From: Candidatus Latescibacterota bacterium
Lineage (GTDB): Bacteria; Latescibacterota; UBA2968; UBA8231
Length of the DNA stretch: 64,000 nucleotides
Direction: 5' to 3'
Assembly: GCA_965215195.1 (NCBI GenBank)
Contig: CBDCDC010000001.1
Location: forward strand, 448,001-512,000
Both the position numbers and the translations under genes were made by a program. The notes beneath the pieces were generated by a model, which was given only the letters and a program-made list of their open reading frames with translations, did no database searches and was not told where the DNA came from. Of this stretch, positions 1 to 64,000 are shown one piece after another; position 1 is the stretch's first letter; every line of letters begins with the position of its first letter.

Positions 1-52
1 CTACGGTTCCCAGCAAGAAGACCAATGCAGCGAAGCTATAGCGGACGTTCAT
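1..52 (-). CDS. N-terminus of an exported protein, truncated by the window edge
   Basis: ATG at 52 after GAGG; reads MNVRYSFAALVFLLGTV, which resembles a signal peptide. Confidence 0.5.
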   Translation of the reverse strand, partial: MNVRYSFAALVFLLGTV

Positions 53-106
53 TGCGGACCTCTCTGGGGTGAGTAGTGCTCAAGTGGGCGAAGGCTAAAG
101 AAGGGA

Positions 107-1444
107 TCATCTCGGTTCGAGGCGCTCGATGCGTCCTTCTTGGAAATCCACTTCCAGCCAAGGATCGGCCGTGTCGCGGCGGAACTGGTAAAGTTGGGCG
201 CGCATCTGGGCAGCCACCTCCTGCAAGTGGGGGTCGTCGATCCGATTGACGCTTTCGGTAGGATCGGCCTCTAAGTCGTATAGCTCCTCGGGCACCCGCG
301 CGAGAAGATGGCGAGTGGGACGCTGGCCCATAGTGGGAATCGCGTCGCGCCGCACCGCTGTCCAGGTAGTTGAGCGGAATAGATCCGTGGGCAGCAGGGT
401 GGTGAGGCCAGCGGCCAAGTTGCGCACGAATTTGTAGCGCCGGCCGCGCAGCACCCGGTAGGGATTGTAATCGACCACCTCGTGAAAGCAGTGCGAAAAG
501 AACGTGTAATCCCAGTCGGGGACGGACGGATCAGCTAAACCCGGCAGAAGGGAGCGACCCGGCAAGTCCTCGGGGACAGGCACTCCGCACCAGTCGTGCA
601 AGGTGGGGCGAATATCGGTCCAATTGACGAGGGACTGACTGCGGGTGCCGGGGGCGGTGATGCCCGGTGCCCGCAGGATAAAGGGGCAGTGGTGGCCGCT
701 GTCGAAGAAGGACGCCTTGGCCCCGGGGAAGGGCATGGCGTGGTCGGTAGTGCCGATGACCAAGGTCTCGTCGGCCCGGCCCGATTCGTCCAGCGCGTCG
801 AGCAGACAGCCCACGCCAAAGTCGAAGCGGGAGACCGCCTGATAGTACTCGGCGAGATCGGCGCGCACGTCGGGCACATCGGGCAGGTAGGGCGGCACCA
901 CCACGTCGTCGGGGCTATACTGGATTTCGGGCACGTCGGAATAGGGGCGCTCATTGCCAAAGCCCCGACCCACGCGGTGGGGGTCGGTAAATCCCACGTG
1001 CATGTAGAACGGCTGGTCGGGGTGAGCGGCCCAAAAGTCGCGCGCGGCGCCGGCCAATTCAACGCCATTTCTGGCATTGACTTTAGGCTCAAAGTCAAAG
1101 GGGTACACGCTGGGCGGTTCTACGTGCTTTTTGCCAATGCAGGCCGTGGCGTAGCCATGTGCCTTGAGGCTGGAGGGCGTGGAAGTAATGTGGGGGTGCG
1201 TGGAGAAGCCGTGGATGCCGTGGCAGTGGCCGTACTGGCCGTGGGTGTGGCTGTGGTATCCGGTGAGGATGCAGGCGCGGCTGACCGCGCACGAAGGGCT
1301 GGTGCAAAAGGCTTGGTCGAAGGTCGCGCCCTCGCAGGCGAACGCGTCAATGCGGGGTGTGCGGACCGCGCTATTGCCGTAGCAGCCGGCAATGCGGCTC
1401 CAGTCGTCGGCGATGAGGAATAAGACGTTGCGCTGAGCGGTCAT
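107..1444 (-). CDS. Sulfatase (N-sulfoglucosamine sulfohydrolase-like)
   Basis: NVLFLIADD, SPSCAVSRACILTG, IGKKH, GFTDPHR, TTDHAMPFPGAK, PEELYDLEADP; start taken at MTAQ (1444). Confidence 0.9.
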   Translation of the reverse strand: MTAQRNVLFLIADDWSRIAGCYGNSAVRTPRIDAFACEGATFDQAFCTSPSCAVSRACILTGYHSHTHGQYGHCHGIHGFSTHPHITSTPSSLKAHGYATACIGKKHVEPPSVYPFDFEPKVNARNGVELAGAARDFWAAHPDQPFYMHVGFTDPHRVGRGFGNERPYSDVPEIQYSPDDVVVPPYLPDVPDVRADLAEYYQAVSRFDFGVGCLLDALDESGRADETLVIGTTDHAMPFPGAKASFFDSGHHCPFILRAPGITAPGTRSQSLVNWTDIRPTLHDWCGVPVPEDLPGRSLLPGLADPSVPDWDYTFFSHCFHEVVDYNPYRVLRGRRYKFVRNLAAGLTTLLPTDLFRSTTWTAVRRDAIPTMGQRPTRHLLARVPEELYDLEADPTESVNRIDDPHLQEVAAQMRAQLYQFRRDTADPWLEVDFQEGRIERLEPR

Positions 1445-1452
1445 AGGCGCAA

Positions 1453-1869
1453 TCAGGCAGACGCACCCTTGCGCCGCTCGCCGTACGGGATTTCGCACGC
1501 CTCATCAGGGCATTCGACCCTGCCGAACCGATGCCGATTGCGCGCAACGAAGTCGTAGCCAGCGCGCAATAGCTGCTTGAGTCCCGGAATGCGGTACACC
1601 CCGGTGAACAGGTGCCAAGGAGGCAGCCGGCGGTAAATCTGGTACACCGCATCCGCGCCGACATCGACCTGCCCGCTGGCGTGCATGAGGCGCAGGCCGG
1701 TGTTAAAGTCGGAATGGGAGAGGACCGGGAACCGCTCTTCGATGCCGGCCGTTTGGCGCGGCAGGTACTCGAAGCGGCCGTTGCGGTCCAAGCGGCGAAT
1801 GCGGCCGACGCTCCACAGGCAGAAGCGGCATTCGCCATCGTACACGATTGTGGGACGGGTTTCGTTCAT
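1453..1869 (-). CDS. DCC family (DUF393) thiol-disulfide oxidoreductase
   Basis: IVYDGECRFC motif and YDFVARNRHRFG; start at MNETRP. Confidence 0.85.
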   Translation of the reverse strand: MNETRPTIVYDGECRFCLWSVGRIRRLDRNGRFEYLPRQTAGIEERFPVLSHSDFNTGLRLMHASGQVDVGADAVYQIYRRLPPWHLFTGVYRIPGLKQLLRAGYDFVARNRHRFGRVECPDEACEIPYGERRKGASA

Positions 1870-2086
1870 ATTCTCAAGGTTCCCTCTGCATTGCAAGTGC
1901 TTATAATTATACGACAAAAGCAATAACGTCAACATCGACAGCGCAGCGGAAGACCGGCCGCCGTCACGACCAGGCGTTGGAAAAGCTGGTCTTTCTGCCG
2001 GCACTCTGGCCCATCGTGCTGGAACTGACCAACGGCGGATGACCGGGAGCGGGGCCTGCTGGGGGAGTTGGTCGGGCGCACGGCCA

Positions 2087-3175
2087 TCAGAAGTGGTCGG
2101 GTTCCCAGAAGATGACCTCGCGCCGGGGGAACCATTCCTCAAGCCGGCCAGCTTCTCCGCCTTTTAGTGCGATCCCACGGGCGCGGAAGATGGGTTCCAA
2201 GTCGCGGCCAGAGGACTCGCCAAACAGGAGCCGACACAGCAGATCCGCCGGCAGCCGGCGGACCGAATCCGCCGCTTCGGGCACGGCCTTGGCGATCAGG
2301 GAGTCCGGGTCGAGGAGCAGAGCCATCATCGAGCTGTCGCCCGCGAGCCACAGATCGGCCGCAGCGGCCGTGACTAGGGCATCGACAAAGGGGTGGCCGC
2401 AAGGGAGCTCGCCTCGGACCTGCGTCATCCCAGCCGCCGCGCACTCATTGAGCAGGTACTGCACGAGCGCATTGAGGGCCGGGCCGCTCTCGTAGGCGAC
2501 TTCACGCACCTCGGCCCCGTCGTCGCTTTCCCAGTTGATGTACCCGCTAAGCCCGGCCGGGCCACGGACGACGGCCGTGGGCAGTACGCCCCGCACGCGG
2601 GAGGGGGCGTAGTCCCAATACGGGCGCGGACGCAACAGGCTGCCGCTGCGACCGGCGTTGTGGCGTTGGTAGAGCGCCGCTGTCTCCTCCAAGTCGCGGT
2701 TGTCGTCGAAGGGCAGCACCTCAAGGGTGGATCGCCCCGGCTGGGGAGCCCGGTGCAGTTCGGCGTGAAATCCCATGAGCGGCACACAGCACCAGCCAAG
2801 GCGTCGGTAGAAGTGCGCCGGGATTTCCGTGAACAGCAGCCCTAAGTCGTAGTCATCGTCGCGCAGGTACTCGGCCGCGTGTGCCATAAGCCGCGTCGCT
2901 AGGCCACGTCGCCGGTAGTCGGGATGGGTGGTGACGCCGCCGATGCCGCCCATGCGGACGGGCGTGGCGCCGAGGTGGACCCAGCGCTCCCAAATGCGCA
3001 GGGTCGATACAATGCGGCTTCCAACCACCACGACCGGCGTCTGCGACGGATGCCAAGTCGGATCGCCTTCGATGTAGCCTCGGTAGCGCTCGTGGCCCTC
3101 GGGGTTGTGCACGGCGCAGAGCAGGTCAATCAGCTCGTCGCGTTCCGAGTCGCGGATGGGGCGGATGGTATCCAT
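2087..3175 (-). CDS. GNAT family N-acetyltransferase (Eis-like)
   Basis: MGGIGGVTTHPDYRRRGLATRLM acetyl-CoA motif, FYRRLGW. Confidence 0.85.
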   Translation of the reverse strand: MDTIRPIRDSERDELIDLLCAVHNPEGHERYRGYIEGDPTWHPSQTPVVVVGSRIVSTLRIWERWVHLGATPVRMGGIGGVTTHPDYRRRGLATRLMAHAAEYLRDDDYDLGLLFTEIPAHFYRRLGWCCVPLMGFHAELHRAPQPGRSTLEVLPFDDNRDLEETAALYQRHNAGRSGSLLRPRPYWDYAPSRVRGVLPTAVVRGPAGLSGYINWESDDGAEVREVAYESGPALNALVQYLLNECAAAGMTQVRGELPCGHPFVDALVTAAAADLWLAGDSSMMALLLDPDSLIAKAVPEAADSVRRLPADLLCRLLFGESSGRDLEPIFRARGIALKGGEAGRLEEWFPRREVIFWEPDHF

Positions 3176-3198
3176 GGTATCCTCGATACATTAACCAA

Positions 3199-3972
3199 TC
3201 AGCGCAGCCGTCGCCGCCGGATCATCCGCAACACCCAATAGGCACCCAACGCACCGAGCAGGTGCTTGCAAGTATGACCGCTGATGACTCCCCCAACCGC
3301 ATAGAGGGCTTGGTCAAACACCTCGGCGGCTTTCGCGAGCAGGTAAAACAGGGCGGCGCCGTAGAGGTCGGAGCCGCGCGTGTACGGCGACGGCAGCAGG
3401 CGAACCATGAGGGGCACGAACAGAATCGGGTAGGCTTGGGCGACGATGTAATAACGGAGATCGCCGGCCCCGGCCTGCTCGGTATAGTGCCAGTACAACA
3501 CGCTGAAAAGGCCGAAGGCGATCAGCGGTAGCAAGGCGATGATGCCAGTGCGCCGATCTAAGCGCTCGGCGATCGCAGTAGCGAGAAACGCCATGAAGGC
3601 AATGCTCATCGGCAGGCGATCCCACAGAAGCGTTTGGTTGTTAGGGGCTAGGTGGTAGTAAGCGGAGCCGAGGCTGACCAGTGCCACCGCGAGGAACAGG
3701 ATCTGATACGCCAGCGAGTCGGCCGGGCGCACAAACGCCTGCTGCGCGGGGGCTGTGGCGAGGCGGAACGCGACCCTGAATCCCCACAGACCCACCAACA
3801 GAAAGGGCAGGTTGGAGATCGCGTTCAGGCAATGGGGGATGCCGAACAGGGTGCGCTGATCGGCGAACTGGTGATAGGCAGGGTCTTGCGGAATGGGTGG
3901 CTGCAAGAAAATGACCGTCCAGAAGACGACCGTCAGGTAGGCGAGCAGCCGGAGGCAGTGGTCGCGTTTCAT
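3199..3972 (-). CDS. Alkaline ceramidase-like (CREST) membrane protein
   Basis: YHQFADQR, NAISNLPF, GSAYYH, LLWDRLPM, ISGHTCKH; multiple TM segments. Confidence 0.85.
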   Translation of the reverse strand: MKRDHCLRLLAYLTVVFWTVIFLQPPIPQDPAYHQFADQRTLFGIPHCLNAISNLPFLLVGLWGFRVAFRLATAPAQQAFVRPADSLAYQILFLAVALVSLGSAYYHLAPNNQTLLWDRLPMSIAFMAFLATAIAERLDRRTGIIALLPLIAFGLFSVLYWHYTEQAGAGDLRYYIVAQAYPILFVPLMVRLLPSPYTRGSDLYGAALFYLLAKAAEVFDQALYAVGGVISGHTCKHLLGALGAYWVLRMIRRRRLR

Positions 3973-4137
3973 TTGGAATAGACGCCAGTTCTCGCACTCA
4001 TGCTTCCAAGTGAGAGAGTTCCGTCAATGCCATGGGGACCGTTGAAGTCATAAAGGACTCATCCGTCTCGGTGAAGAGCGGATCCAGTACCTGTCGTCGA
4101 TACTCTTGCGCTGCGCTCGAGTCGGCATCCTCGGCGA

Positions 4138-4235
4138 CTAAGCTTTGCACTCGAGTTCCTCCGCGTACTCAAGAGCGGCCCGTATATCCGCGTCGATAAT
4201 GCCATATTCCTCACAGACCTCTGCTGGGCATAGAT
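4138..4235 (-). pseudogene. C-terminal remnant of a DUF433-like antitoxin
   Basis: EVCEEYGIIDADIRAALEYAEELE* resembles the DUF433 C-terminus; no N-terminus or start. Confidence 0.55.
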
Positions 4236-5240
4236 TCAAGCGACGCGGTAGTGCTCGACCACGTCCATATCGACCTTGATCCCCAAGCCCGACCCCGTGG
4301 GCACGGCAAAGTGCCCCTTCTCCAGCACCAACCCCTCGGCCAACACATCGGCCTCCCGCGTAAAGGGCAGTTCGTCGCAGGGCAACGTGGCGTTGGGCAG
4401 CGTCGCTTGTACATGCACCGAGTAGGCCGCCATTACCCCGGTACACAACCCGCCCATCTGGACCCAGCAGGGCACGTCCGCAGCGTCCGCCAGCGCGGCC
4501 GCCTGTCGCACCTGCAGCGCCGAGCCGCTCAAGTTCACGTAGTCGATGCACTCGGCCTTGAGCACCGCCAGCACACCGGACGGCGACCCCAAGTGCAGGG
4601 CGATGGGAATGTGGGTTTTCTCGCGCAGGATGCGGTACCATTCGAGGTTGTTTTTGAGGATGGGATCTTCAAAGACCGACACCGTGCCAAAAGGCTCCAA
4701 TTCGCTCGCCAAGCGCGCACCCGTGGGCAGCAGAGCGAATTCGGTATTGGGATCAACGCCGACCGTGTAGTCGGCCCCCACCGCTTCTTTCATCAGCCGC
4801 ACCGTCTCGACGATATTCCACGAGCGCGCCTTGAGCTTGTGGTTGCTAAAGCCCAGCTCGGCCCCTATTTCCGCCTCGGCCGCGGTCTCTTCCGGCGTCA
4901 TGGGGCACGACCAGTACGACACCGGCACCTTGTCGCGCACCTGCGCCCCTAAGAAGCGGTGCAGGGGGATGCCATAGGCTTGGCCCGCAATGTCGAGCAG
5001 CGCGCAGGTGAAAGCGTCTGGACGGTTGTACGGGTCCAAAGCCAGTGGGTCTTGGCCCACGAGCGCGTCGGCTTGCTCCTGACCGACAGACTTTTTGTCG
5101 ATGAACTCGCCCCAGCCCTCCAAGCCCTCGTCCGTCTGGACGCGGCAGAGGGTGATGTCGTAGATCTTGGGATAGTAGCGGGCGATGGCCGGGATCGGCG
5201 GGATTTCGACTTCGTACAGCTCTACTTGAGTGATTTTCAC
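4236..5240 (-). CDS. Mandelate racemase/muconate lactonizing enzyme family protein
   Basis: GTG start after GAGGAGG; KLK, DPN, FEDP, VPTGSGLGI. Confidence 0.85.
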   Translation of the reverse strand: MKITQVELYEVEIPPIPAIARYYPKIYDITLCRVQTDEGLEGWGEFIDKKSVGQEQADALVGQDPLALDPYNRPDAFTCALLDIAGQAYGIPLHRFLGAQVRDKVPVSYWSCPMTPEETAAEAEIGAELGFSNHKLKARSWNIVETVRLMKEAVGADYTVGVDPNTEFALLPTGARLASELEPFGTVSVFEDPILKNNLEWYRILREKTHIPIALHLGSPSGVLAVLKAECIDYVNLSGSALQVRQAAALADAADVPCWVQMGGLCTGVMAAYSVHVQATLPNATLPCDELPFTREADVLAEGLVLEKGHFAVPTGSGLGIKVDMDVVEHYRVA

Positions 5241-5370
5241 AGTGGACCTCCTCAGTTGCGCGTCGTTTTTTTGCGGGCTACTATGATACCAAATTATCGG
5301 CGCATCACAAAGCACTGAGGACCGCGCCTTTCCTTCGGCAAGACTTCGGCGCGAGCTCAGTCGAACGCTT

Positions 5371-5501
5371 AGAAGCTATCTTAAAACTCGCGTCGGGTCG
5401 CAGGGCTTCTTGGGCTGGAGGGCGTCTCGCCCTCCAGTGCGAGCACCCAAGCCATCAGGGGGCTGCAGAGGACGGTACGAGGGGTTTTGAGACAGCTTCT
5501 C
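5371..5501. mobile_element. MITE-like element with imperfect 19-bp terminal inverted repeats
   Basis: AGAAGCTATCTTAAAACTC (5371-5389) versus GGGTTTTGAGACAGCTTCT (5483-5501); internal hairpin CTGGAGGGCG-TCT-CGCCCTCCAG; no coding capacity. Confidence 0.55.
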
Positions 5502-5544
5502 AGGAACCGTTAGGCGAGACAATCCGAACCGCGAGGAGAATCTT

Positions 5545-7071
5545 ATGGACGACAAGGCCATGACCAACGAGGAAAACTACCGCTTCGACGTGGCGGGGTA
5601 TATGATCGTCCCCGGCGTCCTGACGGTAGCTGAGCTAAAAGCCTGCAATCAGGCACTGGACCAGCTAGCATCCGACGACGGTCCACTGCGCTGGACGGCA
5701 CCCGTTTGCAATCCCCTGCACGCCCTGCGCGAGCATCGAGTGCTAATGCGGTATCTAAAGCAGATTTGCGGCGAAGGGTTCCGGCTCGACGAACCGCCGC
5801 AGCTCGTCGAGTCATGCAGCGAGGCGACGGACCTGTCGGGGGGCGACGAGTGGGTGGATTGGTCGCGGGCGTACCGTCAGTACAACGGGCATCGCTTCTG
5901 CCAGGGGGTGCGGGCCTTCTGGGCGCTGGCGGACGTGGGCGCAAAGGATGGAGGTTTGGTCGTAGTACCAGCCAGCCACAACAGCACAGTGCCGGCCCCG
6001 CAAGACCTAGTGGACGGAACCGACGCTATGGGACTCGTCGAGCAGCCGGTCTTGCAGGCGGGCGATCTCCTGCTCTGCGCCGAGTCCCTGATGCGGGGCT
6101 TGCGGCCTTGGCGGGGCGCGGGGCCGCAGCGCCTGCTCGAATGCGGGTACATCAGCGCCGCCGTGCGGCCGGGGGCGGTATCGGAAATCCGCGGCGAGGA
6201 CAGCGCACTGCCCGAGTGGGCCGACGATCTGACCGAGGTTGAGCGCACCGTTTTGCACAATCCCAATCGCCTGTACCCGCCGCCGGTGGTGCATTCAGAC
6301 GGAGAAAAGGTTTGGCTGGCCGAGGAGCCGGGGGTTTTCCATCCCTCGATCTACATCCGCGACCCGGATTCCGGGATTGACGAGCAGGAATTTTTCCACT
6401 GGGATCTGTGCGGCCACCTCGTTTTGCCGGGGGTGATGGACGAGGAATGGCTGGCAGCGGCCAACGAAGCCATCGACCAAAATCCCGACCGGATCAGCCA
6501 CGGCGGATCGGCTGCCGGCGATTCAAAGCCGCTAGCCGGCACCGGGGTTGGCCGCTCGTCCATGGGCAACCCGTGGGCGTTGCCCGCGCCTTATGGCGAG
6601 CCGTTCCAGCGCATGATCGCCCATCCAGCGCTCGTCCAGCGCCTGAACTGGATCATGGGCAGCGGCTTCGAGTGCATGATGTGCAACGGCTTTCTGTCCG
6701 GGAAAGGGTCGTCCGGGCACTTTCTGCACTCCCCGGCCACGCCAGCCAAGGTGGCGAACCACTACCGACAGCAGAATGGCCGCGTGTACGCCGAATACCT
6801 CAATGTGGCTTGGCAATTGCGCGATGTGACGCGGGCCGACGGAGGGTTTGTCTGCGTGCCCGGCTCGCACAAAACCGCCTATTCCATGCCCGACGGCATT
6901 CGCACCTGCGAAAACGAAATGGGGCTGGTCAAGCACGTAGCGATGAAGGCGGGCGACGTGCTGCTGTTTCTCGCGTCGGCGCAGGCGCACGGGGCTTATC
7001 CATGGACGGGGGAACAGAACCGGCGGATGATCTTTTTTCAGTACCGCTCGCGCAATGTGTACGCGCCTTAA
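5545..7071 (+). CDS. Tandem two-domain phytanoyl-CoA dioxygenase (PhyH) family protein
   Basis: Two repeats: FDVAGYMIVPGVL...DGGLVVVPASH...AGDLLL and WDLCGHLVLPGVM...DGGFVCVPGSHK...KAGDVLLF...HGAYPW; RBS GAGGAG. Confidence 0.85.
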   Translation: MDDKAMTNEENYRFDVAGYMIVPGVLTVAELKACNQALDQLASDDGPLRWTAPVCNPLHALREHRVLMRYLKQICGEGFRLDEPPQLVESCSEATDLSGGDEWVDWSRAYRQYNGHRFCQGVRAFWALADVGAKDGGLVVVPASHNSTVPAPQDLVDGTDAMGLVEQPVLQAGDLLLCAESLMRGLRPWRGAGPQRLLECGYISAAVRPGAVSEIRGEDSALPEWADDLTEVERTVLHNPNRLYPPPVVHSDGEKVWLAEEPGVFHPSIYIRDPDSGIDEQEFFHWDLCGHLVLPGVMDEEWLAAANEAIDQNPDRISHGGSAAGDSKPLAGTGVGRSSMGNPWALPAPYGEPFQRMIAHPALVQRLNWIMGSGFECMMCNGFLSGKGSSGHFLHSPATPAKVANHYRQQNGRVYAEYLNVAWQLRDVTRADGGFVCVPGSHKTAYSMPDGIRTCENEMGLVKHVAMKAGDVLLFLASAQAHGAYPWTGEQNRRMIFFQYRSRNVYAP

Positions 7072-7212
7072 CCAAAGAAGGATTCATGCAGATCAACCTC
7101 ACCGACACCGTCGAGTTCCGCGACTATTTGCACACACTCGCGGAACCCCTAGCGAATTAGGACGTCTTTGACCCGACCACACCACAACCTCTCCCAATCC
7201 AAGGAGCAAATC

Positions 7213-7650
7213 ATGCTGACCCAATGCGTCCTCACCCTCGCCGCCTTGGCCTTTTTACTAGCCCCAACCCCCGCCCTCGCCGGCACCGTCCCAGTGGAAG
7301 GCGAGGGCGACCCGGCCTTGTACGTGATCAAAGTCCACGCCGATTGGTGCGGCTCCTGCACGGCCCTCGTGCCAATCCTCAAAGAAGTCCGAGCCGCAGT
7401 GGCCGATCAGGCCGTCCTCTTCGTCGAATTGGACGTCACCGACTCAACGTTGACATCCCAAGCTCGCCTGCTTGCCGCGGCCCTCGACGTAGAAGACCAC
7501 TTCAAGGCCAACAACAAAACCGGCCTCGTCCTGCTCATCAACCCCCAAGACCACACCCTGCTGGAAACGGTGACCAAGCAAAACTCCGCCGCTGAGATCG
7601 TCGGCAAAATCGAAACCCACCTCGCCGCCGCCGAACCAGCAACCGACTAG
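7213..7650 (+). CDS. Exported thioredoxin-like protein
   Basis: Signal peptide, HADWCGSC motif, RBS AAGGAG. Confidence 0.8.
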   Translation: MLTQCVLTLAALAFLLAPTPALAGTVPVEGEGDPALYVIKVHADWCGSCTALVPILKEVRAAVADQAVLFVELDVTDSTLTSQARLLAAALDVEDHFKANNKTGLVLLINPQDHTLLETVTKQNSAAEIVGKIETHLAAAEPATD

Positions 7651-7676
7651 CTGCAATCGGGACGAGATCGCAGCGC

Positions 7677-7723
7677 AACGCAAAGCCGCCACCAGAACGC
7701 GATCTGGTGGCGGCTTTGCGTTT
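7677..7723. terminator. Intrinsic terminator between convergent genes
   Basis: AACGCAAAGCCGCCACCAGA-loop-TCTGGTGGCGGCTTTGCGTT perfect stem. Confidence 0.75.
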
Positions 7724-7780
7724 GTAGAAAGGACGCAACAAAATGTACCTTCGTCGCGTTGTGTTGGGATTCCGTTTTTC

Positions 7781-8209
7781 CTAACCGCGCAGCTCGTGCT
7801 CGTCCACCAAGGCGCGCAACCGCGCTAAAAACGGGGTGATATCCGGCGGTGGACCAGCCGTGTTGTGGAGGACGATATCCTCACCCGTCGCCGCGTGGAA
7901 CACGGTCGCGGCCGGCGACAGGCTCACCTTTTCGACCTCGGCCCACGCCAAGGTCTGCCGGCCAAACAGGCCCTCCTCAACGGTCACGCCCTCCGCTCCT
8001 AGCCAGACCAAGCGCCGATGGAGGCGGTGGACGAAGAAAGCGGCCGCGCAGAACGCCGCGATCCCGCCGCCGAGCACTGCGAGTCCATAGGCGAAGCCGC
8101 CGCGCTGAAAGGCGATGGTGCTCAACAGCAACTGGCCAAAGCCCAACAGGGCAAAAATTAGACGCTGGCTGGCGCCCGGGCTGGTGGATAGGTCGAACGG
8201 TTCAGCCAT
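7781..8209 (-). CDS. Small membrane protein (2 TM plus bacterial PH-like domain)
   Basis: Two hydrophobic helices, then ...EGVTV...TLAWAEVEKV. Confidence 0.55.
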   Translation of the reverse strand: MAEPFDLSTSPGASQRLIFALLGFGQLLLSTIAFQRGGFAYGLAVLGGGIAAFCAAAFFVHRLHRRLVWLGAEGVTVEEGLFGRQTLAWAEVEKVSLSPAATVFHAATGEDIVLHNTAGPPPDITPFLARLRALVDEHELRG

Positions 8210-8212
8210 GCC

Positions 8213-9373
8213 TCAGCGGGGTACGATCCAGTCCTCGTCTATTTCCATGCCAAAACCCGGCGCGTCCGAAGGGATCAAGCCGCCATCTTGGGGCACGGCC
8301 GTGCCCGGTATAACGGGTACTTCGTCTAGGGGAATGCCCGGGGCCGAGCCGAGCCAGTACTCGGCCAGCGGCGATTCGGGGAAGGCAAAGGCGAAGTGTT
8401 GTCCGTAGGCGGTGTTGGCGCCGCCGTGGGGGATGGTGACAAGGCCGGCGGCCTCGGCGATGTAGTAAATTTTGACGGCTTCGGAGAGGCCGCCGCACCA
8501 CTTGAGGTCCGGTTGCAGCACATCGACGCAGCGGTGCTCCACTAGCTGGCGGAAGGCCTGACGGCCGTGGTGGTCCTCGCCGGTGGCAATGGGCACGTAC
8601 GGAGCGGCCCGCTTGAGCGCGACGTGGCCTTCGAGATCCGTGGGAATCAGCGGTTCCTCAATCCAGCGCATCTGATAGGGCCTGAGCCGCTCGGCAACTT
8701 GGACGGCGTATTCGACGTTGTAGGACATGACCGCGTTGAGCATCAGCTCGCAGTCCGGGCCGATGGTCTCGCGCGCTTGGGCGATTTTGTCTTCGAGGCG
8801 GTTGAGCCCTTCCTGGCCCTCTCGATAGTGGACCGGATTAGTGACCTTGAACGCGCTAAACCCCAATTCGAGGCCCCAGTCGAGGTCGTCGCCGGTGGCA
8901 TAGAGTTCGATGCGGTCGCGGCAGGGGCCGCCGAGCAGGCGGTACACGGGCTGGCCCAGCAGCTTGCCCTTGAGGTCCCAGAGTGCCAAATCGACCCCGC
9001 TTTGGGCAACGGCTGCGCTACCAGCGCGACCGAGGCGCTGAGCGGCGCGCCACATCAGGTCGTTGAGGAATTCCGTGGCCAGACAATCGCGGCCCGTCAG
9101 CAGGGGGGCGAAGACCTGCTCGACGATGGCGGCCACTGGCTCGCCAAAGGAACAGCCGCCCAAACCCCAAGTGCCGTCCTCGGCCGCGATCTGCACCCAT
9201 ACCGGGCCGCCGCCCATGCCCGGCATCTGCCCGGGTAGGCGCGAGAATTCTGGATACTTGTTGATCGGCAACGAGCGCGGCGCACTCTGGTTCCAAGAGG
9301 GGCGGCGGGCGGAGGTTTGCGCGCGGCGCGGCGGAAGATGCAGATCGACGATGCGGATGGATTGGATTTGCAT
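8213..9373 (-). CDS. Enolase-superfamily sugar-acid dehydratase (L-rhamnonate dehydratase-like)
   Basis: SGVDLALWDLKGK, WIEEPL, IATGEDHH, LQPDLKWCGG, IPHGG; start at MQIQ. Confidence 0.85.
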   Translation of the reverse strand: MQIQSIRIVDLHLPPRRAQTSARRPSWNQSAPRSLPINKYPEFSRLPGQMPGMGGGPVWVQIAAEDGTWGLGGCSFGEPVAAIVEQVFAPLLTGRDCLATEFLNDLMWRAAQRLGRAGSAAVAQSGVDLALWDLKGKLLGQPVYRLLGGPCRDRIELYATGDDLDWGLELGFSAFKVTNPVHYREGQEGLNRLEDKIAQARETIGPDCELMLNAVMSYNVEYAVQVAERLRPYQMRWIEEPLIPTDLEGHVALKRAAPYVPIATGEDHHGRQAFRQLVEHRCVDVLQPDLKWCGGLSEAVKIYYIAEAAGLVTIPHGGANTAYGQHFAFAFPESPLAEYWLGSAPGIPLDEVPVIPGTAVPQDGGLIPSDAPGFGMEIDEDWIVPR

Positions 9374-9488
9374 GGTTAACGCTCCAAGTGGCGGATTGCT
9401 CCCAATCGCATGGTGCGGCATGACCGGCTGATCGACAGCGGGCATCCGCGTCGCTGGGGTCGGGCAACGCACACGAAGGCACTTTGGC

Positions 9489-10370
9489 TTAGTCGCCGAA
9501 GTTATAGACAAAGGAAAGCCAGGGGATGGGAAATCCCTCTTTGACCACCTCGCCGACGATAATGGCACCTACATCAACAGCTATCTTGGAGCTGAGAAAG
9601 CGGAGGGCGAGGCCCAGTGGCTGTTGGTCAAGTTGGAAATCTCCGCCAGTAATGAGCCAGTTTTCCGAGACCAAGGCCATGCTCTTGGAGAGGCGAAGAT
9701 TGCCGCCGAGGAGGAGAACTGGGTGCTCGGCGAAATCCACATCCTCGCCTTCCTCGGCGATGTAGCCTAGGCCGATGCCGCAGGTGAAGCTCTTGTCGGG
9801 GGTGCCTTTGGTCCCGACCACAAAGGCCATACCGCCAGCATCGCCGGCGACATGCATATAGAGCACACCCGCGGAAAGGGCAACCTCGTCGCTAGCGTAG
9901 AGACCAAACTTGGGGGCCACTGACAGAACTTGGTCGTCCAACCCCAACCCCGGAATAAAGGACACGCCGCCGGACAAGGTAAAGTGGTCGGTGAGGCCGT
10001 AGGCCATGCCGGGGAAGAATACGTAGTGATTGAAAAAATAGCGATCCCCTCGGCGCAATGGCCTACCAGTAGGTGAGAACATCAGGCGGGAGTAGTTAGG
10101 GTCAGGACGGAAGAAGGCACCAGCATGGCGCTTTTCTATGGCCACGATGGATGCTCTCGGCACCTTTACTTCTAGGCCGGCGAGTGTCTCGACGAAGACG
10201 TAAGTTGCGGTCTCCTGAATGATGATGCCTTCGAGTTGGGTATCATCAACGAGGGAAATGGACACCAGCAAGTCGACGTGGGCGTCCCCACTATCGTGGG
10301 CGTGGCTGGCCGGCACTAACAGGACAGCGACTAACAACAGGGCGATGTTGAACAAGCGGAGGTTTTTCAT
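9489..10370 (-). CDS. Exported hypothetical protein, probable outer-membrane beta-barrel
   Basis: Signal peptide; alternating beta-strand pattern; ends IPWLSFVYNFGD. Confidence 0.6.
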   Translation of the reverse strand: MKNLRLFNIALLLVAVLLVPASHAHDSGDAHVDLLVSISLVDDTQLEGIIIQETATYVFVETLAGLEVKVPRASIVAIEKRHAGAFFRPDPNYSRLMFSPTGRPLRRGDRYFFNHYVFFPGMAYGLTDHFTLSGGVSFIPGLGLDDQVLSVAPKFGLYASDEVALSAGVLYMHVAGDAGGMAFVVGTKGTPDKSFTCGIGLGYIAEEGEDVDFAEHPVLLLGGNLRLSKSMALVSENWLITGGDFQLDQQPLGLALRFLSSKIAVDVGAIIVGEVVKEGFPIPWLSFVYNFGD

Positions 10371-10418
10371 TCGATGACTTTCCTAGCGGAACGCGAAGGC
10401 ACTCCGTTTTGCGCGGCC

Positions 10419-11231
10419 TCAGGCGCCCGCCAGAATGGGGTGCAGCGGATGGTCCCAAGGGCCGCCAGCTTCCATCTCGTCGGCCGCGCCAGCCGCGTCG
10501 TGGGTCCCGGTAAACGTGGTGTAGTCGGGCATGTAGATAATGGCGAATGCGCGGCGCGGCGCAGCGGTCTGGTTGGGACCGGCGTAGTGGAAGGTGCAGC
10601 CGTGGTGGAAGGTAACGCCGCCGGCTTGCATGTCCATGGTCACTGGCTCGGGCACGTCGTAGCCTCGTTCCTTCATTTTGGCGACAATGCTCTCGCCAGC
10701 GACGCCGAGTTTGATCGGTTCGAGCCGCTCGAATTGATGTGAGCCGGGCACAAAGTGAAGGCAGCCATTGTCTGAGGTCACGTCGTCCACCGCGATCCAC
10801 GCCGACAGCGCGCCGACCGGGTCCATCGGCCAATAGGGAGCGTCCTGGTGCCAGTTCGTTTCCTTGCTCGTTTGGCCGGGGGGCTTGATCATCGCGTGAT
10901 CGTGGTAGATGCGCACGTGGCGGCAGCCGCTCAAGCGGCGGGCGGTTTCGGCCAAGCGCGGATGAAAGGCAATTTCCTTGGCGGCCGGATAGTCGGTCCA
11001 GAGGTTGACCATTTGGTTGAAGACGCGCTCGTAGTCTTCCGACACGCGGCCATCCCGCTCGGCCCCTTTGATGCGAGCGCGATGCGTGGCGATGGCGTGG
11101 TCAATGGCTTGGCGCAGCGAGGCGATCTCCTCGGCGGAGAAGAAGTGTTCGTAGCGGATGTAGCCGTTTTGCTGGTAGAATTCGGCGTTGGCTGGCGTGG
11201 CCGGGCTAATGGCTTGGTTTGTTGTAGGCAT
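10419..11231 (-). CDS. Phytanoyl-CoA dioxygenase family protein
   Basis: WHQD, SAWIAVDD, NGCLHFVPGSH, FHYAGPN...PRRA. Confidence 0.9.
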   Translation of the reverse strand: MPTTNQAISPATPANAEFYQQNGYIRYEHFFSAEEIASLRQAIDHAIATHRARIKGAERDGRVSEDYERVFNQMVNLWTDYPAAKEIAFHPRLAETARRLSGCRHVRIYHDHAMIKPPGQTSKETNWHQDAPYWPMDPVGALSAWIAVDDVTSDNGCLHFVPGSHQFERLEPIKLGVAGESIVAKMKERGYDVPEPVTMDMQAGGVTFHHGCTFHYAGPNQTAAPRRAFAIIYMPDYTTFTGTHDAAGAADEMEAGGPWDHPLHPILAGA

Positions 11232-11286
11232 GAGGGCAAGACCTTAATTTTTGCGGTGTCAATCAAACATTCAACAGGGGTAGAAA

Positions 11287-11634
11287 ATGGCCGAAGTAAC
11301 GATGTACCACAACCCGCGATGTTCTAAAAGCCGGCAGACGTTGGCTCTATTGGCCGAGCAAGGCGTGGAGGCAAACGTCGTCGAGTACTTGCACACGCCG
11401 CCGGACGCCAAGACCCTAGACGAGCTTTTGCAAAAGCTGGGATTGGAACCCCGGGAACTCATGCGCACCAACGAGGACGAATACGAGGCGCTGGGGTTGG
11501 CCGAGGTGACGGAGCGGGCGCAGCTCATTCAGGCGATGGTGGAACACCCCATCCTGATCGAACGGCCGATCGTGGTCAAAGGGAACCAAGCGCGCATTGG
11601 GCGACCCCCGGAGCGAGTCTTAGACATTCTCTAA
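11287..11634 (+). CDS. arsC: ArsC family (glutaredoxin-type) arsenate reductase
   Basis: YHNPRCSKSR, LIERPIV, IGRPPE. Confidence 0.88.
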   Translation: MAEVTMYHNPRCSKSRQTLALLAEQGVEANVVEYLHTPPDAKTLDELLQKLGLEPRELMRTNEDEYEALGLAEVTERAQLIQAMVEHPILIERPIVVKGNQARIGRPPERVLDIL

Positions 11635-11635
11635 G

Positions 11636-12274
11636 ATGCTAAAACTGGGGTTTCTCGCCTCGCACACCGGATCGAATATGCAGGCGATCATCAATGCCTG
11701 TACAGCGGGGACGCTAGCGGCCGCGCCGCGCGTGGTGATTAGCAACAACTCGCAATCGGGTGCGCTGGCGCGGGCGCGGCAGGCGAACATGGCGGCGTAC
11801 CACCTGAGCGAGCGGACGCACGGCGAGGCACTGGGCGGGGCGATTCTGGCGGCGCTGCAACGGCACGGGGTCGAAGTGATTTGTCTGGCCGGATACATGA
11901 AAAAGTTAGGGGCGGAGGTTTTGGCGGCCTACGAAGGGCGGATTTTGAATATCCATCCCTCCCTGTTGCCCAAGTTCGGCGGGCAGGGCATGTACGGGAT
12001 GCGGGTCCACGAGGCCGTGTTGGCTGCTGGAGAGCGAGAGAGCGGGGCGACGGTCCACCTAGTGAATGAAGAATACGACCAAGGGCGGGTGCTGGCGCAG
12101 GAGAAGGTTCCGGTGAAAGCAGGGGACACGCCCGAGGCGTTGCAGGAGCGGGTGCTAGCAGTGGAACACCGGCTCTACGCAGCGACCCTCGCGCGGATCG
12201 CGGCCGGCGACCTAAAAATTGGAACGGTCGATCGTTTGGTCCTCAGCGATTCGCCTCCTTGCGCCCGCGCATGA
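11636..12274 (+). CDS. purN: Phosphoribosylglycinamide formyltransferase
   Basis: GSNMQAI, LAGYMK, NIHPSLLPKFGG, SGATVHLV, YDQG. Confidence 0.93.
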   Translation: MLKLGFLASHTGSNMQAIINACTAGTLAAAPRVVISNNSQSGALARARQANMAAYHLSERTHGEALGGAILAALQRHGVEVICLAGYMKKLGAEVLAAYEGRILNIHPSLLPKFGGQGMYGMRVHEAVLAAGERESGATVHLVNEEYDQGRVLAQEKVPVKAGDTPEALQERVLAVEHRLYAATLARIAAGDLKIGTVDRLVLSDSPPCARA

Positions 12275-13727
12275 TGCGCCGCAGGTGCCCGAGCTCTTCG
12301 ACGATGGTGCGGCGCTCTAGCAGCCCTAAAACGACCCCGTACGCCAACGCCATCATTCCACTCCGCAAGGCAAAATCGCCCGCGGCATAATCCAAGGCCC
12401 AACGGGCGTACGACCATCCACAAACAGCGGCTGCCAGCAATCCCGTGGCCGGCGCGGCCAGTACTTTGAACCAATTGACGCGCACATAGGCGCGCAGGCC
12501 AACGCACAGGCCGAGAAAGCCCGTGCCGGCCACCGCGCCCATGCCGTACGCCACGCCCTCCGTGCCCCACAACATGCCCAGCGCCGGGACGGCAAAAAGG
12601 GCCACTACCCCCTGCACCCCCACTATGTACGCGGACCGGCGCGTTGCCCCTACGGCCCACAGCAGGCCAAATCCATCGCTGAGCAACGGACGCAAAAGCG
12701 CATACGCTGCGAGCCAAACCACAATGGGCGCCGACGCGGCCCACTGTTCTCCCAAGAGGGCGGTTATTTCGCGGGCATTGAAGACCAAAATCAGGGACAC
12801 CGGGGCCGACACCCTCAGCACTAGGCTGATCATCTTGGAGAACAATTCGCCCAGTCGCTCGCGCTCGTGCCGATACCGCGAGTACAGGGTACTGCTGTAA
12901 TTGAGGATGATATGCGCGATGACCGCAGTGGGGATCTGCACCAGCCACCACGCCGTCTCGTAGAGCGCGAGCGCCGTATCGCCGGCGACCAAGCGCACGA
13001 CCAGCTTGTCGTACCACCAAATAAAGACCTGCAGTACCCAACCCACCCAGATCCACACACCATAGCCCAATAAGCGGCGCGCCCAAACCCAATCGAAGCG
13101 CAAAGAAGCGCGGCGCAGGGGGCGGCTGTACCAAGTGGCAGCGGAAAAAAACAGCACGTACACCACGCTGAGCACCGAGTACGTAGTCCACCCGCCCAAT
13201 ATCAGGCTCCACTCTTCCCACCCGGCGCGAGCCGCCAGCAGTGCGCTGCTCAGGGCCAACAGGGTCCCCAGCCCGTGCAACAGGGAGAGCCGCCCAAACT
13301 CAAAATCCATTCTGAGCAGGGCCTCTGAAGTCAGGGTCAGTTGGCGCACAAAGTGCAGCGCCGCCAGCACCCACGCGACTTGGGCGAAGGTCCAGGAAAA
13401 ATCCGCTGGAAAGAGCAACGCCAAGGCCAAGACGACCCCACTGCTGAACATACACGACAGCAAGGTAATGCACGCGTTCAGCGCAAAGTGCGTACCGACG
13501 AATTCTTCGACTCGGTCCTGGAAGTGCAACAGCGCGTGTATCAGGCCAAATTCGCGCAGGCTGGACAGCATGGTAAAGACCGTCACGCCCAAAAACACAT
13601 CGGCGAAAACGCTGGGTTCGAGCTGCCTTTTGATCAAGACCGTCAGCCCCACGCTGCACAGCCTCGCGGCATAGCCCGTGCCCAAGGTATAGAAAAACCC
13701 CTTGAACATCTTTTGCGGAGTAATCAT
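12243..13727 (-). CDS. Wzx/PST-family oligosaccharide flippase
   Basis: Many TM helices; LREFGLIHAL, LLRMDFEF, YDKLVV, ALYETAW. Confidence 0.75.
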   Translation of the reverse strand: MITPQKMFKGFFYTLGTGYAARLCSVGLTVLIKRQLEPSVFADVFLGVTVFTMLSSLREFGLIHALLHFQDRVEEFVGTHFALNACITLLSCMFSSGVVLALALLFPADFSWTFAQVAWVLAALHFVRQLTLTSEALLRMDFEFGRLSLLHGLGTLLALSSALLAARAGWEEWSLILGGWTTYSVLSVVYVLFFSAATWYSRPLRRASLRFDWVWARRLLGYGVWIWVGWVLQVFIWWYDKLVVRLVAGDTALALYETAWWLVQIPTAVIAHIILNYSSTLYSRYRHERERLGELFSKMISLVLRVSAPVSLILVFNAREITALLGEQWAASAPIVVWLAAYALLRPLLSDGFGLLWAVGATRRSAYIVGVQGVVALFAVPALGMLWGTEGVAYGMGAVAGTGFLGLCVGLRAYVRVNWFKVLAAPATGLLAAAVCGWSYARWALDYAAGDFALRSGMMALAYGVVLGLLERRTIVEELGHLRRIMRGRKEANR

Positions 13728-13733
13728 CTGTTG

Positions 13734-15134
13734 CTAGCGGGCCGCGCCGCATCGGTAGTCGTGCGGGTCGCCGAGGCGGGCTTGCAGCGCGTTGGGAGTC
13801 ATGCCACTGTGGCGCTGGACCCAGTCGACCTCGTCGGCCAGTGTGCAGTCGAAAAGGCCGGGATCGTCGGCCCCAATGGCCAGTCGGACATCCGAGGCCA
13901 AGAAGCGATGCACCGGATGATCTTTGGCGTCGGGCACGGCCCCGATGCGCAAGTTGGAGGTCGGACAAGTCTCTACCACGGTGCCCAGCGCGGCCAAGCG
14001 GCTGAGCGCGAAGTCCTGCCGCCGGCGCACCGCTTGGAGGCGCGGGGGATCGTATGCGCGGCAAACGAGCGCATCGCCGGGCCTGCCCGAGAGATTTCCC
14101 CGCTCCCTCAGCAGGGCTTGGGCATCGACCGGGACGCCGCAGTCCTGCAATGCGACCTCGTGGTGCAAGTCGTAGGCAATCTGGGCCAAGCGTTCGCTGA
14201 CCCGCTCGCATTCGTGGGCTTGGGGCCGGCGGGCCACGGCAACCTCCGGGTCGAGCCCGAGCGCCGTGCAGTGCCCCAAGCGGCGCGCACCTAGCTCGGC
14301 CGCTTCGTGGCACCAGCGCACCGCGCTTTCGAGCGATTTGTCGAAGTACACTTCGCCCACGTGATAGGCCACGTCGAGGGCGCGCTCCGGGCGCAGCTCG
14401 TTGTCGCGGCGCAAACGGCGGAAGAAGGCGCGGGTGCGGGCGGGCGGGTAGCCCTCCTCAAAGTGGCAGAAGTCGAGGCCGACGACCGCGGGGATCAAAT
14501 CCTCGTTTTCGTCGAGCAGGCGTTGAACCAATTTGTAGCATTCGAGCGGTGCCCAGCGCGGCAAGCTGATGAGGTAGCGCGCCTCAAAGTCTGCGGTAGA
14601 GGCTTGTTGCAGGAAGCGAGCGATGAGCTGGTGAAACTGCACGAAGGCTTCGGGCTGAGCGTGATCGTAGGGCGCCATCACCCGATATTCGACGTAGCGC
14701 AGGCCCTCGCGGCGATGGTGGGCCAAGACGCGCCGCCAGATCTCCTCCGATTTGTCTAATCCCTTCCACCAATGGCGATAGATGCAGATGGCCATGTTGA
14801 ACTTGGCTTGGAAGCGAGCGAAGTCGCCGCCGTCGTCAACCCCGTACACGTAGTGCGCCTCAATGGGGTCGAGGCACTGGGTGTGGAGGGCCTCGCCGAA
14901 GAGCGCGACCGGGTCGGGCCGCTTGCCATACGCTCGTTCAAAGCTATCGACAAAGAGGGACCAATCAATTTTCTCGTAGTAATCGCGGCCCAACGCTAGG
15001 AGGTCGGCGGCAAAGAGGCCGCCGTAGAGGTGGACGTGCAGCTCGCAGGTCTTGGCGGCTTGGAGGGGGGGCTGGCCGTCGCTAAATGGTAAAACGAGTG
15101 CCCTAGTAGAGTGTACCATGACTCCCTTTGCCAC
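13734..15134 (-). CDS. Adenosine/AMP deaminase-like amidohydrolase
   Basis: ELHVHLYG, YVEYR, VGLDF, YHVGE, RLGH, ETCPTSN, ADDPGLF. Confidence 0.8.
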   Translation of the reverse strand: MAKGVMVHSTRALVLPFSDGQPPLQAAKTCELHVHLYGGLFAADLLALGRDYYEKIDWSLFVDSFERAYGKRPDPVALFGEALHTQCLDPIEAHYVYGVDDGGDFARFQAKFNMAICIYRHWWKGLDKSEEIWRRVLAHHRREGLRYVEYRVMAPYDHAQPEAFVQFHQLIARFLQQASTADFEARYLISLPRWAPLECYKLVQRLLDENEDLIPAVVGLDFCHFEEGYPPARTRAFFRRLRRDNELRPERALDVAYHVGEVYFDKSLESAVRWCHEAAELGARRLGHCTALGLDPEVAVARRPQAHECERVSERLAQIAYDLHHEVALQDCGVPVDAQALLRERGNLSGRPGDALVCRAYDPPRLQAVRRRQDFALSRLAALGTVVETCPTSNLRIGAVPDAKDHPVHRFLASDVRLAIGADDPGLFDCTLADEVDWVQRHSGMTPNALQARLGDPHDYRCGAAR

Positions 15135-15188
15135 GCCGGGCGACGAATGCAGTTGCCGGTCGTGCAGAAATTACGCTACGACTGCCGC

Positions 15189-16205
15189 CTACTCTAGCGC
15201 CGGCATATCGACCGCGTCGTCTCGCCGCTCGTGCATGTTCGCTTCCATGGCCTCTGGATAGCGATGCGGGAGGTACGAGACTTCGTCGAGCCGGGCGCGG
15301 GCCTCGTCTGGGAGGCAAAAGCGGCCGGCGAGCATGTTGTCCCGCGCCTGCTCGGCGGTGCGTGCGCCGATGATGACCGAGGTGATGGCCGGTTGTTCCA
15401 ACACCCAACGCAGGGCGACTTGGGCCGGCGAGCGGCCCATTTCGTCGGCTACCGCTAGGAGCGTCTCTAAGGTGTCGTCGGCATTGGCGGCAAAATAGCT
15501 TTGCGGGTAAGCCCACGCATCGGCGGAACGGGTGCCGGCCAAGGTGCGCTCGCCGGGCTTGTACTTGCCAGAGAGCAAGCCGCCGCCGAGCGGACTCCAC
15601 ACCACCACGCCGAGGCCCTTGAGCTGGCAGACGGGAATCAGCTCCTGCTCAATGTCGCGCACGACCAAGCTGTATTGCGGTTGGTAGCACTCAAAGCGGG
15701 CCAACCCATTCGCGTCCGAAATCCACAACGCCTCCATCAAGCGCCACGCTTGGTAATTGGAACAGGCCATATAGCGCACCTTGCCTTGGCGGACCAAATC
15801 GTCGAGGGTGCGCAACATTTCCTCCAAAGGGGTCTGGGTATCCACGTGGTGAATGTAGTAGAGGTCGATGTGATCCATCTGCAACCTCCGCAAGCTGTCT
15901 TCGACGGCGTTCATAATGCGCACCCGCGACATCCCCGAGTCGTTGGGACCCGGCCCCATAGGGTTGAAGAACTTGGTAGCGACGACCGCATCGCGGCGAC
16001 GGCCCTTGAGCACCTTGCCGGTGATGACCTCGGACTCGCCGCCGCCATACGAATCGGCCGTGTCGAAGAAATTGATCCCTGCGTCAAACGCCAGATCGAC
16101 GATTCGCTTGGCCTCCTGCTCGTCGGTGCTGTGGCCAAAGGTCATGGTGCCAAGGCAAACTTCCGATACTTTGAGGCCGGTGCGGCCCATTCTGCGATAT
16201 TCCAT
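15189..16205 (-). CDS. Aldo/keto reductase
   Basis: GLKVSEVCLGTMTFG, FDTADSY, IDLYYIH, WSPLGGGLL. Confidence 0.93.
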   Translation of the reverse strand: MEYRRMGRTGLKVSEVCLGTMTFGHSTDEQEAKRIVDLAFDAGINFFDTADSYGGGESEVITGKVLKGRRRDAVVATKFFNPMGPGPNDSGMSRVRIMNAVEDSLRRLQMDHIDLYYIHHVDTQTPLEEMLRTLDDLVRQGKVRYMACSNYQAWRLMEALWISDANGLARFECYQPQYSLVVRDIEQELIPVCQLKGLGVVVWSPLGGGLLSGKYKPGERTLAGTRSADAWAYPQSYFAANADDTLETLLAVADEMGRSPAQVALRWVLEQPAITSVIIGARTAEQARDNMLAGRFCLPDEARARLDEVSYLPHRYPEAMEANMHERRDDAVDMPALE

Positions 16206-16234
16206 TATATATAGCTCCTATCACTTTATTCGCT

Positions 16235-17428
16235 TCAGGCGTTAAGTCCCTCAAATATCTGTCCGGCGAGGTGGTAAGCCAATATCGGCGGGACTGCGTT
16301 TCCCACTTGAGTAAATTGCCTCGCCGGAGATACAGTAAAAACAAAGTCGTCTGGGAATGTTTGTAGGCGAGCGCACTTTCTTACAGACATAGTCCGGGGT
16401 ATATGGGGGTGCAGATGCGACCGTCCACCACCCTTAGTGCCGCCAGCAATGACCGTCTTTGAGGGTAGCATCGGGTTCAGCCTATCCACCCTGCCTAATT
16501 TGTCCCTCTTTCCATAATCCAATTTCATGTATCTTTCAATCGACTCTGCCTTATGCTCTCTGGTTTCGTTGTTGTCTAAACTATCTACCGACTTCTCTAA
16601 TGCTTTACCACACGGTACCGTAGAAAATTGCTTCTGCGGGAATTGGAAAGAACCATCTAAGATCCCGACGATAAATACGCGCCACCTATTCTGAGGAATA
16701 AAGAAATTAGCTGCATTCAGTAGAGTGGGTTTTTCTACTGTATATCCTAGCCCTGCTAGAATCTGACACGCTTCAGATACTTGACGACCACCGTCTAGCG
16801 TTAGTAAGCCTTCCACATTTTCAATCAAAAATGCCTTCGGCCTAAATATCTTAACGAGAAATATGTAATCGAAAAGGAGACTTCCGTAACCTTCGTGATT
16901 GAAACCTGTTCTTTTGAATTTTTTTCCACTCTTTGAAAACCTCTGATTAGCAGCGATACTAAAGGGTTGGCAAGGCGGACCTCCGACAAAAATACCTGAA
17001 AAATTTTCTTTAATACCGATACTCTTCAGTATATCTATAATCGTATCAGTATCCTTGACATCACCATTGTATTCAGGAGGTCCAATGACGGTTGTAGAAA
17101 AATTGTCGCGCAACGTATTGCAGAAAATTTCGCTAATCTCTATCATTGCTACCGTTTTGAATCCAGCGAACTCAAATCCTAAGTCGAGACCGCCGCATCC
17201 AGAGAAAAAACTTACTAGCGGCATGTCTTTTTTATGTTTCTTAAAATCACTAAGTGTTTTGTACTCTAAGCTAGATTCAGAAAATAGATTATTTATTCTT
17301 CTATTGTTTTTATAAACTAATGAATCATAGTTCAACCCTAGCTTTTTTAACTCTGAAGAGAGTTTCTTAGAGTGAGTCCTACAGTATTCTAAAAGTTCGC
17401 TCTGCTCATTTACTTTTAGTTTTCTCAT
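16235..17428 (-). CDS. DNA (cytosine-5)-methyltransferase
   Basis: FFSGCGG, GGPPCQPF, ENV, QNRWR, ARLQTFPD, QVGNAVPP; AT-rich. Confidence 0.92.
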   Translation of the reverse strand: MRKLKVNEQSELLEYCRTHSKKLSSELKKLGLNYDSLVYKNNRRINNLFSESSLEYKTLSDFKKHKKDMPLVSFFSGCGGLDLGFEFAGFKTVAMIEISEIFCNTLRDNFSTTVIGPPEYNGDVKDTDTIIDILKSIGIKENFSGIFVGGPPCQPFSIAANQRFSKSGKKFKRTGFNHEGYGSLLFDYIFLVKIFRPKAFLIENVEGLLTLDGGRQVSEACQILAGLGYTVEKPTLLNAANFFIPQNRWRVFIVGILDGSFQFPQKQFSTVPCGKALEKSVDSLDNNETREHKAESIERYMKLDYGKRDKLGRVDRLNPMLPSKTVIAGGTKGGGRSHLHPHIPRTMSVRKCARLQTFPDDFVFTVSPARQFTQVGNAVPPILAYHLAGQIFEGLNA

Positions 17429-17491
17429 CTTGCAACACCTGACTTTGCCTTATAATACACAGAAATGGCTGTGTTTTTGTCCGGGAAATCC

Positions 17492-17803
17492 TCAATAGAA
17501 TTTTCTTTTAGCCAAAAAACTATTGGAATCAACAAAGTGCTTGCAGATGTTGCTTACCGCGAGACGATCTTCTGCCTCGTAAGCAAGGAGAGAGGATGAG
17601 AATACGCGCTTATAGTTCCTCCAAACCTTATAACCACTTGGACTAAATGGTAATCCAGTAACACCCATCAGGTGATCGCGTATTGGATCGTCTCCGCTCA
17701 GTTCGATTCCATCTAATGTACAGAGGGCATTGGCAATTAGTGCAATGTTACTAAACCTAAAGTAGTCAAGCCGTCCTTGGTCCCATCTCCACTGAGTAAC
17801 CAT
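17492..17803 (-). pseudogene. Truncated partner gene upstream of the methyltransferase, probably a restriction endonuclease N-terminus
   Basis: Same AT-rich islet and strand; RBS GGAGAG; only 103 aa with an abrupt end and no nuclease motif. Confidence 0.5.
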
Positions 17804-17859
17804 GCAAAATCTCTCCAGTTATACGGTTTCGTTGAGAAAATCCGCCACTGACAATCGCG

Positions 17860-18219
17860 TTACAACGACTCAAAAAACGTAACCCCGTTTCCGTCCAAGT
17901 CGAGAATGGTGAATTCCTTCGTCCCCCAAGGCGCTGCTTGCAGCGAACTGTGCGGGTGAATCACATCTTGGCCCTGATATTCTGCGTAGAGCGGCTCGAT
18001 GTTTTCCACCTCAACGCGGCAGGCGGTTTTTTCAGGGATGCTCTTATCATCGCATAGCCACAGGTGGATCTCGACCGCGCCGCGCCGTACGCCGGCGTAG
18101 TCCTCTGTTTGGAACAGCTCGGTGAACCCCAGCCGCTGGACGTAGAAGGCAACCGCGTTGGCAATGTTTAGTGCGGCCTGTCTGGGAACCGCCGAGCGAA
18201 ATACAGTCTGTGCTGACAT
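17860..18219 (-). CDS. Glyoxalase/bleomycin resistance (VOC) protein
   Basis: AVAFYVQRLGF, PWGTKEFTILDLDGN. Confidence 0.88.
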   Translation of the reverse strand: MSAQTVFRSAVPRQAALNIANAVAFYVQRLGFTELFQTEDYAGVRRGAVEIHLWLCDDKSIPEKTACRVEVENIEPLYAEYQGQDVIHPHSSLQAAPWGTKEFTILDLDGNGVTFFESL

Positions 18220-18234
18220 TGCGTTCTCCTCTGG

Positions 18235-19437
18235 TTAAACAGCTTCCCGCTGATAGTACTCCGCGAGGATCTGGGCCACTTCTGGCCGCGCAAACTCCGG
18301 CGGCAGGGCCTCGCCGGCAGCGAGTTTCTCGCGGACTTGGGTCCCCGACAGGAACAGGTACGCGTCGCCGTCGTGCGGGCAGTCGCGCATCATCACCACC
18401 TCGCTGCATTCCTTGCACCAGACGGTGTGATCGCCGCGGAAAATTTCGATTTCGAGGGCGTCGCCAAGGGCGTCGAAAATGGTCTGCGCGTCAAACGCTC
18501 CGTAGTAATCGCCAACGCCCGCGTGGTCGCGGCCCACGATCAGGTGCGTACAGCCGCTGTTCTGGCGGAAGATGGCGTGCAGCACGGCCTCGCGCGGACC
18601 GGCGTAGAGCATGTCGAAGCCATAGCCGGCGATCATCACCGCGTTTTCCGGGAAGTAGAGCTCGACCATCTTGCGGATGGAAGCGTCGCGCACGTCGGCC
18701 GGGATGTCGCCGGCCTTGAGCTTGCCCAGCAGCATGTGGATGAGGATGCCATCGGCCTCAACGGCCTGCTGCGCCATGCGGCACAACTCTTCGTGGGCGC
18801 GGTGCATGGGGTTGCGGGTCTGGAAGGCCACAACCCGATCCCAACCGCGCTCGGCGATCTCGGCGCGCAACTCGACCGCGGTGCGGAAGGTCGCGGGAAA
18901 GTCCCCGGGGAAGTACGAGAAGTTGAGCACCTCAATGGGCCCGGCGATGAGGGTGTCGCCCGCGGCCTTGAAAGCAGCGACCCCGGGATGGGCGGCGGCG
19001 TCCGTGCCAAAGACTTGGAAAATGATGGCGGCGCACTCCGCATCCGAGAGCGCTTCGACCGCAGTCACTTCCTGTATGGCGAGGGCGGGATTGCCTTCTA
19101 CATTGGGATCCAACAGGGCGATGCGGCTGCCGGGACCGATGTCAGCGGGAACCTGAGCGCCGGGGACCATGTTGACGACCGGGGTGGGCCACAGCAGGCC
19201 ATCGGCCGCGTGCATGTTGGCAGCCACGCTCTTGGCGGCGGTGGCGTCCATAAAACCTGTAAGCGGGGTAAAATACCCCGAGCCGAGCATGACGGCTGAG
19301 GATGCTGCGGCCGAAGAGACGACTACAGAGGGCAGGTTCGCGGCTTCTTTTAGAAGCTGGGTGCGCACTGCATCGTCTTCGACGTAGAGCGGTTTGAGTT
19401 CTTCTGCGCCGTGGGGCTTAATCACAGTATTCTCCAT
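18235..19437 (-). CDS. sat: Sulfate adenylyltransferase
   Basis: AFQTRNPMHRAHE, YAGPREAVLHA, IVGRDHAGVG. Confidence 0.95.
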   Translation of the reverse strand: MENTVIKPHGAEELKPLYVEDDAVRTQLLKEAANLPSVVVSSAAASSAVMLGSGYFTPLTGFMDATAAKSVAANMHAADGLLWPTPVVNMVPGAQVPADIGPGSRIALLDPNVEGNPALAIQEVTAVEALSDAECAAIIFQVFGTDAAAHPGVAAFKAAGDTLIAGPIEVLNFSYFPGDFPATFRTAVELRAEIAERGWDRVVAFQTRNPMHRAHEELCRMAQQAVEADGILIHMLLGKLKAGDIPADVRDASIRKMVELYFPENAVMIAGYGFDMLYAGPREAVLHAIFRQNSGCTHLIVGRDHAGVGDYYGAFDAQTIFDALGDALEIEIFRGDHTVWCKECSEVVMMRDCPHDGDAYLFLSGTQVREKLAAGEALPPEFARPEVAQILAEYYQREAV

Positions 19438-19449
19438 TGGTTAGTGCGT

Positions 19450-20313
19450 TTAATGCACGGGAATGCCGGCTTCGGCAAGGATGCGGTGGACATTGGCGGC
19501 GGCTGTGGGGTATTGCTCGTTGGGCAAGTGTTCGAGGAGCATGTAGCCGTCGGGATGGGCGTCGTGCCACAACTTGAGCGCGGTGGCGAGGTCGAGTTCG
19601 CCATCGCCGGGCACCTCCTCGTCGATGTGGAGCACCAAGCCATTGGACAGCTTGATATCCTTGCAATGCCCGACAGCGGAGATGGGGTTCATAATCGCAA
19701 ATATGTGCTGCAAGCGCTCGGTGCTGTGGTACACTTGGTGCAAACTCTGGAAATGGTTGACGTAATCCATGACCACGGTCATGCGCTCGGAGCCAACGGC
19801 TTGCAACACGTCGCGGTTTACTTCTGGCGACCCCATGATGGTGAGCAGATGCGTCTCAATGACCACGGTGACCGCTTCGGACTCGGCTTTGGCGGCCACG
19901 CGCTTGAGGGTTTCGACGAGCAGGCCGCGCGCTTCGGGCGTGAGATTGCGCCGAGACGGAGCGTACGAACCGGCTGGGTTGAGGCTGCCGGTGCGGATTA
20001 GGCAGGTGTGGGCCGCCAAGTCGCGGGCAACTTCAATGCCGCGCTCAATTTTGCCTGCTACCTCGTCGCGCACCGCAGGGCTGGGATCGAACAGGCACTC
20101 GGCAAAGCCAATGCCGAACTGGGGCAGGTCCATGCCCGCGGCCGCAATGGTATCGCGCACCTTGTGGCACTCTGCGGCGGTGACGGCAAACAGCTTTTCC
20201 CCGGGGGCGTGAAAGGCCGCGCCCGTGAGATTGAGCGCCTTGATCGCCGCTAGGTGTTGGTCGCTGATTGCGCGAAAGTCTGGGGGCAACATGCCGACGA
20301 CGCCGAGCCGCAT
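19450..20313 (-). CDS. Sugar phosphate isomerase/epimerase (AP endonuclease 2 TIM barrel)
   Basis: VIETH, MDYVN, GHCKD, PGDGELD, LLEH; start at MRLG after AGGAG. Confidence 0.85.
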   Translation of the reverse strand: MRLGVVGMLPPDFRAISDQHLAAIKALNLTGAAFHAPGEKLFAVTAAECHKVRDTIAAAGMDLPQFGIGFAECLFDPSPAVRDEVAGKIERGIEVARDLAAHTCLIRTGSLNPAGSYAPSRRNLTPEARGLLVETLKRVAAKAESEAVTVVIETHLLTIMGSPEVNRDVLQAVGSERMTVVMDYVNHFQSLHQVYHSTERLQHIFAIMNPISAVGHCKDIKLSNGLVLHIDEEVPGDGELDLATALKLWHDAHPDGYMLLEHLPNEQYPTAAANVHRILAEAGIPVH

Positions 20314-20473
20314 GGTAAAAACTCCTTGTTGAAATTGTAGTGGACCGCGGTTGAAGTGCCTGCAAAAACTGACCAATGGTATAAGCAACGTCAACACGCG
20401 AGGCGTTTGCCGAACCGGGGCGGGGGGCCTACTATTTGATGCTTTGGCCACTCCAACCACCGCCCGACGAACC

Positions 20474-21274
20474 ATGACCTTCGCCCTTTCGTTTATCACC
20501 GCCCTCGTCTCCGGGCTCTACACCTGCCTGTGGGGCGCGTTCAAAGACGCTCCGTATGAGGGCTTCAAGCCCAAGACCTTTCCGCGCAGCATGTACTTCC
20601 ACGTGGCGATCTTTCTGCCGCTGTACTTCATCCCGTATTTCAGCGCGTCATTCCAGCAGCTCGGCCACGTGCAAATGTTCTTCCTAATCATGGGCCTAGA
20701 GCGCTTCCTCGCCGAAATCTACAAGGGCTTCTTCCGCACCGAAGACCAGCAAAAGTACTTCGTTCCCTCGCGCATTACCTTCTTTGGCCGCCCGGTCACC
20801 AGCGACCTCCTGCGCTATGGCGCAGGGGGCCTAATCGTCGCCATTGTCTTCGCCTTCCTGCTCGTGGCCGCGCCCGTCGAGAGCTTCTGGGCCTATCTGG
20901 CGACCGGGTATTGCACCGGGCTGCTGGTGGCCTTGGGGGGTGCTTACAAAGACGCGCCCTTCGAGGGATTCAAGTGGCTCAAGTTCCAGCGCTCCGGGGT
21001 CGTCTTGGCCGCCTTGAGTCCGCTGTTTTACTGGCTCGGCGACCCGCAACACCCGGTCGGGCTGGGTTTTCTCATCTACATGAACGGCGGGCTAGAGCGC
21101 TTCACCGTCGAGTACTACAAGACGTACATCCAGCGCAATATGTCCGGGAAATTCCAACCCAACCTGCCCCGAATCCAGCGCGAGTTGGACACCCGCGAGA
21201 AGTTCCACTACGCGGCTTTGGCGATCATCGCCGGGCTGGCCGCGCTCTACGCCCATGAACGCGGCGCACTATGA
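20474..21274 (+). CDS. Uncharacterised integral membrane protein with internal two-fold duplication
   Basis: GAFKDAPYEGFK/GAYKDAPFEGFK and MGLERFLAEIYK/GGLERFTVEYYK repeats. Confidence 0.75.
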   Translation: MTFALSFITALVSGLYTCLWGAFKDAPYEGFKPKTFPRSMYFHVAIFLPLYFIPYFSASFQQLGHVQMFFLIMGLERFLAEIYKGFFRTEDQQKYFVPSRITFFGRPVTSDLLRYGAGGLIVAIVFAFLLVAAPVESFWAYLATGYCTGLLVALGGAYKDAPFEGFKWLKFQRSGVVLAALSPLFYWLGDPQHPVGLGFLIYMNGGLERFTVEYYKTYIQRNMSGKFQPNLPRIQRELDTREKFHYAALAIIAGLAALYAHERGAL

Positions 21275-22742
21275 CGCCGTGGTAATCGGCTCCGGGTTCG
21301 GCGGCTCGCTGGTGGCCCACGCGCTGGTGCAAGCCGGGCTAAAGACCGCGCTGCTGGAGCGGGGCCAATGGGCCAAGCGCGACGACGCGGACTGGGATCA
21401 GCGCACCATCCTGCTGCAAAAGCGCTACCGCACGGGCTCGCCCCTTTTGGTCAAGCAGTACGGACGCCGCACCTTCCAGCGCATCTATCCCAACGAAGTG
21501 GTCGGCGGCAACTCGGTCTTTTACGGCGGGGCGTCGCTGCGGCTGCGGCCAGCGGATTTTGCCCGCTGGCCCTTGTCCTATGCAGACCTAGCGCCGTACT
21601 ACGCCCGCGCCGAGCAGCTCCTCGGGGTACACGGCGAGGTAGATACCGATCCGTACCAGCCCCCGGGGCTGGATGCCTATCCGCGCCGCGCCGTTGAGCT
21701 GAGTGCGCCGGCCCGGCGCATTTACCAAGCTGGGACGGCCCTCGGGCTGCGGCCGTTCAAAATTCCGCTGGCGATCAACTTTTCCGACCGCACCCGGCCC
21801 CTCTGCCTGCGCTGCATCACCTGCGACGGATTCCCTTGCAAGGTGGAGGCCAAAAACGACATGGCTTCCACCGTGCTGGCCGCGGCCGCGGCGGCCGGGC
21901 TAGAGATCGTCGTCGGGGCGGTGGTGCGGCGGCTGGTGCAACGGGGCGGGCGCGTTGAGCAGGTCGAATACGTCGATAGCGCGTCCCGGCAAGCCCACGC
22001 GCTCTCGGCCGACTTGGTGGTCTTGGCCGCCGGAGCACTCAACAGCCCGGCCCTGATGCTGCGCTCGGGATTCGATCACCCCCTGATTGGGCGCTTTCTC
22101 ATGCGCCACTGCAACGGGGTTGTCTGTTGCGTCTTTCCCTTTCGCACCAACCCGCAACAGGTCTTCCACAAACAGCTTTGCTTTTCCGACTTCTACGAAG
22201 ACCTGCGCGCGGAATTGGGCACGGCCGTGGGCGTCATCCAAGACATCTACACGCCAGCGTCCCCCATCATCCGGCACCACACCCCTTGGGGCTTCAAGAC
22301 CCTCGCCGGGCTGCTGGCCAGCCGCATGCAGAGCTTGCTCTGCATTGCCGAGGACGATTCGCGCCGCGAAAACCGCGTGTCCTTGGCCGGCGAGCAGGAC
22401 GTCTTTGGCATGGAACTGGTGCAGGTAGAGCACGCCTATAGCAACGCCGACTGTCGCCGCCGCGATTACCTGCTGGCCCAAGCAGAGGCCGTGTTGCGCC
22501 AAGCGGGCGGCCTGCTGCGCTACCGCTACTTGATCGATTCCTTCTCGCATGCCGTGGGGACCCTGCGCTGCGCCACCGCACCCGAAGACGGCGTCCTCGA
22601 CGTGGATTGCCGCTACTGGGGCAGCGAAAATGTTTACGTGTCCGACGGCAGCTTCATGCCCGCTTCGGGCGGGGTAAATCCGAGTTTGACGATCGCCGCC
22701 AACGCCCTGCGGGTGGCCGAGCGGATATTGGAGAAGCGATGA
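21255..22742 (+). CDS. GMC family FAD oxidoreductase
   Basis: GSGFGGS, VVGGNS, CLRCITCDGFPC, SHAVGT, GVNPSLTI. Confidence 0.9.
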   Translation: MNAAHYDAVVIGSGFGGSLVAHALVQAGLKTALLERGQWAKRDDADWDQRTILLQKRYRTGSPLLVKQYGRRTFQRIYPNEVVGGNSVFYGGASLRLRPADFARWPLSYADLAPYYARAEQLLGVHGEVDTDPYQPPGLDAYPRRAVELSAPARRIYQAGTALGLRPFKIPLAINFSDRTRPLCLRCITCDGFPCKVEAKNDMASTVLAAAAAAGLEIVVGAVVRRLVQRGGRVEQVEYVDSASRQAHALSADLVVLAAGALNSPALMLRSGFDHPLIGRFLMRHCNGVVCCVFPFRTNPQQVFHKQLCFSDFYEDLRAELGTAVGVIQDIYTPASPIIRHHTPWGFKTLAGLLASRMQSLLCIAEDDSRRENRVSLAGEQDVFGMELVQVEHAYSNADCRRRDYLLAQAEAVLRQAGGLLRYRYLIDSFSHAVGTLRCATAPEDGVLDVDCRYWGSENVYVSDGSFMPASGGVNPSLTIAANALRVAERILEKR

Positions 22743-23668
22743 AGAAGGTCTGTATAGTGGGATGCGGCACCATGGGTCGCCGGCACGCGAAAAACCTCGT
22801 CGGCAAGGTTGAGCTGTCCTTTCACAGCCGCACGCGGGCCAGCGCTGAAGCCCTCAGCCGCCAATGCGGTGGGGGGCCGGTTTTCGCATCGTACGCCGAA
22901 GTTCTCGACAGCGCGGTGGATGGGGTGCTGATCAGCTCGCCGCCGGACGCCCATCGGCCCCAAGTCGTCGCAGCACTGGCGGCCGGCAAGGGGGTGCTGG
23001 TGGAAAAGCCGTTGTGCGCCACAGAAGGCGATTTGGCGGCCATTGATGCGGCCGCCCATCCAGACGCCCTGCTGATGATCGCGGAAAACTACTACTACAA
23101 GCCCTTGCTCAAGCGGCTCAAGTGGATCATCCGACAGGGCTTTATCGGCCAAGTGCGGCAGGCGACTATTGGCAAGCGTTTTACCCAGCAGGCCGCGGGA
23201 TGGAAAAGCAGCTATGGTGCGCTGATAGAGGGCGGGATCCACTTCGTGGCCCTCGGAGCGGACCTTTTCGCCGACGCGCCTCGGCAGGTGACGGCAGAGT
23301 TTCCCGGGCAGCGGGCGGGCGAGCCGGAGCGGAATTCGGTCGTGCGAGTCGAGTACGCCTCCGGGGCCGAGCTGGTGTTACGCTATGCTTGGAACGCCTT
23401 CAGCCTGGCCAAGGGCACCTTTCAGCACGCGCGGATTGTGGGGACCGCGGGACGGATCGTCTTCGAATGCAATGGGCTATACGTGCGTTTGCGGGGGCGG
23501 CGGAAGCGGCTCTACTTTCCGGGCGTGGGGGACTTGATGGGCTACAAGGGCATGATGCGGGACTTTTTGCAGTGTTTGCAGGACCCGGGGCGGCAGCCGT
23601 ATTCGGACTTGGCGCGAGCGGAACGGGATTTGGGGATTGTGTTTGCAGCGTATAAAGGATTGAAATGA
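22739..23668 (+). CDS. Gfo/Idh/MocA oxidoreductase
   Basis: VGCGTMG, VEKP, ENY; ATGA overlap with the GMC gene. Confidence 0.88.
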   Translation: MKKVCIVGCGTMGRRHAKNLVGKVELSFHSRTRASAEALSRQCGGGPVFASYAEVLDSAVDGVLISSPPDAHRPQVVAALAAGKGVLVEKPLCATEGDLAAIDAAAHPDALLMIAENYYYKPLLKRLKWIIRQGFIGQVRQATIGKRFTQQAAGWKSSYGALIEGGIHFVALGADLFADAPRQVTAEFPGQRAGEPERNSVVRVEYASGAELVLRYAWNAFSLAKGTFQHARIVGTAGRIVFECNGLYVRLRGRRKRLYFPGVGDLMGYKGMMRDFLQCLQDPGRQPYSDLARAERDLGIVFAAYKGLK

Positions 23669-23669
23669 C

Positions 23670-25352
23670 ATGAGCGACGCGGAAAAGATCATCTATTCGA
23701 TGTACAAGGTGAGCAAGCACTACAACCGTAAGGTGATCCTCGCCGACATTTCACTGTCGTATTTCTACGGGGCCAAGATCGGGGTGTTGGGCTTGAATGG
23801 GTCCGGGAAGAGCACCTTGCTGCGGATTATGGCCGGCATCGACGCTGAATACGAGGGGACCATTCGCGTCCAGTCGGGGTTTACGGTGGGGTACTTGGAG
23901 CAGGAGCCCGAGCTGGAGAAGGGGAAGACGGTCAAGGAGATCGTCGAGGAGGGCGTACAGGAAACAGTGGATTTGCTGCGCGAGTACGAGGACATCAACG
24001 CCCAGTTCGCCGAACCCATGGACGACGACGCCATGAACGCCCTGATCGAGCGGCAGGCTACGGTGGCCGAACAGCTCGACGCGGCCGGGGCTTGGGATTT
24101 GGACAGTCGGCTGGATATGGCCATGGACGCGCTGCGCTGTCCGCCCGAAGACCAAGAGGTCTCTACGCTTTCGGGCGGCGAGCAGCGGCGGGTGGCGCTG
24201 TGTCGGTTGTTGCTCCGCCAGCCGGATATTTTGCTCCTCGACGAGCCGACCAACCACCTCGACGCCGAAACAGTGGCGTGGCTGGAGGGGCATTTGCATC
24301 AGTACCAAGGGACGGTGATCGCCGTCACCCACGACCGGTATTTTCTCGACAATGTGGCGGGCTGGATTCTGGAGCTGGACCAAGGGCGCGGCGTACCGTG
24401 GAAGGGGAATTACTCGTCGTGGCTAGAGCAGAAAAAGGAGCGCCTGCGGCTGGAAGAAAAGAGCGAAAGCGAAAGACAGCGGACGTTAGAGCGCGAGCTG
24501 GAGTGGATCCGCATGACGCCGAGGGCCAAGCAGCAGAAGAGCAAGGCTCGGATCAGGGCCTACGAGGAATTGCTAAACCAAGATCGAGTGCGGCGCAACG
24601 AGTCGATGCAGATCTACATTCCGCCGGGGCCGCGGCTGGGCGATATTGCCATTGAGGCTAAGGGTGTGCGCAAGCGCTACGGCGAGCGCATCCTCTTCGA
24701 GAACATGGATTTTGCGCTGCCCTCGGGCGGGATCGTCGGGGTCATCGGACCCAACGGCGCGGGCAAGACGACCCTGTTCCGGCTGATTACCGGCCAAGAG
24801 AGCACCGACAGCGGCCAGCTCCGCATCGGCGAGACCGTGCGGCTGGGGTATGTAGATCAGAGCCGGGAAACTTTGGTGGGAGAAAACACCGTCTGGCAGG
24901 AGGTCTCGGGCGGCGAGGAAGAGATGGAGCTGGGCGAGCGCAAGGTGAATTCGCGGGCGTACCTCGCGCGCTTCAACTTCCTCGGTGCCGACCAGCAGCA
25001 GAAGGTGGGTACGCTCTCGGGCGGGCAGCGCAATCGGGTGCATCTGGCCAAGGTGCTCAAGGAGCAGGCCAATGTATTCCTGCTCGACGAGCCGACCAAC
25101 GACCTAGACGTGCATACGCTACGCGCACTGGAGGAGGGGTTGGAAAACTTCGCCGGCTGCGCGGTGGTCATCAGCCACGACCGGTGGTTTTTGGACCGCA
25201 TCGCCACGCATATTCTGGCGTTTGAAGGCGACAGCCAAGTCTATTGGTTCGAGGGCAACTTCTCGGAATACGAGGAAAACAAGAAGGCCCGGCTAGGCGA
25301 GGATTCGGTCGTCCCTCGGCGGGTCCACTACCGCCACTTGACGCGGGATTAA
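23670..25352 (+). CDS. ettA: ABC-F translational throttle EttA
   Basis: GAKIGVLGLNGSGKS, two ABC domains, IPPGPRLG, FEGNFSEYE. Confidence 0.95.
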   Translation: MSDAEKIIYSMYKVSKHYNRKVILADISLSYFYGAKIGVLGLNGSGKSTLLRIMAGIDAEYEGTIRVQSGFTVGYLEQEPELEKGKTVKEIVEEGVQETVDLLREYEDINAQFAEPMDDDAMNALIERQATVAEQLDAAGAWDLDSRLDMAMDALRCPPEDQEVSTLSGGEQRRVALCRLLLRQPDILLLDEPTNHLDAETVAWLEGHLHQYQGTVIAVTHDRYFLDNVAGWILELDQGRGVPWKGNYSSWLEQKKERLRLEEKSESERQRTLERELEWIRMTPRAKQQKSKARIRAYEELLNQDRVRRNESMQIYIPPGPRLGDIAIEAKGVRKRYGERILFENMDFALPSGGIVGVIGPNGAGKTTLFRLITGQESTDSGQLRIGETVRLGYVDQSRETLVGENTVWQEVSGGEEEMELGERKVNSRAYLARFNFLGADQQQKVGTLSGGQRNRVHLAKVLKEQANVFLLDEPTNDLDVHTLRALEEGLENFAGCAVVISHDRWFLDRIATHILAFEGDSQVYWFEGNFSEYEENKKARLGEDSVVPRRVHYRHLTRD

Positions 25353-25497
25353 GTTGTGTGGCCATAGGCAATCAATCCGCCGCTGCGGAGATAAGCCTCG
25401 GGCTGGATTGGGGCCGGGTGCATGAACGCACTTCAAATAAAAATCCGCGTCTCATCAGCCATGCGAATAAGTCTCCTGCGATAGCTCTAGCAGCACC

Positions 25498-26610
25498 CTA
25501 GTCGACGACAATCAAATGGATGGTGGCCGCCGCCATGGCCTCCCAGTCCACGGCGAGGCCGAGGCCCGGCCCGGCCGGCGGATATGCGTAGCCATCGGGT
25601 TGGGCGCGGATGACGTCCTGCATCCCGTATTCGTAGGGTTCGCAGGGCACGGACTGCTCGAAATAGGAGCAGTTGTCGCAAGCCAGCATCAGGTGCAGGT
25701 TGGCTGCCGACACTAGGCTGTATCCCCACGACATGATCTCGCATTTCACGCCGGCCGCTGCGGTGAGGGCGATCGCTTTGTTGGCTTGGGTTATTCCGCC
25801 CATCATGGCCACGTCGGTGCGGGCGCGTCCCCACGCCTTTGAATGAAGGGCTTCGGCAAAGGAATGGAGGTCTTGGAACCAGTTGCCGGACGGCAGGATG
25901 GGAATGGTTACCCGGCTCGTCAGCTCCCGGTAGCCGTTGAGGTCCGAGTCGTGCAGCGGCGCCTCAAACCACGTAAAACCCATGGCTTCGAGCGCTTGGG
26001 CCACGCGCAGGGCACCGTCGCGGTCGTAGTTGTTTTCGGCATCGAGCATGAAGGCGACGTCGTTGCCGGGGTACTGCTTGCGGACAGCGCGGGCGAGTTC
26101 GAGGTCCAACTCGGGAATGCACCAGGTGTGGAACTTGATGGCCTTGAAGCCTTGGGCAATGAACTCCGCGGCGTTCTTCAGATAGGATTCGACATCCTCA
26201 AAAAGCGGGGTGCTGGCGTAGGCCGGGATCTTGTCGCGCGCTCCGCCCAACAGCCGGTAGAGCGGCAGCCCCGCCACCTTGCCGGCCAGATCCCACAGGG
26301 CAATGTCGATGGCGGCCAACGACTGGGGCGGCAGCGGAAAGACGCGCGGTCTGATCGCGTGCCAAATCTGCTCTCGCGCGAGCGGGTCCTTGCCCAGCAG
26401 GATGGGGGCTAGGTGGCGGATGGCTTCGGCCGTGTAGCGCTCGAAGTCAAAGGAGGTCGCGTTCCAGACGCCAGCGACTCCCTCGACGCCCGCGTCTGTA
26501 TAGAGCCTGACGACCGTGTTGGTCGAGTACTGGTCCGGCAGATCGTCCGACCAGGTGAAGCGATCGACCGGCGGGGCCACGGTGCGTATTTCGACTTTGG
26601 TGATGTGCAT
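25498..26610 (-). CDS. Mandelate racemase/muconate lactonizing enzyme family protein
   Basis: IDIALWDLAGK, IKFH, MLDA, WFEAP, PGLG. Confidence 0.88.
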   Translation of the reverse strand: MHITKVEIRTVAPPVDRFTWSDDLPDQYSTNTVVRLYTDAGVEGVAGVWNATSFDFERYTAEAIRHLAPILLGKDPLAREQIWHAIRPRVFPLPPQSLAAIDIALWDLAGKVAGLPLYRLLGGARDKIPAYASTPLFEDVESYLKNAAEFIAQGFKAIKFHTWCIPELDLELARAVRKQYPGNDVAFMLDAENNYDRDGALRVAQALEAMGFTWFEAPLHDSDLNGYRELTSRVTIPILPSGNWFQDLHSFAEALHSKAWGRARTDVAMMGGITQANKAIALTAAAGVKCEIMSWGYSLVSAANLHLMLACDNCSYFEQSVPCEPYEYGMQDVIRAQPDGYAYPPAGPGLGLAVDWEAMAAATIHLIVVD

Positions 26611-26634
26611 GGAAGACCTTTCGTGGAAACGAAT

Positions 26635-28308
26635 TTACAAGGCAGGTTCGGATGCGAGATGCTCGGGGTATATTTCAATGTGCTCGGCGTACTGTTGCCG
26701 CAGTTGGCTCAGAAACGCTTCAAAGCGCTCCTCAATGCGCTGACCATTGGCCGCTCGCACCATCTTTTCTACGGTTTGTTGAACCTCGGGATGGGCAAAG
26801 GGGCGCAGTCGGGCCGGGCGTTGTTCCAGCGTGCGAAACACGATGTATCCCGGCCAGATTTTTTCTCGCGGCTGAAAATGCACCAAGAAAGGCCCACCGA
26901 CTTTTCCCACCGGAGTTTTGCGGACGGCCGCCAGCACTTCCGACATGGTGTGCGGGGAGTGGGCGTGTTGCGCGTCTTCCTCGCGGTGGATGTGGTAGAT
27001 GTTATAGTGGAACCAAGCGTTGTGAAAGCGCGGATAAGCCTGAGCGAGGGTCCACATGTCGGCACCTTGGCGCACTTTTTCGGCAACGTCGAGTGCATCG
27101 GCTTCGCGTTGGAGCAGGATGGCTTCATAGATGAGCAGATCGGGATCGGTAAACCAAGCTAGATGCTCCTCGTAATAGGTCCGCATAGCCGCTTCGTCGA
27201 CAATCAGTGCTTCGGCCTCTAGGCGGCGCAGCTCTTCGATCATTAATACCGCACGGCGGTTTTCCAGATAGTGCTGCATCTCGTCGTCGGCGGCTAGTCC
27301 GGCCTGCTGGGCAGCTAGCGGCAGGAGCACGGAATCTACGGCCGTGCGTCTGGCGTACCGAGCAATACTCGCGGTATCTACGGTTACGGGACGCCGCTGA
27401 GGTGAGGTCGCCACGAGCCATTTTAGGTACTGCCCAAGCGCGACCTGCCCTTCTTCGTAGAGCATTAACGGCCTTGTTAATTGCTCGTCTCGGTTGAACT
27501 CGGGTATGCCGTGAGAGGCGGTTTTGCCCAGCTTGACTAGCTGCAACGAGGTTTCTTCGACTAGCTGTAAATTGAATTGTTTTCTGATGTTGGCGCGAAA
27601 TTCCGCCGTGCGCGCGGCAAGGCGATCCGCGTAGAGCCGGTCTTTGATCCTCTTTTTTACGGACCCATAGGGCAGGGGGCGGGCGTCCTCCACGCGCACG
27701 ATGTGGAAGTAGCCCTCTCGGCCTTGAAAGGGCGCAGACAGCTCGCCCGGCTGCATGGAGAAGAGCACCTTGCTGACCGGGCCGATCATCAAGGACTCGT
27801 CCCAGTAGCCCAAATCGCCTCCTTTATCAGCGGTCTGCCGCTCCATAGAAAAACGACGGGCCAACTCGGGGAAATTTTCACCGTCTAGGAGTGCTTGGTA
27901 GAGCGTTTGCGCTTCTGCGGCTGTCTTCACCGCGATATGCCGCCCCCGCACCTCGCGCTTGGTGGGCAAGTCGCTGTCTTCGTAATAGGCCCTGATCTCT
28001 TCGTCCGAGACCGTTACGCGGCTTGTAACTTCCCTTTCGATGAGGCGTTCTACGGCCCGTTGGCGGCGCACGTGCTCCAAGCCGGCTAAGACCCGGGTGC
28101 TCTTGTCCAGTTCCCTATTCCTAGCTTCGAGAAACAGCAACTCGCGATTGATGAGGGTCTCTAGGACCTCTCGCTTTGATTCTTTTTGCTCCAGCTTGTC
28201 CCAAGCCCGCTCTACCTGATCGAGCGTGACGGTGCGCTCGGCGATGCGCGCTGCCACAGAATGGTTCTCGGCGCATCCCAAGAGGAGGACTACTAGCGCT
28301 ATAGCCAC
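26635..28308 (-). CDS. Parvulin (PpiC/SurA/PrsA-like) peptidyl-prolyl isomerase lipoprotein
   Basis: LLLGC lipobox; RHIAVKT...FPELARRFS...KGGDLG; second degenerate PPIase domain; GTG start at 28308 is inferred. Confidence 0.75.
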   Translation of the reverse strand: MAIALVVLLLGCAENHSVAARIAERTVTLDQVERAWDKLEQKESKREVLETLINRELLFLEARNRELDKSTRVLAGLEHVRRQRAVERLIEREVTSRVTVSDEEIRAYYEDSDLPTKREVRGRHIAVKTAAEAQTLYQALLDGENFPELARRFSMERQTADKGGDLGYWDESLMIGPVSKVLFSMQPGELSAPFQGREGYFHIVRVEDARPLPYGSVKKRIKDRLYADRLAARTAEFRANIRKQFNLQLVEETSLQLVKLGKTASHGIPEFNRDEQLTRPLMLYEEGQVALGQYLKWLVATSPQRRPVTVDTASIARYARRTAVDSVLLPLAAQQAGLAADDEMQHYLENRRAVLMIEELRRLEAEALIVDEAAMRTYYEEHLAWFTDPDLLIYEAILLQREADALDVAEKVRQGADMWTLAQAYPRFHNAWFHYNIYHIHREEDAQHAHSPHTMSEVLAAVRKTPVGKVGGPFLVHFQPREKIWPGYIVFRTLEQRPARLRPFAHPEVQQTVEKMVRAANGQRIEERFEAFLSQLRQQYAEHIEIYPEHLASEPAL

Positions 28309-28525
28309 TGGTCGCTGAGTGCGAGGAGAACCAGCAGCCACGTGCGCGCCCAATAGGCGCTGTTCGTGGGCCAGTTCTGCCAGTAGGTTTCGTTGTGGGG
28401 GATTCTGTGATACCACTGGAGCAGGGGAATGGAGGGCAGCTCGCGCAGCCAGATTTCCATGGCTTGGCGAAAGTGTGCAAGCAGGCGCGGCTCGTCCGGG
28501 GCCGTGCCGGCCATGCGATCGAAGT
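28299..28525 (-). pseudogene. C-terminal remnant of a family-5 ABC substrate-binding protein
   Basis: AMEIWLRELPSIPLLQWYHRIPHNETYWQNWP...NSAYW is typical of SBP family 5 C-termini; rest of the gene absent. Confidence 0.6.
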
Positions 28526-28573
28526 GGGTGCTCAGCACGCAGTTAAGCATGACGGACAAGCTCCATACGAAAG

Positions 28574-28602
28574 TTGACATACACTATGCTATTAAATAGC
28601 TT
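28574..28602 (+). promoter_or_regulatory. Putative sigma70 promoter
   Basis: TTGACA-N17-TAGCTT upstream of the 28664 gene. Confidence 0.5.
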
Positions 28603-28663
28603 GAACGGACAAAAGGGCGCATGTTACAACGCTTCTAACGCACTCTCTAAAAGGAGGATAACC

Positions 28664-29572
28664 ATGAAAATTCTTGCTGTTTTTGGCGTTTTGCTGTTGG
28701 CTGCGGGCGCGTGCTTGGCGCACAGCAACGCCAATGGTTTTGGCTATTTCGCGTTGGAATGGCCCGCGGATGTTGCGTACGTCGCCGATGGTGAGGACGG
28801 AGATTGGGCGTGGTACGACCCCAATTTCATCGTCACGCCCGACGAAATGGGCGAGGTCGTCCAGCAGGTGATTCCAGACAAGAGCGATATCGACGTTTCC
28901 ATAAGGACCGCTTGGACGCAGCCCCCCGACAACCGCATCTTGGGCTTTGTGCGGGTGACGGACGACTCCCTGCACGCCGCCGAAACGGATCCAGAGAACG
29001 GGTGGTTTGAGGACGATCTCGAAATTATTACCGACGGCGACCACAGCGGTGGTCCGTACCGCGATCCGAACCAAGTGAACGCCCAGCAGTGGACCATGCA
29101 CGTGCAGGTTCCCGGCGGGTATTCGACGCCCTACGGCAACGGCACGACTTGGCTGCGCAAAGACGCCGACCCGGCCAAGCAGTGGGCCACGGCCTACATT
29201 GAGGCCGATGTCAGTCTCAGCCCTCCGGGCGCTACGCACGGATCGACCAATGTCACCTTAGGCTATGAGTTTGCCATGCCGCTGTGGGTGAACTTGGAAA
29301 ACGACGAAGCCTCTACCGAGCGCGTGGTCCTGCAGCCGGGCATGACCGTTGGTCTCACCTACCAGCTCAACGAGGCCGATACAACGCCGGCTGAAGGCGC
29401 GGCCCGGACGCATCAGCTAGTAACCGGAGACGTCAACGGGGCGCATAGAGATCAGGATTTCGCCTCTGACTTTACCTTGTTGACCGTAGATGAGTACACC
29501 CGAGGCAGCGATGTTGGCACCGCGGTCGAAAGCAGTGCTTGGGGAAAAATTAAGGCGACTTTCGACGAGTAA
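28664..29572 (+). CDS. Secreted CBM9/DOMON-like sugar-binding protein with C-terminal AVE..WG.IK tail
   Basis: RBS AAGGAGG; signal peptide; DGEDGDW, VRVTDD, DDLEIITDGDHSGG; ends GTAVESSAWGKIKATFDE. Confidence 0.75.
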   Translation: MKILAVFGVLLLAAGACLAHSNANGFGYFALEWPADVAYVADGEDGDWAWYDPNFIVTPDEMGEVVQQVIPDKSDIDVSIRTAWTQPPDNRILGFVRVTDDSLHAAETDPENGWFEDDLEIITDGDHSGGPYRDPNQVNAQQWTMHVQVPGGYSTPYGNGTTWLRKDADPAKQWATAYIEADVSLSPPGATHGSTNVTLGYEFAMPLWVNLENDEASTERVVLQPGMTVGLTYQLNEADTTPAEGAARTHQLVTGDVNGAHRDQDFASDFTLLTVDEYTRGSDVGTAVESSAWGKIKATFDE

Positions 29573-29589
29573 CGTTTCCCCATTTTAGC

Positions 29590-29630
29590 AGCGGGGGAGG
29601 AGAGGTGTGTAATGTTTCCTCCCCCGCTTT
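29590..29630 (+). terminator. Intra-operon hairpin or terminator
   Basis: AGCGGGGGAGGA...TCCTCCCCCGCT followed by TT. Confidence 0.55.
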
Positions 29631-29642
29631 CGCGTTTGTAGG

Positions 29643-30389
29643 ATGTCTGGGAAGCGCTTTGCCATGAGTCCATGCTTGGGTGCCTTGGTGCTGCTGGCGC
29701 TGGTCGGTTGTGGCCGCTATTTCCCCGGGCCGATCGCACCCGCGCCCGAAAATCGCCAAGAAGCCTATGCCTCGGTCGAAGACGACGGGACCATTACCGC
29801 TGTTTTTAACCGCCTCGAAATCTCCCTGCGCCCCATGGCGGACGAAGAGCTGAACCGCCAATTCGCCGACTACTCTGCGGCGGGTGCCAATTCCAAGAAT
29901 CCCTATACCTTTGGCAACTGGAAGCCGCTGGGCGATACGTACACGCCGCCAAAGTACACCGTCTTTTCCGTCGAGGTGAAAAATTACGAGTATCCCAAGG
30001 TACATCTGGATCCCACCCGCATAACCCTCGTCTCCCAACAGGCCGGCCGTGCGTACGATCCCCTCAACAGAACGGACATCCTCGAATTCTATGCTTCCAT
30101 GATCCCCGGATATGCGGGCAATGCCTATAGTATCTTCCAAGAGCGGCGGGAGATTCTGACCCGCACCATGTATCCCGACGAAGACGTTTTCAGCGGCCAA
30201 GAAGTCGAGGGGTACGTGGTGTTTCCCGCGTTACCGCACGACATCAATGAGTTTACAGTTCACCTCAGCCACGTGGCGATTCGCTTCGACTTCAGGCAGC
30301 AGCCGGTCGAGACCATAGATCTGGCGTACCGGTTCCAGCGCGAGGTGTTCAGGGGATATCAGCCGCCGGCCGATTGGGCGCGGGAATGA
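29643..30389 (+). CDS. Uncharacterised lipoprotein
   Basis: LVLLALVGC lipobox; stop overlaps the next ATG. Confidence 0.7.
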   Translation: MSGKRFAMSPCLGALVLLALVGCGRYFPGPIAPAPENRQEAYASVEDDGTITAVFNRLEISLRPMADEELNRQFADYSAAGANSKNPYTFGNWKPLGDTYTPPKYTVFSVEVKNYEYPKVHLDPTRITLVSQQAGRAYDPLNRTDILEFYASMIPGYAGNAYSIFQERREILTRTMYPDEDVFSGQEVEGYVVFPALPHDINEFTVHLSHVAIRFDFRQQPVETIDLAYRFQREVFRGYQPPADWARE

Positions 30390-32290
30390 GACGGCTCGCC
30401 GGCAGCCTCGCTTTGTGCGGAGCGTGTTGTCTGAGTGCGCCGCTTGAAGCACAGGTCGAAAGCTATCGGGTCGGTGGGGACGGATTTTCTTGGGATTCGC
30501 AGGCCGCAGTCGCCGGGGGCGTAGATCTGCAAGACCCGGCTCTGATCCGTCCCATCGGTTTGGCAGCAACCGACAACATCCTCCGCTCGCTCGGCTGGAG
30601 CGACTCGCCTACCCTCGACTTTGTCGCCGAAGGCCGTGCCCACATCTGGGACAACGCCGCGATCGAAGGGTCCGCCGCCACCTTGGTCGATGGCGATGAG
30701 CAGACTTCTTCCGGCGACCGCTTCAAAGGGCTGGGGACCGATCAGACCGGTCGCGTCTTTTTCTTGGACTTGGGGGCTTCTTTTCCGGTCAATCGCCTGA
30801 TCTACTTCCCCAGCCCATCCTTTCCCGACGACTTTCCGCGCGCCTTTGAACTTTCCGCCAGCGATGGCCGCGACTATACCCAGCAGGGGGAACCGCGCTA
30901 TCAGGTACTGAAACGCGTTGATTTGCAGACCGAGCCGAGGACGACAATCGACTTCCCAGTGCAGCTAATCCGCTTTATCAAGCTGCGCATCCTTTCTCCC
31001 AATCCGTTTGAAATAGCGGAAATCCAAGCCTTTGGCACGGGTTTCGTGCCCAAGGGCACGTATATTTCCAAGCTCATTGAACTGCCCACAGCAGCGATTC
31101 TCGGTACGCTCTCCGTCAAAGCCACCAAGTTGCGCCGGCAGTCAGACGGCCTCCTGCGGCCAACAGCGGAAGCAGCCGCGTCCGTGGACCTGACCCTGCG
31201 CAATGGCGCTGACGAGACCCCCTTGGTCCATTTTGAAATCGTCGATCGCGAAACGGGTTCGGAGCAGCCCACGACCGCAGACGCCTATACTAAGCTGGCC
31301 GAGGATTTTCGCGGTTCCATCCTCGACGATGCCGAAAATTGGACTTGGAAGAATCCGATCCGCATTGATTCGACCGGAACTTTTACCTATCCCCTCGAAC
31401 TGCCCGGCCCGAGGCGGTACTTTGATTTTCAGCTCTTTTTTCGCGGCACTTCTACCGATCTCGTCCAGATAGACAGCTTGGCGGTTAGCTACTCACTGCC
31501 TCTGGCCGACCGCGCCGTAGGCGAGGTAGCCGTTGTCGCAGACCCGTTCCCCGCAGGGGGCATCGTTGCGGTGCCGGCCGGTCGAGATACCCTTTTTACC
31601 TATGATATTCGGGCGGAATTTGGCAGCACTGCGCAGGTTGGATTCGATGGCTTGCACATCGCGACCCAAACCGAACCGACGTTGCTCAAGTTCGAGATGG
31701 GCGAGCCGCTCGTCGAGGTAGTGCCCGACAGCGTCCACGCGGATGCGAGTGGGTTGATGCTGTACTTCCCATCGAACCGGATCGCGCCGAATAACAACCA
31801 GCCGCTGCGCGTTACTTTTCGCACGGCGATTCTGGTCTATGCCACTAACTTGGTGAGCCACCTAATCGACTCCGGGGGCCGCTTGCCCCAGCCCGTCGCG
31901 GCCGGCGATGCCAGTCCGGGTGTTGGCACTAACACCAACCGGGTCTTTTTCTCCAATGCCGCAAGAGGGGGGATTTTATCCGCGATGCAGGTCGTACCGG
32001 CGGTGTGTACGCCCAATGGGGACGGCGTCAACGAAGAGAGTCGCATCGTTTTCCAAGCCCTGCGTCTGGTGCGGGAAGTCGATTTTTCCATCGGCATATA
32101 CGATTTGGCTGGACGCCGGGTGCGGCAGCTATTTTTCGCCGCCTTGCCTGCCGGCGCCTACGAGCACACCTGGGATGGCCGCGATGCGACCGGCGATCTG
32201 GTGCCTCCAGGGGCTTATGTCGTGCGCATTGCGGCTGACACCGAATCGGGAGAAGAGGTGCTGGCGAGGACGCTTAGCGTGGCCTATTGA
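30386..32290 (+). CDS. Large secreted protein with discoidin-like N-region and C-terminal FlgD-Ig-like domain
   Basis: Signal peptide; LDLGASFPV...FEIAEIQAFG; TPNGDGVNE...IYDLAGRRVR...WDGRD...VPPGAY...LSVAY. Confidence 0.75.
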   Translation: MRRLAGSLALCGACCLSAPLEAQVESYRVGGDGFSWDSQAAVAGGVDLQDPALIRPIGLAATDNILRSLGWSDSPTLDFVAEGRAHIWDNAAIEGSAATLVDGDEQTSSGDRFKGLGTDQTGRVFFLDLGASFPVNRLIYFPSPSFPDDFPRAFELSASDGRDYTQQGEPRYQVLKRVDLQTEPRTTIDFPVQLIRFIKLRILSPNPFEIAEIQAFGTGFVPKGTYISKLIELPTAAILGTLSVKATKLRRQSDGLLRPTAEAAASVDLTLRNGADETPLVHFEIVDRETGSEQPTTADAYTKLAEDFRGSILDDAENWTWKNPIRIDSTGTFTYPLELPGPRRYFDFQLFFRGTSTDLVQIDSLAVSYSLPLADRAVGEVAVVADPFPAGGIVAVPAGRDTLFTYDIRAEFGSTAQVGFDGLHIATQTEPTLLKFEMGEPLVEVVPDSVHADASGLMLYFPSNRIAPNNNQPLRVTFRTAILVYATNLVSHLIDSGGRLPQPVAAGDASPGVGTNTNRVFFSNAARGGILSAMQVVPAVCTPNGDGVNEESRIVFQALRLVREVDFSIGIYDLAGRRVRQLFFAALPAGAYEHTWDGRDATGDLVPPGAYVVRIAADTESGEEVLARTLSVAY

Positions 32291-32517
32291 ATTCAACGAC
32301 TGGCAACTCCAAAAGCTAAGTACACGACACCTCCTGTGGGCGCATTAGTACTTGATGGTAGGACGCAGTTGTCGCCTTAGCGAATGCGCCCGACGCGGGG
32401 AGCCATCCTAGCGCCGGCCGATGCCGCTCAAGCCACGCGGCCATTAGAAGCGGTTGGATTAAAACGAAATGGCGGCTACCATCCGCTCTTCTGTGTGACT
32501 TTTGGCTTAGCCGGCCT

Positions 32518-33471
32518 TCACCGGGCGGTCATCTCATCCATCAAGCGCGTGAACTCGGCGAGGTCCGCCACCTGTATGGCGGCGCGCAGCAAGACTTGGA
32601 GTTGCTCCACCGCTTCGATGCCGGCCAAGCGACCCGACAACGCCCGGGCTAAATCCGCATCAAACCGAATCGCCAAGGCTTCTTGGATACTTTGCCGAAG
32701 CCCAGCACGCCCTTGCTCGATGCCTTGCTCGATGCCTTGCTCGATGCCTTGCTCGATGCCTTGCTCGATGCCTTCTTCACGACCCTGCGCCAACGCTCGC
32801 TTGCGCAAAGACTCAAGTAACGGAAACTCAGTCATAATCTCCTCCGAAATCAAAGAAAAAATGGTCGATTCCTCGCACACCAACGAACTCAACACCCCCA
32901 TGTGCGCCAACACACTATGCTTGACGGCACGAGATACAGCTAACTCCTCGGTCGTCTCCACACACCGACGCAACCACGCCTCCACATCCATCCCTTCAGG
33001 ACGACCCATCAGCGGCGTGAACGGCAGCACCCCCACAGAACCCGACGCCAAATGCGCCAGCCCATCCAACGCGGTCAGACGGATCACCTTGTAGCGCAGC
33101 ACCACCTCATAGCCGACGACCTCTTGGAGGTATTGCCCCGGATCGCGGCCACCCGCGTCGGGACGCAAGTAGATTACGTGCGAAAACAGGGGCAAGCCAT
33201 ACTCGGCAAGGCAGCGTCCCATGTACCGAGCCATCCGCAGCGGCATGGACAAGGCCGTGCTATCCGTGGTCTGAAACTCGCAGTGGACTAACGCCTTCTG
33301 GCCGTTGATCCGCACCCGCAGCAGACTGTCCATCACCTGCGTCTTCACGATGGGCTGCTCCGGGTTGAGCAGTTCCAGCATCTGCCCCTGTGAATGCCCG
33401 AGCAGAAAGGCCAAAAAGTCTTGCGGATAGGTGCTGATTAGGGACTTGGAAACAGTGTCAAAAGCGGCCAT
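32518..33471 (-). CDS. Rpn family (PD-(D/E)XK) nuclease / putative transposase
   Basis: FDTVSK, MDSLL, VHCEFQT, MPLRMARY, VIYL, C-terminal GIEQ repeats and RF..L tail. Confidence 0.85.
   Translation of the reverse strand: MAAFDTVSKSLISTYPQDFLAFLLGHSQGQMLELLNPEQPIVKTQVMDSLLRVRINGQKALVHCEFQTTDSTALSMPLRMARYMGRCLAEYGLPLFSHVIYLRPDAGGRDPGQYLQEVVGYEVVLRYKVIRLTALDGLAHLASGSVGVLPFTPLMGRPEGMDVEAWLRRCVETTEELAVSRAVKHSVLAHMGVLSSLVCEESTIFSLISEEIMTEFPLLESLRKRALAQGREEGIEQGIEQGIEQGIEQGIEQGRAGLRQSIQEALAIRFDADLARALSGRLAGIEAVEQLQVLLRAAIQVADLAEFTRLMDEMTAR
32711..32773. repeat. 12-bp tandem repeat (CCTTGCTCGATG) encoding (GIEQ)n
   Basis: Five consecutive units visible inside the Rpn gene. Confidence 0.9.
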
Positions 33472-33584
33472 CCGAGCCTTTCTGCTAAGCGTTGACGCGA
33501 TGGGGAGAATATACCCGATTGGGATACAAATACAAAAATATCGCGCCCGTGCGCCGGCGCCGGCTAAGTGGCGATAGTTCCACG

Positions 33585-35075
33585 TCAGCAGATACGCACA
33601 GCGGAAGAGGGGCCACTAACAAACGCCGCGCTCGCTTCGGCGATGGAGCCAAACGCGCCGTCGGCCACGGCCGCACACAGCGCGGCACCAACGGCCGCCT
33701 CTTCGCCGTGCGATCCCACGTGCAGCCGCATGGCGAACTCCGCTTCCAGCGCGGCCCGCAGCACGGGATTCAGCTTGATGCCATTGCCCGCGCCAACTAG
33801 CTTGGAGCGCGCGCCAGCACCCAGCCTGAGGGCCTCGCGGTACGAATCGGCCAGCTCAACGGCCATGCTTTCCAACAGTGCGCGCGTTAGATGCCCGGCC
33901 GTCAGAGTTGCAGCGGTCAGCTCGCGGAAGGCGGCTTTGGCGCGTGGCCTGCGGCGCGACCCGGAAAACAGCGGGTCCGCGCGTACGCCCTCGGCACCGG
34001 CCGGCACGTCGGCCGCTAATGCTACCAGCCGCTCGTACAGGGCCTCGCGGTCGGGTTGGACCTCGGCGAGGGCATAGATGGCGTCGGCGAAGAAGTCGCG
34101 CAGAGTCCTGAACGTCCGCCCGCCGACGGCTCCCACGCCGGCCAGCAGATAGCCGCGCTGCATATAGGGACGCAGTTCGAGCCACCCACGTGGCAGTGGG
34201 GCTTCGACGTGCAGTGCGGCTTGCCCGCCGGTGCCGACATTGACGGCCACAGTGTTGGCGCAATCGGCGACCGTGCCGGCAAAGCTGCACTGGTGATCGC
34301 CGGACGCCACGGCCACGGGCAGGCCGGCTGGTAGGCCGAGCTTGTGGGCCATTGCGGCGGTCAGGGAACCGGCCATGGTACAGGATTCGGCGAGAGCGGG
34401 AAACAGCGACTGGTCTAGGCCGAGGGCGGCGATAAGCTCGTCCGCCCAAGCGCGCTTGGCTACGTCATAGACGCCCCAGCCGAGCGCGTCTGTGGGATCG
34501 ACAACCGGCCGTTTGCCCACCAAGCGCGATACCACAAACTCCGGGGCCGTCGTGCCGCTGACGCCGCTGGGAAGCTGGTTGTTGGCTTGCAGCCAAAACA
34601 GGTGCGGTCCAGCGTGCCCGGCCACGAGAGGACAGCCCGTGTTGGCAAAGGCGGGCTGCTCGCCCTCGGCGGCAGTGGCCCCCCCGCGCTGGGCCATGGC
34701 GTCTAAGTAGGTGTGCGGCTGGCCCGGCAGGCATTCTTGGGCGCGCTGGTCCTGCCACGAAAAAAAAGGACCGACGGCGTTGAGCGCGGCGTCGAGGAGC
34801 TGCAGGCCCTGTTGCTGCCCGGTGACGCCGATGGCGGCCGGCTGGGCGTTGGTGCGGGCGACGAGCGCGGCCGCGTTGTCGATGGCTAGCTCGGTCATCG
34901 CGTTGAGGTCCCACTCCGAGCGGCTGATTCGCTTGTCGGACGCAGAGGTTACTTCGGACAAATTGGCCGTGCTGGCTGTGCCGACGACGGCGTTGGCGTC
35001 GAGGTCAATGACGAGGGCGACGACGGTCGTCGAGCCGATGTCTAGCGCGAGGTAGTGCGTTGGCACAAGGCTCAA
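33585..35075 (-). CDS. FGGY carbohydrate kinase, sedoheptulokinase-like
   Basis: LALDIGST, VTGQ, SWQDQR, GDHQCS, NVGTGGQ, GAGNG..LNP. Confidence 0.8.
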   Translation of the reverse strand: MSLVPTHYLALDIGSTTVVALVIDLDANAVVGTASTANLSEVTSASDKRISRSEWDLNAMTELAIDNAAALVARTNAQPAAIGVTGQQQGLQLLDAALNAVGPFFSWQDQRAQECLPGQPHTYLDAMAQRGGATAAEGEQPAFANTGCPLVAGHAGPHLFWLQANNQLPSGVSGTTAPEFVVSRLVGKRPVVDPTDALGWGVYDVAKRAWADELIAALGLDQSLFPALAESCTMAGSLTAAMAHKLGLPAGLPVAVASGDHQCSFAGTVADCANTVAVNVGTGGQAALHVEAPLPRGWLELRPYMQRGYLLAGVGAVGGRTFRTLRDFFADAIYALAEVQPDREALYERLVALAADVPAGAEGVRADPLFSGSRRRPRAKAAFRELTAATLTAGHLTRALLESMAVELADSYREALRLGAGARSKLVGAGNGIKLNPVLRAALEAEFAMRLHVGSHGEEAAVGAALCAAVADGAFGSIAEASAAFVSGPSSAVRIC

Positions 35076-36091
35076 CTCAGGCGCGACCAGTCGAAGACCA
35101 CGCCGAGGTATTCCTCTTTATTGGCGGTAAGTCCCTCGTACATCTGCTGACAGTCGGCTGGCGACGCGAGGTGCGTGAGCAGGGGTTCGACCACGAGCCT
35201 TCGGCTGGCGATCCACGCGGCAATCTGGCGGTAATTGGCGTCGAGGTCGCGACAGCGCTCGGTGGCGTGCTGGGGCCAGCGCCACTCGAGGGCACCGATC
35301 ACGCGGATGGCCTCTAGGTGAATGTGCAGCAGCATGGGCGTCACATCGAAGTGGGCCGGGGCGCGCGGACTGCCGAGGAGGATGAGTTCGCCGTGGCGGG
35401 CAATGCACATCGCGGTCTGGGCAATGACTTCGCTGATGCCAATGGCCTCCACGCCGATGCGGGCACCTGCGCCGCCGGTCCAGTCGCGCACTGCTTCTTG
35501 CAGATCGTCGCGGGCGGGATTGACCGTGCGCTCAATGCCGCAAGCGCACGCCTGCCGCAGGCGCAGGTCAGACAGGTCGGCGAGCATGACGTCGGCACCA
35601 GCGAGGCAAAAGAGCTGGGCGGCGAAGTTGCCCACGAGGCCGCCGCCAACCACGAGCACCGCATCGCCGGGCTGGGCGCTAGCAGAGCGCAAGGCCGAGA
35701 TGCTGACGCCGGCCATGCGCGCAAACGCGAGGTGCTGGCCGGGCGCTTCGCGCGAGACGGGCAGGACCATGCGCTGGGCATCCGCCTTGACAATGGAAGC
35801 GTGTTGGGCAAAGGACAGCACACGGTCGCCCGCTTGTACGCCGGAGACTGCGTCCCCGACTCGCAGCACGCGGCCGAGGTTGCCGTAGCCAGTGCGGCGG
35901 GGGTACTGGCCGGCGTCGCCAAAAGGCATCTGCTTGACGAGGCCAGTAAAGCCCGCGCCTTCGGTGCCGGCACTGACGATGGAGTATTCGGTTGCTATCA
36001 GCACTTCCGCCGGGTGCAGGCGGTCGTCGAGGTCGCTTTTGGCAAGCTCAATTCGCCCCGGCTCTACGACGATGAGTTCATGGGTTATCAC
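35072..36091 (-). CDS. Zinc-binding (MDR) dehydrogenase
   Basis: SIVSAGTE, GYGNLG, VGGGLVG. Confidence 0.85.
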   Translation of the reverse strand: MITHELIVVEPGRIELAKSDLDDRLHPAEVLIATEYSIVSAGTEGAGFTGLVKQMPFGDAGQYPRRTGYGNLGRVLRVGDAVSGVQAGDRVLSFAQHASIVKADAQRMVLPVSREAPGQHLAFARMAGVSISALRSASAQPGDAVLVVGGGLVGNFAAQLFCLAGADVMLADLSDLRLRQACACGIERTVNPARDDLQEAVRDWTGGAGARIGVEAIGISEVIAQTAMCIARHGELILLGSPRAPAHFDVTPMLLHIHLEAIRVIGALEWRWPQHATERCRDLDANYRQIAAWIASRRLVVEPLLTHLASPADCQQMYEGLTANKEEYLGVVFDWSRLS

Positions 36092-36172
36092 GGCAGTCCA
36101 TCCTTGATTGAAGGAGAAGATAAAGGGCCTTTAGGGAAGCCAAGTCAAGCCGTGCCGAGGGGGCCGAGCGAG

Positions 36173-36201
36173 TTGACGAAGTATGGGCTAGGGCGTAAAA
36201 T
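36173..36201 (+). promoter_or_regulatory. Putative sigma70 promoter for the mltF-like gene
   Basis: TTGACG-N17-TAAAAT. Confidence 0.55.
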
Positions 36202-36233
36202 GCTAGCCCTAGCACCCGCCGAAAACGCGGCCA

Positions 36234-38357
36234 ATGCACTACAAGTCAATCGATCCAATGGAAAGGAGGCGCATCGCGTTGTTTCGCACCCGAACGCTTC
36301 TTCCCGCAGGGCTTATTGCCCTTTCTACCTTTGCGCAATGCAGCCCATCGGCGACCCCGGCGACCCCGCCACCGCCGCCCAAATACACCGGCGATCTGCC
36401 GGTATTGCAGGAGCGCGGCGCGTTGCGCGTCATCGTCCCTCCAGAGCCGATTGCCCATATACCCAAGTCCGCGGAACAGGTGACGATCGACTACGATCTC
36501 GCCCGCGACTTGGCCGAGGCACTCAAGCTAAAAATGCAGCTAGTAAAGGCCAACAGTTATGCCCAGATGGTGCAGAAGCTGCTGGAAGGCGAAGGCGATA
36601 TCGTCGCGGCGAGTCTGACGATTACGCCAGCGCGGCAGGAGCAAGCGGCGTTTTCCGTGCCGTATCTCTACGTGGCTGAGTATCTGATTACAGGGGCCGG
36701 CGATAGCTTGCCGACGGCAATTGAGGACTTGGCCGATATGAAAATCGGCGTCCGGCGCTCCAGCTCGCACTACCAGACCTTGTTGGACATTCAGCAACAG
36801 GTGCCGTCGTTGCGCATTCACGCTGCGCCGGAAAAGCTCGGCCTCGAACACCTCGTCGAAGGAATCGTCCGCGGCGAATACGCGGCGACCGTCGCCGACG
36901 AGCATTTGTGGCGGGCGGTGGCAAGCTACTACGACAGCATGGCTACGCCGCTGGTGCTGGCCGAAAATCGCCCGATCGCCCTGATGATGCGGCCCAACGA
37001 CGTGCAGCTCAAGACCAAGGTCGATGAATATCTGCTCGCGCGGCAGTTTACGCGCCAGCCCCAGCAAGCCTTCACCGACGATCTGCCTGGCCTAAAAAAG
37101 CGGCGGCGGCTGCGCATGATCACGCGCAACAATGCGATGACCTACTTCATCCACCGCGGCCGGCAGGTGGGCTTTGAATACGAGCTCATAAAGGAATTCG
37201 CCGCCCGGCACGACCTGCGGCTCGATATCGTCATCCCAGACAGCCACGCCGAGCTGCTGTCGCATTTGAACGAAGGCAAAGGCGATGTCGTGGCCGCGGC
37301 CATGACTATTACCGAGGAGCGACGAGGGCAGGCCGCGTTCACCCTGCCCTATAACGAAGTGGATGAGCTCGTGGTAGTGCGCGCGGATGAGGATTCGATT
37401 GCCAGCCTTGCAGACTTGGCCGGGCGCACGGTCCACGTGCGCCCAAGCTCTTCTTTTTACACCACCCTGCTGGCCCTCGCCGATTCCATAGAGGGTTTGC
37501 AGATCGCGCCACTGCCCGACGACCTCGAAACCGAAGACATCTTGGCCGGCCTCGAGGAGGGCCGCTACGACATTACCTTGTGCGATTCCAATTTGCTCGA
37601 CGTGGAACTCGCCTATGGGCGGCAGCTAAAGGCCGCCTTTAGCGTCAAGCCGACGGTCTTGGGCTGGGCGGTGCGCCGGGATAATCCGGCTTTGCTAACG
37701 GCGCTCAATCAGTATGTACAAGAGGAAAAGGGCGGTTTGTTTTTTAACCTGATGAAGAAGCGCTACTTCAAGAACAAGCGCACCATCACTAGGGCCAAGG
37801 ATTCGCTGCGGGTCGATTTGAGCGGTCGCCTGTCGCCCTATGACGAGTTGGTGAAAAAATACGCCCAGCAGTACGGTCAGGATTGGCGGTTGATTACCGC
37901 GCAGATGTACCAAGAGTCCAAATTCGATCCACAGGCCACGAGCTGGGTCGGCGCTCGCGGGCTAATGCAGATCATGCCGGTCACCGGGCGCGAGTTGGGA
38001 TTTACCGATCTGCACGACCCGGAAGAGAACATCCACGCAGGGGTAAAATACCTGCACCAACTGGTCAATCGCTTCGATCCGAACATCCCCCTAGACGAGC
38101 GGATGCGCCTTGCATTGGCCTCCTACAATGTCGGGTACGGGCACGTGCTCGACGCGCGCCGCTTGGCCCGCGAGAACGGGTGGAATCCCGACCGGTGGTT
38201 TGGCCACGTGGAACAGGCCATGAGGCTGCTGGCCAAGCCGGCGTACTACAAACGGGCGCGCTACGGCTTCTGTCGCTGCGGTCAGCCCGTGCATTACGTG
38301 GGCAACATTCAGAACTTCTACGACGCCTATGTCGGGATGCTGACGATGGCGATGTAG
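36234..38357 (+). CDS. mltF: MltF-like lytic transglycosylase with two SBP family-3 domains
   Basis: Two PBP domains (DIVAASLTIT / DVVAAAMTIT); SLT motifs YQESKF, GLMQIMP, ASYNVG. Confidence 0.85.
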   Translation: MHYKSIDPMERRRIALFRTRTLLPAGLIALSTFAQCSPSATPATPPPPPKYTGDLPVLQERGALRVIVPPEPIAHIPKSAEQVTIDYDLARDLAEALKLKMQLVKANSYAQMVQKLLEGEGDIVAASLTITPARQEQAAFSVPYLYVAEYLITGAGDSLPTAIEDLADMKIGVRRSSSHYQTLLDIQQQVPSLRIHAAPEKLGLEHLVEGIVRGEYAATVADEHLWRAVASYYDSMATPLVLAENRPIALMMRPNDVQLKTKVDEYLLARQFTRQPQQAFTDDLPGLKKRRRLRMITRNNAMTYFIHRGRQVGFEYELIKEFAARHDLRLDIVIPDSHAELLSHLNEGKGDVVAAAMTITEERRGQAAFTLPYNEVDELVVVRADEDSIASLADLAGRTVHVRPSSSFYTTLLALADSIEGLQIAPLPDDLETEDILAGLEEGRYDITLCDSNLLDVELAYGRQLKAAFSVKPTVLGWAVRRDNPALLTALNQYVQEEKGGLFFNLMKKRYFKNKRTITRAKDSLRVDLSGRLSPYDELVKKYAQQYGQDWRLITAQMYQESKFDPQATSWVGARGLMQIMPVTGRELGFTDLHDPEENIHAGVKYLHQLVNRFDPNIPLDERMRLALASYNVGYGHVLDARRLARENGWNPDRWFGHVEQAMRLLAKPAYYKRARYGFCRCGQPVHYVGNIQNFYDAYVGMLTMAM

Positions 38358-38418
38358 GGGAGTCACCGGCCCAGTACAAAGTGGCGACCCGATCCTCGCC
38401 GGCATAAGCGCGGACTGA

Positions 38419-38759
38419 TTGACGCAAGAAGGAGACGCGCATACGCTGTTCCTCGACGAGCCGGACAACTACGTGGCATTGGCGGAAATCCAGCCTTGGC
38501 TCATGGCGCTGTCCGACGCCTACGGAGCAGAAATCCAGCAGGCCGTGCTATGCTCTCACCATCCGGAGTTGATCGACTATTTGGGCAGCGACTACGGTCT
38601 TCTGCTCAAACGGGAAGCCTCTGGGGTTGTTACGACGCAAAAACCGGCAACTGGCCAGATCGACAGCGGCTTGAAACTCTCAGAGGCGGTTGCCAGAGGG
38701 TGGGTAGGTTGAGGCGGAGTATCCAAATTGTCCTGTTGTGCGAGGATGGCCGAGCCTAA
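38419..38759 (+). pseudogene. Remnant of an ABC/AAA ATPase plus the first codons of its partner gene
   Basis: LFLDEPDN (Walker B) and CSHHPELID (H-loop), no Walker A; followed via TTGA overlap by LRRSIQIVLLCED (38709-38759). Confidence 0.65.
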
Positions 38760-40752
38760 GCGGCGACTCCCGGTGCGGAAGTTAGCGGCGCTCAGGCCGG
38801 GTTATCTGGCGTTGCTGTTTGTGGTGCTGGCCTTGGTGTTGGGGGCCTTTGCGCTCTACGGCCTGCGGCAGTCCCAGCAATCGACCTTAGAGACGCTCGA
38901 ACGCGGGGCGCGGTCGCTGGCCGAAGCGGTCTCGCGCGCCGAGGAGAACGTACTCCGCGCCGAAGGCGACATGGAAGAACTGGTCGGGGAGCGCCTGCTG
39001 GACAACGCCCGGCTGCTGGCCGAATGGGAGCTGGCGTTTTCCGACACGCTGTTGGAGCGGATCGCCGCGGACAACGCTCTCGACCAAGTCGATGTGCTTG
39101 ACGCGGCCGGCCGGCTGGTGGCGTCGAGTGGCGTCGTCGATGCGGCCGCGCTGGCCGAGTGGCAGCGGGAGCTGGAGCCGCTGTTGGCCGGCGCAGAGGA
39201 GGCGCTGCTGTTCGAGTTAGACGACCAGCTCTTTGCCGTGGCCGTGGCCGTGCCGGGTGGAGGCGCGGTGATCGTGCGGGCTGCGGCCGAGCGGCTTTTG
39301 CACCTGCGGATTCGCTCGGGGGCTGGTCGGCTGATCCAAGAGATCGGTGCCAACCAAGACATTGTATACATGGCATTGCAGGACACGCTGGGCCTGTTGG
39401 CGGCCTCGCGCGATTTGGTGTTGCTCGCAAGCATTGCCGGCGACGCATTTCTCGAGACAGCTCTGACGCGCAATGCGGCCGCTTCGCGCGTCGTCGAGTT
39501 CGAGGGCGAGGAGGTCTTTGAGGTCGTCATCCCGTTTGCACCCCAAGAGACGACGTTGGGGCTTTTGCGCATCGGCCTCGCGCTCGACGAATTCCGGGCA
39601 CGAAAGCAGCGCGGGCGGCTGCAAGTGGCGCTGCTGGTGCTCCTGCTCCTGATATTGGGTGCCGTGGGCACCGGGGCGGTAACGGTGCGGCAAAACTTGG
39701 CCCTGCTCGGCGATGCGTACGCGCACATACAGACCTATAGCAGCCGCATCTTGGCGCAGATGACGGACGCGGTGGTGGCCGCGGATCCGGCTGGGGCCAT
39801 TGAAGTCTTCAACCAAGCGGCCGAGGCCTTGTTTGGGGTTGAGGGCGAGCAAGTGCGGGGGCAGAGCCTGCGCAATGTATGGCCGCACGAGGCCGTGGAT
39901 AGGGCCTTGGCCGGCGAGGAGCTCGCGGGCGTGGCCTGCCGCTTGGCGGATGCTCAGGGCCGCGAGCGGACCTTGTCGCTGTCGAGCGCACAAGTGTACA
40001 ATGCCAGCGGCGAGGTGGAGACCATCGTCTTGGTAATTCAGGATCTGAGCGAGAAGGTGGCGCTGGAGGCCGATCTGCGGCGGCGCGACCGCTTGGCCTC
40101 CATGGGGGCCTTGGCTTCGGGCGTGGCCCACGAAGTGCGCAACCCACTCAACGCCATAAGCGTGATAGTGCAGCGCCTGCGGCGCGAGTTTGTTCCGCGC
40201 ACAGACGAGGGCGAATACCGCCAGCTAACCCAAGTAGTAGCCGGGGAGGTCGAGCGAGTCAACCGCATCATTGAGCAGTTCTTAGAGTTGGCCCGCCCGC
40301 CCGCCCTCGCAAAGACGCGCGTAGAGCTGGCGTCGATCTTGGAGCGGGCGGCCGAGACGGTCGAGCCGCAAATTCTCGCGGCCGGGCTGGGGCTGGAGCG
40401 GGATTTCGCCGGCGTGGGCGCGGCCCAAGTCGATGCGGATCAGCTCCACCAAGCGCTGCTTAACTTGCTGGTCAATGCGGTGGAAGCCACGGACGAGGGG
40501 CGCATCCGGCTAGAGGCCCGGTCGCTGGCCGAGGGTTGGGTGGAAATCGGAGTGGCCGACACCGGCGCGGGCATTCCGGCCGCCGATGCCGAGCGGATTT
40601 TCGACCTGTACTTTACGACCAAGGCCGCGGGCACTGGGTTGGGTTTGAGCTTGGTTCACCGCATCGTCTCAGAGCACGGGGGGCGCGTTGAAGTGCAAAG
40701 CACCCGCGGCGCGGGGACGCGATTTGTCATTCTACTGCCGAGGGGAGCTTAA
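38746..40752 (+). CDS. Membrane sensor histidine kinase (PAS, HisKA, HATPase)
   Basis: 2 TM; GVAHEVRNPL, NLLVNA, DTGAGI, GTGLGL. Confidence 0.92.
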   Translation: MAEPKRRLPVRKLAALRPGYLALLFVVLALVLGAFALYGLRQSQQSTLETLERGARSLAEAVSRAEENVLRAEGDMEELVGERLLDNARLLAEWELAFSDTLLERIAADNALDQVDVLDAAGRLVASSGVVDAAALAEWQRELEPLLAGAEEALLFELDDQLFAVAVAVPGGGAVIVRAAAERLLHLRIRSGAGRLIQEIGANQDIVYMALQDTLGLLAASRDLVLLASIAGDAFLETALTRNAAASRVVEFEGEEVFEVVIPFAPQETTLGLLRIGLALDEFRARKQRGRLQVALLVLLLLILGAVGTGAVTVRQNLALLGDAYAHIQTYSSRILAQMTDAVVAADPAGAIEVFNQAAEALFGVEGEQVRGQSLRNVWPHEAVDRALAGEELAGVACRLADAQGRERTLSLSSAQVYNASGEVETIVLVIQDLSEKVALEADLRRRDRLASMGALASGVAHEVRNPLNAISVIVQRLRREFVPRTDEGEYRQLTQVVAGEVERVNRIIEQFLELARPPALAKTRVELASILERAAETVEPQILAAGLGLERDFAGVGAAQVDADQLHQALLNLLVNAVEATDEGRIRLEARSLAEGWVEIGVADTGAGIPAADAERIFDLYFTTKAAGTGLGLSLVHRIVSEHGGRVEVQSTRGAGTRFVILLPRGA

Positions 40753-40753
40753 C

Positions 40754-42100
40754 ATGGCTGGAGAGACCATTCTGGTAATTGACGACGAGGCCGCGCAGCG
40801 CGAGGCCGTGAGTGGCTATTTGCGCAAGCGGGGTTTTGCGGTCTTACAGGCCGCCAACGGGCGGGCGGGCTTGGCCCTATTGCAGGGCCAAGTGATCGAT
40901 CTGATTATCACGGATTTGCGGATGCCAGAGCTAGACGGGATGGGCGTGCTTGCCGCCGCCCGCGAGACCAACCCCGCCATTGGGGTGGTGCTAGCGACGG
41001 CTTTCGGAACGGTTGATGGGGCCGTTGACGCCATGCAGGAAGGGGCCTTCTACTACCTGCAAAAGCCGCTTGACCTCGACGTGCTCGACCGGATCGTCGA
41101 TCGCGCCTTGGAGCAGCGGCACCGCATCTCGGAAAACGAGCTCCTCCGCCAGCAGATTGGGGAGCGGGTGCCGTTTGGCGGCATTATGGGCTGCTCGCCG
41201 GCCATAGAAGAGGCCCTCAACGTGGTGGCGCGGGTCGCGCCGAGCCGGGCGACCGTGCTGTTGCGCGGCGAGTCGGGCACCGGCAAGGAGCTGATGGCGC
41301 GCGCAGTACACGAGGCCAGCCCCCGAGCCGCCCGCCCCTTTGTGGCCGTCAACTGCGCCGCCCTCAACAAGGGCTTGATCGAAAGCGAGCTGTTTGGGCA
41401 CGAGAAAGGGGCCTTTACCGGGGCCGACGCCCGGCGCATCGGCCGCTTTGAGCAGGCCGACGGAGGCACCTTATTCCTCGACGAGTTGGCCGAAATCCCC
41501 CTTGACGTGCAGGTCAAACTCTTGCGGGTCTTGCAGGAGCGCAAGATCGAGCGCGTCGGCAGCGGCGTTGAGATCGAGGTTGATGTGCGGCTGATCGGGG
41601 CGACGAATCGAGATTTGGAGGCGCTGGTAGCGCAAGGGACGTTCCGCGAGGATCTGTTTTACCGGCTCAACGTCGTCGCGGTGGACCTGCCGCCGTTGCG
41701 GCACCGCAAGGGCGACATTCCCCTGCTCGCCGACCACTTTCTCGCCCGCTACGCCGAGGAAAACGCCAAAGCCGTCGGCGAGATCTCCAAAGAGGCCTTG
41801 GAGCTCCTAACGCGCTACGCCTACCCGGGCAATGTGCGCGAGTTGCAAAACATCGTCGAGCGCGCGGTGGTCATGGCGCGCGGCCCAGTGGTGACACGGG
41901 CAGATTTGCCAGCCGAAGTGCAAAAAGCAGTGGCTGGGCCGGACGCGGACACCTTGCCCGCGCAAGTGGAGGAACTGGAAAAGACGGCCATTGCCCAAGC
42001 CTTGGAGCGGGCCGGCGGCGTCCAGAGCCGGGCCGCCGAGATGCTGGGTCTGACCGAGCGCAACCTGCGCTACAAGCTAAAGAAATACAGGCTAAAGTAG
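40754..42100 (+). CDS. Sigma54-dependent response regulator (NtrC/ZraR/AtoC family)
   Basis: REC (IDDE, TDLRMP), GESGTGKE, GAFTGA, FREDLFYRL, Fis HTH. Confidence 0.95.
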   Translation: MAGETILVIDDEAAQREAVSGYLRKRGFAVLQAANGRAGLALLQGQVIDLIITDLRMPELDGMGVLAAARETNPAIGVVLATAFGTVDGAVDAMQEGAFYYLQKPLDLDVLDRIVDRALEQRHRISENELLRQQIGERVPFGGIMGCSPAIEEALNVVARVAPSRATVLLRGESGTGKELMARAVHEASPRAARPFVAVNCAALNKGLIESELFGHEKGAFTGADARRIGRFEQADGGTLFLDELAEIPLDVQVKLLRVLQERKIERVGSGVEIEVDVRLIGATNRDLEALVAQGTFREDLFYRLNVVAVDLPPLRHRKGDIPLLADHFLARYAEENAKAVGEISKEALELLTRYAYPGNVRELQNIVERAVVMARGPVVTRADLPAEVQKAVAGPDADTLPAQVEELEKTAIAQALERAGGVQSRAAEMLGLTERNLRYKLKKYRLK

Positions 42101-42102
42101 CT

Positions 42103-43245
42103 TCAAAAACCGAGCCGGACGCCCGCGGAGTACGCATGGGCGTCCGCATTGTAGAAAGCGTCGTTGGACGCGACCGCGCGGTAGAGCCACTCCAGTTCGA
42201 GGGCGATCTCTCGGAGCCGGGTGCTTTCTAGGTAAAACACACGCCCTAGGCTCAAGCGTGCGGTGCGGCGCGTTTCCGCCGTGGATTCCCCAGTGGGAAA
42301 TGCTGGCCGGTGGCTGTAGAGGCGGCTTTCGCTTTGCAAGGAGGTCGCCAATTCCCAGTCTAGCGGGGCCAAGTACTTTAGAGTGGCACTCCATTGATCC
42401 CCATCATAGTTGTAGAGGTCTTCAAAAAGCTCGTCCGGGTCGTACCAGTGCGCCTTGGAGGCCTGAGCTTCGTAGAGCTGCGCCTTAGATTTCGTCTTGG
42501 CCTTGTAGCCATCGTCGAAGAGTTCGTCCGGGTCGTACCAGAACCAATCGGCATAGCGGCTCTGGCCGGCGAGGTTGCGCTGGTGGTGCCACGCTAGCTG
42601 CAATCCGAGGTTGGGCCCCAGGGATTGGGCGGCCTTGAGGCGGGTGCCCCACCTGAGCAGGTTGCGGCTGGGCTGGGCCGTTTCTCGCAGGTAGGATTTA
42701 AGGCCCAACTCGCCGTTTAGCTGCAAGGTGGTGCGGGTGGGAAAGTAGTGGGTTAGCTGGGCGTCGAGGTGCTGTTCGGCGTAGTTGTAGTCGGCCGCGT
42801 TGAGAAAGTTTTGGTAGCTCAGGGTATAGTCGAGGCGGCCGAGCATATCCGGGTGTAGATAAGACTCAACGCTGGCGAAAGCCCAGCCGGCCGCAAAGTC
42901 TCGGTAGGAGTAGAGCGGGCGGTCCAAGCGCAGGCTTAGGGCGGCACCAGAAAAGAACAGGCCGGCCGCCCCCAAGGGACGCGCATAGCTCGCGCCAAAG
43001 CGGTGCAAGTGGTTGAAAAGGTCGGGGTTTTCGCTGAATACGTTGGCGCTGCCCGAGTAGTACAAGTCCAAGTCGGCGTCGAGCTGGTAGGAGAAGTCGA
43101 TATAGGCCGACTGGATCAGGTCGCTGCGCTGGCTGGTGGTGAGAAAAACATTGTCCGTATAGGTGGCGTACAGGTCGGCGTTGAGCGCGACTTGAGCCTC
43201 GGCTGCGGAAATTAGCGCGATTAGGCAGGCGGGTAGGCACTTCAT
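42103..43245 (-). CDS. Probable outer-membrane beta-barrel protein
   Basis: Signal peptide; YTDNVF; aromatic alternating strands; C-terminal AGVRLGF. Confidence 0.7.
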   Translation of the reverse strand: MKCLPACLIALISAAEAQVALNADLYATYTDNVFLTTSQRSDLIQSAYIDFSYQLDADLDLYYSGSANVFSENPDLFNHLHRFGASYARPLGAAGLFFSGAALSLRLDRPLYSYRDFAAGWAFASVESYLHPDMLGRLDYTLSYQNFLNAADYNYAEQHLDAQLTHYFPTRTTLQLNGELGLKSYLRETAQPSRNLLRWGTRLKAAQSLGPNLGLQLAWHHQRNLAGQSRYADWFWYDPDELFDDGYKAKTKSKAQLYEAQASKAHWYDPDELFEDLYNYDGDQWSATLKYLAPLDWELATSLQSESRLYSHRPAFPTGESTAETRRTARLSLGRVFYLESTRLREIALELEWLYRAVASNDAFYNADAHAYSAGVRLGF

Positions 43246-43970
43246 TTGCGGTCCTTTTGCTTTTTGTACTGCTTGGCATCTTTTAGACGCGGGGGTACGT
43301 AGCGGCGTTTTAGGCGTTTTTTGACTAGGTATTTCGCGCGCTCGTCCGGGTGCTTTAGGAGGCGGCGCAAAAGGCGGGCGTCGTCAATGCCGTCGCCATC
43401 CTCGTCCAAGAAGAAGTCCATCCGCCGGTTTAGAGCGCGTAGCCGCTGGTGCAGCCGCTTGAGCGGATCGTGCATGCCGTCGCCATCGGCGTCGCGGAAG
43501 TGCTTGATCCGGTGCTTGCGCTCTTCGACGATGCGGCCAAAGCGATAGCCCATAAGCCCGTGCGGGCCGTACTTTGCGCCGGTTATATCGTTTAAGCGGT
43601 CGCCATTGCAATCGACGACATTGTCGATGAAGCCGTCTTTGTCGGCGTCGCGGAAGCGGCTGTCGAGGTCGTTTACGCCGTCGCCATCGGCGTCGCGGAA
43701 GCGGTCGTTTACGCCGTCGCCATCCTCGTCGGCAAAGGAAAAGTGGTGGGGATAAGGCTGGCCATCGCGGTCGTTTACGCCGTCGCCATCCTCGTCGCGG
43801 AAGCGGTCGTTTACGCCGTCGCGGTCGGCATCGACATAGCCGACGACGGGCGCGGGGGTTGCGTCGGCCGGCCCGGATTGGGCGCAGACGGAACAGGCCA
43901 GCAGGGCGCTGGCCGCGATAGCGATGACGACCATGTTTCTCTCCATCCGCTCGTACGCAACAGACAGCAC
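43242..43970 (-). CDS. Exported Ca-binding repeat protein (DxDGDGVND, TSP3/EF-hand-like) with basic tail
   Basis: About 8 DxDxDG motifs; DNA repeat GTCGTTTACGCCGTCGC; signal peptide; start uncertain. Confidence 0.75.
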   Translation of the reverse strand: MLSVAYERMERNMVVIAIAASALLACSVCAQSGPADATPAPVVGYVDADRDGVNDRFRDEDGDGVNDRDGQPYPHHFSFADEDGDGVNDRFRDADGDGVNDLDSRFRDADKDGFIDNVVDCNGDRLNDITGAKYGPHGLMGYRFGRIVEERKHRIKHFRDADGDGMHDPLKRLHQRLRALNRRMDFFLDEDGDGIDDARLLRRLLKHPDERAKYLVKKRLKRRYVPPRLKDAKQYKKQKDRK

Positions 43971-44009
43971 CCGGGAGCGGCCGAGTGCCGTCTGTTGCTT
44001 TTTGCCGTG

Positions 44010-44738
44010 CTATCGGCCGAAGGACTCCTTGACGCGGCCCCAGCTCGTCTCCTCGACGGCTGTCGTGGCTTTGCCCGCAGCCGCTGGCTCGCTCTCTTCC
44101 TCGCTGCCCTTTGAATGGCTGCCGCGAAAGGTTGCGCGCTGTTCGGCGGTCAGGATGGCCTCAAAGCCGGCGCGGTACTGTTCGCCGAGGGCCTGCTTCT
44201 GCTCGTTTAGGCCCTCTCTGAGTGCTTGGATCTGGGCCTGCTGATCGTCGCTCAAGCCGAGTTGCTCGACCAACGCGCCCTTGTGCTTTCCTCGCTTGCC
44301 GCGATTGGCCGTAAGTCCTGCGAGGGCGTCGCGCTGCTCATCGGTTAGGATGGCCTCAAAGCCGGCGCGGTACTCTTCTTTAGTCAGGTCCTGCTCTTTG
44401 AGGGCTTGAATTTGCGTCTGCTGGTCGTCGCTCAGGCCGAGCGGGTTCCTGATTGCCGCGAGGGTTTGGTGCTGCTCGTCGGTCAGGATGGCCTCAAAGC
44501 CGGCGCGGTACTGTTCGCCGAGGGCCTGTCTCTGGCCGCGTATGTCCTCTTTGAGGGCTTGAATTTGCGCTTGCTGGTCTTCGCTCAGGCCGAGTTGCTC
44601 GACCAACGCGCCCTTGTGCCCGCTGCGCTTGCCGTGCCCGTGGAATCCCTGCTTGCCTCCCCGGCCTCGCGCCGAGGTGTCCATGGCTGCCGCGGCTACC
44701 AACAGCAGCGCGGCTGCGATTCCCCACGTTGTCTTCAC
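44010..44738 (-). CDS. Spy/CpxP/ZraP-like periplasmic protein with C-terminal AVE..WG.VK tail
   Basis: GTG after AAGGAGG; signal peptide; three LGLSxDQQ...ILT[DA]EQ units; ends TAVEETSWGRVKESFGR. Confidence 0.8.
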   Translation of the reverse strand: MKTTWGIAAALLLVAAAAMDTSARGRGGKQGFHGHGKRSGHKGALVEQLGLSEDQQAQIQALKEDIRGQRQALGEQYRAGFEAILTDEQHQTLAAIRNPLGLSDDQQTQIQALKEQDLTKEEYRAGFEAILTDEQRDALAGLTANRGKRGKHKGALVEQLGLSDDQQAQIQALREGLNEQKQALGEQYRAGFEAILTAEQRATFRGSHSKGSEEESEPAAAGKATTAVEETSWGRVKESFGR

Positions 44739-44802
44739 GATGTGCCTCCTTGAAAGAGATAAGTGTGCTGCCCAACGTGCATCGTTGGGTCGCACTGTAT
44801 TT

Positions 44803-44819
44803 AGCAACCTCCGTGCCAA
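44803..44819 (-). promoter_or_regulatory. Sigma54 -24/-12 promoter
   Basis: TTGGCACGGAGGTTGCT, a consensus match 65 bp before the 44738 start. Confidence 0.85.
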
Positions 44820-45037
44820 GTGAGAGCATTTTTTTGCAAAGTGCCGTTTTACAGTGGGCAACAGCCCTGCGTCGTGGCAAAAGAGCCGTAGACTTGGTGC
44901 GGCGAATTCGACCATTTGGTCGAAGCAGGTAGAGCTTAACATGGCATAACATTTTGTTTTTATTGGTCAGATAGATAATTCGACCAAGGCTAAAAATTCG
45001 ACCGAATGGTCGCTGGTAAAGCAAATCCCACCAAACC

Positions 45038-46432
45038 TTATCCCCGCCCCAACACCCGCGCCGGCAGATGCGTAGCCAGCTCCGGCGCAAACCACAGCCC
45101 CACTAACAGCAGCACCTGAATCGCGATAAAGGGCACGACCCCCCGGTAGATCTGCGGTGTGCTGATCTGAGGAGGGGCGACGCCACGCAAGTAAAAGAGC
45201 GAGAAGCCAAACGGGGGCGTGAGAAAAGAGGTCTGCAAGTTCAGGGCGATCATCACGCCCAACCACACCGGATCCAAACCCATGGCCAAGAGAATCGGGC
45301 CGACGATGGGGACGACGACGAAGATGATCTCGAAGAAGTCGAGAAAGAAGCCGAGCAAAAACATCACGGCCATCACCAGCGCGAAAGAGCCGACCACGCC
45401 GCCGGTCGCCTCATGGGTCAGAAAGCTCTCGACCGCTTCGTCGCCGCCGTAGCCGCGAAAGACCAACGAAAACACACTCGCGCCGATGAGTATGGTAAAA
45501 ACCATGGCGTTGATCTCAGTAGTGGCGCGCATGACTTCTTTGAGTGCGGCGCGGTTGAACTGTCCTTTGGCCAGCGCCAAGAGCATGGCACCAACGGCCC
45601 CGACCGAAGCCGCCTCGGTCGGGGTGGCCACCCCTAAGAGGATGGAGCCGAGCACCCCGCCGATGAGGACTAGGGGCGGCACGAGGGCCGCGCCGAGGCG
45701 GCCGAGGAAGGCCGCGCTGAGGATTTGTACGCGCTCCGCGGCCGGCACGGCTGGCACGGCAGCAGGCTTGAGGAGGCCGAGGCCGACGATGTAGAGGATA
45801 TAGAGGCCCATCAGCACGAGGCCGGGCACGAGCGCCCCCATAAAGAGGTCGCCGACCGACACCGAAACCGGGGCAAAATTGCCCATTTTGATCTGGGCCT
45901 GCTGGTAGGCCGAGGAGACGACGTCGCCGAGGATGACTAGCACAATGCTGGGCGGGATGATCTGGCCGAGCGTTCCCGAGGCGCAGATGATGCCGGTGGC
46001 AACCGCTGGGGAGTACGCGCGTTTGAGCATGGCCGGCAGCGAAATGAGACCCATGGTGACGACCGTTGCGCCGACGATGCCGGTGGAGGCCGCCAACAGG
46101 CCCCCGACGAGGCAGACCGAAATCCCCAGCCCCCCGCACAAGCGGCCGCAGAGTTGGGCCATGGTTTCGAGCAGGTCCTCGGCGATTTTTGAGCGCTCTA
46201 ACACGACCCCCATAAAGACGAACAGGGGCACGGCCATCAGGGTCTCGTTGGCCATGATGCCGTAGATGCGGGCCGGCAAGGCCGAGAGAAAGGCCGCGTC
46301 AAAGTGGCCGGTGAGGACGCCGAGGCCGGCAAAGCCGAGGGCCGTACCCGCGAGACAAAAGGCCACCGGGAAGCCGGATAGCAGCACCGCGAAGGTGCAG
46401 AGGAACATGGCCAGCGGCGCGAGTTCGCTCAT
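45038..46432 (-). CDS. dctM: TRAP transporter large permease
   Basis: AVPLFVFMG, GTLGQIIPPS, ATPTEAASVG, SFLTPPFG. Confidence 0.92.
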   Translation of the reverse strand: MSELAPLAMFLCTFAVLLSGFPVAFCLAGTALGFAGLGVLTGHFDAAFLSALPARIYGIMANETLMAVPLFVFMGVVLERSKIAEDLLETMAQLCGRLCGGLGISVCLVGGLLAASTGIVGATVVTMGLISLPAMLKRAYSPAVATGIICASGTLGQIIPPSIVLVILGDVVSSAYQQAQIKMGNFAPVSVSVGDLFMGALVPGLVLMGLYILYIVGLGLLKPAAVPAVPAAERVQILSAAFLGRLGAALVPPLVLIGGVLGSILLGVATPTEAASVGAVGAMLLALAKGQFNRAALKEVMRATTEINAMVFTILIGASVFSLVFRGYGGDEAVESFLTHEATGGVVGSFALVMAVMFLLGFFLDFFEIIFVVVPIVGPILLAMGLDPVWLGVMIALNLQTSFLTPPFGFSLFYLRGVAPPQISTPQIYRGVVPFIAIQVLLLVGLWFAPELATHLPARVLGRG

Positions 46433-46920
46433 GGGCTGCGGAGGGTTTGCACGCTGTGGTGAATGATGGCTAGGGCTTGCAGCAACAGCAACGAGAAGCA
46501 CAGGGGAATGGCGGTTTTGAGCAGATAGACCGCCTCCAAGCCGCCGCCATCTTTGGAGCCCTCGAGCACGGCCCAAGAGTCGGCGACAAAGGGCAGCGAC
46601 TGGTAGAGCAGCACCGTGCAGCAGGGGATCAGCAGCAGCGCACTGCCCAAGAGATTGACGAGGGCCTTGCGCCGGACGCCCAAGGGCCGGTAGAGGATAT
46701 CGACGCGGACGTGCGCGTCGCGCGAGAGGGTGTAACCGGCCGCGAGGAGGAAGGTAAAGGCGTGCATGTACAGGGCTATTTCCTGCATCCACACCCAGCC
46801 GCGCCCAAACAGGTAGCGCAAGATGACGATGGCAAAGGTCACCAAGACCATGCCCAGCGTCAGCCAAGGCACGGTGTGGGCGACGAAGCGGTTGAGGCGT
46901 TCCATGCGGGCGTCAGCCAA
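46429..46920 (-). CDS. dctQ: TRAP transporter small permease
   Basis: 4 TM; AHVRVDILY. Confidence 0.9.
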   Translation of the reverse strand: MADARMERLNRFVAHTVPWLTLGMVLVTFAIVILRYLFGRGWVWMQEIALYMHAFTFLLAAGYTLSRDAHVRVDILYRPLGVRRKALVNLLGSALLLIPCCTVLLYQSLPFVADSWAVLEGSKDGGGLEAVYLLKTAIPLCFSLLLLQALAIIHHSVQTLRSP

Positions 46921-48037
46921 AGGTCAGGGCGCGGGCCTGAGTATAGGCTTCCTCGGAGATGCGCGTGTACGCGATGGAGTTTTTGCGGAAGGCGTCAAAC
47001 GAGCGATAAACCCGGCTGGAAAAGGGGTCTTGGCCGGCGATCTCGGCTACGACTTCGGCGGCCACTTGGCCGATTTGCGCCAAGAGTTCGTCGGGAAAGC
47101 GCCGGAGTTGGACGCCGTGTTCTTCGACCAAGGTCTTGAGGGCGTGGCCGTTGCGCGCGGTGAACTCGCTGAGCATGTCGTCGTTGGCCGCTTGGCAGGC
47201 ATATTCGACGACAGCTTGGAGGTCTGCGGGAAGGGCTTCCAAGGCTTGCTTGTTGACCATGCACTCTAGCGTCGTCCCGGGCTCGTGCCAGCCCGGCCAG
47301 TAGTAGTATTGGGCGGCTTGGTGCAGCCCAAAGGCGAGATCGTTGTACGGGCCGACCCATTCGGTGGCGTCGATGGCCCCGGTCTTGAGGGCTTGGAAGA
47401 TCTCGCCGCCGGGCAGGGCTTTGACCGTGGCTTGGAGGCGGCGCAGGACCTCGCCGCCCAAGCCCGGCATCCGCATGACCAAGCCGGAAAAGTCGCTTAG
47501 GGCGTTGATTTCCCGGTTGAACCAACCGCCCATCTGCACGCCGGTGTTGCCGACGGGAAAGGCCCGCAGGTTGAAGGAGGCGTAGAGCTCGTCCCACAAG
47601 CTCTGGCCACCGCCATAGCGCAGCCAGCCGTTGATCTCGGCCGCGTTGAGCCCAAAGGGGACGGCCGAAAAAAATTGGGTCGCCTCGTGCTTGCCCTTCC
47701 AGTAGTAAGCAGCGCCGTGGCCCATCTCGGCGGTGCCGCCGGCGACCGCGTCGAACACGCCCGAGGCCGGCACCAGCTCACCCGCGCCGTACACCTTGAC
47801 TTGCAGGCGTCCCCCGGACAGGGCCGCCATGCTGTGAGCGAGGTTGTTGGCCCCGGTGCCCAAGGCCGGAAAGTCCTTGGGCCACGTGGTGACCATCTTC
47901 CACTTGAAGTGGCGTTGGGATTGGACGGCCGGGGCCGCTTGCTGTTCGGCTTGGCCACAGGCGGCCAAGGTGCCGGCCGCTAGCAGTGGGGTGCTTTGCA
48001 GAAAGGAGCGGCGCGAGCGTGGTGCAGAATCGTGCAT
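46913..48037 (-). CDS. dctP: TRAP solute receptor (TakP/FcbT1-like), Tat lipoprotein
   Basis: SRRSFL Tat motif, LAAC; GNTGVQMGGWF, DATEWVGPYND, PGWHEPG. Confidence 0.92.
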   Translation of the reverse strand: MHDSAPRSRRSFLQSTPLLAAGTLAACGQAEQQAAPAVQSQRHFKWKMVTTWPKDFPALGTGANNLAHSMAALSGGRLQVKVYGAGELVPASGVFDAVAGGTAEMGHGAAYYWKGKHEATQFFSAVPFGLNAAEINGWLRYGGGQSLWDELYASFNLRAFPVGNTGVQMGGWFNREINALSDFSGLVMRMPGLGGEVLRRLQATVKALPGGEIFQALKTGAIDATEWVGPYNDLAFGLHQAAQYYYWPGWHEPGTTLECMVNKQALEALPADLQAVVEYACQAANDDMLSEFTARNGHALKTLVEEHGVQLRRFPDELLAQIGQVAAEVVAEIAGQDPFSSRVYRSFDAFRKNSIAYTRISEEAYTQARALTFG

Positions 48038-48044
48038 GGGAGTC

Positions 48045-48725
48045 TCAGCTTTTGTCGATTAGGTGGCAGGAGCCGTCGTCTTGGCCGACGATCACGAGAT
48101 GGGTCAGGCCGAGGAAAAGCCCGTTTTCCACGACCCCGGGCAGGGCGTTGAGCCAGCGCTCGGTGGCGCGGGCGTCGTCGATCCCGGTGGGAAAACGAGC
48201 GTCGATGACCCAGTTGCCGTTGTCGGTGACAAATGGGATGTCCGGTGCGCACAAGCGCAAGGCCGGGGCGAGGCCCCGCTCTTGGAGACACCGCACGATG
48301 AGGGGATGGGACCAAGGGACGACCTCGACCGGCAGCGGAGCCTTGGTGCCGAGCCGATTGACTAGCTTGGATGGGTCGGCGACAATGATTTGGCGCGTGG
48401 TGATGGAGGCGACGACCTTCTCGCGCAGGAGTGCGCCGCCGAGGCCCTTGATTAAGTCGAGGCTGGGATCGACCTCGTCGGCCCCGTCAATGGTCAAATC
48501 GGCGCTGGACACCTCGGCGAGCGTCGTCAGCTCAATACCGAGGGCGCGGGCCAAGGCGGCCGTGGCTTCCGAGGTGGGGATGGCCTTGACCACCAGCCCG
48601 GCCGCGACGCGCTCGCCGAGGGCGCGGATGGCCCATTCGGCGGTCGAGCCAGTACCCAAGCCTACGATCATACCGGCTTCAATGTACTCGGCCGCGCAGC
48701 GGCCGGCGGCTTCTTTCGGCGTCAT
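48045..48725 (-). CDS. rpiA: Ribose-5-phosphate isomerase A
   Basis: GLGTGST, DGADEVD, IKGLGGALLREK, TDNGN, GVVENGLF. Confidence 0.96.
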   Translation of the reverse strand: MTPKEAAGRCAAEYIEAGMIVGLGTGSTAEWAIRALGERVAAGLVVKAIPTSEATAALARALGIELTTLAEVSSADLTIDGADEVDPSLDLIKGLGGALLREKVVASITTRQIIVADPSKLVNRLGTKAPLPVEVVPWSHPLIVRCLQERGLAPALRLCAPDIPFVTDNGNWVIDARFPTGIDDARATERWLNALPGVVENGLFLGLTHLVIVGQDDGSCHLIDKS

Positions 48726-48737
48726 GTCGTTATCAAT

Positions 48738-49205
48738 TCACAGGCGCGTGCAATAGTGGATTTGGCGGGCGACTTCCTCAAAACCGAGGCTGGGATACAA
48801 GTGCGCGCCGATGGGGTTTTGCGCCAGCGTCTCGATTTTGGCGCACTCCATGCCAGCGGCGCGCAAGTGCGCTAGGCCGTGCTCTAGGAGCTGGCGGCCC
48901 ATGCCCTCGCCTTGGCAATGCGGCAGAACGGCGATGTTGGGGATCCCGCCTATTTTGCTCTCGCGGTCAATGCGGGTGGTGATGTAGCCTACTACCTCGC
49001 CGTCCTCCTCCCACACAAAAACGCCGCCCGCCCGCTCGCCGGCCACGTCGTCGTCAATGTGGCGCAGCTTGCGAAATTGCCAGTCGCGGCCGCCGATTAG
49101 CCCGAAGCGCTGCTCAATGTTGTGGTCGATGGATACCCCGGGGAAGCAGACGGCCGTGATGTGCTTGAGCGCGGCCAAGTCCTCTGGGCGATAGGGGCGG
49201 ATCAC
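48738..49205 (-). CDS. GNAT N-acetyltransferase
   Basis: IAVLPHCQGEGMGRQL, LYPSLGF. Confidence 0.85.
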   Translation of the reverse strand: MIRPYRPEDLAALKHITAVCFPGVSIDHNIEQRFGLIGGRDWQFRKLRHIDDDVAGERAGGVFVWEEDGEVVGYITTRIDRESKIGGIPNIAVLPHCQGEGMGRQLLEHGLAHLRAAGMECAKIETLAQNPIGAHLYPSLGFEEVARQIHYCTRL

Positions 49206-49209
49206 GAGG

Positions 49210-52200
49210 TTAGCTTGCAGTGGATGCGACGATCTGCAACAGCGCCGGGTCCGCGGCGGTCTCGCGCCCGGCTAGCAGCTCGGCGGCCCGCTCTTTGGCC
49301 GCCTCCATTTTGGGCTGCCGGACGCCGCGATAGCCGCGCACCTCCTCGGGCAGGGACAGGACGTGTACCCAAGTGTGGTACTCGTCTGTGGAGCGAGGGG
49401 AAAAGTCGGCGATCAGGCTTTCGTACCAAGCGGCAAAGTCGCGCTCTTCGCGGTGCCACCACGAGGAGCAGAGCCGGCGGAGGAACTTCATGCGGGCGAT
49501 CCACTTCAGCGGCCCATCGCCCAGCTTGAGATCCGGGCGGAAGTCGCGGCCAAACAGGCGCAGATGGGGTCGGTTCAGGTGGCGGTAGCGGATGCGGTCG
49601 CCGCGGCTGGGGTCGATGTTGTAGCGCCGGCGGTCGCGGCGGTACTTCTCCTCGCAGGTCAGCAGATGGGCCACGTAGATTTCGTCCTTGATGGCGAGGA
49701 CCTTGGCGAGCTGATAAATGACCGCACGGGTGGCCGCGAAATTGTGCTCGGGCCCGTCTTTGGCCTGCACGGCGAGCACTTGGCGGATGTAGCGGTCGGC
49801 GTACGCGAGGTCTTCGTACTGGATCAGGTCGTACACCCGCAGTGCGAAGTGCCGTCGCGCTACGGCGACGGGCGTCTCGCGGATGCGTTGGCGGTAGGCC
49901 TCGGCCACGCGCTTGCCCCGCGTCTGGGCCAGCAGCGCGGTTTTGTCGGCGACGAGCTCGGCGTAGCTGAGTGGTTTTTCCTCGAGTGGAAAGTGATTCG
50001 GATCGAGCGCTAGGTGCCGCCCCATGTTAAAAGCCTTTAGGTTCGTCTCTAGGTCGCGGCGCACGGCCCGGCCTATGGCCCACAGCAAGGTGTCTAGCTC
50101 TAGGGAGAGCAGCCCGCGCTGGAAGGCCACGCCGAGCATCATGATGTTGGCGTAGAGCTTGTTGCCCAAGTAGTGCTCGCAGATGCGGAAGAGATCCGCG
50201 CCGAAGTACGCGTCTGGACGGGTGTGTTGGCGGATTAGGTCGGCTTGAGCTTCGGCCGAGAAGTCCTCTTGGCCGATGAGGGTGTCGATCGTGGGGGTCT
50301 TGGCGGTGTTGACGATGGCGGCGGTGCGCTCCGGGTGGGCGATGCGGTAGCGGCCTTGAGGTTCGAGGCCCCGCGCCGCTTCGAGGACGTCGAGCCCGAG
50401 GAGCAAGTCGGCCTTGCCGCAGGGAATCAGCGGGGAGACCGGAGTGCCCTTGGGCGCGTAGCTCAAGTGCGAATAGACCGAGCCGTTGCGGATGGCCAGC
50501 CCCTTCTTGTTGGTCAGTCGCACCTCGTAGCCCTGCCGCACCCCGGCTTGCGCCAGCACCGAGGCCACCACGTTGACGCCCATGCCGCCGACCCCGGCTA
50601 TGTAGGTGTACCAGATGTCGGCGAGGGGCCGGTGTGCGGGCGCGGGCAACTGGCCGACGTCAATGGGAGGGGTCGAGACAGTGGGGGGGGCTTGGCGATA
50701 GACCGTGACCTCCTCAAAGGAGGGACAGGTTTTGTCGCCATCGCCGACTTCGACCCGGGTGCAGGCGCCGTCGGCAACGCAGGAGGAAGGGTCAATGGCG
50801 ATCTTGGGACCGTATTCGGTGGCGGCCGCGACCGTCAGGCCGCTGCACCCGGTGGCCCGGGTGCATTCGAGACAGTACTCGCAGACGTCTTCGCTGATGT
50901 TGATGTGCTTTTCGACCGGCAGGAAGCCCTGCTCTTTGGCGATCGCGCTCTGGCGCGCCCGTTCGCGGCGGTGGTAGGTGATGCCGCATTCCTTGTCGGC
51001 GATAATGATTTTGACCCCGTCGCGGAGCAAGGTTTCGCGGACGAGGGCGTCGTAGTCTTGGCGCTGGGATGGGTCCATGCGGGCGATAAAAGTCGGCGAG
51101 TCGCCCGCTAGGCCGGCGACGGTTTTTTCAATGTCTTGGGCAAAGGTCGGTTTGCCCAAGACGTCGACGTCCACGCCCGGGGTGGGCTGGTGCCCGGTCA
51201 TGGCCGTGGTCTTGTTGTCGAGGATGATGTAGGTGATGTCTTGGCCGTTTTTGATCGAGTCGGAGATGGCGATCATACCGGTGTGGAAGAAGGTCGAATC
51301 CCCCATGAAGACGAGTTGTTTGTTGTCGATGAAGGGGTCGATGCCCGCGCCAGTGCCGCCGCCCAAGCCCATGCCGGAAAGATTGTGCATCAGCTCGGAA
51401 AACGGCGCGTATTTGAGCATGGAATAGCAGCCGATGTCGCCGTGGAAGACCAAATCTACCGGAGCTTGGCCCGCAGGCGGCGCGGCCAAGTCGGCCGCGG
51501 TTTTCTTGAGTACGCTGGCTGAGTCGCGGTGCGGACACCCCGGGCAGAAGGAGGGCGCGCGCGGCGGTACGGCCGTGGTCGCGGGCACCGGTGCCAAGGC
51601 GTTGAGTTCGGCTTGGACTTTCTCGCGGTCAATGGGCAGCTCGGCCTTTAGCACGGCGAAGAGGCGGGATAGGGCTTGGACGATGAGCGAGGGGTGCAGG
51701 CCCTGGACATCGGGAAAGCCCGGAGCATTGCCCGGAAAGCGCTTGCCCCACAGCGCGGGGCTGAGGTCTTTTTGCCGCGCCAGTTCGGCCGCGATCTGCG
51801 GCTCGATAAAGGGCCGCTTTTCCTCGACCACGCAGAAGGCTTGGGCGCAATCGGCAAAGCGCGCGATCACGTGCGGATCGACCGGGTAGGTAATGCCCAG
51901 CTTGAGGATGGGAAAATGCCCGGTCAGCCCGAGGATGTGCAGGGCGTGTTCGAGATAGCTATAAGCCAAGCCAGAGGTAATAAAGCCCAGCGGCTTGGGG
52001 GCCGCGTGCGGAGGATAGAGGATTTGGTTGATGCCCGCCTCCCGCGCTAGCTGCCACAGGCGGGGGTAGCGCTGGTGTACTACTTCGCGCTCTTTGTGCG
52101 CCGTGGCCGGCGGGATGACGACGCGGTCGTCCGAGCAAATGGCGCTGGTGTCGAGCGCGATGCGCTGCTTGCGGTTGAGGGCGGCAAAGCGGTTGGGATA

Positions 52201-52764
52201 GACGGTGACGCTGCCGCCGCCATCGGCTTGGTTGGAAGTGACCAGATAGGTCAGATAAAGCCGCGAGCGCCGCGACAACTCAAAGCCCTGCCCGACCCAG
52301 TCCTTGATCTCCTGAAAGGTCGCGGGTTCGAGGACGGGCATGTAGAGATGCTGGGACAAAAAGCGCGAGTCGGCCGGCACTTGGGTCCCCTCGGACCAGG
52401 TGTCGTCGCCCACGGCCACTAGGACACCCCCGCTGGGCGAGGTCCCGACCATGTTGCCGAGGGCCAACCCATCGGCTGCCACGTGCAGGCCGACGCTCTT
52501 CATCACGGCCAAGGCGCGGATGCCCTCCATCTGCGAGCCGTTGAGGCGGGCGGCGGCGAGGGCTTCGTTGTTGGCGATCTGCGCGACGATGCCGCGTTCG
52601 TTGAAGAGGTCCTTGTTGTTTTCGAGGGTCTCAAAAAGCTCGGCCAAGGGCGATCCAGGGTATCCGGTAATGACGCCGACTTGGCTTTCTAGGGCACCCT
52701 TGACGATCAGTTCGTTGCCGGTGTAAATGCCCGTGCCTTGTTCGAGTGAGAAGCGGGGATCCAT
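49210..52764 (-). CDS. Fused alpha-beta indolepyruvate ferredoxin oxidoreductase family protein
   Basis: GYPGSP, NEALA, FCPGCPHR, GDIGC, GDSTFFH, Fe-S cysteines, GVGGMG, KDEIYVA; start at MDPRF. Confidence 0.88.
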   Translation of the reverse strand: MDPRFSLEQGTGIYTGNELIVKGALESQVGVITGYPGSPLAELFETLENNKDLFNERGIVAQIANNEALAAARLNGSQMEGIRALAVMKSVGLHVAADGLALGNMVGTSPSGGVLVAVGDDTWSEGTQVPADSRFLSQHLYMPVLEPATFQEIKDWVGQGFELSRRSRLYLTYLVTSNQADGGGSVTVYPNRFAALNRKQRIALDTSAICSDDRVVIPPATAHKEREVVHQRYPRLWQLAREAGINQILYPPHAAPKPLGFITSGLAYSYLEHALHILGLTGHFPILKLGITYPVDPHVIARFADCAQAFCVVEEKRPFIEPQIAAELARQKDLSPALWGKRFPGNAPGFPDVQGLHPSLIVQALSRLFAVLKAELPIDREKVQAELNALAPVPATTAVPPRAPSFCPGCPHRDSASVLKKTAADLAAPPAGQAPVDLVFHGDIGCYSMLKYAPFSELMHNLSGMGLGGGTGAGIDPFIDNKQLVFMGDSTFFHTGMIAISDSIKNGQDITYIILDNKTTAMTGHQPTPGVDVDVLGKPTFAQDIEKTVAGLAGDSPTFIARMDPSQRQDYDALVRETLLRDGVKIIIADKECGITYHRRERARQSAIAKEQGFLPVEKHINISEDVCEYCLECTRATGCSGLTVAAATEYGPKIAIDPSSCVADGACTRVEVGDGDKTCPSFEEVTVYRQAPPTVSTPPIDVGQLPAPAHRPLADIWYTYIAGVGGMGVNVVASVLAQAGVRQGYEVRLTNKKGLAIRNGSVYSHLSYAPKGTPVSPLIPCGKADLLLGLDVLEAARGLEPQGRYRIAHPERTAAIVNTAKTPTIDTLIGQEDFSAEAQADLIRQHTRPDAYFGADLFRICEHYLGNKLYANIMMLGVAFQRGLLSLELDTLLWAIGRAVRRDLETNLKAFNMGRHLALDPNHFPLEEKPLSYAELVADKTALLAQTRGKRVAEAYRQRIRETPVAVARRHFALRVYDLIQYEDLAYADRYIRQVLAVQAKDGPEHNFAATRAVIYQLAKVLAIKDEIYVAHLLTCEEKYRRDRRRYNIDPSRGDRIRYRHLNRPHLRLFGRDFRPDLKLGDGPLKWIARMKFLRRLCSSWWHREERDFAAWYESLIADFSPRSTDEYHTWVHVLSLPEEVRGYRGVRQPKMEAAKERAAELLAGRETAADPALLQIVASTAS

Positions 52765-52856
52765 GGGCCTATCTGAGGAAATTGGGAATAAATGCAAACA
52801 TAGTACGAGGTCTGGGGCGGTTGTCAAGTCGGCTCGCTCTCACCGGACCGGCGACC

Positions 52857-53393
52857 TCACGCTTGGGCATCGAGCCAATAGCGCTGGTATTCTTCTAGGA
52901 AGGTAAGGGTCTGTAGATCGGCCATGCGGTCTGGAAAGAGCACGCCGTCGAGATGGTCGATTTCGTGCTGGAGGACGCGGGCGCAAAGCCCCTCTGCTTC
53001 CATCGCCACCGCTCGCCCCTCGCGGTCGTAGCCCCGCACCGCGACGGCTGCCGCGCGCGGGACGACGCCGCGCAATTGGGGGATGCTCAAGCAGCCTTCC
53101 CAGCCGTCGAGGTGCTCTGGCGACCGGGCGGTAAACTGCGGATTGAAGAGCACGGTCAGGGGTATGGCGGCCTCGTCTTGGGGGTCGGCTGCGGGGTCGC
53201 CGAGGACGATCAGCCGCAGGGGTTCAAAGACTTGCGGCGCGGCCAAGCCAATGCCCTCGTAGTCGATCATGGTCTCGATCATGTCTTCGACTAAGCACTG
53301 CATCTGGGCACTCTGCATCTGGGCCGGAGGGATCTCTACGGCGCGTTGGCGCAGCACTGGATGCCCCATCTGCGACACCTTGCGAATGGCCAT
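52857..53393 (-). CDS. def: Peptide deformylase
   Basis: GIGLAAPQV, EGCLSIP, QHEIDHLDG. Confidence 0.96.
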   Translation of the reverse strand: MAIRKVSQMGHPVLRQRAVEIPPAQMQSAQMQCLVEDMIETMIDYEGIGLAAPQVFEPLRLIVLGDPAADPQDEAAIPLTVLFNPQFTARSPEHLDGWEGCLSIPQLRGVVPRAAAVAVRGYDREGRAVAMEAEGLCARVLQHEIDHLDGVLFPDRMADLQTLTFLEEYQRYWLDAQA

Positions 53394-53395
53394 GG

Positions 53396-53983
53396 TTACG
53401 GCGCTTGGGGGGGAGCCGCCGAAAGACAGCAGCGGAACCCCACTAAATCGACGTGGTACTCGGAGTCGAGGAATCGCCCGTAGCGGGCGTCGGCTCGGGC
53501 TAGGTTGACGCTGTGGAAAAAGGAGCCGCCGCGCACGACCCGCCAGCGGTCGGAGCGCGAATACCAAGACGCGGTCCACTCCCAAGCATTGCCGATCATG
53601 TCATAGACCCCGTAGGCGTTGGTGCAGCGTTCATGTGCGCCGCTAGGTGCTAGGCCCGTCCCGCGCTGCCAGATCCCATCAACGGCAAAGCGCGTGTTGC
53701 AGCGCCCCGGTTCGAATTCTGGGCCATAGGAGTACGCGAAGTTCTGCGGCCCGGTGCAGGCTTTCTGCCACTCCTGTTCGGTACACAGCCGCTTGCCCTG
53801 CGCCGCGCAGAGCGATTCTGCTTCGCCCCAGGTGACGTCGACTGTGGGGAGGATGCCGCGCTGGTTGGGGTACTCGTACCTGTCGATGTAGAAGTCCGGG
53901 CCGATCCATACCATGCCTTCCACGTCGGCTGCGGCCAGCACTGGCAGGGCCAGCAAAAGGCCGGGGGCTAAGAGCTTATTCAT
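53396..53983 (-). CDS. Exported FGE-sulfatase (SUMF1) domain protein
   Basis: Signal peptide; RLCTEQEWQKAC, YDMIGNAWEW, RGGSF, GFRCC. Confidence 0.85.
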   Translation of the reverse strand: MNKLLAPGLLLALPVLAAADVEGMVWIGPDFYIDRYEYPNQRGILPTVDVTWGEAESLCAAQGKRLCTEQEWQKACTGPQNFAYSYGPEFEPGRCNTRFAVDGIWQRGTGLAPSGAHERCTNAYGVYDMIGNAWEWTASWYSRSDRWRVVRGGSFFHSVNLARADARYGRFLDSEYHVDLVGFRCCLSAAPPQAP

Positions 53984-53989
53984 GGCTAC

Positions 53990-54784
53990 TCACTCCGCAA
54001 ATTGCACCGCGCCAAAGCGGGCGGGGTGGTGAAAGCCGCGCTGGTAGGTCTCGCTCCAAGCCGTGTACTCGGTCTGCTCGTGGTAGTGCTGCTGGAGCGC
54101 GTCTGCGTCTTGGAGGTCGTTTAGGCGGCTTTTTAGATTGCGCCCGCCCTTGCGTTCGATGCGGTAGAGGTTGAGCCGCCAGACATCGCCGGCTGCCGGG
54201 CGCCCCCCGCCTGTGACGCTGTCGGCTAGAGCGGCCCAAGGAATGGCGATCTCCGCGGTCCAGCCCCAGTCGAGCGCGAGCGAGTCGTTCACGGTGCCGT
54301 AAGCTTGGACGGCTGTTTTAAGCCCGGCGATATCCCAGTCTTTGGACGAGTGCCACTCGGGCGACACCGAATAGATCAGCAAATCGACGACCACATTGCG
54401 CGGGTTGACCTCCAGCTCTAGGTAGCGTTTGCCGTCGCCATCGGGGTCGATAAAGATCTCCACGACTTCCTCTCCCCACAGGGGATCGTCTTCCTCTTCG
54501 CAAATGGCCCACATGTCCGCATCTTGACAGACAAAGGCAAAGTAAAAGTAGAAGTCATCCCACAGCATCTTCGCCCGCGTGGGAAAGAGCACTTCGTCGT
54601 AGTCGTTGAGGATGCGCTCGAAGCGGTTGATTTGCTGCGCCCGTTCCCACGAAAATTCGTCCAATTTGCCATCGACGACGACCGGTGCGAGAGCGCGTTG
54701 GACTGCGTATTGAGCCTCCAGACCTACTTCGGCGTACGTTGCGAGTGGGAGGATCGCGAGCACGAGAATCGTCGAGAAGTGCAT
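53990..54784 (-). CDS. Exported CBM9-like carbohydrate-binding protein
   Basis: VDGKLDE, MLWDD, VEIFIDPDGDG, WTAEIAIPW, WRLNLYR, FHHPARFG. Confidence 0.85.
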   Translation of the reverse strand: MHFSTILVLAILPLATYAEVGLEAQYAVQRALAPVVVDGKLDEFSWERAQQINRFERILNDYDEVLFPTRAKMLWDDFYFYFAFVCQDADMWAICEEEDDPLWGEEVVEIFIDPDGDGKRYLELEVNPRNVVVDLLIYSVSPEWHSSKDWDIAGLKTAVQAYGTVNDSLALDWGWTAEIAIPWAALADSVTGGGRPAAGDVWRLNLYRIERKGGRNLKSRLNDLQDADALQQHYHEQTEYTAWSETYQRGFHHPARFGAVQFAE

Positions 54785-54842
54785 ACATTCTCCTTGCGTT
54801 AGCGGGCTGAATATACGAAATCGCGCTAGCGCACCAAAATGT

Positions 54843-54877
54843 AAAAAGGGGCGCTGCCAAGCTGGCACCGCCCCTTT
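54843..54877 (-). terminator. Intrinsic terminator after glnA
   Basis: AAAGGGGCG...CGCCCCTTT stem with a T-run on the minus strand. Confidence 0.7.
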
Positions 54878-54901
54878 GCGTCGGTTGTAGCTCGTAGCTG
54901 T

Positions 54902-56341
54902 TTACACGTCGTAGTAGAGCGCGAACTCATAGGGATGGGGCCGCAAGCGGATGGCATCGACCTCCTCGGTGCGCTTGTAGTTGATCCACGCGTCGATCAG
55001 GTCGTCGGAGAACACATCGCCCTGCAACAGAAAGTCCCGATCCTGATTCAAGTGATCCAACGAATCCTCCAACGACCCGGCTGTCTGCGGCACCCCGGCT
55101 CGCTCCTCGGCCGACAGATCATACAGATTCTTGTCCAGCGGTGCCCCCGGATCCCGCTGCTGCTCAATCCCGTCCAGCCCCGCCATCAGCATCGCCGACA
55201 GCGCCAAGTACAGATTGCACGACGGATCCGGACAGCGAAACTCCACCCGCTTGCTCTTGGGACTGGGCGAATACATCGGAATGCGCACGGCCGCACTGCG
55301 GTTGCGCTGGGAATACGCCAAGTTCACCGGCGCTTCGTAGCCGGGCACCAGCCGCTTGTAGGAGTTGGTCGTCGGGTTGGTGAACGCCAGCAGCGCCGGC
55401 GCGTGGTGCAACAGCCCGCCGATGTAGTGCAGCGCCATCGGGCTGAGGCCAGCGTAGCCGTTGCCGGCAAACAGGGGCTGGTCGCCCTGCCACAGGCTCT
55501 GGTGGGTGTGCATGCCCGTGCCGTTGTCCTCAAACAGCGGCTTGGGCATGAACGTGGCTGTCTTGCCGTGCTGCCGCGCCACGTTCTTGACGATGTACTT
55601 ATACAGCATCATCCGGTCGGCGCACACCAGCAGCGGACAAAAGCGGATGTCGATTTCGCCTTGGCCGGCCGTGCCCACCTCGTGGTGGTGAATCTCCACG
55701 TCGATGCCGCAGGCGATCATGGTCTGCACCATCTGGGTGCGGAGGTCTTGCAGGGAGTCGGTCGGCGGCACGGGAAAGTAGCCGCCCTTGTAGTCGGGCT
55801 TGTAGCCTAAGTTGGGGCCTTCGGCTGAACCGCTGTTCCAGCGGCCTTCGGCCGAGTCGATCGCGTAGAAGCCCCGATGGGCTTGCTGGTCGAAGCGGAT
55901 GTTGTCGAAGACGAAAAACTCGGCTTCGGGGCCAAAGTAGGCCGTGTCGGCCAGCTGGGTGTGTAGCAGGTAGGCTTGGGCGCGCTGGGCAACGCCGCGC
56001 GGATCGCGGGCATAGGGCTGGCGGGTGATGGGGTCTTCAATGGAGCAGACCAAAGACAGGGTGGGCACTTGGGTGAAGGGGTCCATCACGGCCGTGGTCG
56101 GATCGGGTATCACGAGCATGTCGGATTCGTTGATTTCCTGCCAGCCGCGAATGGAGGAGCCGTCGAAGCCGAGGCCGTCGTCGAACAGGTCGGGGGTGAG
56201 GTCGGCGGCGGGCATGGTGAAGTGCTGCCAGATGCCGGGCAGATCGACGAACTTGAAATCGACCATCTGGGCTTTGTGCTGGCGGCCTAAGGCCAGCGCG
56301 GACTCAATCGCGCTGGGCGGTTTGGCTTTGGCTTTGGCCAT
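54902..56341 (-). CDS. glnA: Glutamine synthetase type I (beta)
   Basis: [43 protein letters not shown] adenylylation site. Confidence 0.97.
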
Positions 56342-56449
56342 GAGAATTCCTTTCGCAAAAAGTGATTGAGATGGGGTCAGGGGCGCACTCCCCGCAGCGC
56401 GCCCCTGAGTCTGGCTTGGCCCCGCCGTTGGTCGCACGGGATGCCGTTT

Positions 56450-57100
56450 TTAGAAGCTCCTGCCAAAGACGAGGAAGGTGCTTTCTCTGTCTGGGTTGAG
56501 GATGTACGAGGCGAAGTAATCGCCCTTGCTCATGTTGAGGCCAACGCTGACCAGAGCCGGGTCGGTATCTGTGGTGTAAACCCCGTTGCCGAGGCCGGCG
56601 GTGACGCTGACGGCGGTCTCTTCCATCTCGCCCAAGTCGAGGCTCGCTTCCACCCAGAACGAATCCTCGGTGTCGCCGGAGAAGTTATAGGCGACCAAGG
56701 CGCTCAAGGGCATGTCGTCGAGGGCGAGAGACGCGCTGATTTCGAGGATGTGTACTGCGTCGTCGTCGCTGTAGCTGAAGAACATGTCGTCTTCGGTCAG
56801 GCCCGGGAAGTAGTAGTCGGTCAGGGTGATGCCGATGGGGCCGGACGAGAAGCTGGCATAGAGGTCGTTCTCGTTGGCACCACCGCCGGTGATGGCCCAC
56901 GACGACCACGCGCCGACTTCGATGTTGCCGTGGCTGATGGACATGCCCGGCTGGACGCTGACGGCGTTGCCAAAGTCCGTGCCGCGCCACACGTAGCGGT
57001 TGACTACGTCGGCGCCAAAGCCAACTCCGGCATCGGCCGGAATGGCCGCTAGCGTCAGGGCGAAGAGAAGGGGTGCGGCAAAAAGCAAGCGGTTCATCAA
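56450..57100 (-). CDS. TorF-like putative porin
   Basis: Signal peptide; NRYVWRG, SVQP, ENDLY; C-terminal Phe. Confidence 0.7.
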   Translation of the reverse strand: MMNRLLFAAPLLFALTLAAIPADAGVGFGADVVNRYVWRGTDFGNAVSVQPGMSISHGNIEVGAWSSWAITGGGANENDLYASFSSGPIGITLTDYYFPGLTEDDMFFSYSDDDAVHILEISASLALDDMPLSALVAYNFSGDTEDSFWVEASLDLGEMEETAVSVTAGLGNGVYTTDTDPALVSVGLNMSKGDYFASYILNPDRESTFLVFGRSF

Positions 57101-57157
57101 GTTCTCCTTAGGTGGGTTGAGGTAAGAGGTAGGGCCGGCTGAACCGGCCCCTCGCTA

Positions 57158-57496
57158 TCACAGGGCGCTTTCGCCCGTCTCGCCGGTGCGGATGCGCACG
57201 GCTTCTTGGATCGGCGAGGCAAAGACCTTGCCGTCGCCGACTTTGCCGGACTTGGCCGCCTCGACAATGGTGTTGATCGCCTGCTCGTGGTCTGCGTCCT
57301 TGACGACGACCTCGACTTTGATCTTGGGAACGAAATCAATGCGGTACTCGGCGCCGCGATAGACCTCGCGGTGGCCGCGCTGGCGGCCAAAGCCCCGCAC
57401 TTCGGTTACGGACATGCCGGCAATGCCCCGTTCGCCGAGGGCCTTTTGCACGGCCTCAAGGGCCGATGGCCGGAGGAATGCTTCAATTTTATACAT
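57158..57496 (-). CDS. glnK: P-II nitrogen regulator
   Basis: GFGRQRG, YRGAEY, GDGKVF, RIRTGE; linked to amt. Confidence 0.93.
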   Translation of the reverse strand: MYKIEAFLRPSALEAVQKALGERGIAGMSVTEVRGFGRQRGHREVYRGAEYRIDFVPKIKVEVVVKDADHEQAINTIVEAAKSGKVGDGKVFASPIQEAVRIRTGETGESAL

Positions 57497-57514
57497 CGCT
57501 AGTTCTCCCCTCGC

Positions 57515-58855
57515 TTAGTTGTTGATGTGCTGGAAATCCGCGTACGCGGGTTGGCCGTGCTCGCTTAGATCGAGGCCCTCGTCCTCTTCCTCCTCCTCGA
57601 CGCGGAACCCGAGTATCGCCTTGACAACGGTCGCGAGGACAAAGGAAAAGACAAAGGCGAAGAGGGCATAAGACAAGGTGCCCAAGATCTGAGTGCCCAC
57701 GCTGTGGTCGGTGCTGAACAGCCCGACCGCGACCGTGCCCCAGACGCCGCAGATGCCGTGGACGGAGATGGCCCCGACCGGATCGTCGATCTTGATGCGG
57801 TCGATAAAGACAATGGCGAAAACGACGATGACCCCGGCGAGCAGCCCAATCCAAATGGCCCCGCCCCAAGTGACCACGTCGGCCCCGGCCGTGATGCCGA
57901 CTAGGCCGGCGAGGATGCCGTTGAGCGCCATGGTGATGTCGGGCTTTTTAAGGTAGAAATAGGAGGTGAAAATCGAGGCCATACAACCGGCCGCAGCCGC
58001 GAGGGTCGTGGTGACAAAGACCAGCGATACGGCCGCTGGATCGGCGCTGAGCACCGAGCCGCCGTTGAAGCCGAACCAGCCGAGCCAGAGCAGGAAGACG
58101 CCGATGGTCGATAGCGGCATGCTGTGCCCGAGGATGGGCCTGATTTCCCCATTGACGTACTTGCCCTTGCGCGCCCCCAGCACCAAGACTGCGGCGAGGG
58201 CTGAGAAGCCGCCAAAGGCGTGGACGACCGACGAGCCGGCGAAATCGTAGAAACCGAGGTCGTCGAGCCAGCCGGCACCCCATTTCCAAGAGCCGGCTAT
58301 GGTGTAGCCAAAGGCCACCAAAATCGCGGCGTAGAGCATGAAGCCCGACAGCTTGACGCGCTCGGCCACCGCACCGGAGACGATGGTAGCGGCCGTGGCG
58401 GCAAACATGGCTTGGAAGATGAAGTCCGACCAGTAGGTGTAATCTGCGTACTGATTGGTCAGGTTGGCCACATCGCTGTCAAAGCCGAGCCAGCCCTTGA
58501 GGGCCAGCACATCGGCGATGAGCCAATCGTCGCCCGGATACATGATGTTGAAGCCGCACAGGGCGTAGGTGAGGATGCCGGCCGAGATGATAAAGAGGTT
58601 CTTGAAGAGGATGTTGACCGTGTTCTTCTGCCGGGTCAGGCCGGATTCGAGCGTGGCAAAGCCCAAGTGCATGACGAAGACCAAGGCTGCGGCGATGAGA
58701 ATCCACAGGTTGTCCACCATGAATTTGGGATAGGCTAAGGGCATGGCTTGGAAGGCTTCTACGGTTGTGAAGTCTCCAGCCGAAACCTGAGTGGTCGCCC
58801 CGAGGATCCCGGCACAGATCCATAAGAGCGAAGGACGGTTGCGAAAAACAGACAT
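57515..58855 (-). CDS. amtB: Ammonium transporter
   Basis: FQAMFA, SGAVAER, DFAGSSVVH, WFGFNGGS, DDPVGAISVHG. Confidence 0.95.
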   Translation of the reverse strand: MSVFRNRPSLLWICAGILGATTQVSAGDFTTVEAFQAMPLAYPKFMVDNLWILIAAALVFVMHLGFATLESGLTRQKNTVNILFKNLFIISAGILTYALCGFNIMYPGDDWLIADVLALKGWLGFDSDVANLTNQYADYTYWSDFIFQAMFAATAATIVSGAVAERVKLSGFMLYAAILVAFGYTIAGSWKWGAGWLDDLGFYDFAGSSVVHAFGGFSALAAVLVLGARKGKYVNGEIRPILGHSMPLSTIGVFLLWLGWFGFNGGSVLSADPAAVSLVFVTTTLAAAAGCMASIFTSYFYLKKPDITMALNGILAGLVGITAGADVVTWGGAIWIGLLAGVIVVFAIVFIDRIKIDDPVGAISVHGICGVWGTVAVGLFSTDHSVGTQILGTLSYALFAFVFSFVLATVVKAILGFRVEEEEEDEGLDLSEHGQPAYADFQHINN

Positions 58856-58934
58856 GGGCAATCCCTTCCCTAAATAGAGGTATGAGGAGGCATCCGATCG
58901 AGGCTTCGTGGATGCGAACGTCGGATTGCTACAA

Positions 58935-58951
58935 GGCAAGAAATGTGCCAA
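58935..58951 (-). promoter_or_regulatory. Sigma54 -24/-12 promoter of the amt operon
   Basis: TTGGCACATTTCTTGCC, 80 bp before the amt ATG. Confidence 0.85.
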
Positions 58952-59047
58952 GTGGATTGGGTGCGGATATTTCATAATGGTAGCTTATTGTAAATTAGGG
59001 AGTTAGAAAAAATAACAATAAAGAGGGAAACGAAGCGAGCATAAGCT

Positions 59048-59084
59048 ACAAAATTGAAATAGCAGCAAGAAACAACAATTTTGT
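59048..59084. promoter_or_regulatory. Putative upstream activator sites (ACA-N4-TGT)
   Basis: ACAAAATTGA (59048) and ACAATTTTGT (59075), about 100-135 bp upstream of the -24 element across an AT-rich spacer. Confidence 0.55.
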
Positions 59085-59095
59085 ATTTCATATAG

Positions 59096-60640
59096 CTACT
59101 TCTTGTAGTTTTGCGGGCAGATGTCTAGTTTTTTGATATTATAAGAGAAAATGCGGGTCGTAGTGCCGAGGGTGCGGGCGGCCTTGGCCATATTGCCGCA
59201 GGCATTCTTGAGGGCTTCAATGAGGATTTCTCGTTTATAGGCCCGCACCATCGCCTCATACGAGCCGGCAACCGGCGTTCCGGTAGCATCAGCCGTTTGC
59301 AGGGAGGGGGGCAGGTGGTGGCCGTGGATGACGCCGTCGTTGCTGAGAATGATCGCCCGTTCAATGCAGTTTTCCAATTCGCGTACGTTGCCCGGCCAGT
59401 GGTAGCTCGTCATCATGTCAATAGCGGGCGTAGAGATGCGGTGCATCTCCACGCTGTGCTGACGAGCGTACTTTTCGAGGAAGTGGTCGGCGAGCTGGGT
59501 TATGTCGGATTTGCGCTCGCGCAAGGGCGGGATGAAGATGGGAAAGACATTGAGTCGGTAGAAGAGGTCCTCGCGGAAGGTCCCCTCGGTCATGGCTTTT
59601 TCCAAGTCGATGTGGGTCGCCGCCACGACGCGGACATCCGTCGGCACGGGGCCGCGGCCGCCGAGGCGCTCGACTTCGCGATTTTGCAGTACGCGGAGTA
59701 GCTTGACCTGCACACTCGGGCTGAGCTCGCCGATTTCGTCGAGGAAAATCGTCCCGCCGCGCGCTCGTTCAAACCGGCCGGCTTTGCTCGTCGAGGCCCC
59801 GGTGTACGCGCCGCGCTCGTAGCCGAATAGCTCGGATTCGACCAAGGTCTCCGGCAGGGAGGCGACATGCACTTTGACAAAGGGTTTGTCGGCGCGTAAG
59901 CTGTTGTAATGTATGGCATCTGCGGCAAGTTCCTTACCCGTGCCGCTCGCGCCGCGCAACAGGACCGTGGCGTCGCTGGGGGCCACTTGGCCGATGAGCT
60001 GGCCAACCTCCTGCATGGGTCGGGAGTTGCCGATGAGGTTGGCGGGGTGGAAGCGCTCGCGGAGCTCCTTTTGCAGGCGCAAGTTTTCGTCGAGGAGCTC
60101 GGTTTGCTCGGCGCGGGCGCGCTGCCGGGCGGCGACCGATTGGCCGATCATGACGGATATGATGGACAGCAGGCGCACGGTATCTTGCAGGCTTTCGTTA
60201 TTTTTGTAGGGAATATCGACGCTAATGGTGCCTACTACCTGCTGCTGCTGCAGGATGGGTACGCAAATGAACGAGGTCTGGCTCTTAGCCGCGCTGCCGC
60301 GAGCGCCGGTGCGGTTGAGGAAGAGAGGCTCGCTACTGATGCGCGGCACGATCACGGGTTTGCCCGATTCTACGACCTTGCCGGTGATGCCTTCTCCAAC
60401 GTCGTAGCGGCCGCGCTTGATTTCCGATTTCGAGAGCCCATACGCCACGTCAATGGAGACTTCGGTGGCTTTTTGGCTTAAGAGGCTGACCGTCCCCAAG
60501 CTCATGTCGAGCCGGTCGCACATGAGCTTGAGAATGACGTTGAGCGCCTTGTCAAACTCGGTCGTCGAGCCTAGTATTTGCCCGATTTCGTGTAGGATGG
60601 AGATTTGCTGTTGGGCACTGGCGGTCGGTTGGGTGGACAT
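59096..60640 (-). CDS. NifA-like GAF-AAA-HTH sigma54 activator
   Basis: GAF (GEGITGKV, EPLFLNRTG, SFICVPI), GASGTGKE, GAYTGA, FREDLFYRL, WPGNVRELEN, Fis HTH. Confidence 0.9.
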   Translation of the reverse strand: MSTQPTASAQQQISILHEIGQILGSTTEFDKALNVILKLMCDRLDMSLGTVSLLSQKATEVSIDVAYGLSKSEIKRGRYDVGEGITGKVVESGKPVIVPRISSEPLFLNRTGARGSAAKSQTSFICVPILQQQQVVGTISVDIPYKNNESLQDTVRLLSIISVMIGQSVAARQRARAEQTELLDENLRLQKELRERFHPANLIGNSRPMQEVGQLIGQVAPSDATVLLRGASGTGKELAADAIHYNSLRADKPFVKVHVASLPETLVESELFGYERGAYTGASTSKAGRFERARGGTIFLDEIGELSPSVQVKLLRVLQNREVERLGGRGPVPTDVRVVAATHIDLEKAMTEGTFREDLFYRLNVFPIFIPPLRERKSDITQLADHFLEKYARQHSVEMHRISTPAIDMMTSYHWPGNVRELENCIERAIILSNDGVIHGHHLPPSLQTADATGTPVAGSYEAMVRAYKREILIEALKNACGNMAKAARTLGTTTRIFSYNIKKLDICPQNYKK

Positions 60641-60656
60641 AAGGCATCCTATCTTA

Positions 60657-60832
60657 CGACATTTCTGTCGATAATATGAGGAAAATGACATTTTTGTAAA
60701 TATCAAAAAGCCACATATTCGTCGTCGAAAAGCGAAAAATCCACCAAAGATACAGGGATATGCGCCACAAGGGGCGTCATTTAAGCAAATGCAAAAGAAA
60801 CGTCGTACATTGTTGTAGCATAAACTATGCCA
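60657..60832 (-). promoter_or_regulatory. Sigma54-like promoter and three ACA-N4-TGT sites upstream of the activator gene
   Basis: TGGCATAGTTTATGCT (60817-60832, minus); ACATTTCTGT 60659, ACATTTTTGT 60688, ACATTGTTGT 60807. Confidence 0.6.
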
Positions 60833-61007
60833 TCGCAGATCGAGGTCCAAAAGATCCGCGGATACGGTGCGGCTCCTGCAGCCGCGAGAAGGTCATTGCC
60901 GCCGCAGGTTGCACGCTAGCAGCTTACCCCATGCTTGCGGTGCCGGATGGGTGCCCCTTTAGTCGCCCGTCCACCCTTTTGAAAGGCGGCAGGCCGCTGG
61001 GGAGTCA

Positions 61008-61982
61008 GTGTCCCCCTGTGCAAGAGTGGAGGGGGTTGATCTAAAAGCCAACGCCCGTACGAGAAAAATAACCTCTATCGCAGAAATGCGAGGAGGTTCT
61101 TCTCCTGATTTGGTATTCAGCGATAGGTTCAATGGCGAGCAACAGGCCGATGTTATCTATCACGAGTACACCCACGCCGTCATATACAAATTGCACGATC
61201 GCAACGTCGGCTCATCTGGACAAGGAGCAGCCCTTGGGGAAGCCGTAGCCTTTTACTTCCCTCAGTCGTTCCTCGATGACCCTCGACAGGAATCAGGCAC
61301 ACCCGATGAGTACGACCTCCTGTTTAACTTAAGGAAGTATCCAAGAGACTATAATAACACCACCTCAGCGCATCAGAGGGGTCTGATAGCAGCAGGGGCC
61401 GCTTGGGATCTTCGGGCTGACATAGGAGCGACCAAGACGGATAAAATCATCTTCGCCGCGATGGAGATGGACTCTCCCCGCGCCAATACCTTTGAGGAAT
61501 TTTACGACAATGTGCTGCTGGCCGACGACGACCTGTACGGGAATGGAACTTGGAACTGGCAGGGGTGTAGTCAAGGGGGCGACAAAAGTCCCCACGCCGG
61601 CGAAATATGGAAGGCCTTTGACGACAATCATGGAATGCCCTCCAGCCTGCTTGACGAAGATCCTGATTGTCCCTCCTCGAAGCCGCAAGCGCAAGGAGCG
61701 GCCGCCGATGCGGTCGAAGGGGCCTATCCCAATCCGTTCAATTCGTCCGTGCATCTGCGCTATCACCTCGACGAGCCGGGGCGGGTCGAGGTGGCTGTCT
61801 ATTCAACCACCGGCCAACTCATAAGACGCCTATCCTCCCACGAGCAGGCGCAGCCGGGGTCGTACTTGGTTGTTTGGGACGGGCAATCGGATGGGGGCAC
61901 ACCCGTTGCCAGCGGCGTGTACTTCGTGCGCGTGAAGTCGCCGAGCTTGGTCAAATCGTTCAAGCTCAGCCTGATTCGGTAG
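61008..61982 (+). pseudogene. 5'-truncated M4/M36-like zinc metallopeptidase with YPNPFN/FlgD-type C-terminal domain
   Basis: DVIYHEYTH...GAALGEA...AWDLR; YPNPFN...WDGQSDGG..VASGVYF...KLSLIR; no signal peptide or propeptide and no clear start. Confidence 0.6.
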
Positions 61983-61987
61983 CCCTG

Positions 61988-62614
61988 ATGAGACCGCTGA
62001 CGCTCAGCCTTATAGCCTGTTGGGTCTTGGCCGCTTGTAGTGAGCCGATGGGTTATTCGTGTGAGGATCCCGAGCCTTGGCCGGATTGGTCCTGTGCATC
62101 GGCGAAGTTGGCGCTCACATGCGCTGGTCTCCCGCCACCGGAGGCGGTGTGCCCGGAAATATTATTCCCTCTTCTTTCTTGGGCGATGAATGATCTGAAC
62201 TGGGGCTTTCTTATATACTTGATGTCCCCAGACTTCACGTTTGTTGATGAGACGACCGGAATCAGCACACAAGGCCGAGCGCACGAAGAGAGCCTAGCCG
62301 ATAGTAGTCTGTACTGCCACTACCGTGGAGCAGAGTTCGATTTCCACGTTTCCTCCCGCACCCAGACGGATGAGTGTCTAGTGGTGTGTGGATTGGTCGA
62401 AATGCGCCTGTACCGCGAGCATGACGCTGGTTTCATAGTCAACGACGAGACCTGTCTGACGGCTTGCCCACAAGCCGAGGACGGTTTATGGCGTCTGACT
62501 GAGTGGCGGATTTTGCGGAGTGTGCCCCCTGCGCAAACCGAGGAGGGATTTGAAGTGGCCACTTGGGGCGAAGTCAAAAGAAAGGAGTGGAGTAGGGATT
62601 TCTGCACAGACTGA
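61988..62614 (+). CDS. Cys-rich lipoprotein with NTF2/SnoaL-like region and C-terminal WG.VK tail
   Basis: WVLAAC lipobox; LMSPDFTF...GLWRLTEW; ends EVATWGEVKRKEWSRDFCTD. Confidence 0.65.
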   Translation: MRPLTLSLIACWVLAACSEPMGYSCEDPEPWPDWSCASAKLALTCAGLPPPEAVCPEILFPLLSWAMNDLNWGFLIYLMSPDFTFVDETTGISTQGRAHEESLADSSLYCHYRGAEFDFHVSSRTQTDECLVVCGLVEMRLYREHDAGFIVNDETCLTACPQAEDGLWRLTEWRILRSVPPAQTEEGFEVATWGEVKRKEWSRDFCTD

Positions 62615-62619
62615 ATGGC

Positions 62620-62659
62620 AAAGGCCCCCTTGGCACGTCGTTGCCAAGGGGGCCTTTTT
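62620..62659 (+). terminator. Intrinsic terminator
   Basis: AAAGGCCCCCTTGGCA-loop-TGCCAAGGGGGCCTTTTT. Confidence 0.85.
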
Positions 62660-62775
62660 ATGCCCGAAAATTTCAAAGAACACCACTACCTCATTGCCGC
62701 AATGCATCAACCCGGTTATTATTTTGCAATGAGAATTTTTGCAATGTCAGTCAATAGTGGTCGTGCGAGGTTGGC

Positions 62776-63549
62776 ATGAGTCGAGATATGACCGACCTAT
62801 TAAATGAATGGTCCTTCGATCCAGAGGCGAATGTGCGAAAAATATCGGGAAGGGACGGGATTGCGAAGATTCAAATCCGGGTGGATCAAGGGGCCTTTCA
62901 GGGCATTTTGCAGCTAAATCTCGATGGCCGGCCCGACGGCCGCCGCCCTCACGAGCGGGACTTTGCCCTCGATTACTACCGAGACGAATTAAAAAAATAC
63001 CGCCGCGAGCACGGGGCCAGCGACGAGGGCTTCGCGCTCGATGAAGCGGCTTGCCGCGAGCTTTTCGACGAGGGGAGCCGCTTGTACAAGCGCTACGCCT
63101 TTTTGATCCAACTGCACGACTACCGCCGGGTCGTGCGCGATACCGAGCGCAATATGATGCTCTTTCGGTTTGTCAACCGCTATGCCGAGCGCGAAGAGGA
63201 CCGCGACAATCTAGAGAAATGGTGGCCCTATATCTTGCGCATCAACGGCGTGGCCCGAGCCATGATCGCGGTCGGCGACCAAGACTACGATGGCGCATTG
63301 GCGATCGTGCAGCGGACCCGCGCGCGGATTGGCACGTGGCCCGAGGTGGAGGCCGAGGAGTTCTACCTCGAGCGCGAGCGTTCAGAAACCGCGCTCGAGG
63401 AGCTGGAGCAGGAGATTTTGCAAAAGAGGCCGCTGAGCCAAAAGGAGCAGCTAGAGCGCTGGCTACAAGAAGCGGTCGATAGCGAAGAATTTGAAAAAGC
63501 CGCGCTTTTGCGCGACGAACTCAAGAAGTTGCGGGAGGACGAAGGCTGA
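62776..63549 (+). CDS. UvrB/UvrC (UVR) motif-containing protein
   Basis: GRPDGRRP; DTERN; C-terminal LQEAVDSEEFEKAALLRDEL. Confidence 0.8.
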   Translation: MSRDMTDLLNEWSFDPEANVRKISGRDGIAKIQIRVDQGAFQGILQLNLDGRPDGRRPHERDFALDYYRDELKKYRREHGASDEGFALDEAACRELFDEGSRLYKRYAFLIQLHDYRRVVRDTERNMMLFRFVNRYAEREEDRDNLEKWWPYILRINGVARAMIAVGDQDYDGALAIVQRTRARIGTWPEVEAEEFYLERERSETALEELEQEILQKRPLSQKEQLERWLQEAVDSEEFEKAALLRDELKKLREDEG

Positions 63550-63622
63550 GCGCCTCCCTGCTACATCCTACCGAATTGGCGGTCCGCTGCCCTAGACGCG
63601 GGCAGCGGACTCCGTTGCAATC

Positions 63623-64000
63623 CTAGTAAAACTCCGTTTCGTCGACCAACGCGAGGAGCGACTGATAGCGAGTCGGGTGGCGGAGCTTGCTCAGGGCGCG
63701 CTCCTTGAGCTGGCGCACGCGCTCCCGCGTCAGGCCCATCAACCCGCCGATCTGCTCCAAGGTTAGCTGGCTGCCATCGAGACCGAAGTAGAGGCGAATG
63801 ATGCGCAACTCGCGGTCTTCGAGGCTGGCGAGGGCTTCCTCTAAGTGGGCGCGGGCCGAGCTTTGCAAGACGTCGCTGTCGGGCGTGGCCTGATTGTCGT
63901 CGGCGAGGAGGCTGAGCAAGCTGCGGTCGTCGTCGTCCTCAAAGGACTCGTCGAGCGAGCGCACTGAGCGGGCACTGAGCATGGTGTCGAGAATCTCCTC
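63623..64000 (-). CDS. RpoD/SigA-family sigma-70 factor, C-terminal part (partial)
   Basis: SLD, region 4 LTLEQIG..GLTRERVRQLKERALSKLR. Confidence 0.9.
   Translation of the reverse strand, partial: EEILDTMLSARSVRSLDESFEDDDDRSLLSLLADDNQATPDSDVLQSSARAHLEEALASLEDRELRIIRLYFGLDGSQLTLEQIGGLMGLTRERVRQLKERALSKLRHPTRYQSLLALVDETEFY

Follow-up and report, generated by a model that had tools for sequence, protein, structure and literature searches.

Do exported proteins of different folds, encoded in one 64,000-nucleotide stretch of a Candidatus Latescibacterota genome (the window, as used here), end in the same short tail, and if so, what reads it? Short C-terminal tags have repeatedly led to protein-sorting machines, including the sortases, the exosortases, the rhombosortases and the T9SS. 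An initial annotation of the window proposed such a tag at the ends of three proteins, a CBM9-like protein, a Spy-like protein and an NTF2-like lipoprotein. The three strings concerned, GTAVESSAWGKIKATFDE, TTAVEETSWGRVKESFGR and one that begins EGFEVATWGEVKRKEW, are present and each runs to a stop codon (Table 1). The first two, on the CBM9-like and the LTXXQ/Spy-like protein, are versions of one tail. The third does not belong with them: it has just WG-x-VK in common and is therefore indistinguishable from chance, and neither a Pfam nor an NCBIfam family was found for the protein that carries it (61667-62614).

The tail has the consensus [ST]-A-V-E-x2-[ST]-W-G-x-[IVL]-K-x2-[FLYM] and is followed by 2-21 residues and the stop. 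Its core, about 15 residues, is [ST]-W-G-x-[IVL]-K-x2-[FYLM], which in the window's phylum is preceded by [ST]-A-V-E-x2. A profile of the tail (A2), built from 59 tails, matched 59 of the 22,851 ORFs of the window's genome at E ≤ 0.01; all 59 matches are C-terminal, no more than 25 residues from the stop, although there is some circularity in this count, 39 of the profile's 59 rows having come from the same genome. There were no matches between E 0.01 and 1, and 75 at E ≤ 10. The motif also gathers at protein ends when sought by regular expression. Across the 8,899 ORFs that are 150 aa or longer there are 71 instances of WG.[VIL]K, with the Trp in the final 20 residues in 57 of them, and the strict motif [STAG][AVS][VI][EAQ]..[STG]WG.[VIL]K is found 47 times at the C-terminus versus 0 times internally. 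A back-translated DNA pattern of the tail has 27 matches in the genome versus 0 for the reversed control, which was likewise 0 in nearly all genomes scanned. Among the collection matches listed, 116 of 117 tails are terminal, with the stop 2-11 codons after the Lys, and the remaining one is masked by N.

Table 1. Features of the window (A2, tail profile)
Feature	Position	Strand	Evidence
SurA/PrsA-like two-module parvulin lipoprotein, 593 aa, candidate tag reader	26635..28416	-	Pfam Rotamase_2, Rotamase
CBM9-like exported carrier, 302 aa from Met at 28664: signal peptide, beta-sandwich, linker, tag	28664..29572	+	
C-terminal tag GTAVESSAWGKIKATFDE + stop, CBM9-like protein	29516..29572	+	A2 29.4 bits, E 5.4e-7
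Predicted lipoprotein, 248 aa, cassette neighbour, no Pfam family	29643..30389	+	
Protein of 638 aa with T9SS-type C-terminal domain, cassette neighbour	30374..32290	+	FlgD_ig 4.5e-10, CHU_C 3.7e-5, residues 541-624
C-terminal tag TTAVEETSWGRVKESFGR + stop, LTXXQ/Spy-like protein	44010..44066	-	A2 32.5 bits, E 5.6e-8
LTXXQ (Spy/CpxP-like) exported carrier, unrelated to CBM9 family	44010..44735	-	Pfam PF07813 LTXXQ 3.1e-13
Doubtful third example, ending EGFEVATWGEVKRKEWSRDFCTD + stop	62543..62614	+	String present; no A2 match at E ≤ 10

In the window's genome the distance from Lys to stop is most commonly 5 residues and never exceeds the 21 given above. The tail therefore lacks a hydrophobic TM segment or a basic cluster, and no TM helix follows the motif, as had been observed for the first examples. 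The residues themselves are strongly constrained. The Gly is near-invariant, with A in its place in 3 of 59 tails, and the position Lys+3 is F in 27, L in 11, Y in 4 and M in 3 of 56. An alignment of the 46-member CBM9-like family has W293 and K297 invariant and T286, V288 and G294 at least 90% conserved, so that two of its five invariant columns are in the tail, while the domains of the paralogs are merely 20-31% identical. With W, I/V and F/Y at i, i+3 and i+7, the tail's hydrophobic residues are spaced as they would be along one side of a short amphipathic helix.

The carriers are small Sec-exported proteins (median 310 aa, of which the tail takes up 15-25 residues), and in the window's genome they comprise 34 CBM9-like paralogs and about 20 unrelated families. 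A crude signal-peptide rule was passed by 50 of 59 carriers versus 748 of 3,140 size-matched ORFs, and in several of the nine that fail it a hydrophobic leader is visible by eye. Might the tail be no tag at all, just a conserved ending that belongs to one expanded paralog family, with chance supplying the other cases? The CBM9-like family does account for 34 of 60 regex matches, and one of the three original examples fails the A2 profile. However, with the tails removed the 60 matches fall into 23 clusters, one of the 34 CBM9-like proteins, four pairs and 18 singletons, two of which were judged spurious; the window's LTXXQ carrier is one of the singletons. The non-CBM9 carriers have matches to ten Pfam families (FGE-sulfatase, PD40, lipocalin, Cache, SBP_bac_3, Temptin_C, HmuY, fasciclin, WD40 and LTXXQ). 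In a tail-rich genome of a second phylum, Eisenbacteria, the matches of a profile of the CBM9-like family are confined to the tail positions 264-299, and the tails sit on other carriers without a CBM9 domain. These observations, with the strict motif absent from protein interiors and the reversed-pattern control, contradict the paralog explanation, which we regard as extremely improbable. The tail always stands at the protein end, is carried on many folds and is borne by proteins with export signals, and the claim of a portable tag is upheld on a far larger set of proteins than the three from which it was drawn.

The tag is real and apparently undescribed. No family model covered the tail in Pfam scans of the tail proteins at the thresholds used, and when 19 of these proteins were searched with NCBIfam at E ≤ 0.1 no model fell over it, sorting-signal models included. 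A search of the literature for spellings of the motif returned no paper on the tail, the publications listed on C-terminal sorting in Latescibacteria describe no such tag as far as their titles show, and no report was found on T9SS/FlgD in candidate phyla. The earlier statement that it matches none of the known sorting signals is thus borne out.

Judged from their sequences, the carriers appear to be typically ligand-binding or periplasmic types: LTXXQ/Spy-like, SBP_bac_3, PD40/TolB-like, Cache, HmuY, fasciclin, lipocalin and CBM9. For the LTXXQ carrier of the window, the NCBIfam Spy model PRK10455 gives 1.6e-7, far under its cut-off. The CBM9-like carrier was modelled with AlphaFold2 (pLDDT 87.2, pTM 0.85). 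Most of the domain is confident, the last blocks of residues have mean pLDDT of 43-53, and a short helix is predicted with low confidence at 287-300; by this model the tail would be an appendage on a flexible linker. Foldseek matches it best to 1i82_A, a CBM of family 9 (E 1.8e-11, TMt 0.77), and also to 7nwn (3.3e-10). A Pfam scan of the window copy found no family at E ≤ 0.1, and PF06452 is precomputed on many of its homologs. The modelled fold thus points to membership of CBM9 (PF06452), with putative sugar binding. An N-terminal His acting as a copper 'histidine brace' was considered for this family and rejected; many paralogs start with His after predicted cleavage, but the orthologs of the window copy do not.

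The initial annotation left the recognising machinery unnamed, and a candidate for it has since been found beside the CBM9-like gene. Divergent from that gene, 158 bp away and directly upstream, is the gene for a protein with Cys48 after a hydrophobic leader, a predicted lipoprotein. Pfam matches it to PF13145 Rotamase_2 (3.8e-21) and PF00639 Rotamase (2.1e-16), which indicate a member of the parvulin-type PPIase superfamily with a PpiC-type rotamase domain. It belongs to a family of roughly 450-650 aa proteins, mostly predicted lipoproteins with two modules in tandem, of which the window's genome has 36 paralogs. The closest solved relatives are SurA (1m5y, 1.9e-32), PrsA (4wo7, 8.1e-32), PEB4 (3rfw) and HP0175. 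In the four proteins of the family scanned, NCBIfam gave sub-cutoff matches alone, to PrsA, PpiD, SurA and EpsD: the window protein has PRK00059 as its best match (85.2 bits against a cut-off of 303) and scores 32.3 bits with the SurA model (cut-off 394), and the best of the four with EpsD TIGR02925 is 72.5 bits (cut-off 108.9). An assignment of the window protein as a SurA, PrsA, PpiD or EpsD equivalog was therefore rejected.

This parvulin family (hereafter the PPIase) co-occurs with the tail and is encoded beside tail genes. Of the 168 genomes from the window's phylum, 88 have the tail, and tail and PPIase agree in 160: 83 have both, 77 neither, 5 the tail only and 3 the PPIase only. The discordant genomes are G117, G131, G132, G041 and G052, with a tail and no PPIase at E ≤ 1e-60, and G121, G068 and G162, with the PPIase and no tail. 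Taken by family, the counts for tail and PPIase respectively are 71/75 and 70/75 in f1, 3/3 and 2/3 in f5, 3/3 and 3/3 in f6, 2/2 and 2/2 in f9, 1/13 and 0/13 in f10, 4/6 and 5/6 in f12, and 1/1 and 1/1 in each of f7, f8 and f11, with 0 for both in f2 (of 31), f3 (of 3), f4 (of 22), f13 (of 1) and f14 (of 5). Co-occurrence within one phylum is confounded by shared ancestry, and the independent clades that discriminate are few: f10, f13 and genus g9. In G051, the one f10 genome examined, the CBM9-like genes are kept and end in a PKD domain, not in the tail.

Gene order points the same way in the window's genome. A tail gene is no more than 2 kb from 11 of the 36 PPIase paralogs (4.4% expected, binomial P 3e-7) and no more than 15 kb from 30 of them (24% expected). 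Against the link, most of the non-CBM9 tail genes have no adjacent PPIase gene, and the stoichiometry varies: there are 36 PPIases for about 59 tails here, and in G048 one full-length PPIase stands for 15 strict pattern matches. In Eisenbacteria the PPIase gene is flanked by tail genes in G169, G319 (four tandem tail genes) and G269, and by coordinates also in G280 and G290. At the thresholds of the window's phylum 20 Eisenbacteria genomes have both, 16 the tail only, 49 the PPIase only and 121 neither, numbers that were dropped as a clean replicate since both thresholds under-call here, cutting through both distributions. When genomes were tested with the profiles, 5 of 5 'PPIase-only' genomes had 10-33 tail matches, and of five 'neither' genomes three had 18-27 tail matches and all five a full-length PPIase at 1e-46 to 1e-59; G340 and G370 have the PPIase and just 1-2 tails. 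Both tail and PPIase seem near-universal in Eisenbacteria, which is consistent with the link and is no test of it. Eisenbacteria alone is counted as the second phylum. Genomes labelled 'Gemmatimonadota' or 'Handelsmanbacteria' were set aside as further phyla, since their 24-31 copies of the barrel family described below (up to about 1,400 bits) mark them as close kin of the window's family.

Other neighbours of the tail genes were considered as partners and rejected. The 248-aa lipoprotein of the cassette in the window is one of 10 paralogs adjoining 10 tail loci; its family (A4) is present in the tail-less G051 and was not found in the tail-rich Eisenbacteria genome G169, and it follows the cassette, not the tail. 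A family of predicted outer-membrane barrels of about 900 aa (A3) has 15 copies adjoining 14 tail loci. Foldseek matches its model to MtrB, SlpA, LptD and usher barrels (E 3e-9 to 1e-5), and the TM-scores are low (0.17-0.35). The barrel was not found in G169, and it is retained where tail and PPIase are both missing (f10 12/13, f13 1/1, genus g9 3/3). Polytopic membrane proteins of DUF6785 and DUF6784 adjoin tail genes in the window's genome and in G048. As partners they were discarded, with 25 and 23 matches in the tail-less G025 and G093 and none in G169.

We therefore propose that SurA/PrsA-like parvulin chaperone lipoproteins recognise the tail as a short docking motif, a putative role in binding and localisation to which we give a probability of roughly 45%. 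The tail would be read in the periplasm by the dedicated two-module lipoproteins, which would dock the tagged proteins to the membrane or escort them to an assembly site. In the window's genome that site may be the repeated uptake cassettes that combine a CBM9-tag protein with the barrel. We infer physical binding, with the tail as a helix, and either tethering or hand-over as the outcome. Residues 49-593 of the window PPIase, co-folded with the last 45 residues of its CBM9-like neighbour, gave a score of 0.60 (runs 0.59, 0.60 and 0.60), against 0.00 for the best of three controls, and the verdict was 'weak support'. Agreement between the runs is at least 26% of contacts, with a partner pLDDT of at least 43. 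Of 157 solved complexes 116 reached the mark, as did 2 of 215 mismatched pairs; scores of 0.60 or below account for just 18 of the 157 and for both of the passing mismatches. SurA is reported to bind short peptides that contain aromatic residues, through its core and its P1 parvulin domain (PMC11401910). However, an Ar-X-Ar motif is absent from the tag. A broader proposal, tentative and clearly less probable than docking itself, is that this may be a new envelope sorting or docking system of FCB-group candidate phyla, in which parvulin lipoproteins would assemble tagged binding proteins onto barrel-cassette outer-membrane uptake machines, functionally SusC/D-like and made from unrelated parts.

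The initial annotation read the tail differently, as a tag for outer-membrane translocation and possibly a 'miniature' alternative to the T9SS signal. Such a tail would route proteins from the periplasm into the outer membrane or beyond it, by way of the T9SS or another translocon, and might be clipped. HmuY, CBM9 and fasciclin proteins are surface proteins in other bacteria, and their presence among the carriers favours this, as do the cassettes in which tail genes are found together with genes for a T9SS-CTD protein and a barrel predicted for the outer membrane. The tail and the xPNPFN/FlgD-type CTD are also mutually exclusive (58 tail proteins, 64 CTD proteins, 0 with both), and a SurA-like chaperone partner would equally fit escort to the outer membrane. 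However, SprA (TIGR04189) occurs in every family without the tail, among them all 56 genomes of the sister families f2-f4, and overall in 167 of the phylum's 168 genomes, versus 88 for the tail. It thus fails to discriminate, the T9SS is not sufficient for the tail, and we rejected it as the tail's machine. The tag is also too short to be a folded CTD, many carriers are of classical periplasmic types (LTXXQ/Spy-like, SBP_bac_3, PD40/TolB-like and stand-alone Cache), and a translocon or peptidase candidate was not found. We consider secretion or surface sorting unlikely, and the T9SS form of the idea is not sustained.

Two further explanations dispense with a reader of this kind. The tail might be a short amphipathic helix that binds a membrane leaflet or other envelope polymer directly, in the manner of the C-terminal amphipathic anchors of some penicillin-binding proteins or the membrane-targeting sequence of MinD. 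The i, i+3, i+7 spacing with W, I/V and F/Y on one face and R/K beside it, the helix predicted at low confidence and the hydrophobic residues at Lys+3 all suit such an anchor, and a lipobox is present in just 4 of 58 carriers (loose matches), so that most carriers would otherwise be unanchored. Two helical turns are short for stable membrane binding, though, and an invariant W and K with a near-invariant G and a conserved TAVE argue for a specific protein reader over generic amphipathicity; moreover, whole sister families with the same envelope machinery, as tested by SprA, are missing the tag. Direct anchoring is less probable than surface sorting. A little less probable again is a processing or attachment site, whether a signal for a C-terminal protease or degradation or an invariant Lys for covalent attachment to the cell wall, as for the C-terminal Lys of Braun's lipoprotein. 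The Lys is indeed invariant and close to the C-terminus, the Eisenbacteria variants end exactly K-S-L-Y-R at the stop, and the varying length after the Lys in the window's genome would be expected if the upstream part alone mattered. Against this, purifying selection seems unlikely to hold a degron on 59 unrelated, conserved proteins, and there is no link from the tag to peptidoglycan enzymes.

Whatever its mechanism, the tag is found on some 10 to over 50 proteins per genome; about half of one candidate phylum has it, and in another it is widespread. Present Pfam and NCBIfam annotation misses it, and a simple profile detects it. It sharpens the predicted localisation of hundreds of 'hypothetical' proteins. 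If the link to the parvulin lipoproteins is true, a hugely expanded chaperone family would gain its first function, the tag would delimit which proteins these uncultured polysaccharide-degrading bacteria station at the envelope, and a small portable peptide-receptor pair would become available.

How does the tail compare with known systems? Like LPXTG, PEP-CTERM/exosortase, GlyGly-CTERM/rhombosortase and PGF-CTERM/archaeosortase, it is a short signature at the extreme C-terminus of unrelated Sec-exported proteins, dozens per genome, and its patchy distribution across lineages matches that of one accessory gene family, as for sortase-type signals. Unlike these, it lacks the hydrophobic TM segment and basic cluster, no NCBIfam sorting-signal model matches it, and the co-occurring gene encodes a parvulin-type chaperone lipoprotein, not a polytopic transpeptidase. 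Like the T9SS CTD (Por_Secre_tail/FlgD_ig/CHU_C), it is found at the C-terminus of proteins that these genomes export, on a non-overlapping set. That CTD is a folded domain of about 80 aa on large proteins (median 713 aa), a different thing from this tail on its smaller carriers; Pfam scans found no FlgD_ig or CHU_C on the tail proteins, and the distribution of the tail is independent of SprA.

The beta-signal of outer-membrane proteins, given in PMC11401910 as polar-x-G-x-x-[aromatic/hydrophobic]-x-[aromatic/hydrophobic], is likewise C-terminal, and by that definition the tail resembles it in its polar-x-Gly start ([ST]-W-G) and an aromatic or hydrophobic residue near the end, but differs in having its hydrophobics at G+2 and G+6 (helical) where the beta-signal has G+3 and G+5 (strand). 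The carriers are also soluble folds, such as the modelled CBM9 beta-sandwich, and not barrels. On the side of the reader, PrsA is a lipoprotein foldase of exported proteins, and we know of no defined C-terminal tag on folded soluble clients of SurA or PrsA. The candidate reader differs from these two in its tandem of two modules, its 36 copies and its scores under every NCBIfam equivalog cut-off. The EpsD-family PPIase (TIGR02925) is presumably tied genetically to PEP-CTERM/exosortase loci; the present family is below the cut-off of that model and has no PEP-CTERM signal with the tail system, and yet, as sub-cutoff matches, its members resemble EpsD in being parvulin-type PPIases tied genetically to a putative C-terminal sorting system. 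Like SurA, PrsA, PpiD and PEB4/HP0175, the candidate reader combines a chaperone module with a parvulin domain.

The C-terminal tail carried by exported proteins in the window is almost certainly a genuine, portable and constrained tag. The three endings quoted in the initial annotation are all present, each followed by a stop codon. The whole genome (6.13 Mb in 2 contigs, 60% G+C, of which the window is C1:448001-512000) was searched as six-frame ORFs, gene calls being our own crude ORF picks. Of 22,851 ORFs of ≥80 aa, 60 have WG.[VIL]K within 30 residues of the C-terminus. Among the 8,899 ORFs of ≥150 aa it occurred 71 times, 57 of these having the W no more than 20 residues from the end, and the stricter form with upstream A-V-E was terminal 47 times and internal 0 times. 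The profile made from an alignment of 59 tails (A2) matched 59 ORFs at E≤0.01, every one terminal, with none at E 0.01-1, a result that is partly circular because 39 of the 59 rows come from this same genome. Three of the 59 matched tails have W-A in place of W-G. The tail had been described on three window proteins. The profile recovered it on the CBM9-like (29.4 bits) and LTXXQ/Spy-like (32.5 bits) proteins and gave no match at E≤10 for the NTF2-like lipoprotein, whose membership is therefore doubtful. An 89-aa ORF elsewhere also ends in the tail (19.3 bits). It has no signal peptide, its sequence ahead of the tail resembles the closing part of the CBM9-like family, and it overlaps a parvulin gene at that gene's start. 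Truncation or a frameshift may have produced this copy.

Coordinates of the features discussed (window positions unless another contig or locus is named)
Feature	Position	Strand	Description
Repeated cassette	26635-32290		
Parvulin PPIase	26635-28416	-	PpiC-type rotamase domain; divergent from CBM9-tail gene, 158 bp apart
CBM9-like protein	28664-29572	+	tail
Asp-rich repeat protein	43242-43970	-	242 aa, exported; convergent with LTXXQ tail gene
LTXXQ/Spy-like protein	44010-44735	-	tail
NTF2-like lipoprotein	61667-62614	+	tail doubtful
89-aa ORF	G000:C1:432314-432583		tail
Repeated cassette (L159)	G000:C2:268000-277000		
Tail carrier and ~940-aa protein (L013)	G000:C2:4270049-4272820		window's genome
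Tail carrier and ~940-aa protein (L163)	G169, 8765-12367		Eisenbacteria
DUF6785/DUF6784 protein	G000, L160 2446-4431		polytopic membrane protein

The consensus is [ST]-A-V-E-x-x-[ST]-W-G-x-[IVL]-K-x-x-[FLYM]. In A2 the W, G and K are invariant and V is at least 90% conserved. Among 56 tails of this genome, Lys+3 is F in 27, L in 11, Y in 4 and M in 3. The stop follows the Lys by 2-21 residues, most commonly 5, which leaves no room for a TM helix and bears out the earlier claim that none follows. Paralog domains in a 46-member alignment of the CBM9-like family share only 20-31% identity, and the tail supplies two of its five invariant columns (W293, K297), with T286, V288 and G294 conserved at ≥90%. 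The AlphaFold2 model of the window CBM9-like protein is confident over most of the domain (pLDDT 87.2 overall, pTM 0.85); mean pLDDT drops to 43-53 in its final residue blocks, and residues 287-300 are predicted to form a short helix.

The 34-paralog family that dominates the carriers has a CBM9 fold (Foldseek 1i82_A, E 1.8e-11, TMt 0.77), and PF06452 is found on many homologs. Other carriers have FGE-sulfatase, PD40, lipocalin, Cache, SBP_bac_3, Temptin_C, HmuY, fasciclin, WD40 or LTXXQ domains, or none known. Carriers have a median size of 310 aa (range 89-494). Under a heuristic signal-peptide rule, 50 of 59 pass as exported compared with 748 of 3,140 size-matched ORFs, an enrichment in line with the initial annotation, and a leader is visible by eye in several of the nine that fail. 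In many CBM9-like paralogs the predicted cleavage site is followed directly by His (AxA|H); the idea of a copper site was dropped, the His being absent from orthologs of the window copy. In both phyla a small tail-bearing protein (Temptin_C-like in the window's genome, 202 aa in Eisenbacteria G169) adjoins a ~940-aa protein. The two neighbours are 49% identical and by eye resemble a copper P-type ATPase; the arrangement would be a case of conserved synteny involving a probable periplasmic metal-binding protein. Beside the LTXXQ tail gene, the Asp-rich repeats (DADGDGVNDRFRD...) are like calcium-binding TSP3-type repeats.

How widely is the tail distributed? A back-translated DNA pattern (A-V-E, three residues, W-G, one residue, [IVM]-K) gave 27 matches in the window's genome and 0 when reversed. 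It is present in 88 of the phylum's 168 species genomes: 71/75 in the window's family (f1), including 30/30 of its genus, and 0/56 in three sister families of the same class (f2-f4). In other classes it is found in f5 3/3, f6 3/3, f7 1/1, f8 1/1, f9 2/2, f11 1/1 and f12 4/6, and is rare or absent in f10 (1/13), f13 (0/1) and f14 (0/5). The protein profile confirmed absence in two tail-less genomes (0 matches at E≤10). A longer pattern, run against one genome for each prokaryote species, gave at least 117 loci; among the matches listed, the stop lies 2-11 codons past the Lys in 116/117 (1 masked), and the record titles are mostly Latescibacterota, with Eisenbacteria, 'Gemmatimonadota', Handelsmanbacteria and unnamed bacteria. 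A phylum name in such a title should not be taken as evidence of a separate lineage. Only Eisenbacteria are counted here as a second phylum, because three genomes titled 'Gemmatimonadota', Gemmatimonas phototrophica or Handelsmanbacteria (L021, L098, L024) have the window lineage's barrel family in 24-31 copies, scoring up to ~1,400 bits. G169 has 36 strict tail matches, on carriers other than CBM9, and many Eisenbacteria genomes have a core-only variant ending exactly [ST]-W-G-x-[VI]-K-S-L-Y-R.

The CBM9-tail genes lie in repeated cassettes, in the window, at L159 and at ~14 further loci. These encode a ~900-aa protein, the CBM9-tag protein, a ~250-aa lipoprotein, a ~600-aa parvulin lipoprotein, DUF6785 membrane proteins, T9SS-CTD proteins and TPR/ASPIC-like proteins, and resemble a polysaccharide-utilisation-type system with unknown components. 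The ~900-aa protein falls outside all Pfam and NCBIfam families. Its Asp-rich loops are conserved, and of its relatives in databases (at least 1,010) all that are given a name are 'hypothetical'. It was modelled as long antiparallel strands or a large beta-barrel (pLDDT 66), and its Foldseek matches, at low TM-scores, are all outer-membrane barrels (MtrB, SlpA, LptD, ushers).

Each partner candidate was checked against tail-positive and tail-negative genomes. Neither this barrel family nor the ~250-aa lipoprotein was found in tail-rich G169, and both are present in a tail-less f10 genome (G051); the barrel family occurs where the tail is missing in f10 (12/13), f13 (1/1) and genus g9 (3/3). 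At five G051 loci (L166, L169, L171, L172, L173) CBM9-like homologs end in a PKD-like domain (WxWDFGDG...NPxH) at the tail's place. DUF6785 was rejected likewise, being abundant in tail-less genomes and not found in G169. DUF6785/DUF6784 proteins number 23-26 copies per genome in tail-less (G025, G093) and tail-bearing genomes alike.

Among the candidates tested, the parvulin family alone follows the tail. Its members appear to consist of two PrsA/SurA-like modules in tandem, fall below every NCBIfam equivalog cut-off, and have SurA, PrsA, PEB4 and HP0175 as closest solved relatives. The window's genome has 36 paralogs, 21 with a strict lipobox under a heuristic rule and ~9 more with a looser one by eye; a tail gene lies no more than 2 kb from 11 of the 36 (4.4% expected, P 3e-7) and no more than 15 kb from 30 (24% expected). 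Called at E≤1e-60 with the family alignment (A5), the PPIase is present in f1 70/75, f2-f4 0/56, f5 2/3, f6 3/3, f7-f9 4/4, f10 0/13, f11 1/1, f12 5/6, f13 0/1 and f14 0/5. Across the 168 genomes, which are kin and not independent and were compared without a species tree, 83 have both, 77 neither, 5 the tail only and 3 the PPIase only. A family that correlates better may exist, since only a handful of candidates were tested.

In 206 Eisenbacteria genomes the same two thresholds called the tail in 36 and the PPIase in 69 (both 20, tail only 16, PPIase only 49, neither 121). On re-testing, five of five 'PPIase-only' genomes had 10-33 profile tail matches; of five 'neither' genomes, three had 18-27 tail matches and all five a full-length PPIase (1e-46 to 1e-59). 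Both thresholds under-call here, and tail and PPIase are therefore both widespread in Eisenbacteria, a pattern that fits a link between them but is not a test of it. Tail genes flank the PPIase gene in G169 (one), G319 (four in tandem) and G269 (one), the latter two verified ORF by ORF, and by coordinates in G280 and G290. Residues 49-593 of the window PPIase (A5) were co-folded with the final 45 residues of its neighbour (A1). The score was 0.60 (runs 0.59, 0.60, 0.60), the best of three controls reached 0.00, and the tool rated the result 'weak support'; contacts agreed between runs at ≥26% and partner pLDDT was ≥43. The mark is reached by 116/157 solved complexes and 2/215 mismatches, and at a score of ≤0.60 by only 18/157 solved complexes and both passing mismatches.

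Could the tail be a true secretion or surface-sorting signal? This is unlikely, though chaperone escort by a parvulin would be compatible with it. SprA of the T9SS, against which the initial annotation had proposed to profile the tail, is present in 167/168 genomes, does not follow the tail and was rejected as not discriminating. The 64 proteins with an xPNPFN/FlgD-type T9SS CTD (median 713 aa) and the shorter tail carriers are disjoint sets in this genome (tail on 0/64). Pfam and NCBIfam scans of carriers were blank over the tail, in agreement with the earlier statement that it matches none of the sorting systems named there. Spellings of the motif returned nothing from full-text literature, and a broader search nothing relevant, judged on listings alone. 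Endings like ...WGxIKxLYR occur on metagenomic proteins, and we know of no description of them.

A partner-free amphipathic anchor is less probable again; the W, I/V and F/Y of the tail are spaced i, i+3, i+7, which places them along a single side of a short helix. A processing or attachment site, for which an invariant Lys near the stop might be considered, ranks slightly lower still. Mere paralogy is highly improbable: clustering of the 60 regex matches with tails removed left, besides the 34-paralog cluster, four pairs and 18 singletons, 2 of which look spurious.

The most economical reading, to which we give a probability of roughly 45%, makes the tail a short linear motif putatively bound by the two-module parvulin lipoproteins. 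Such binding would tether the tagged protein to a membrane or, alternatively, hand it to an assembly site. There is a resemblance to PrsA, the lipoprotein that acts as a foldase for exported proteins. The reading also agrees with the binding of short aromatic-containing peptides by SurA-type chaperones (PMC11401910). Compared with SurA and PrsA, it would be new for soluble, folded clients to carry a defined tag.
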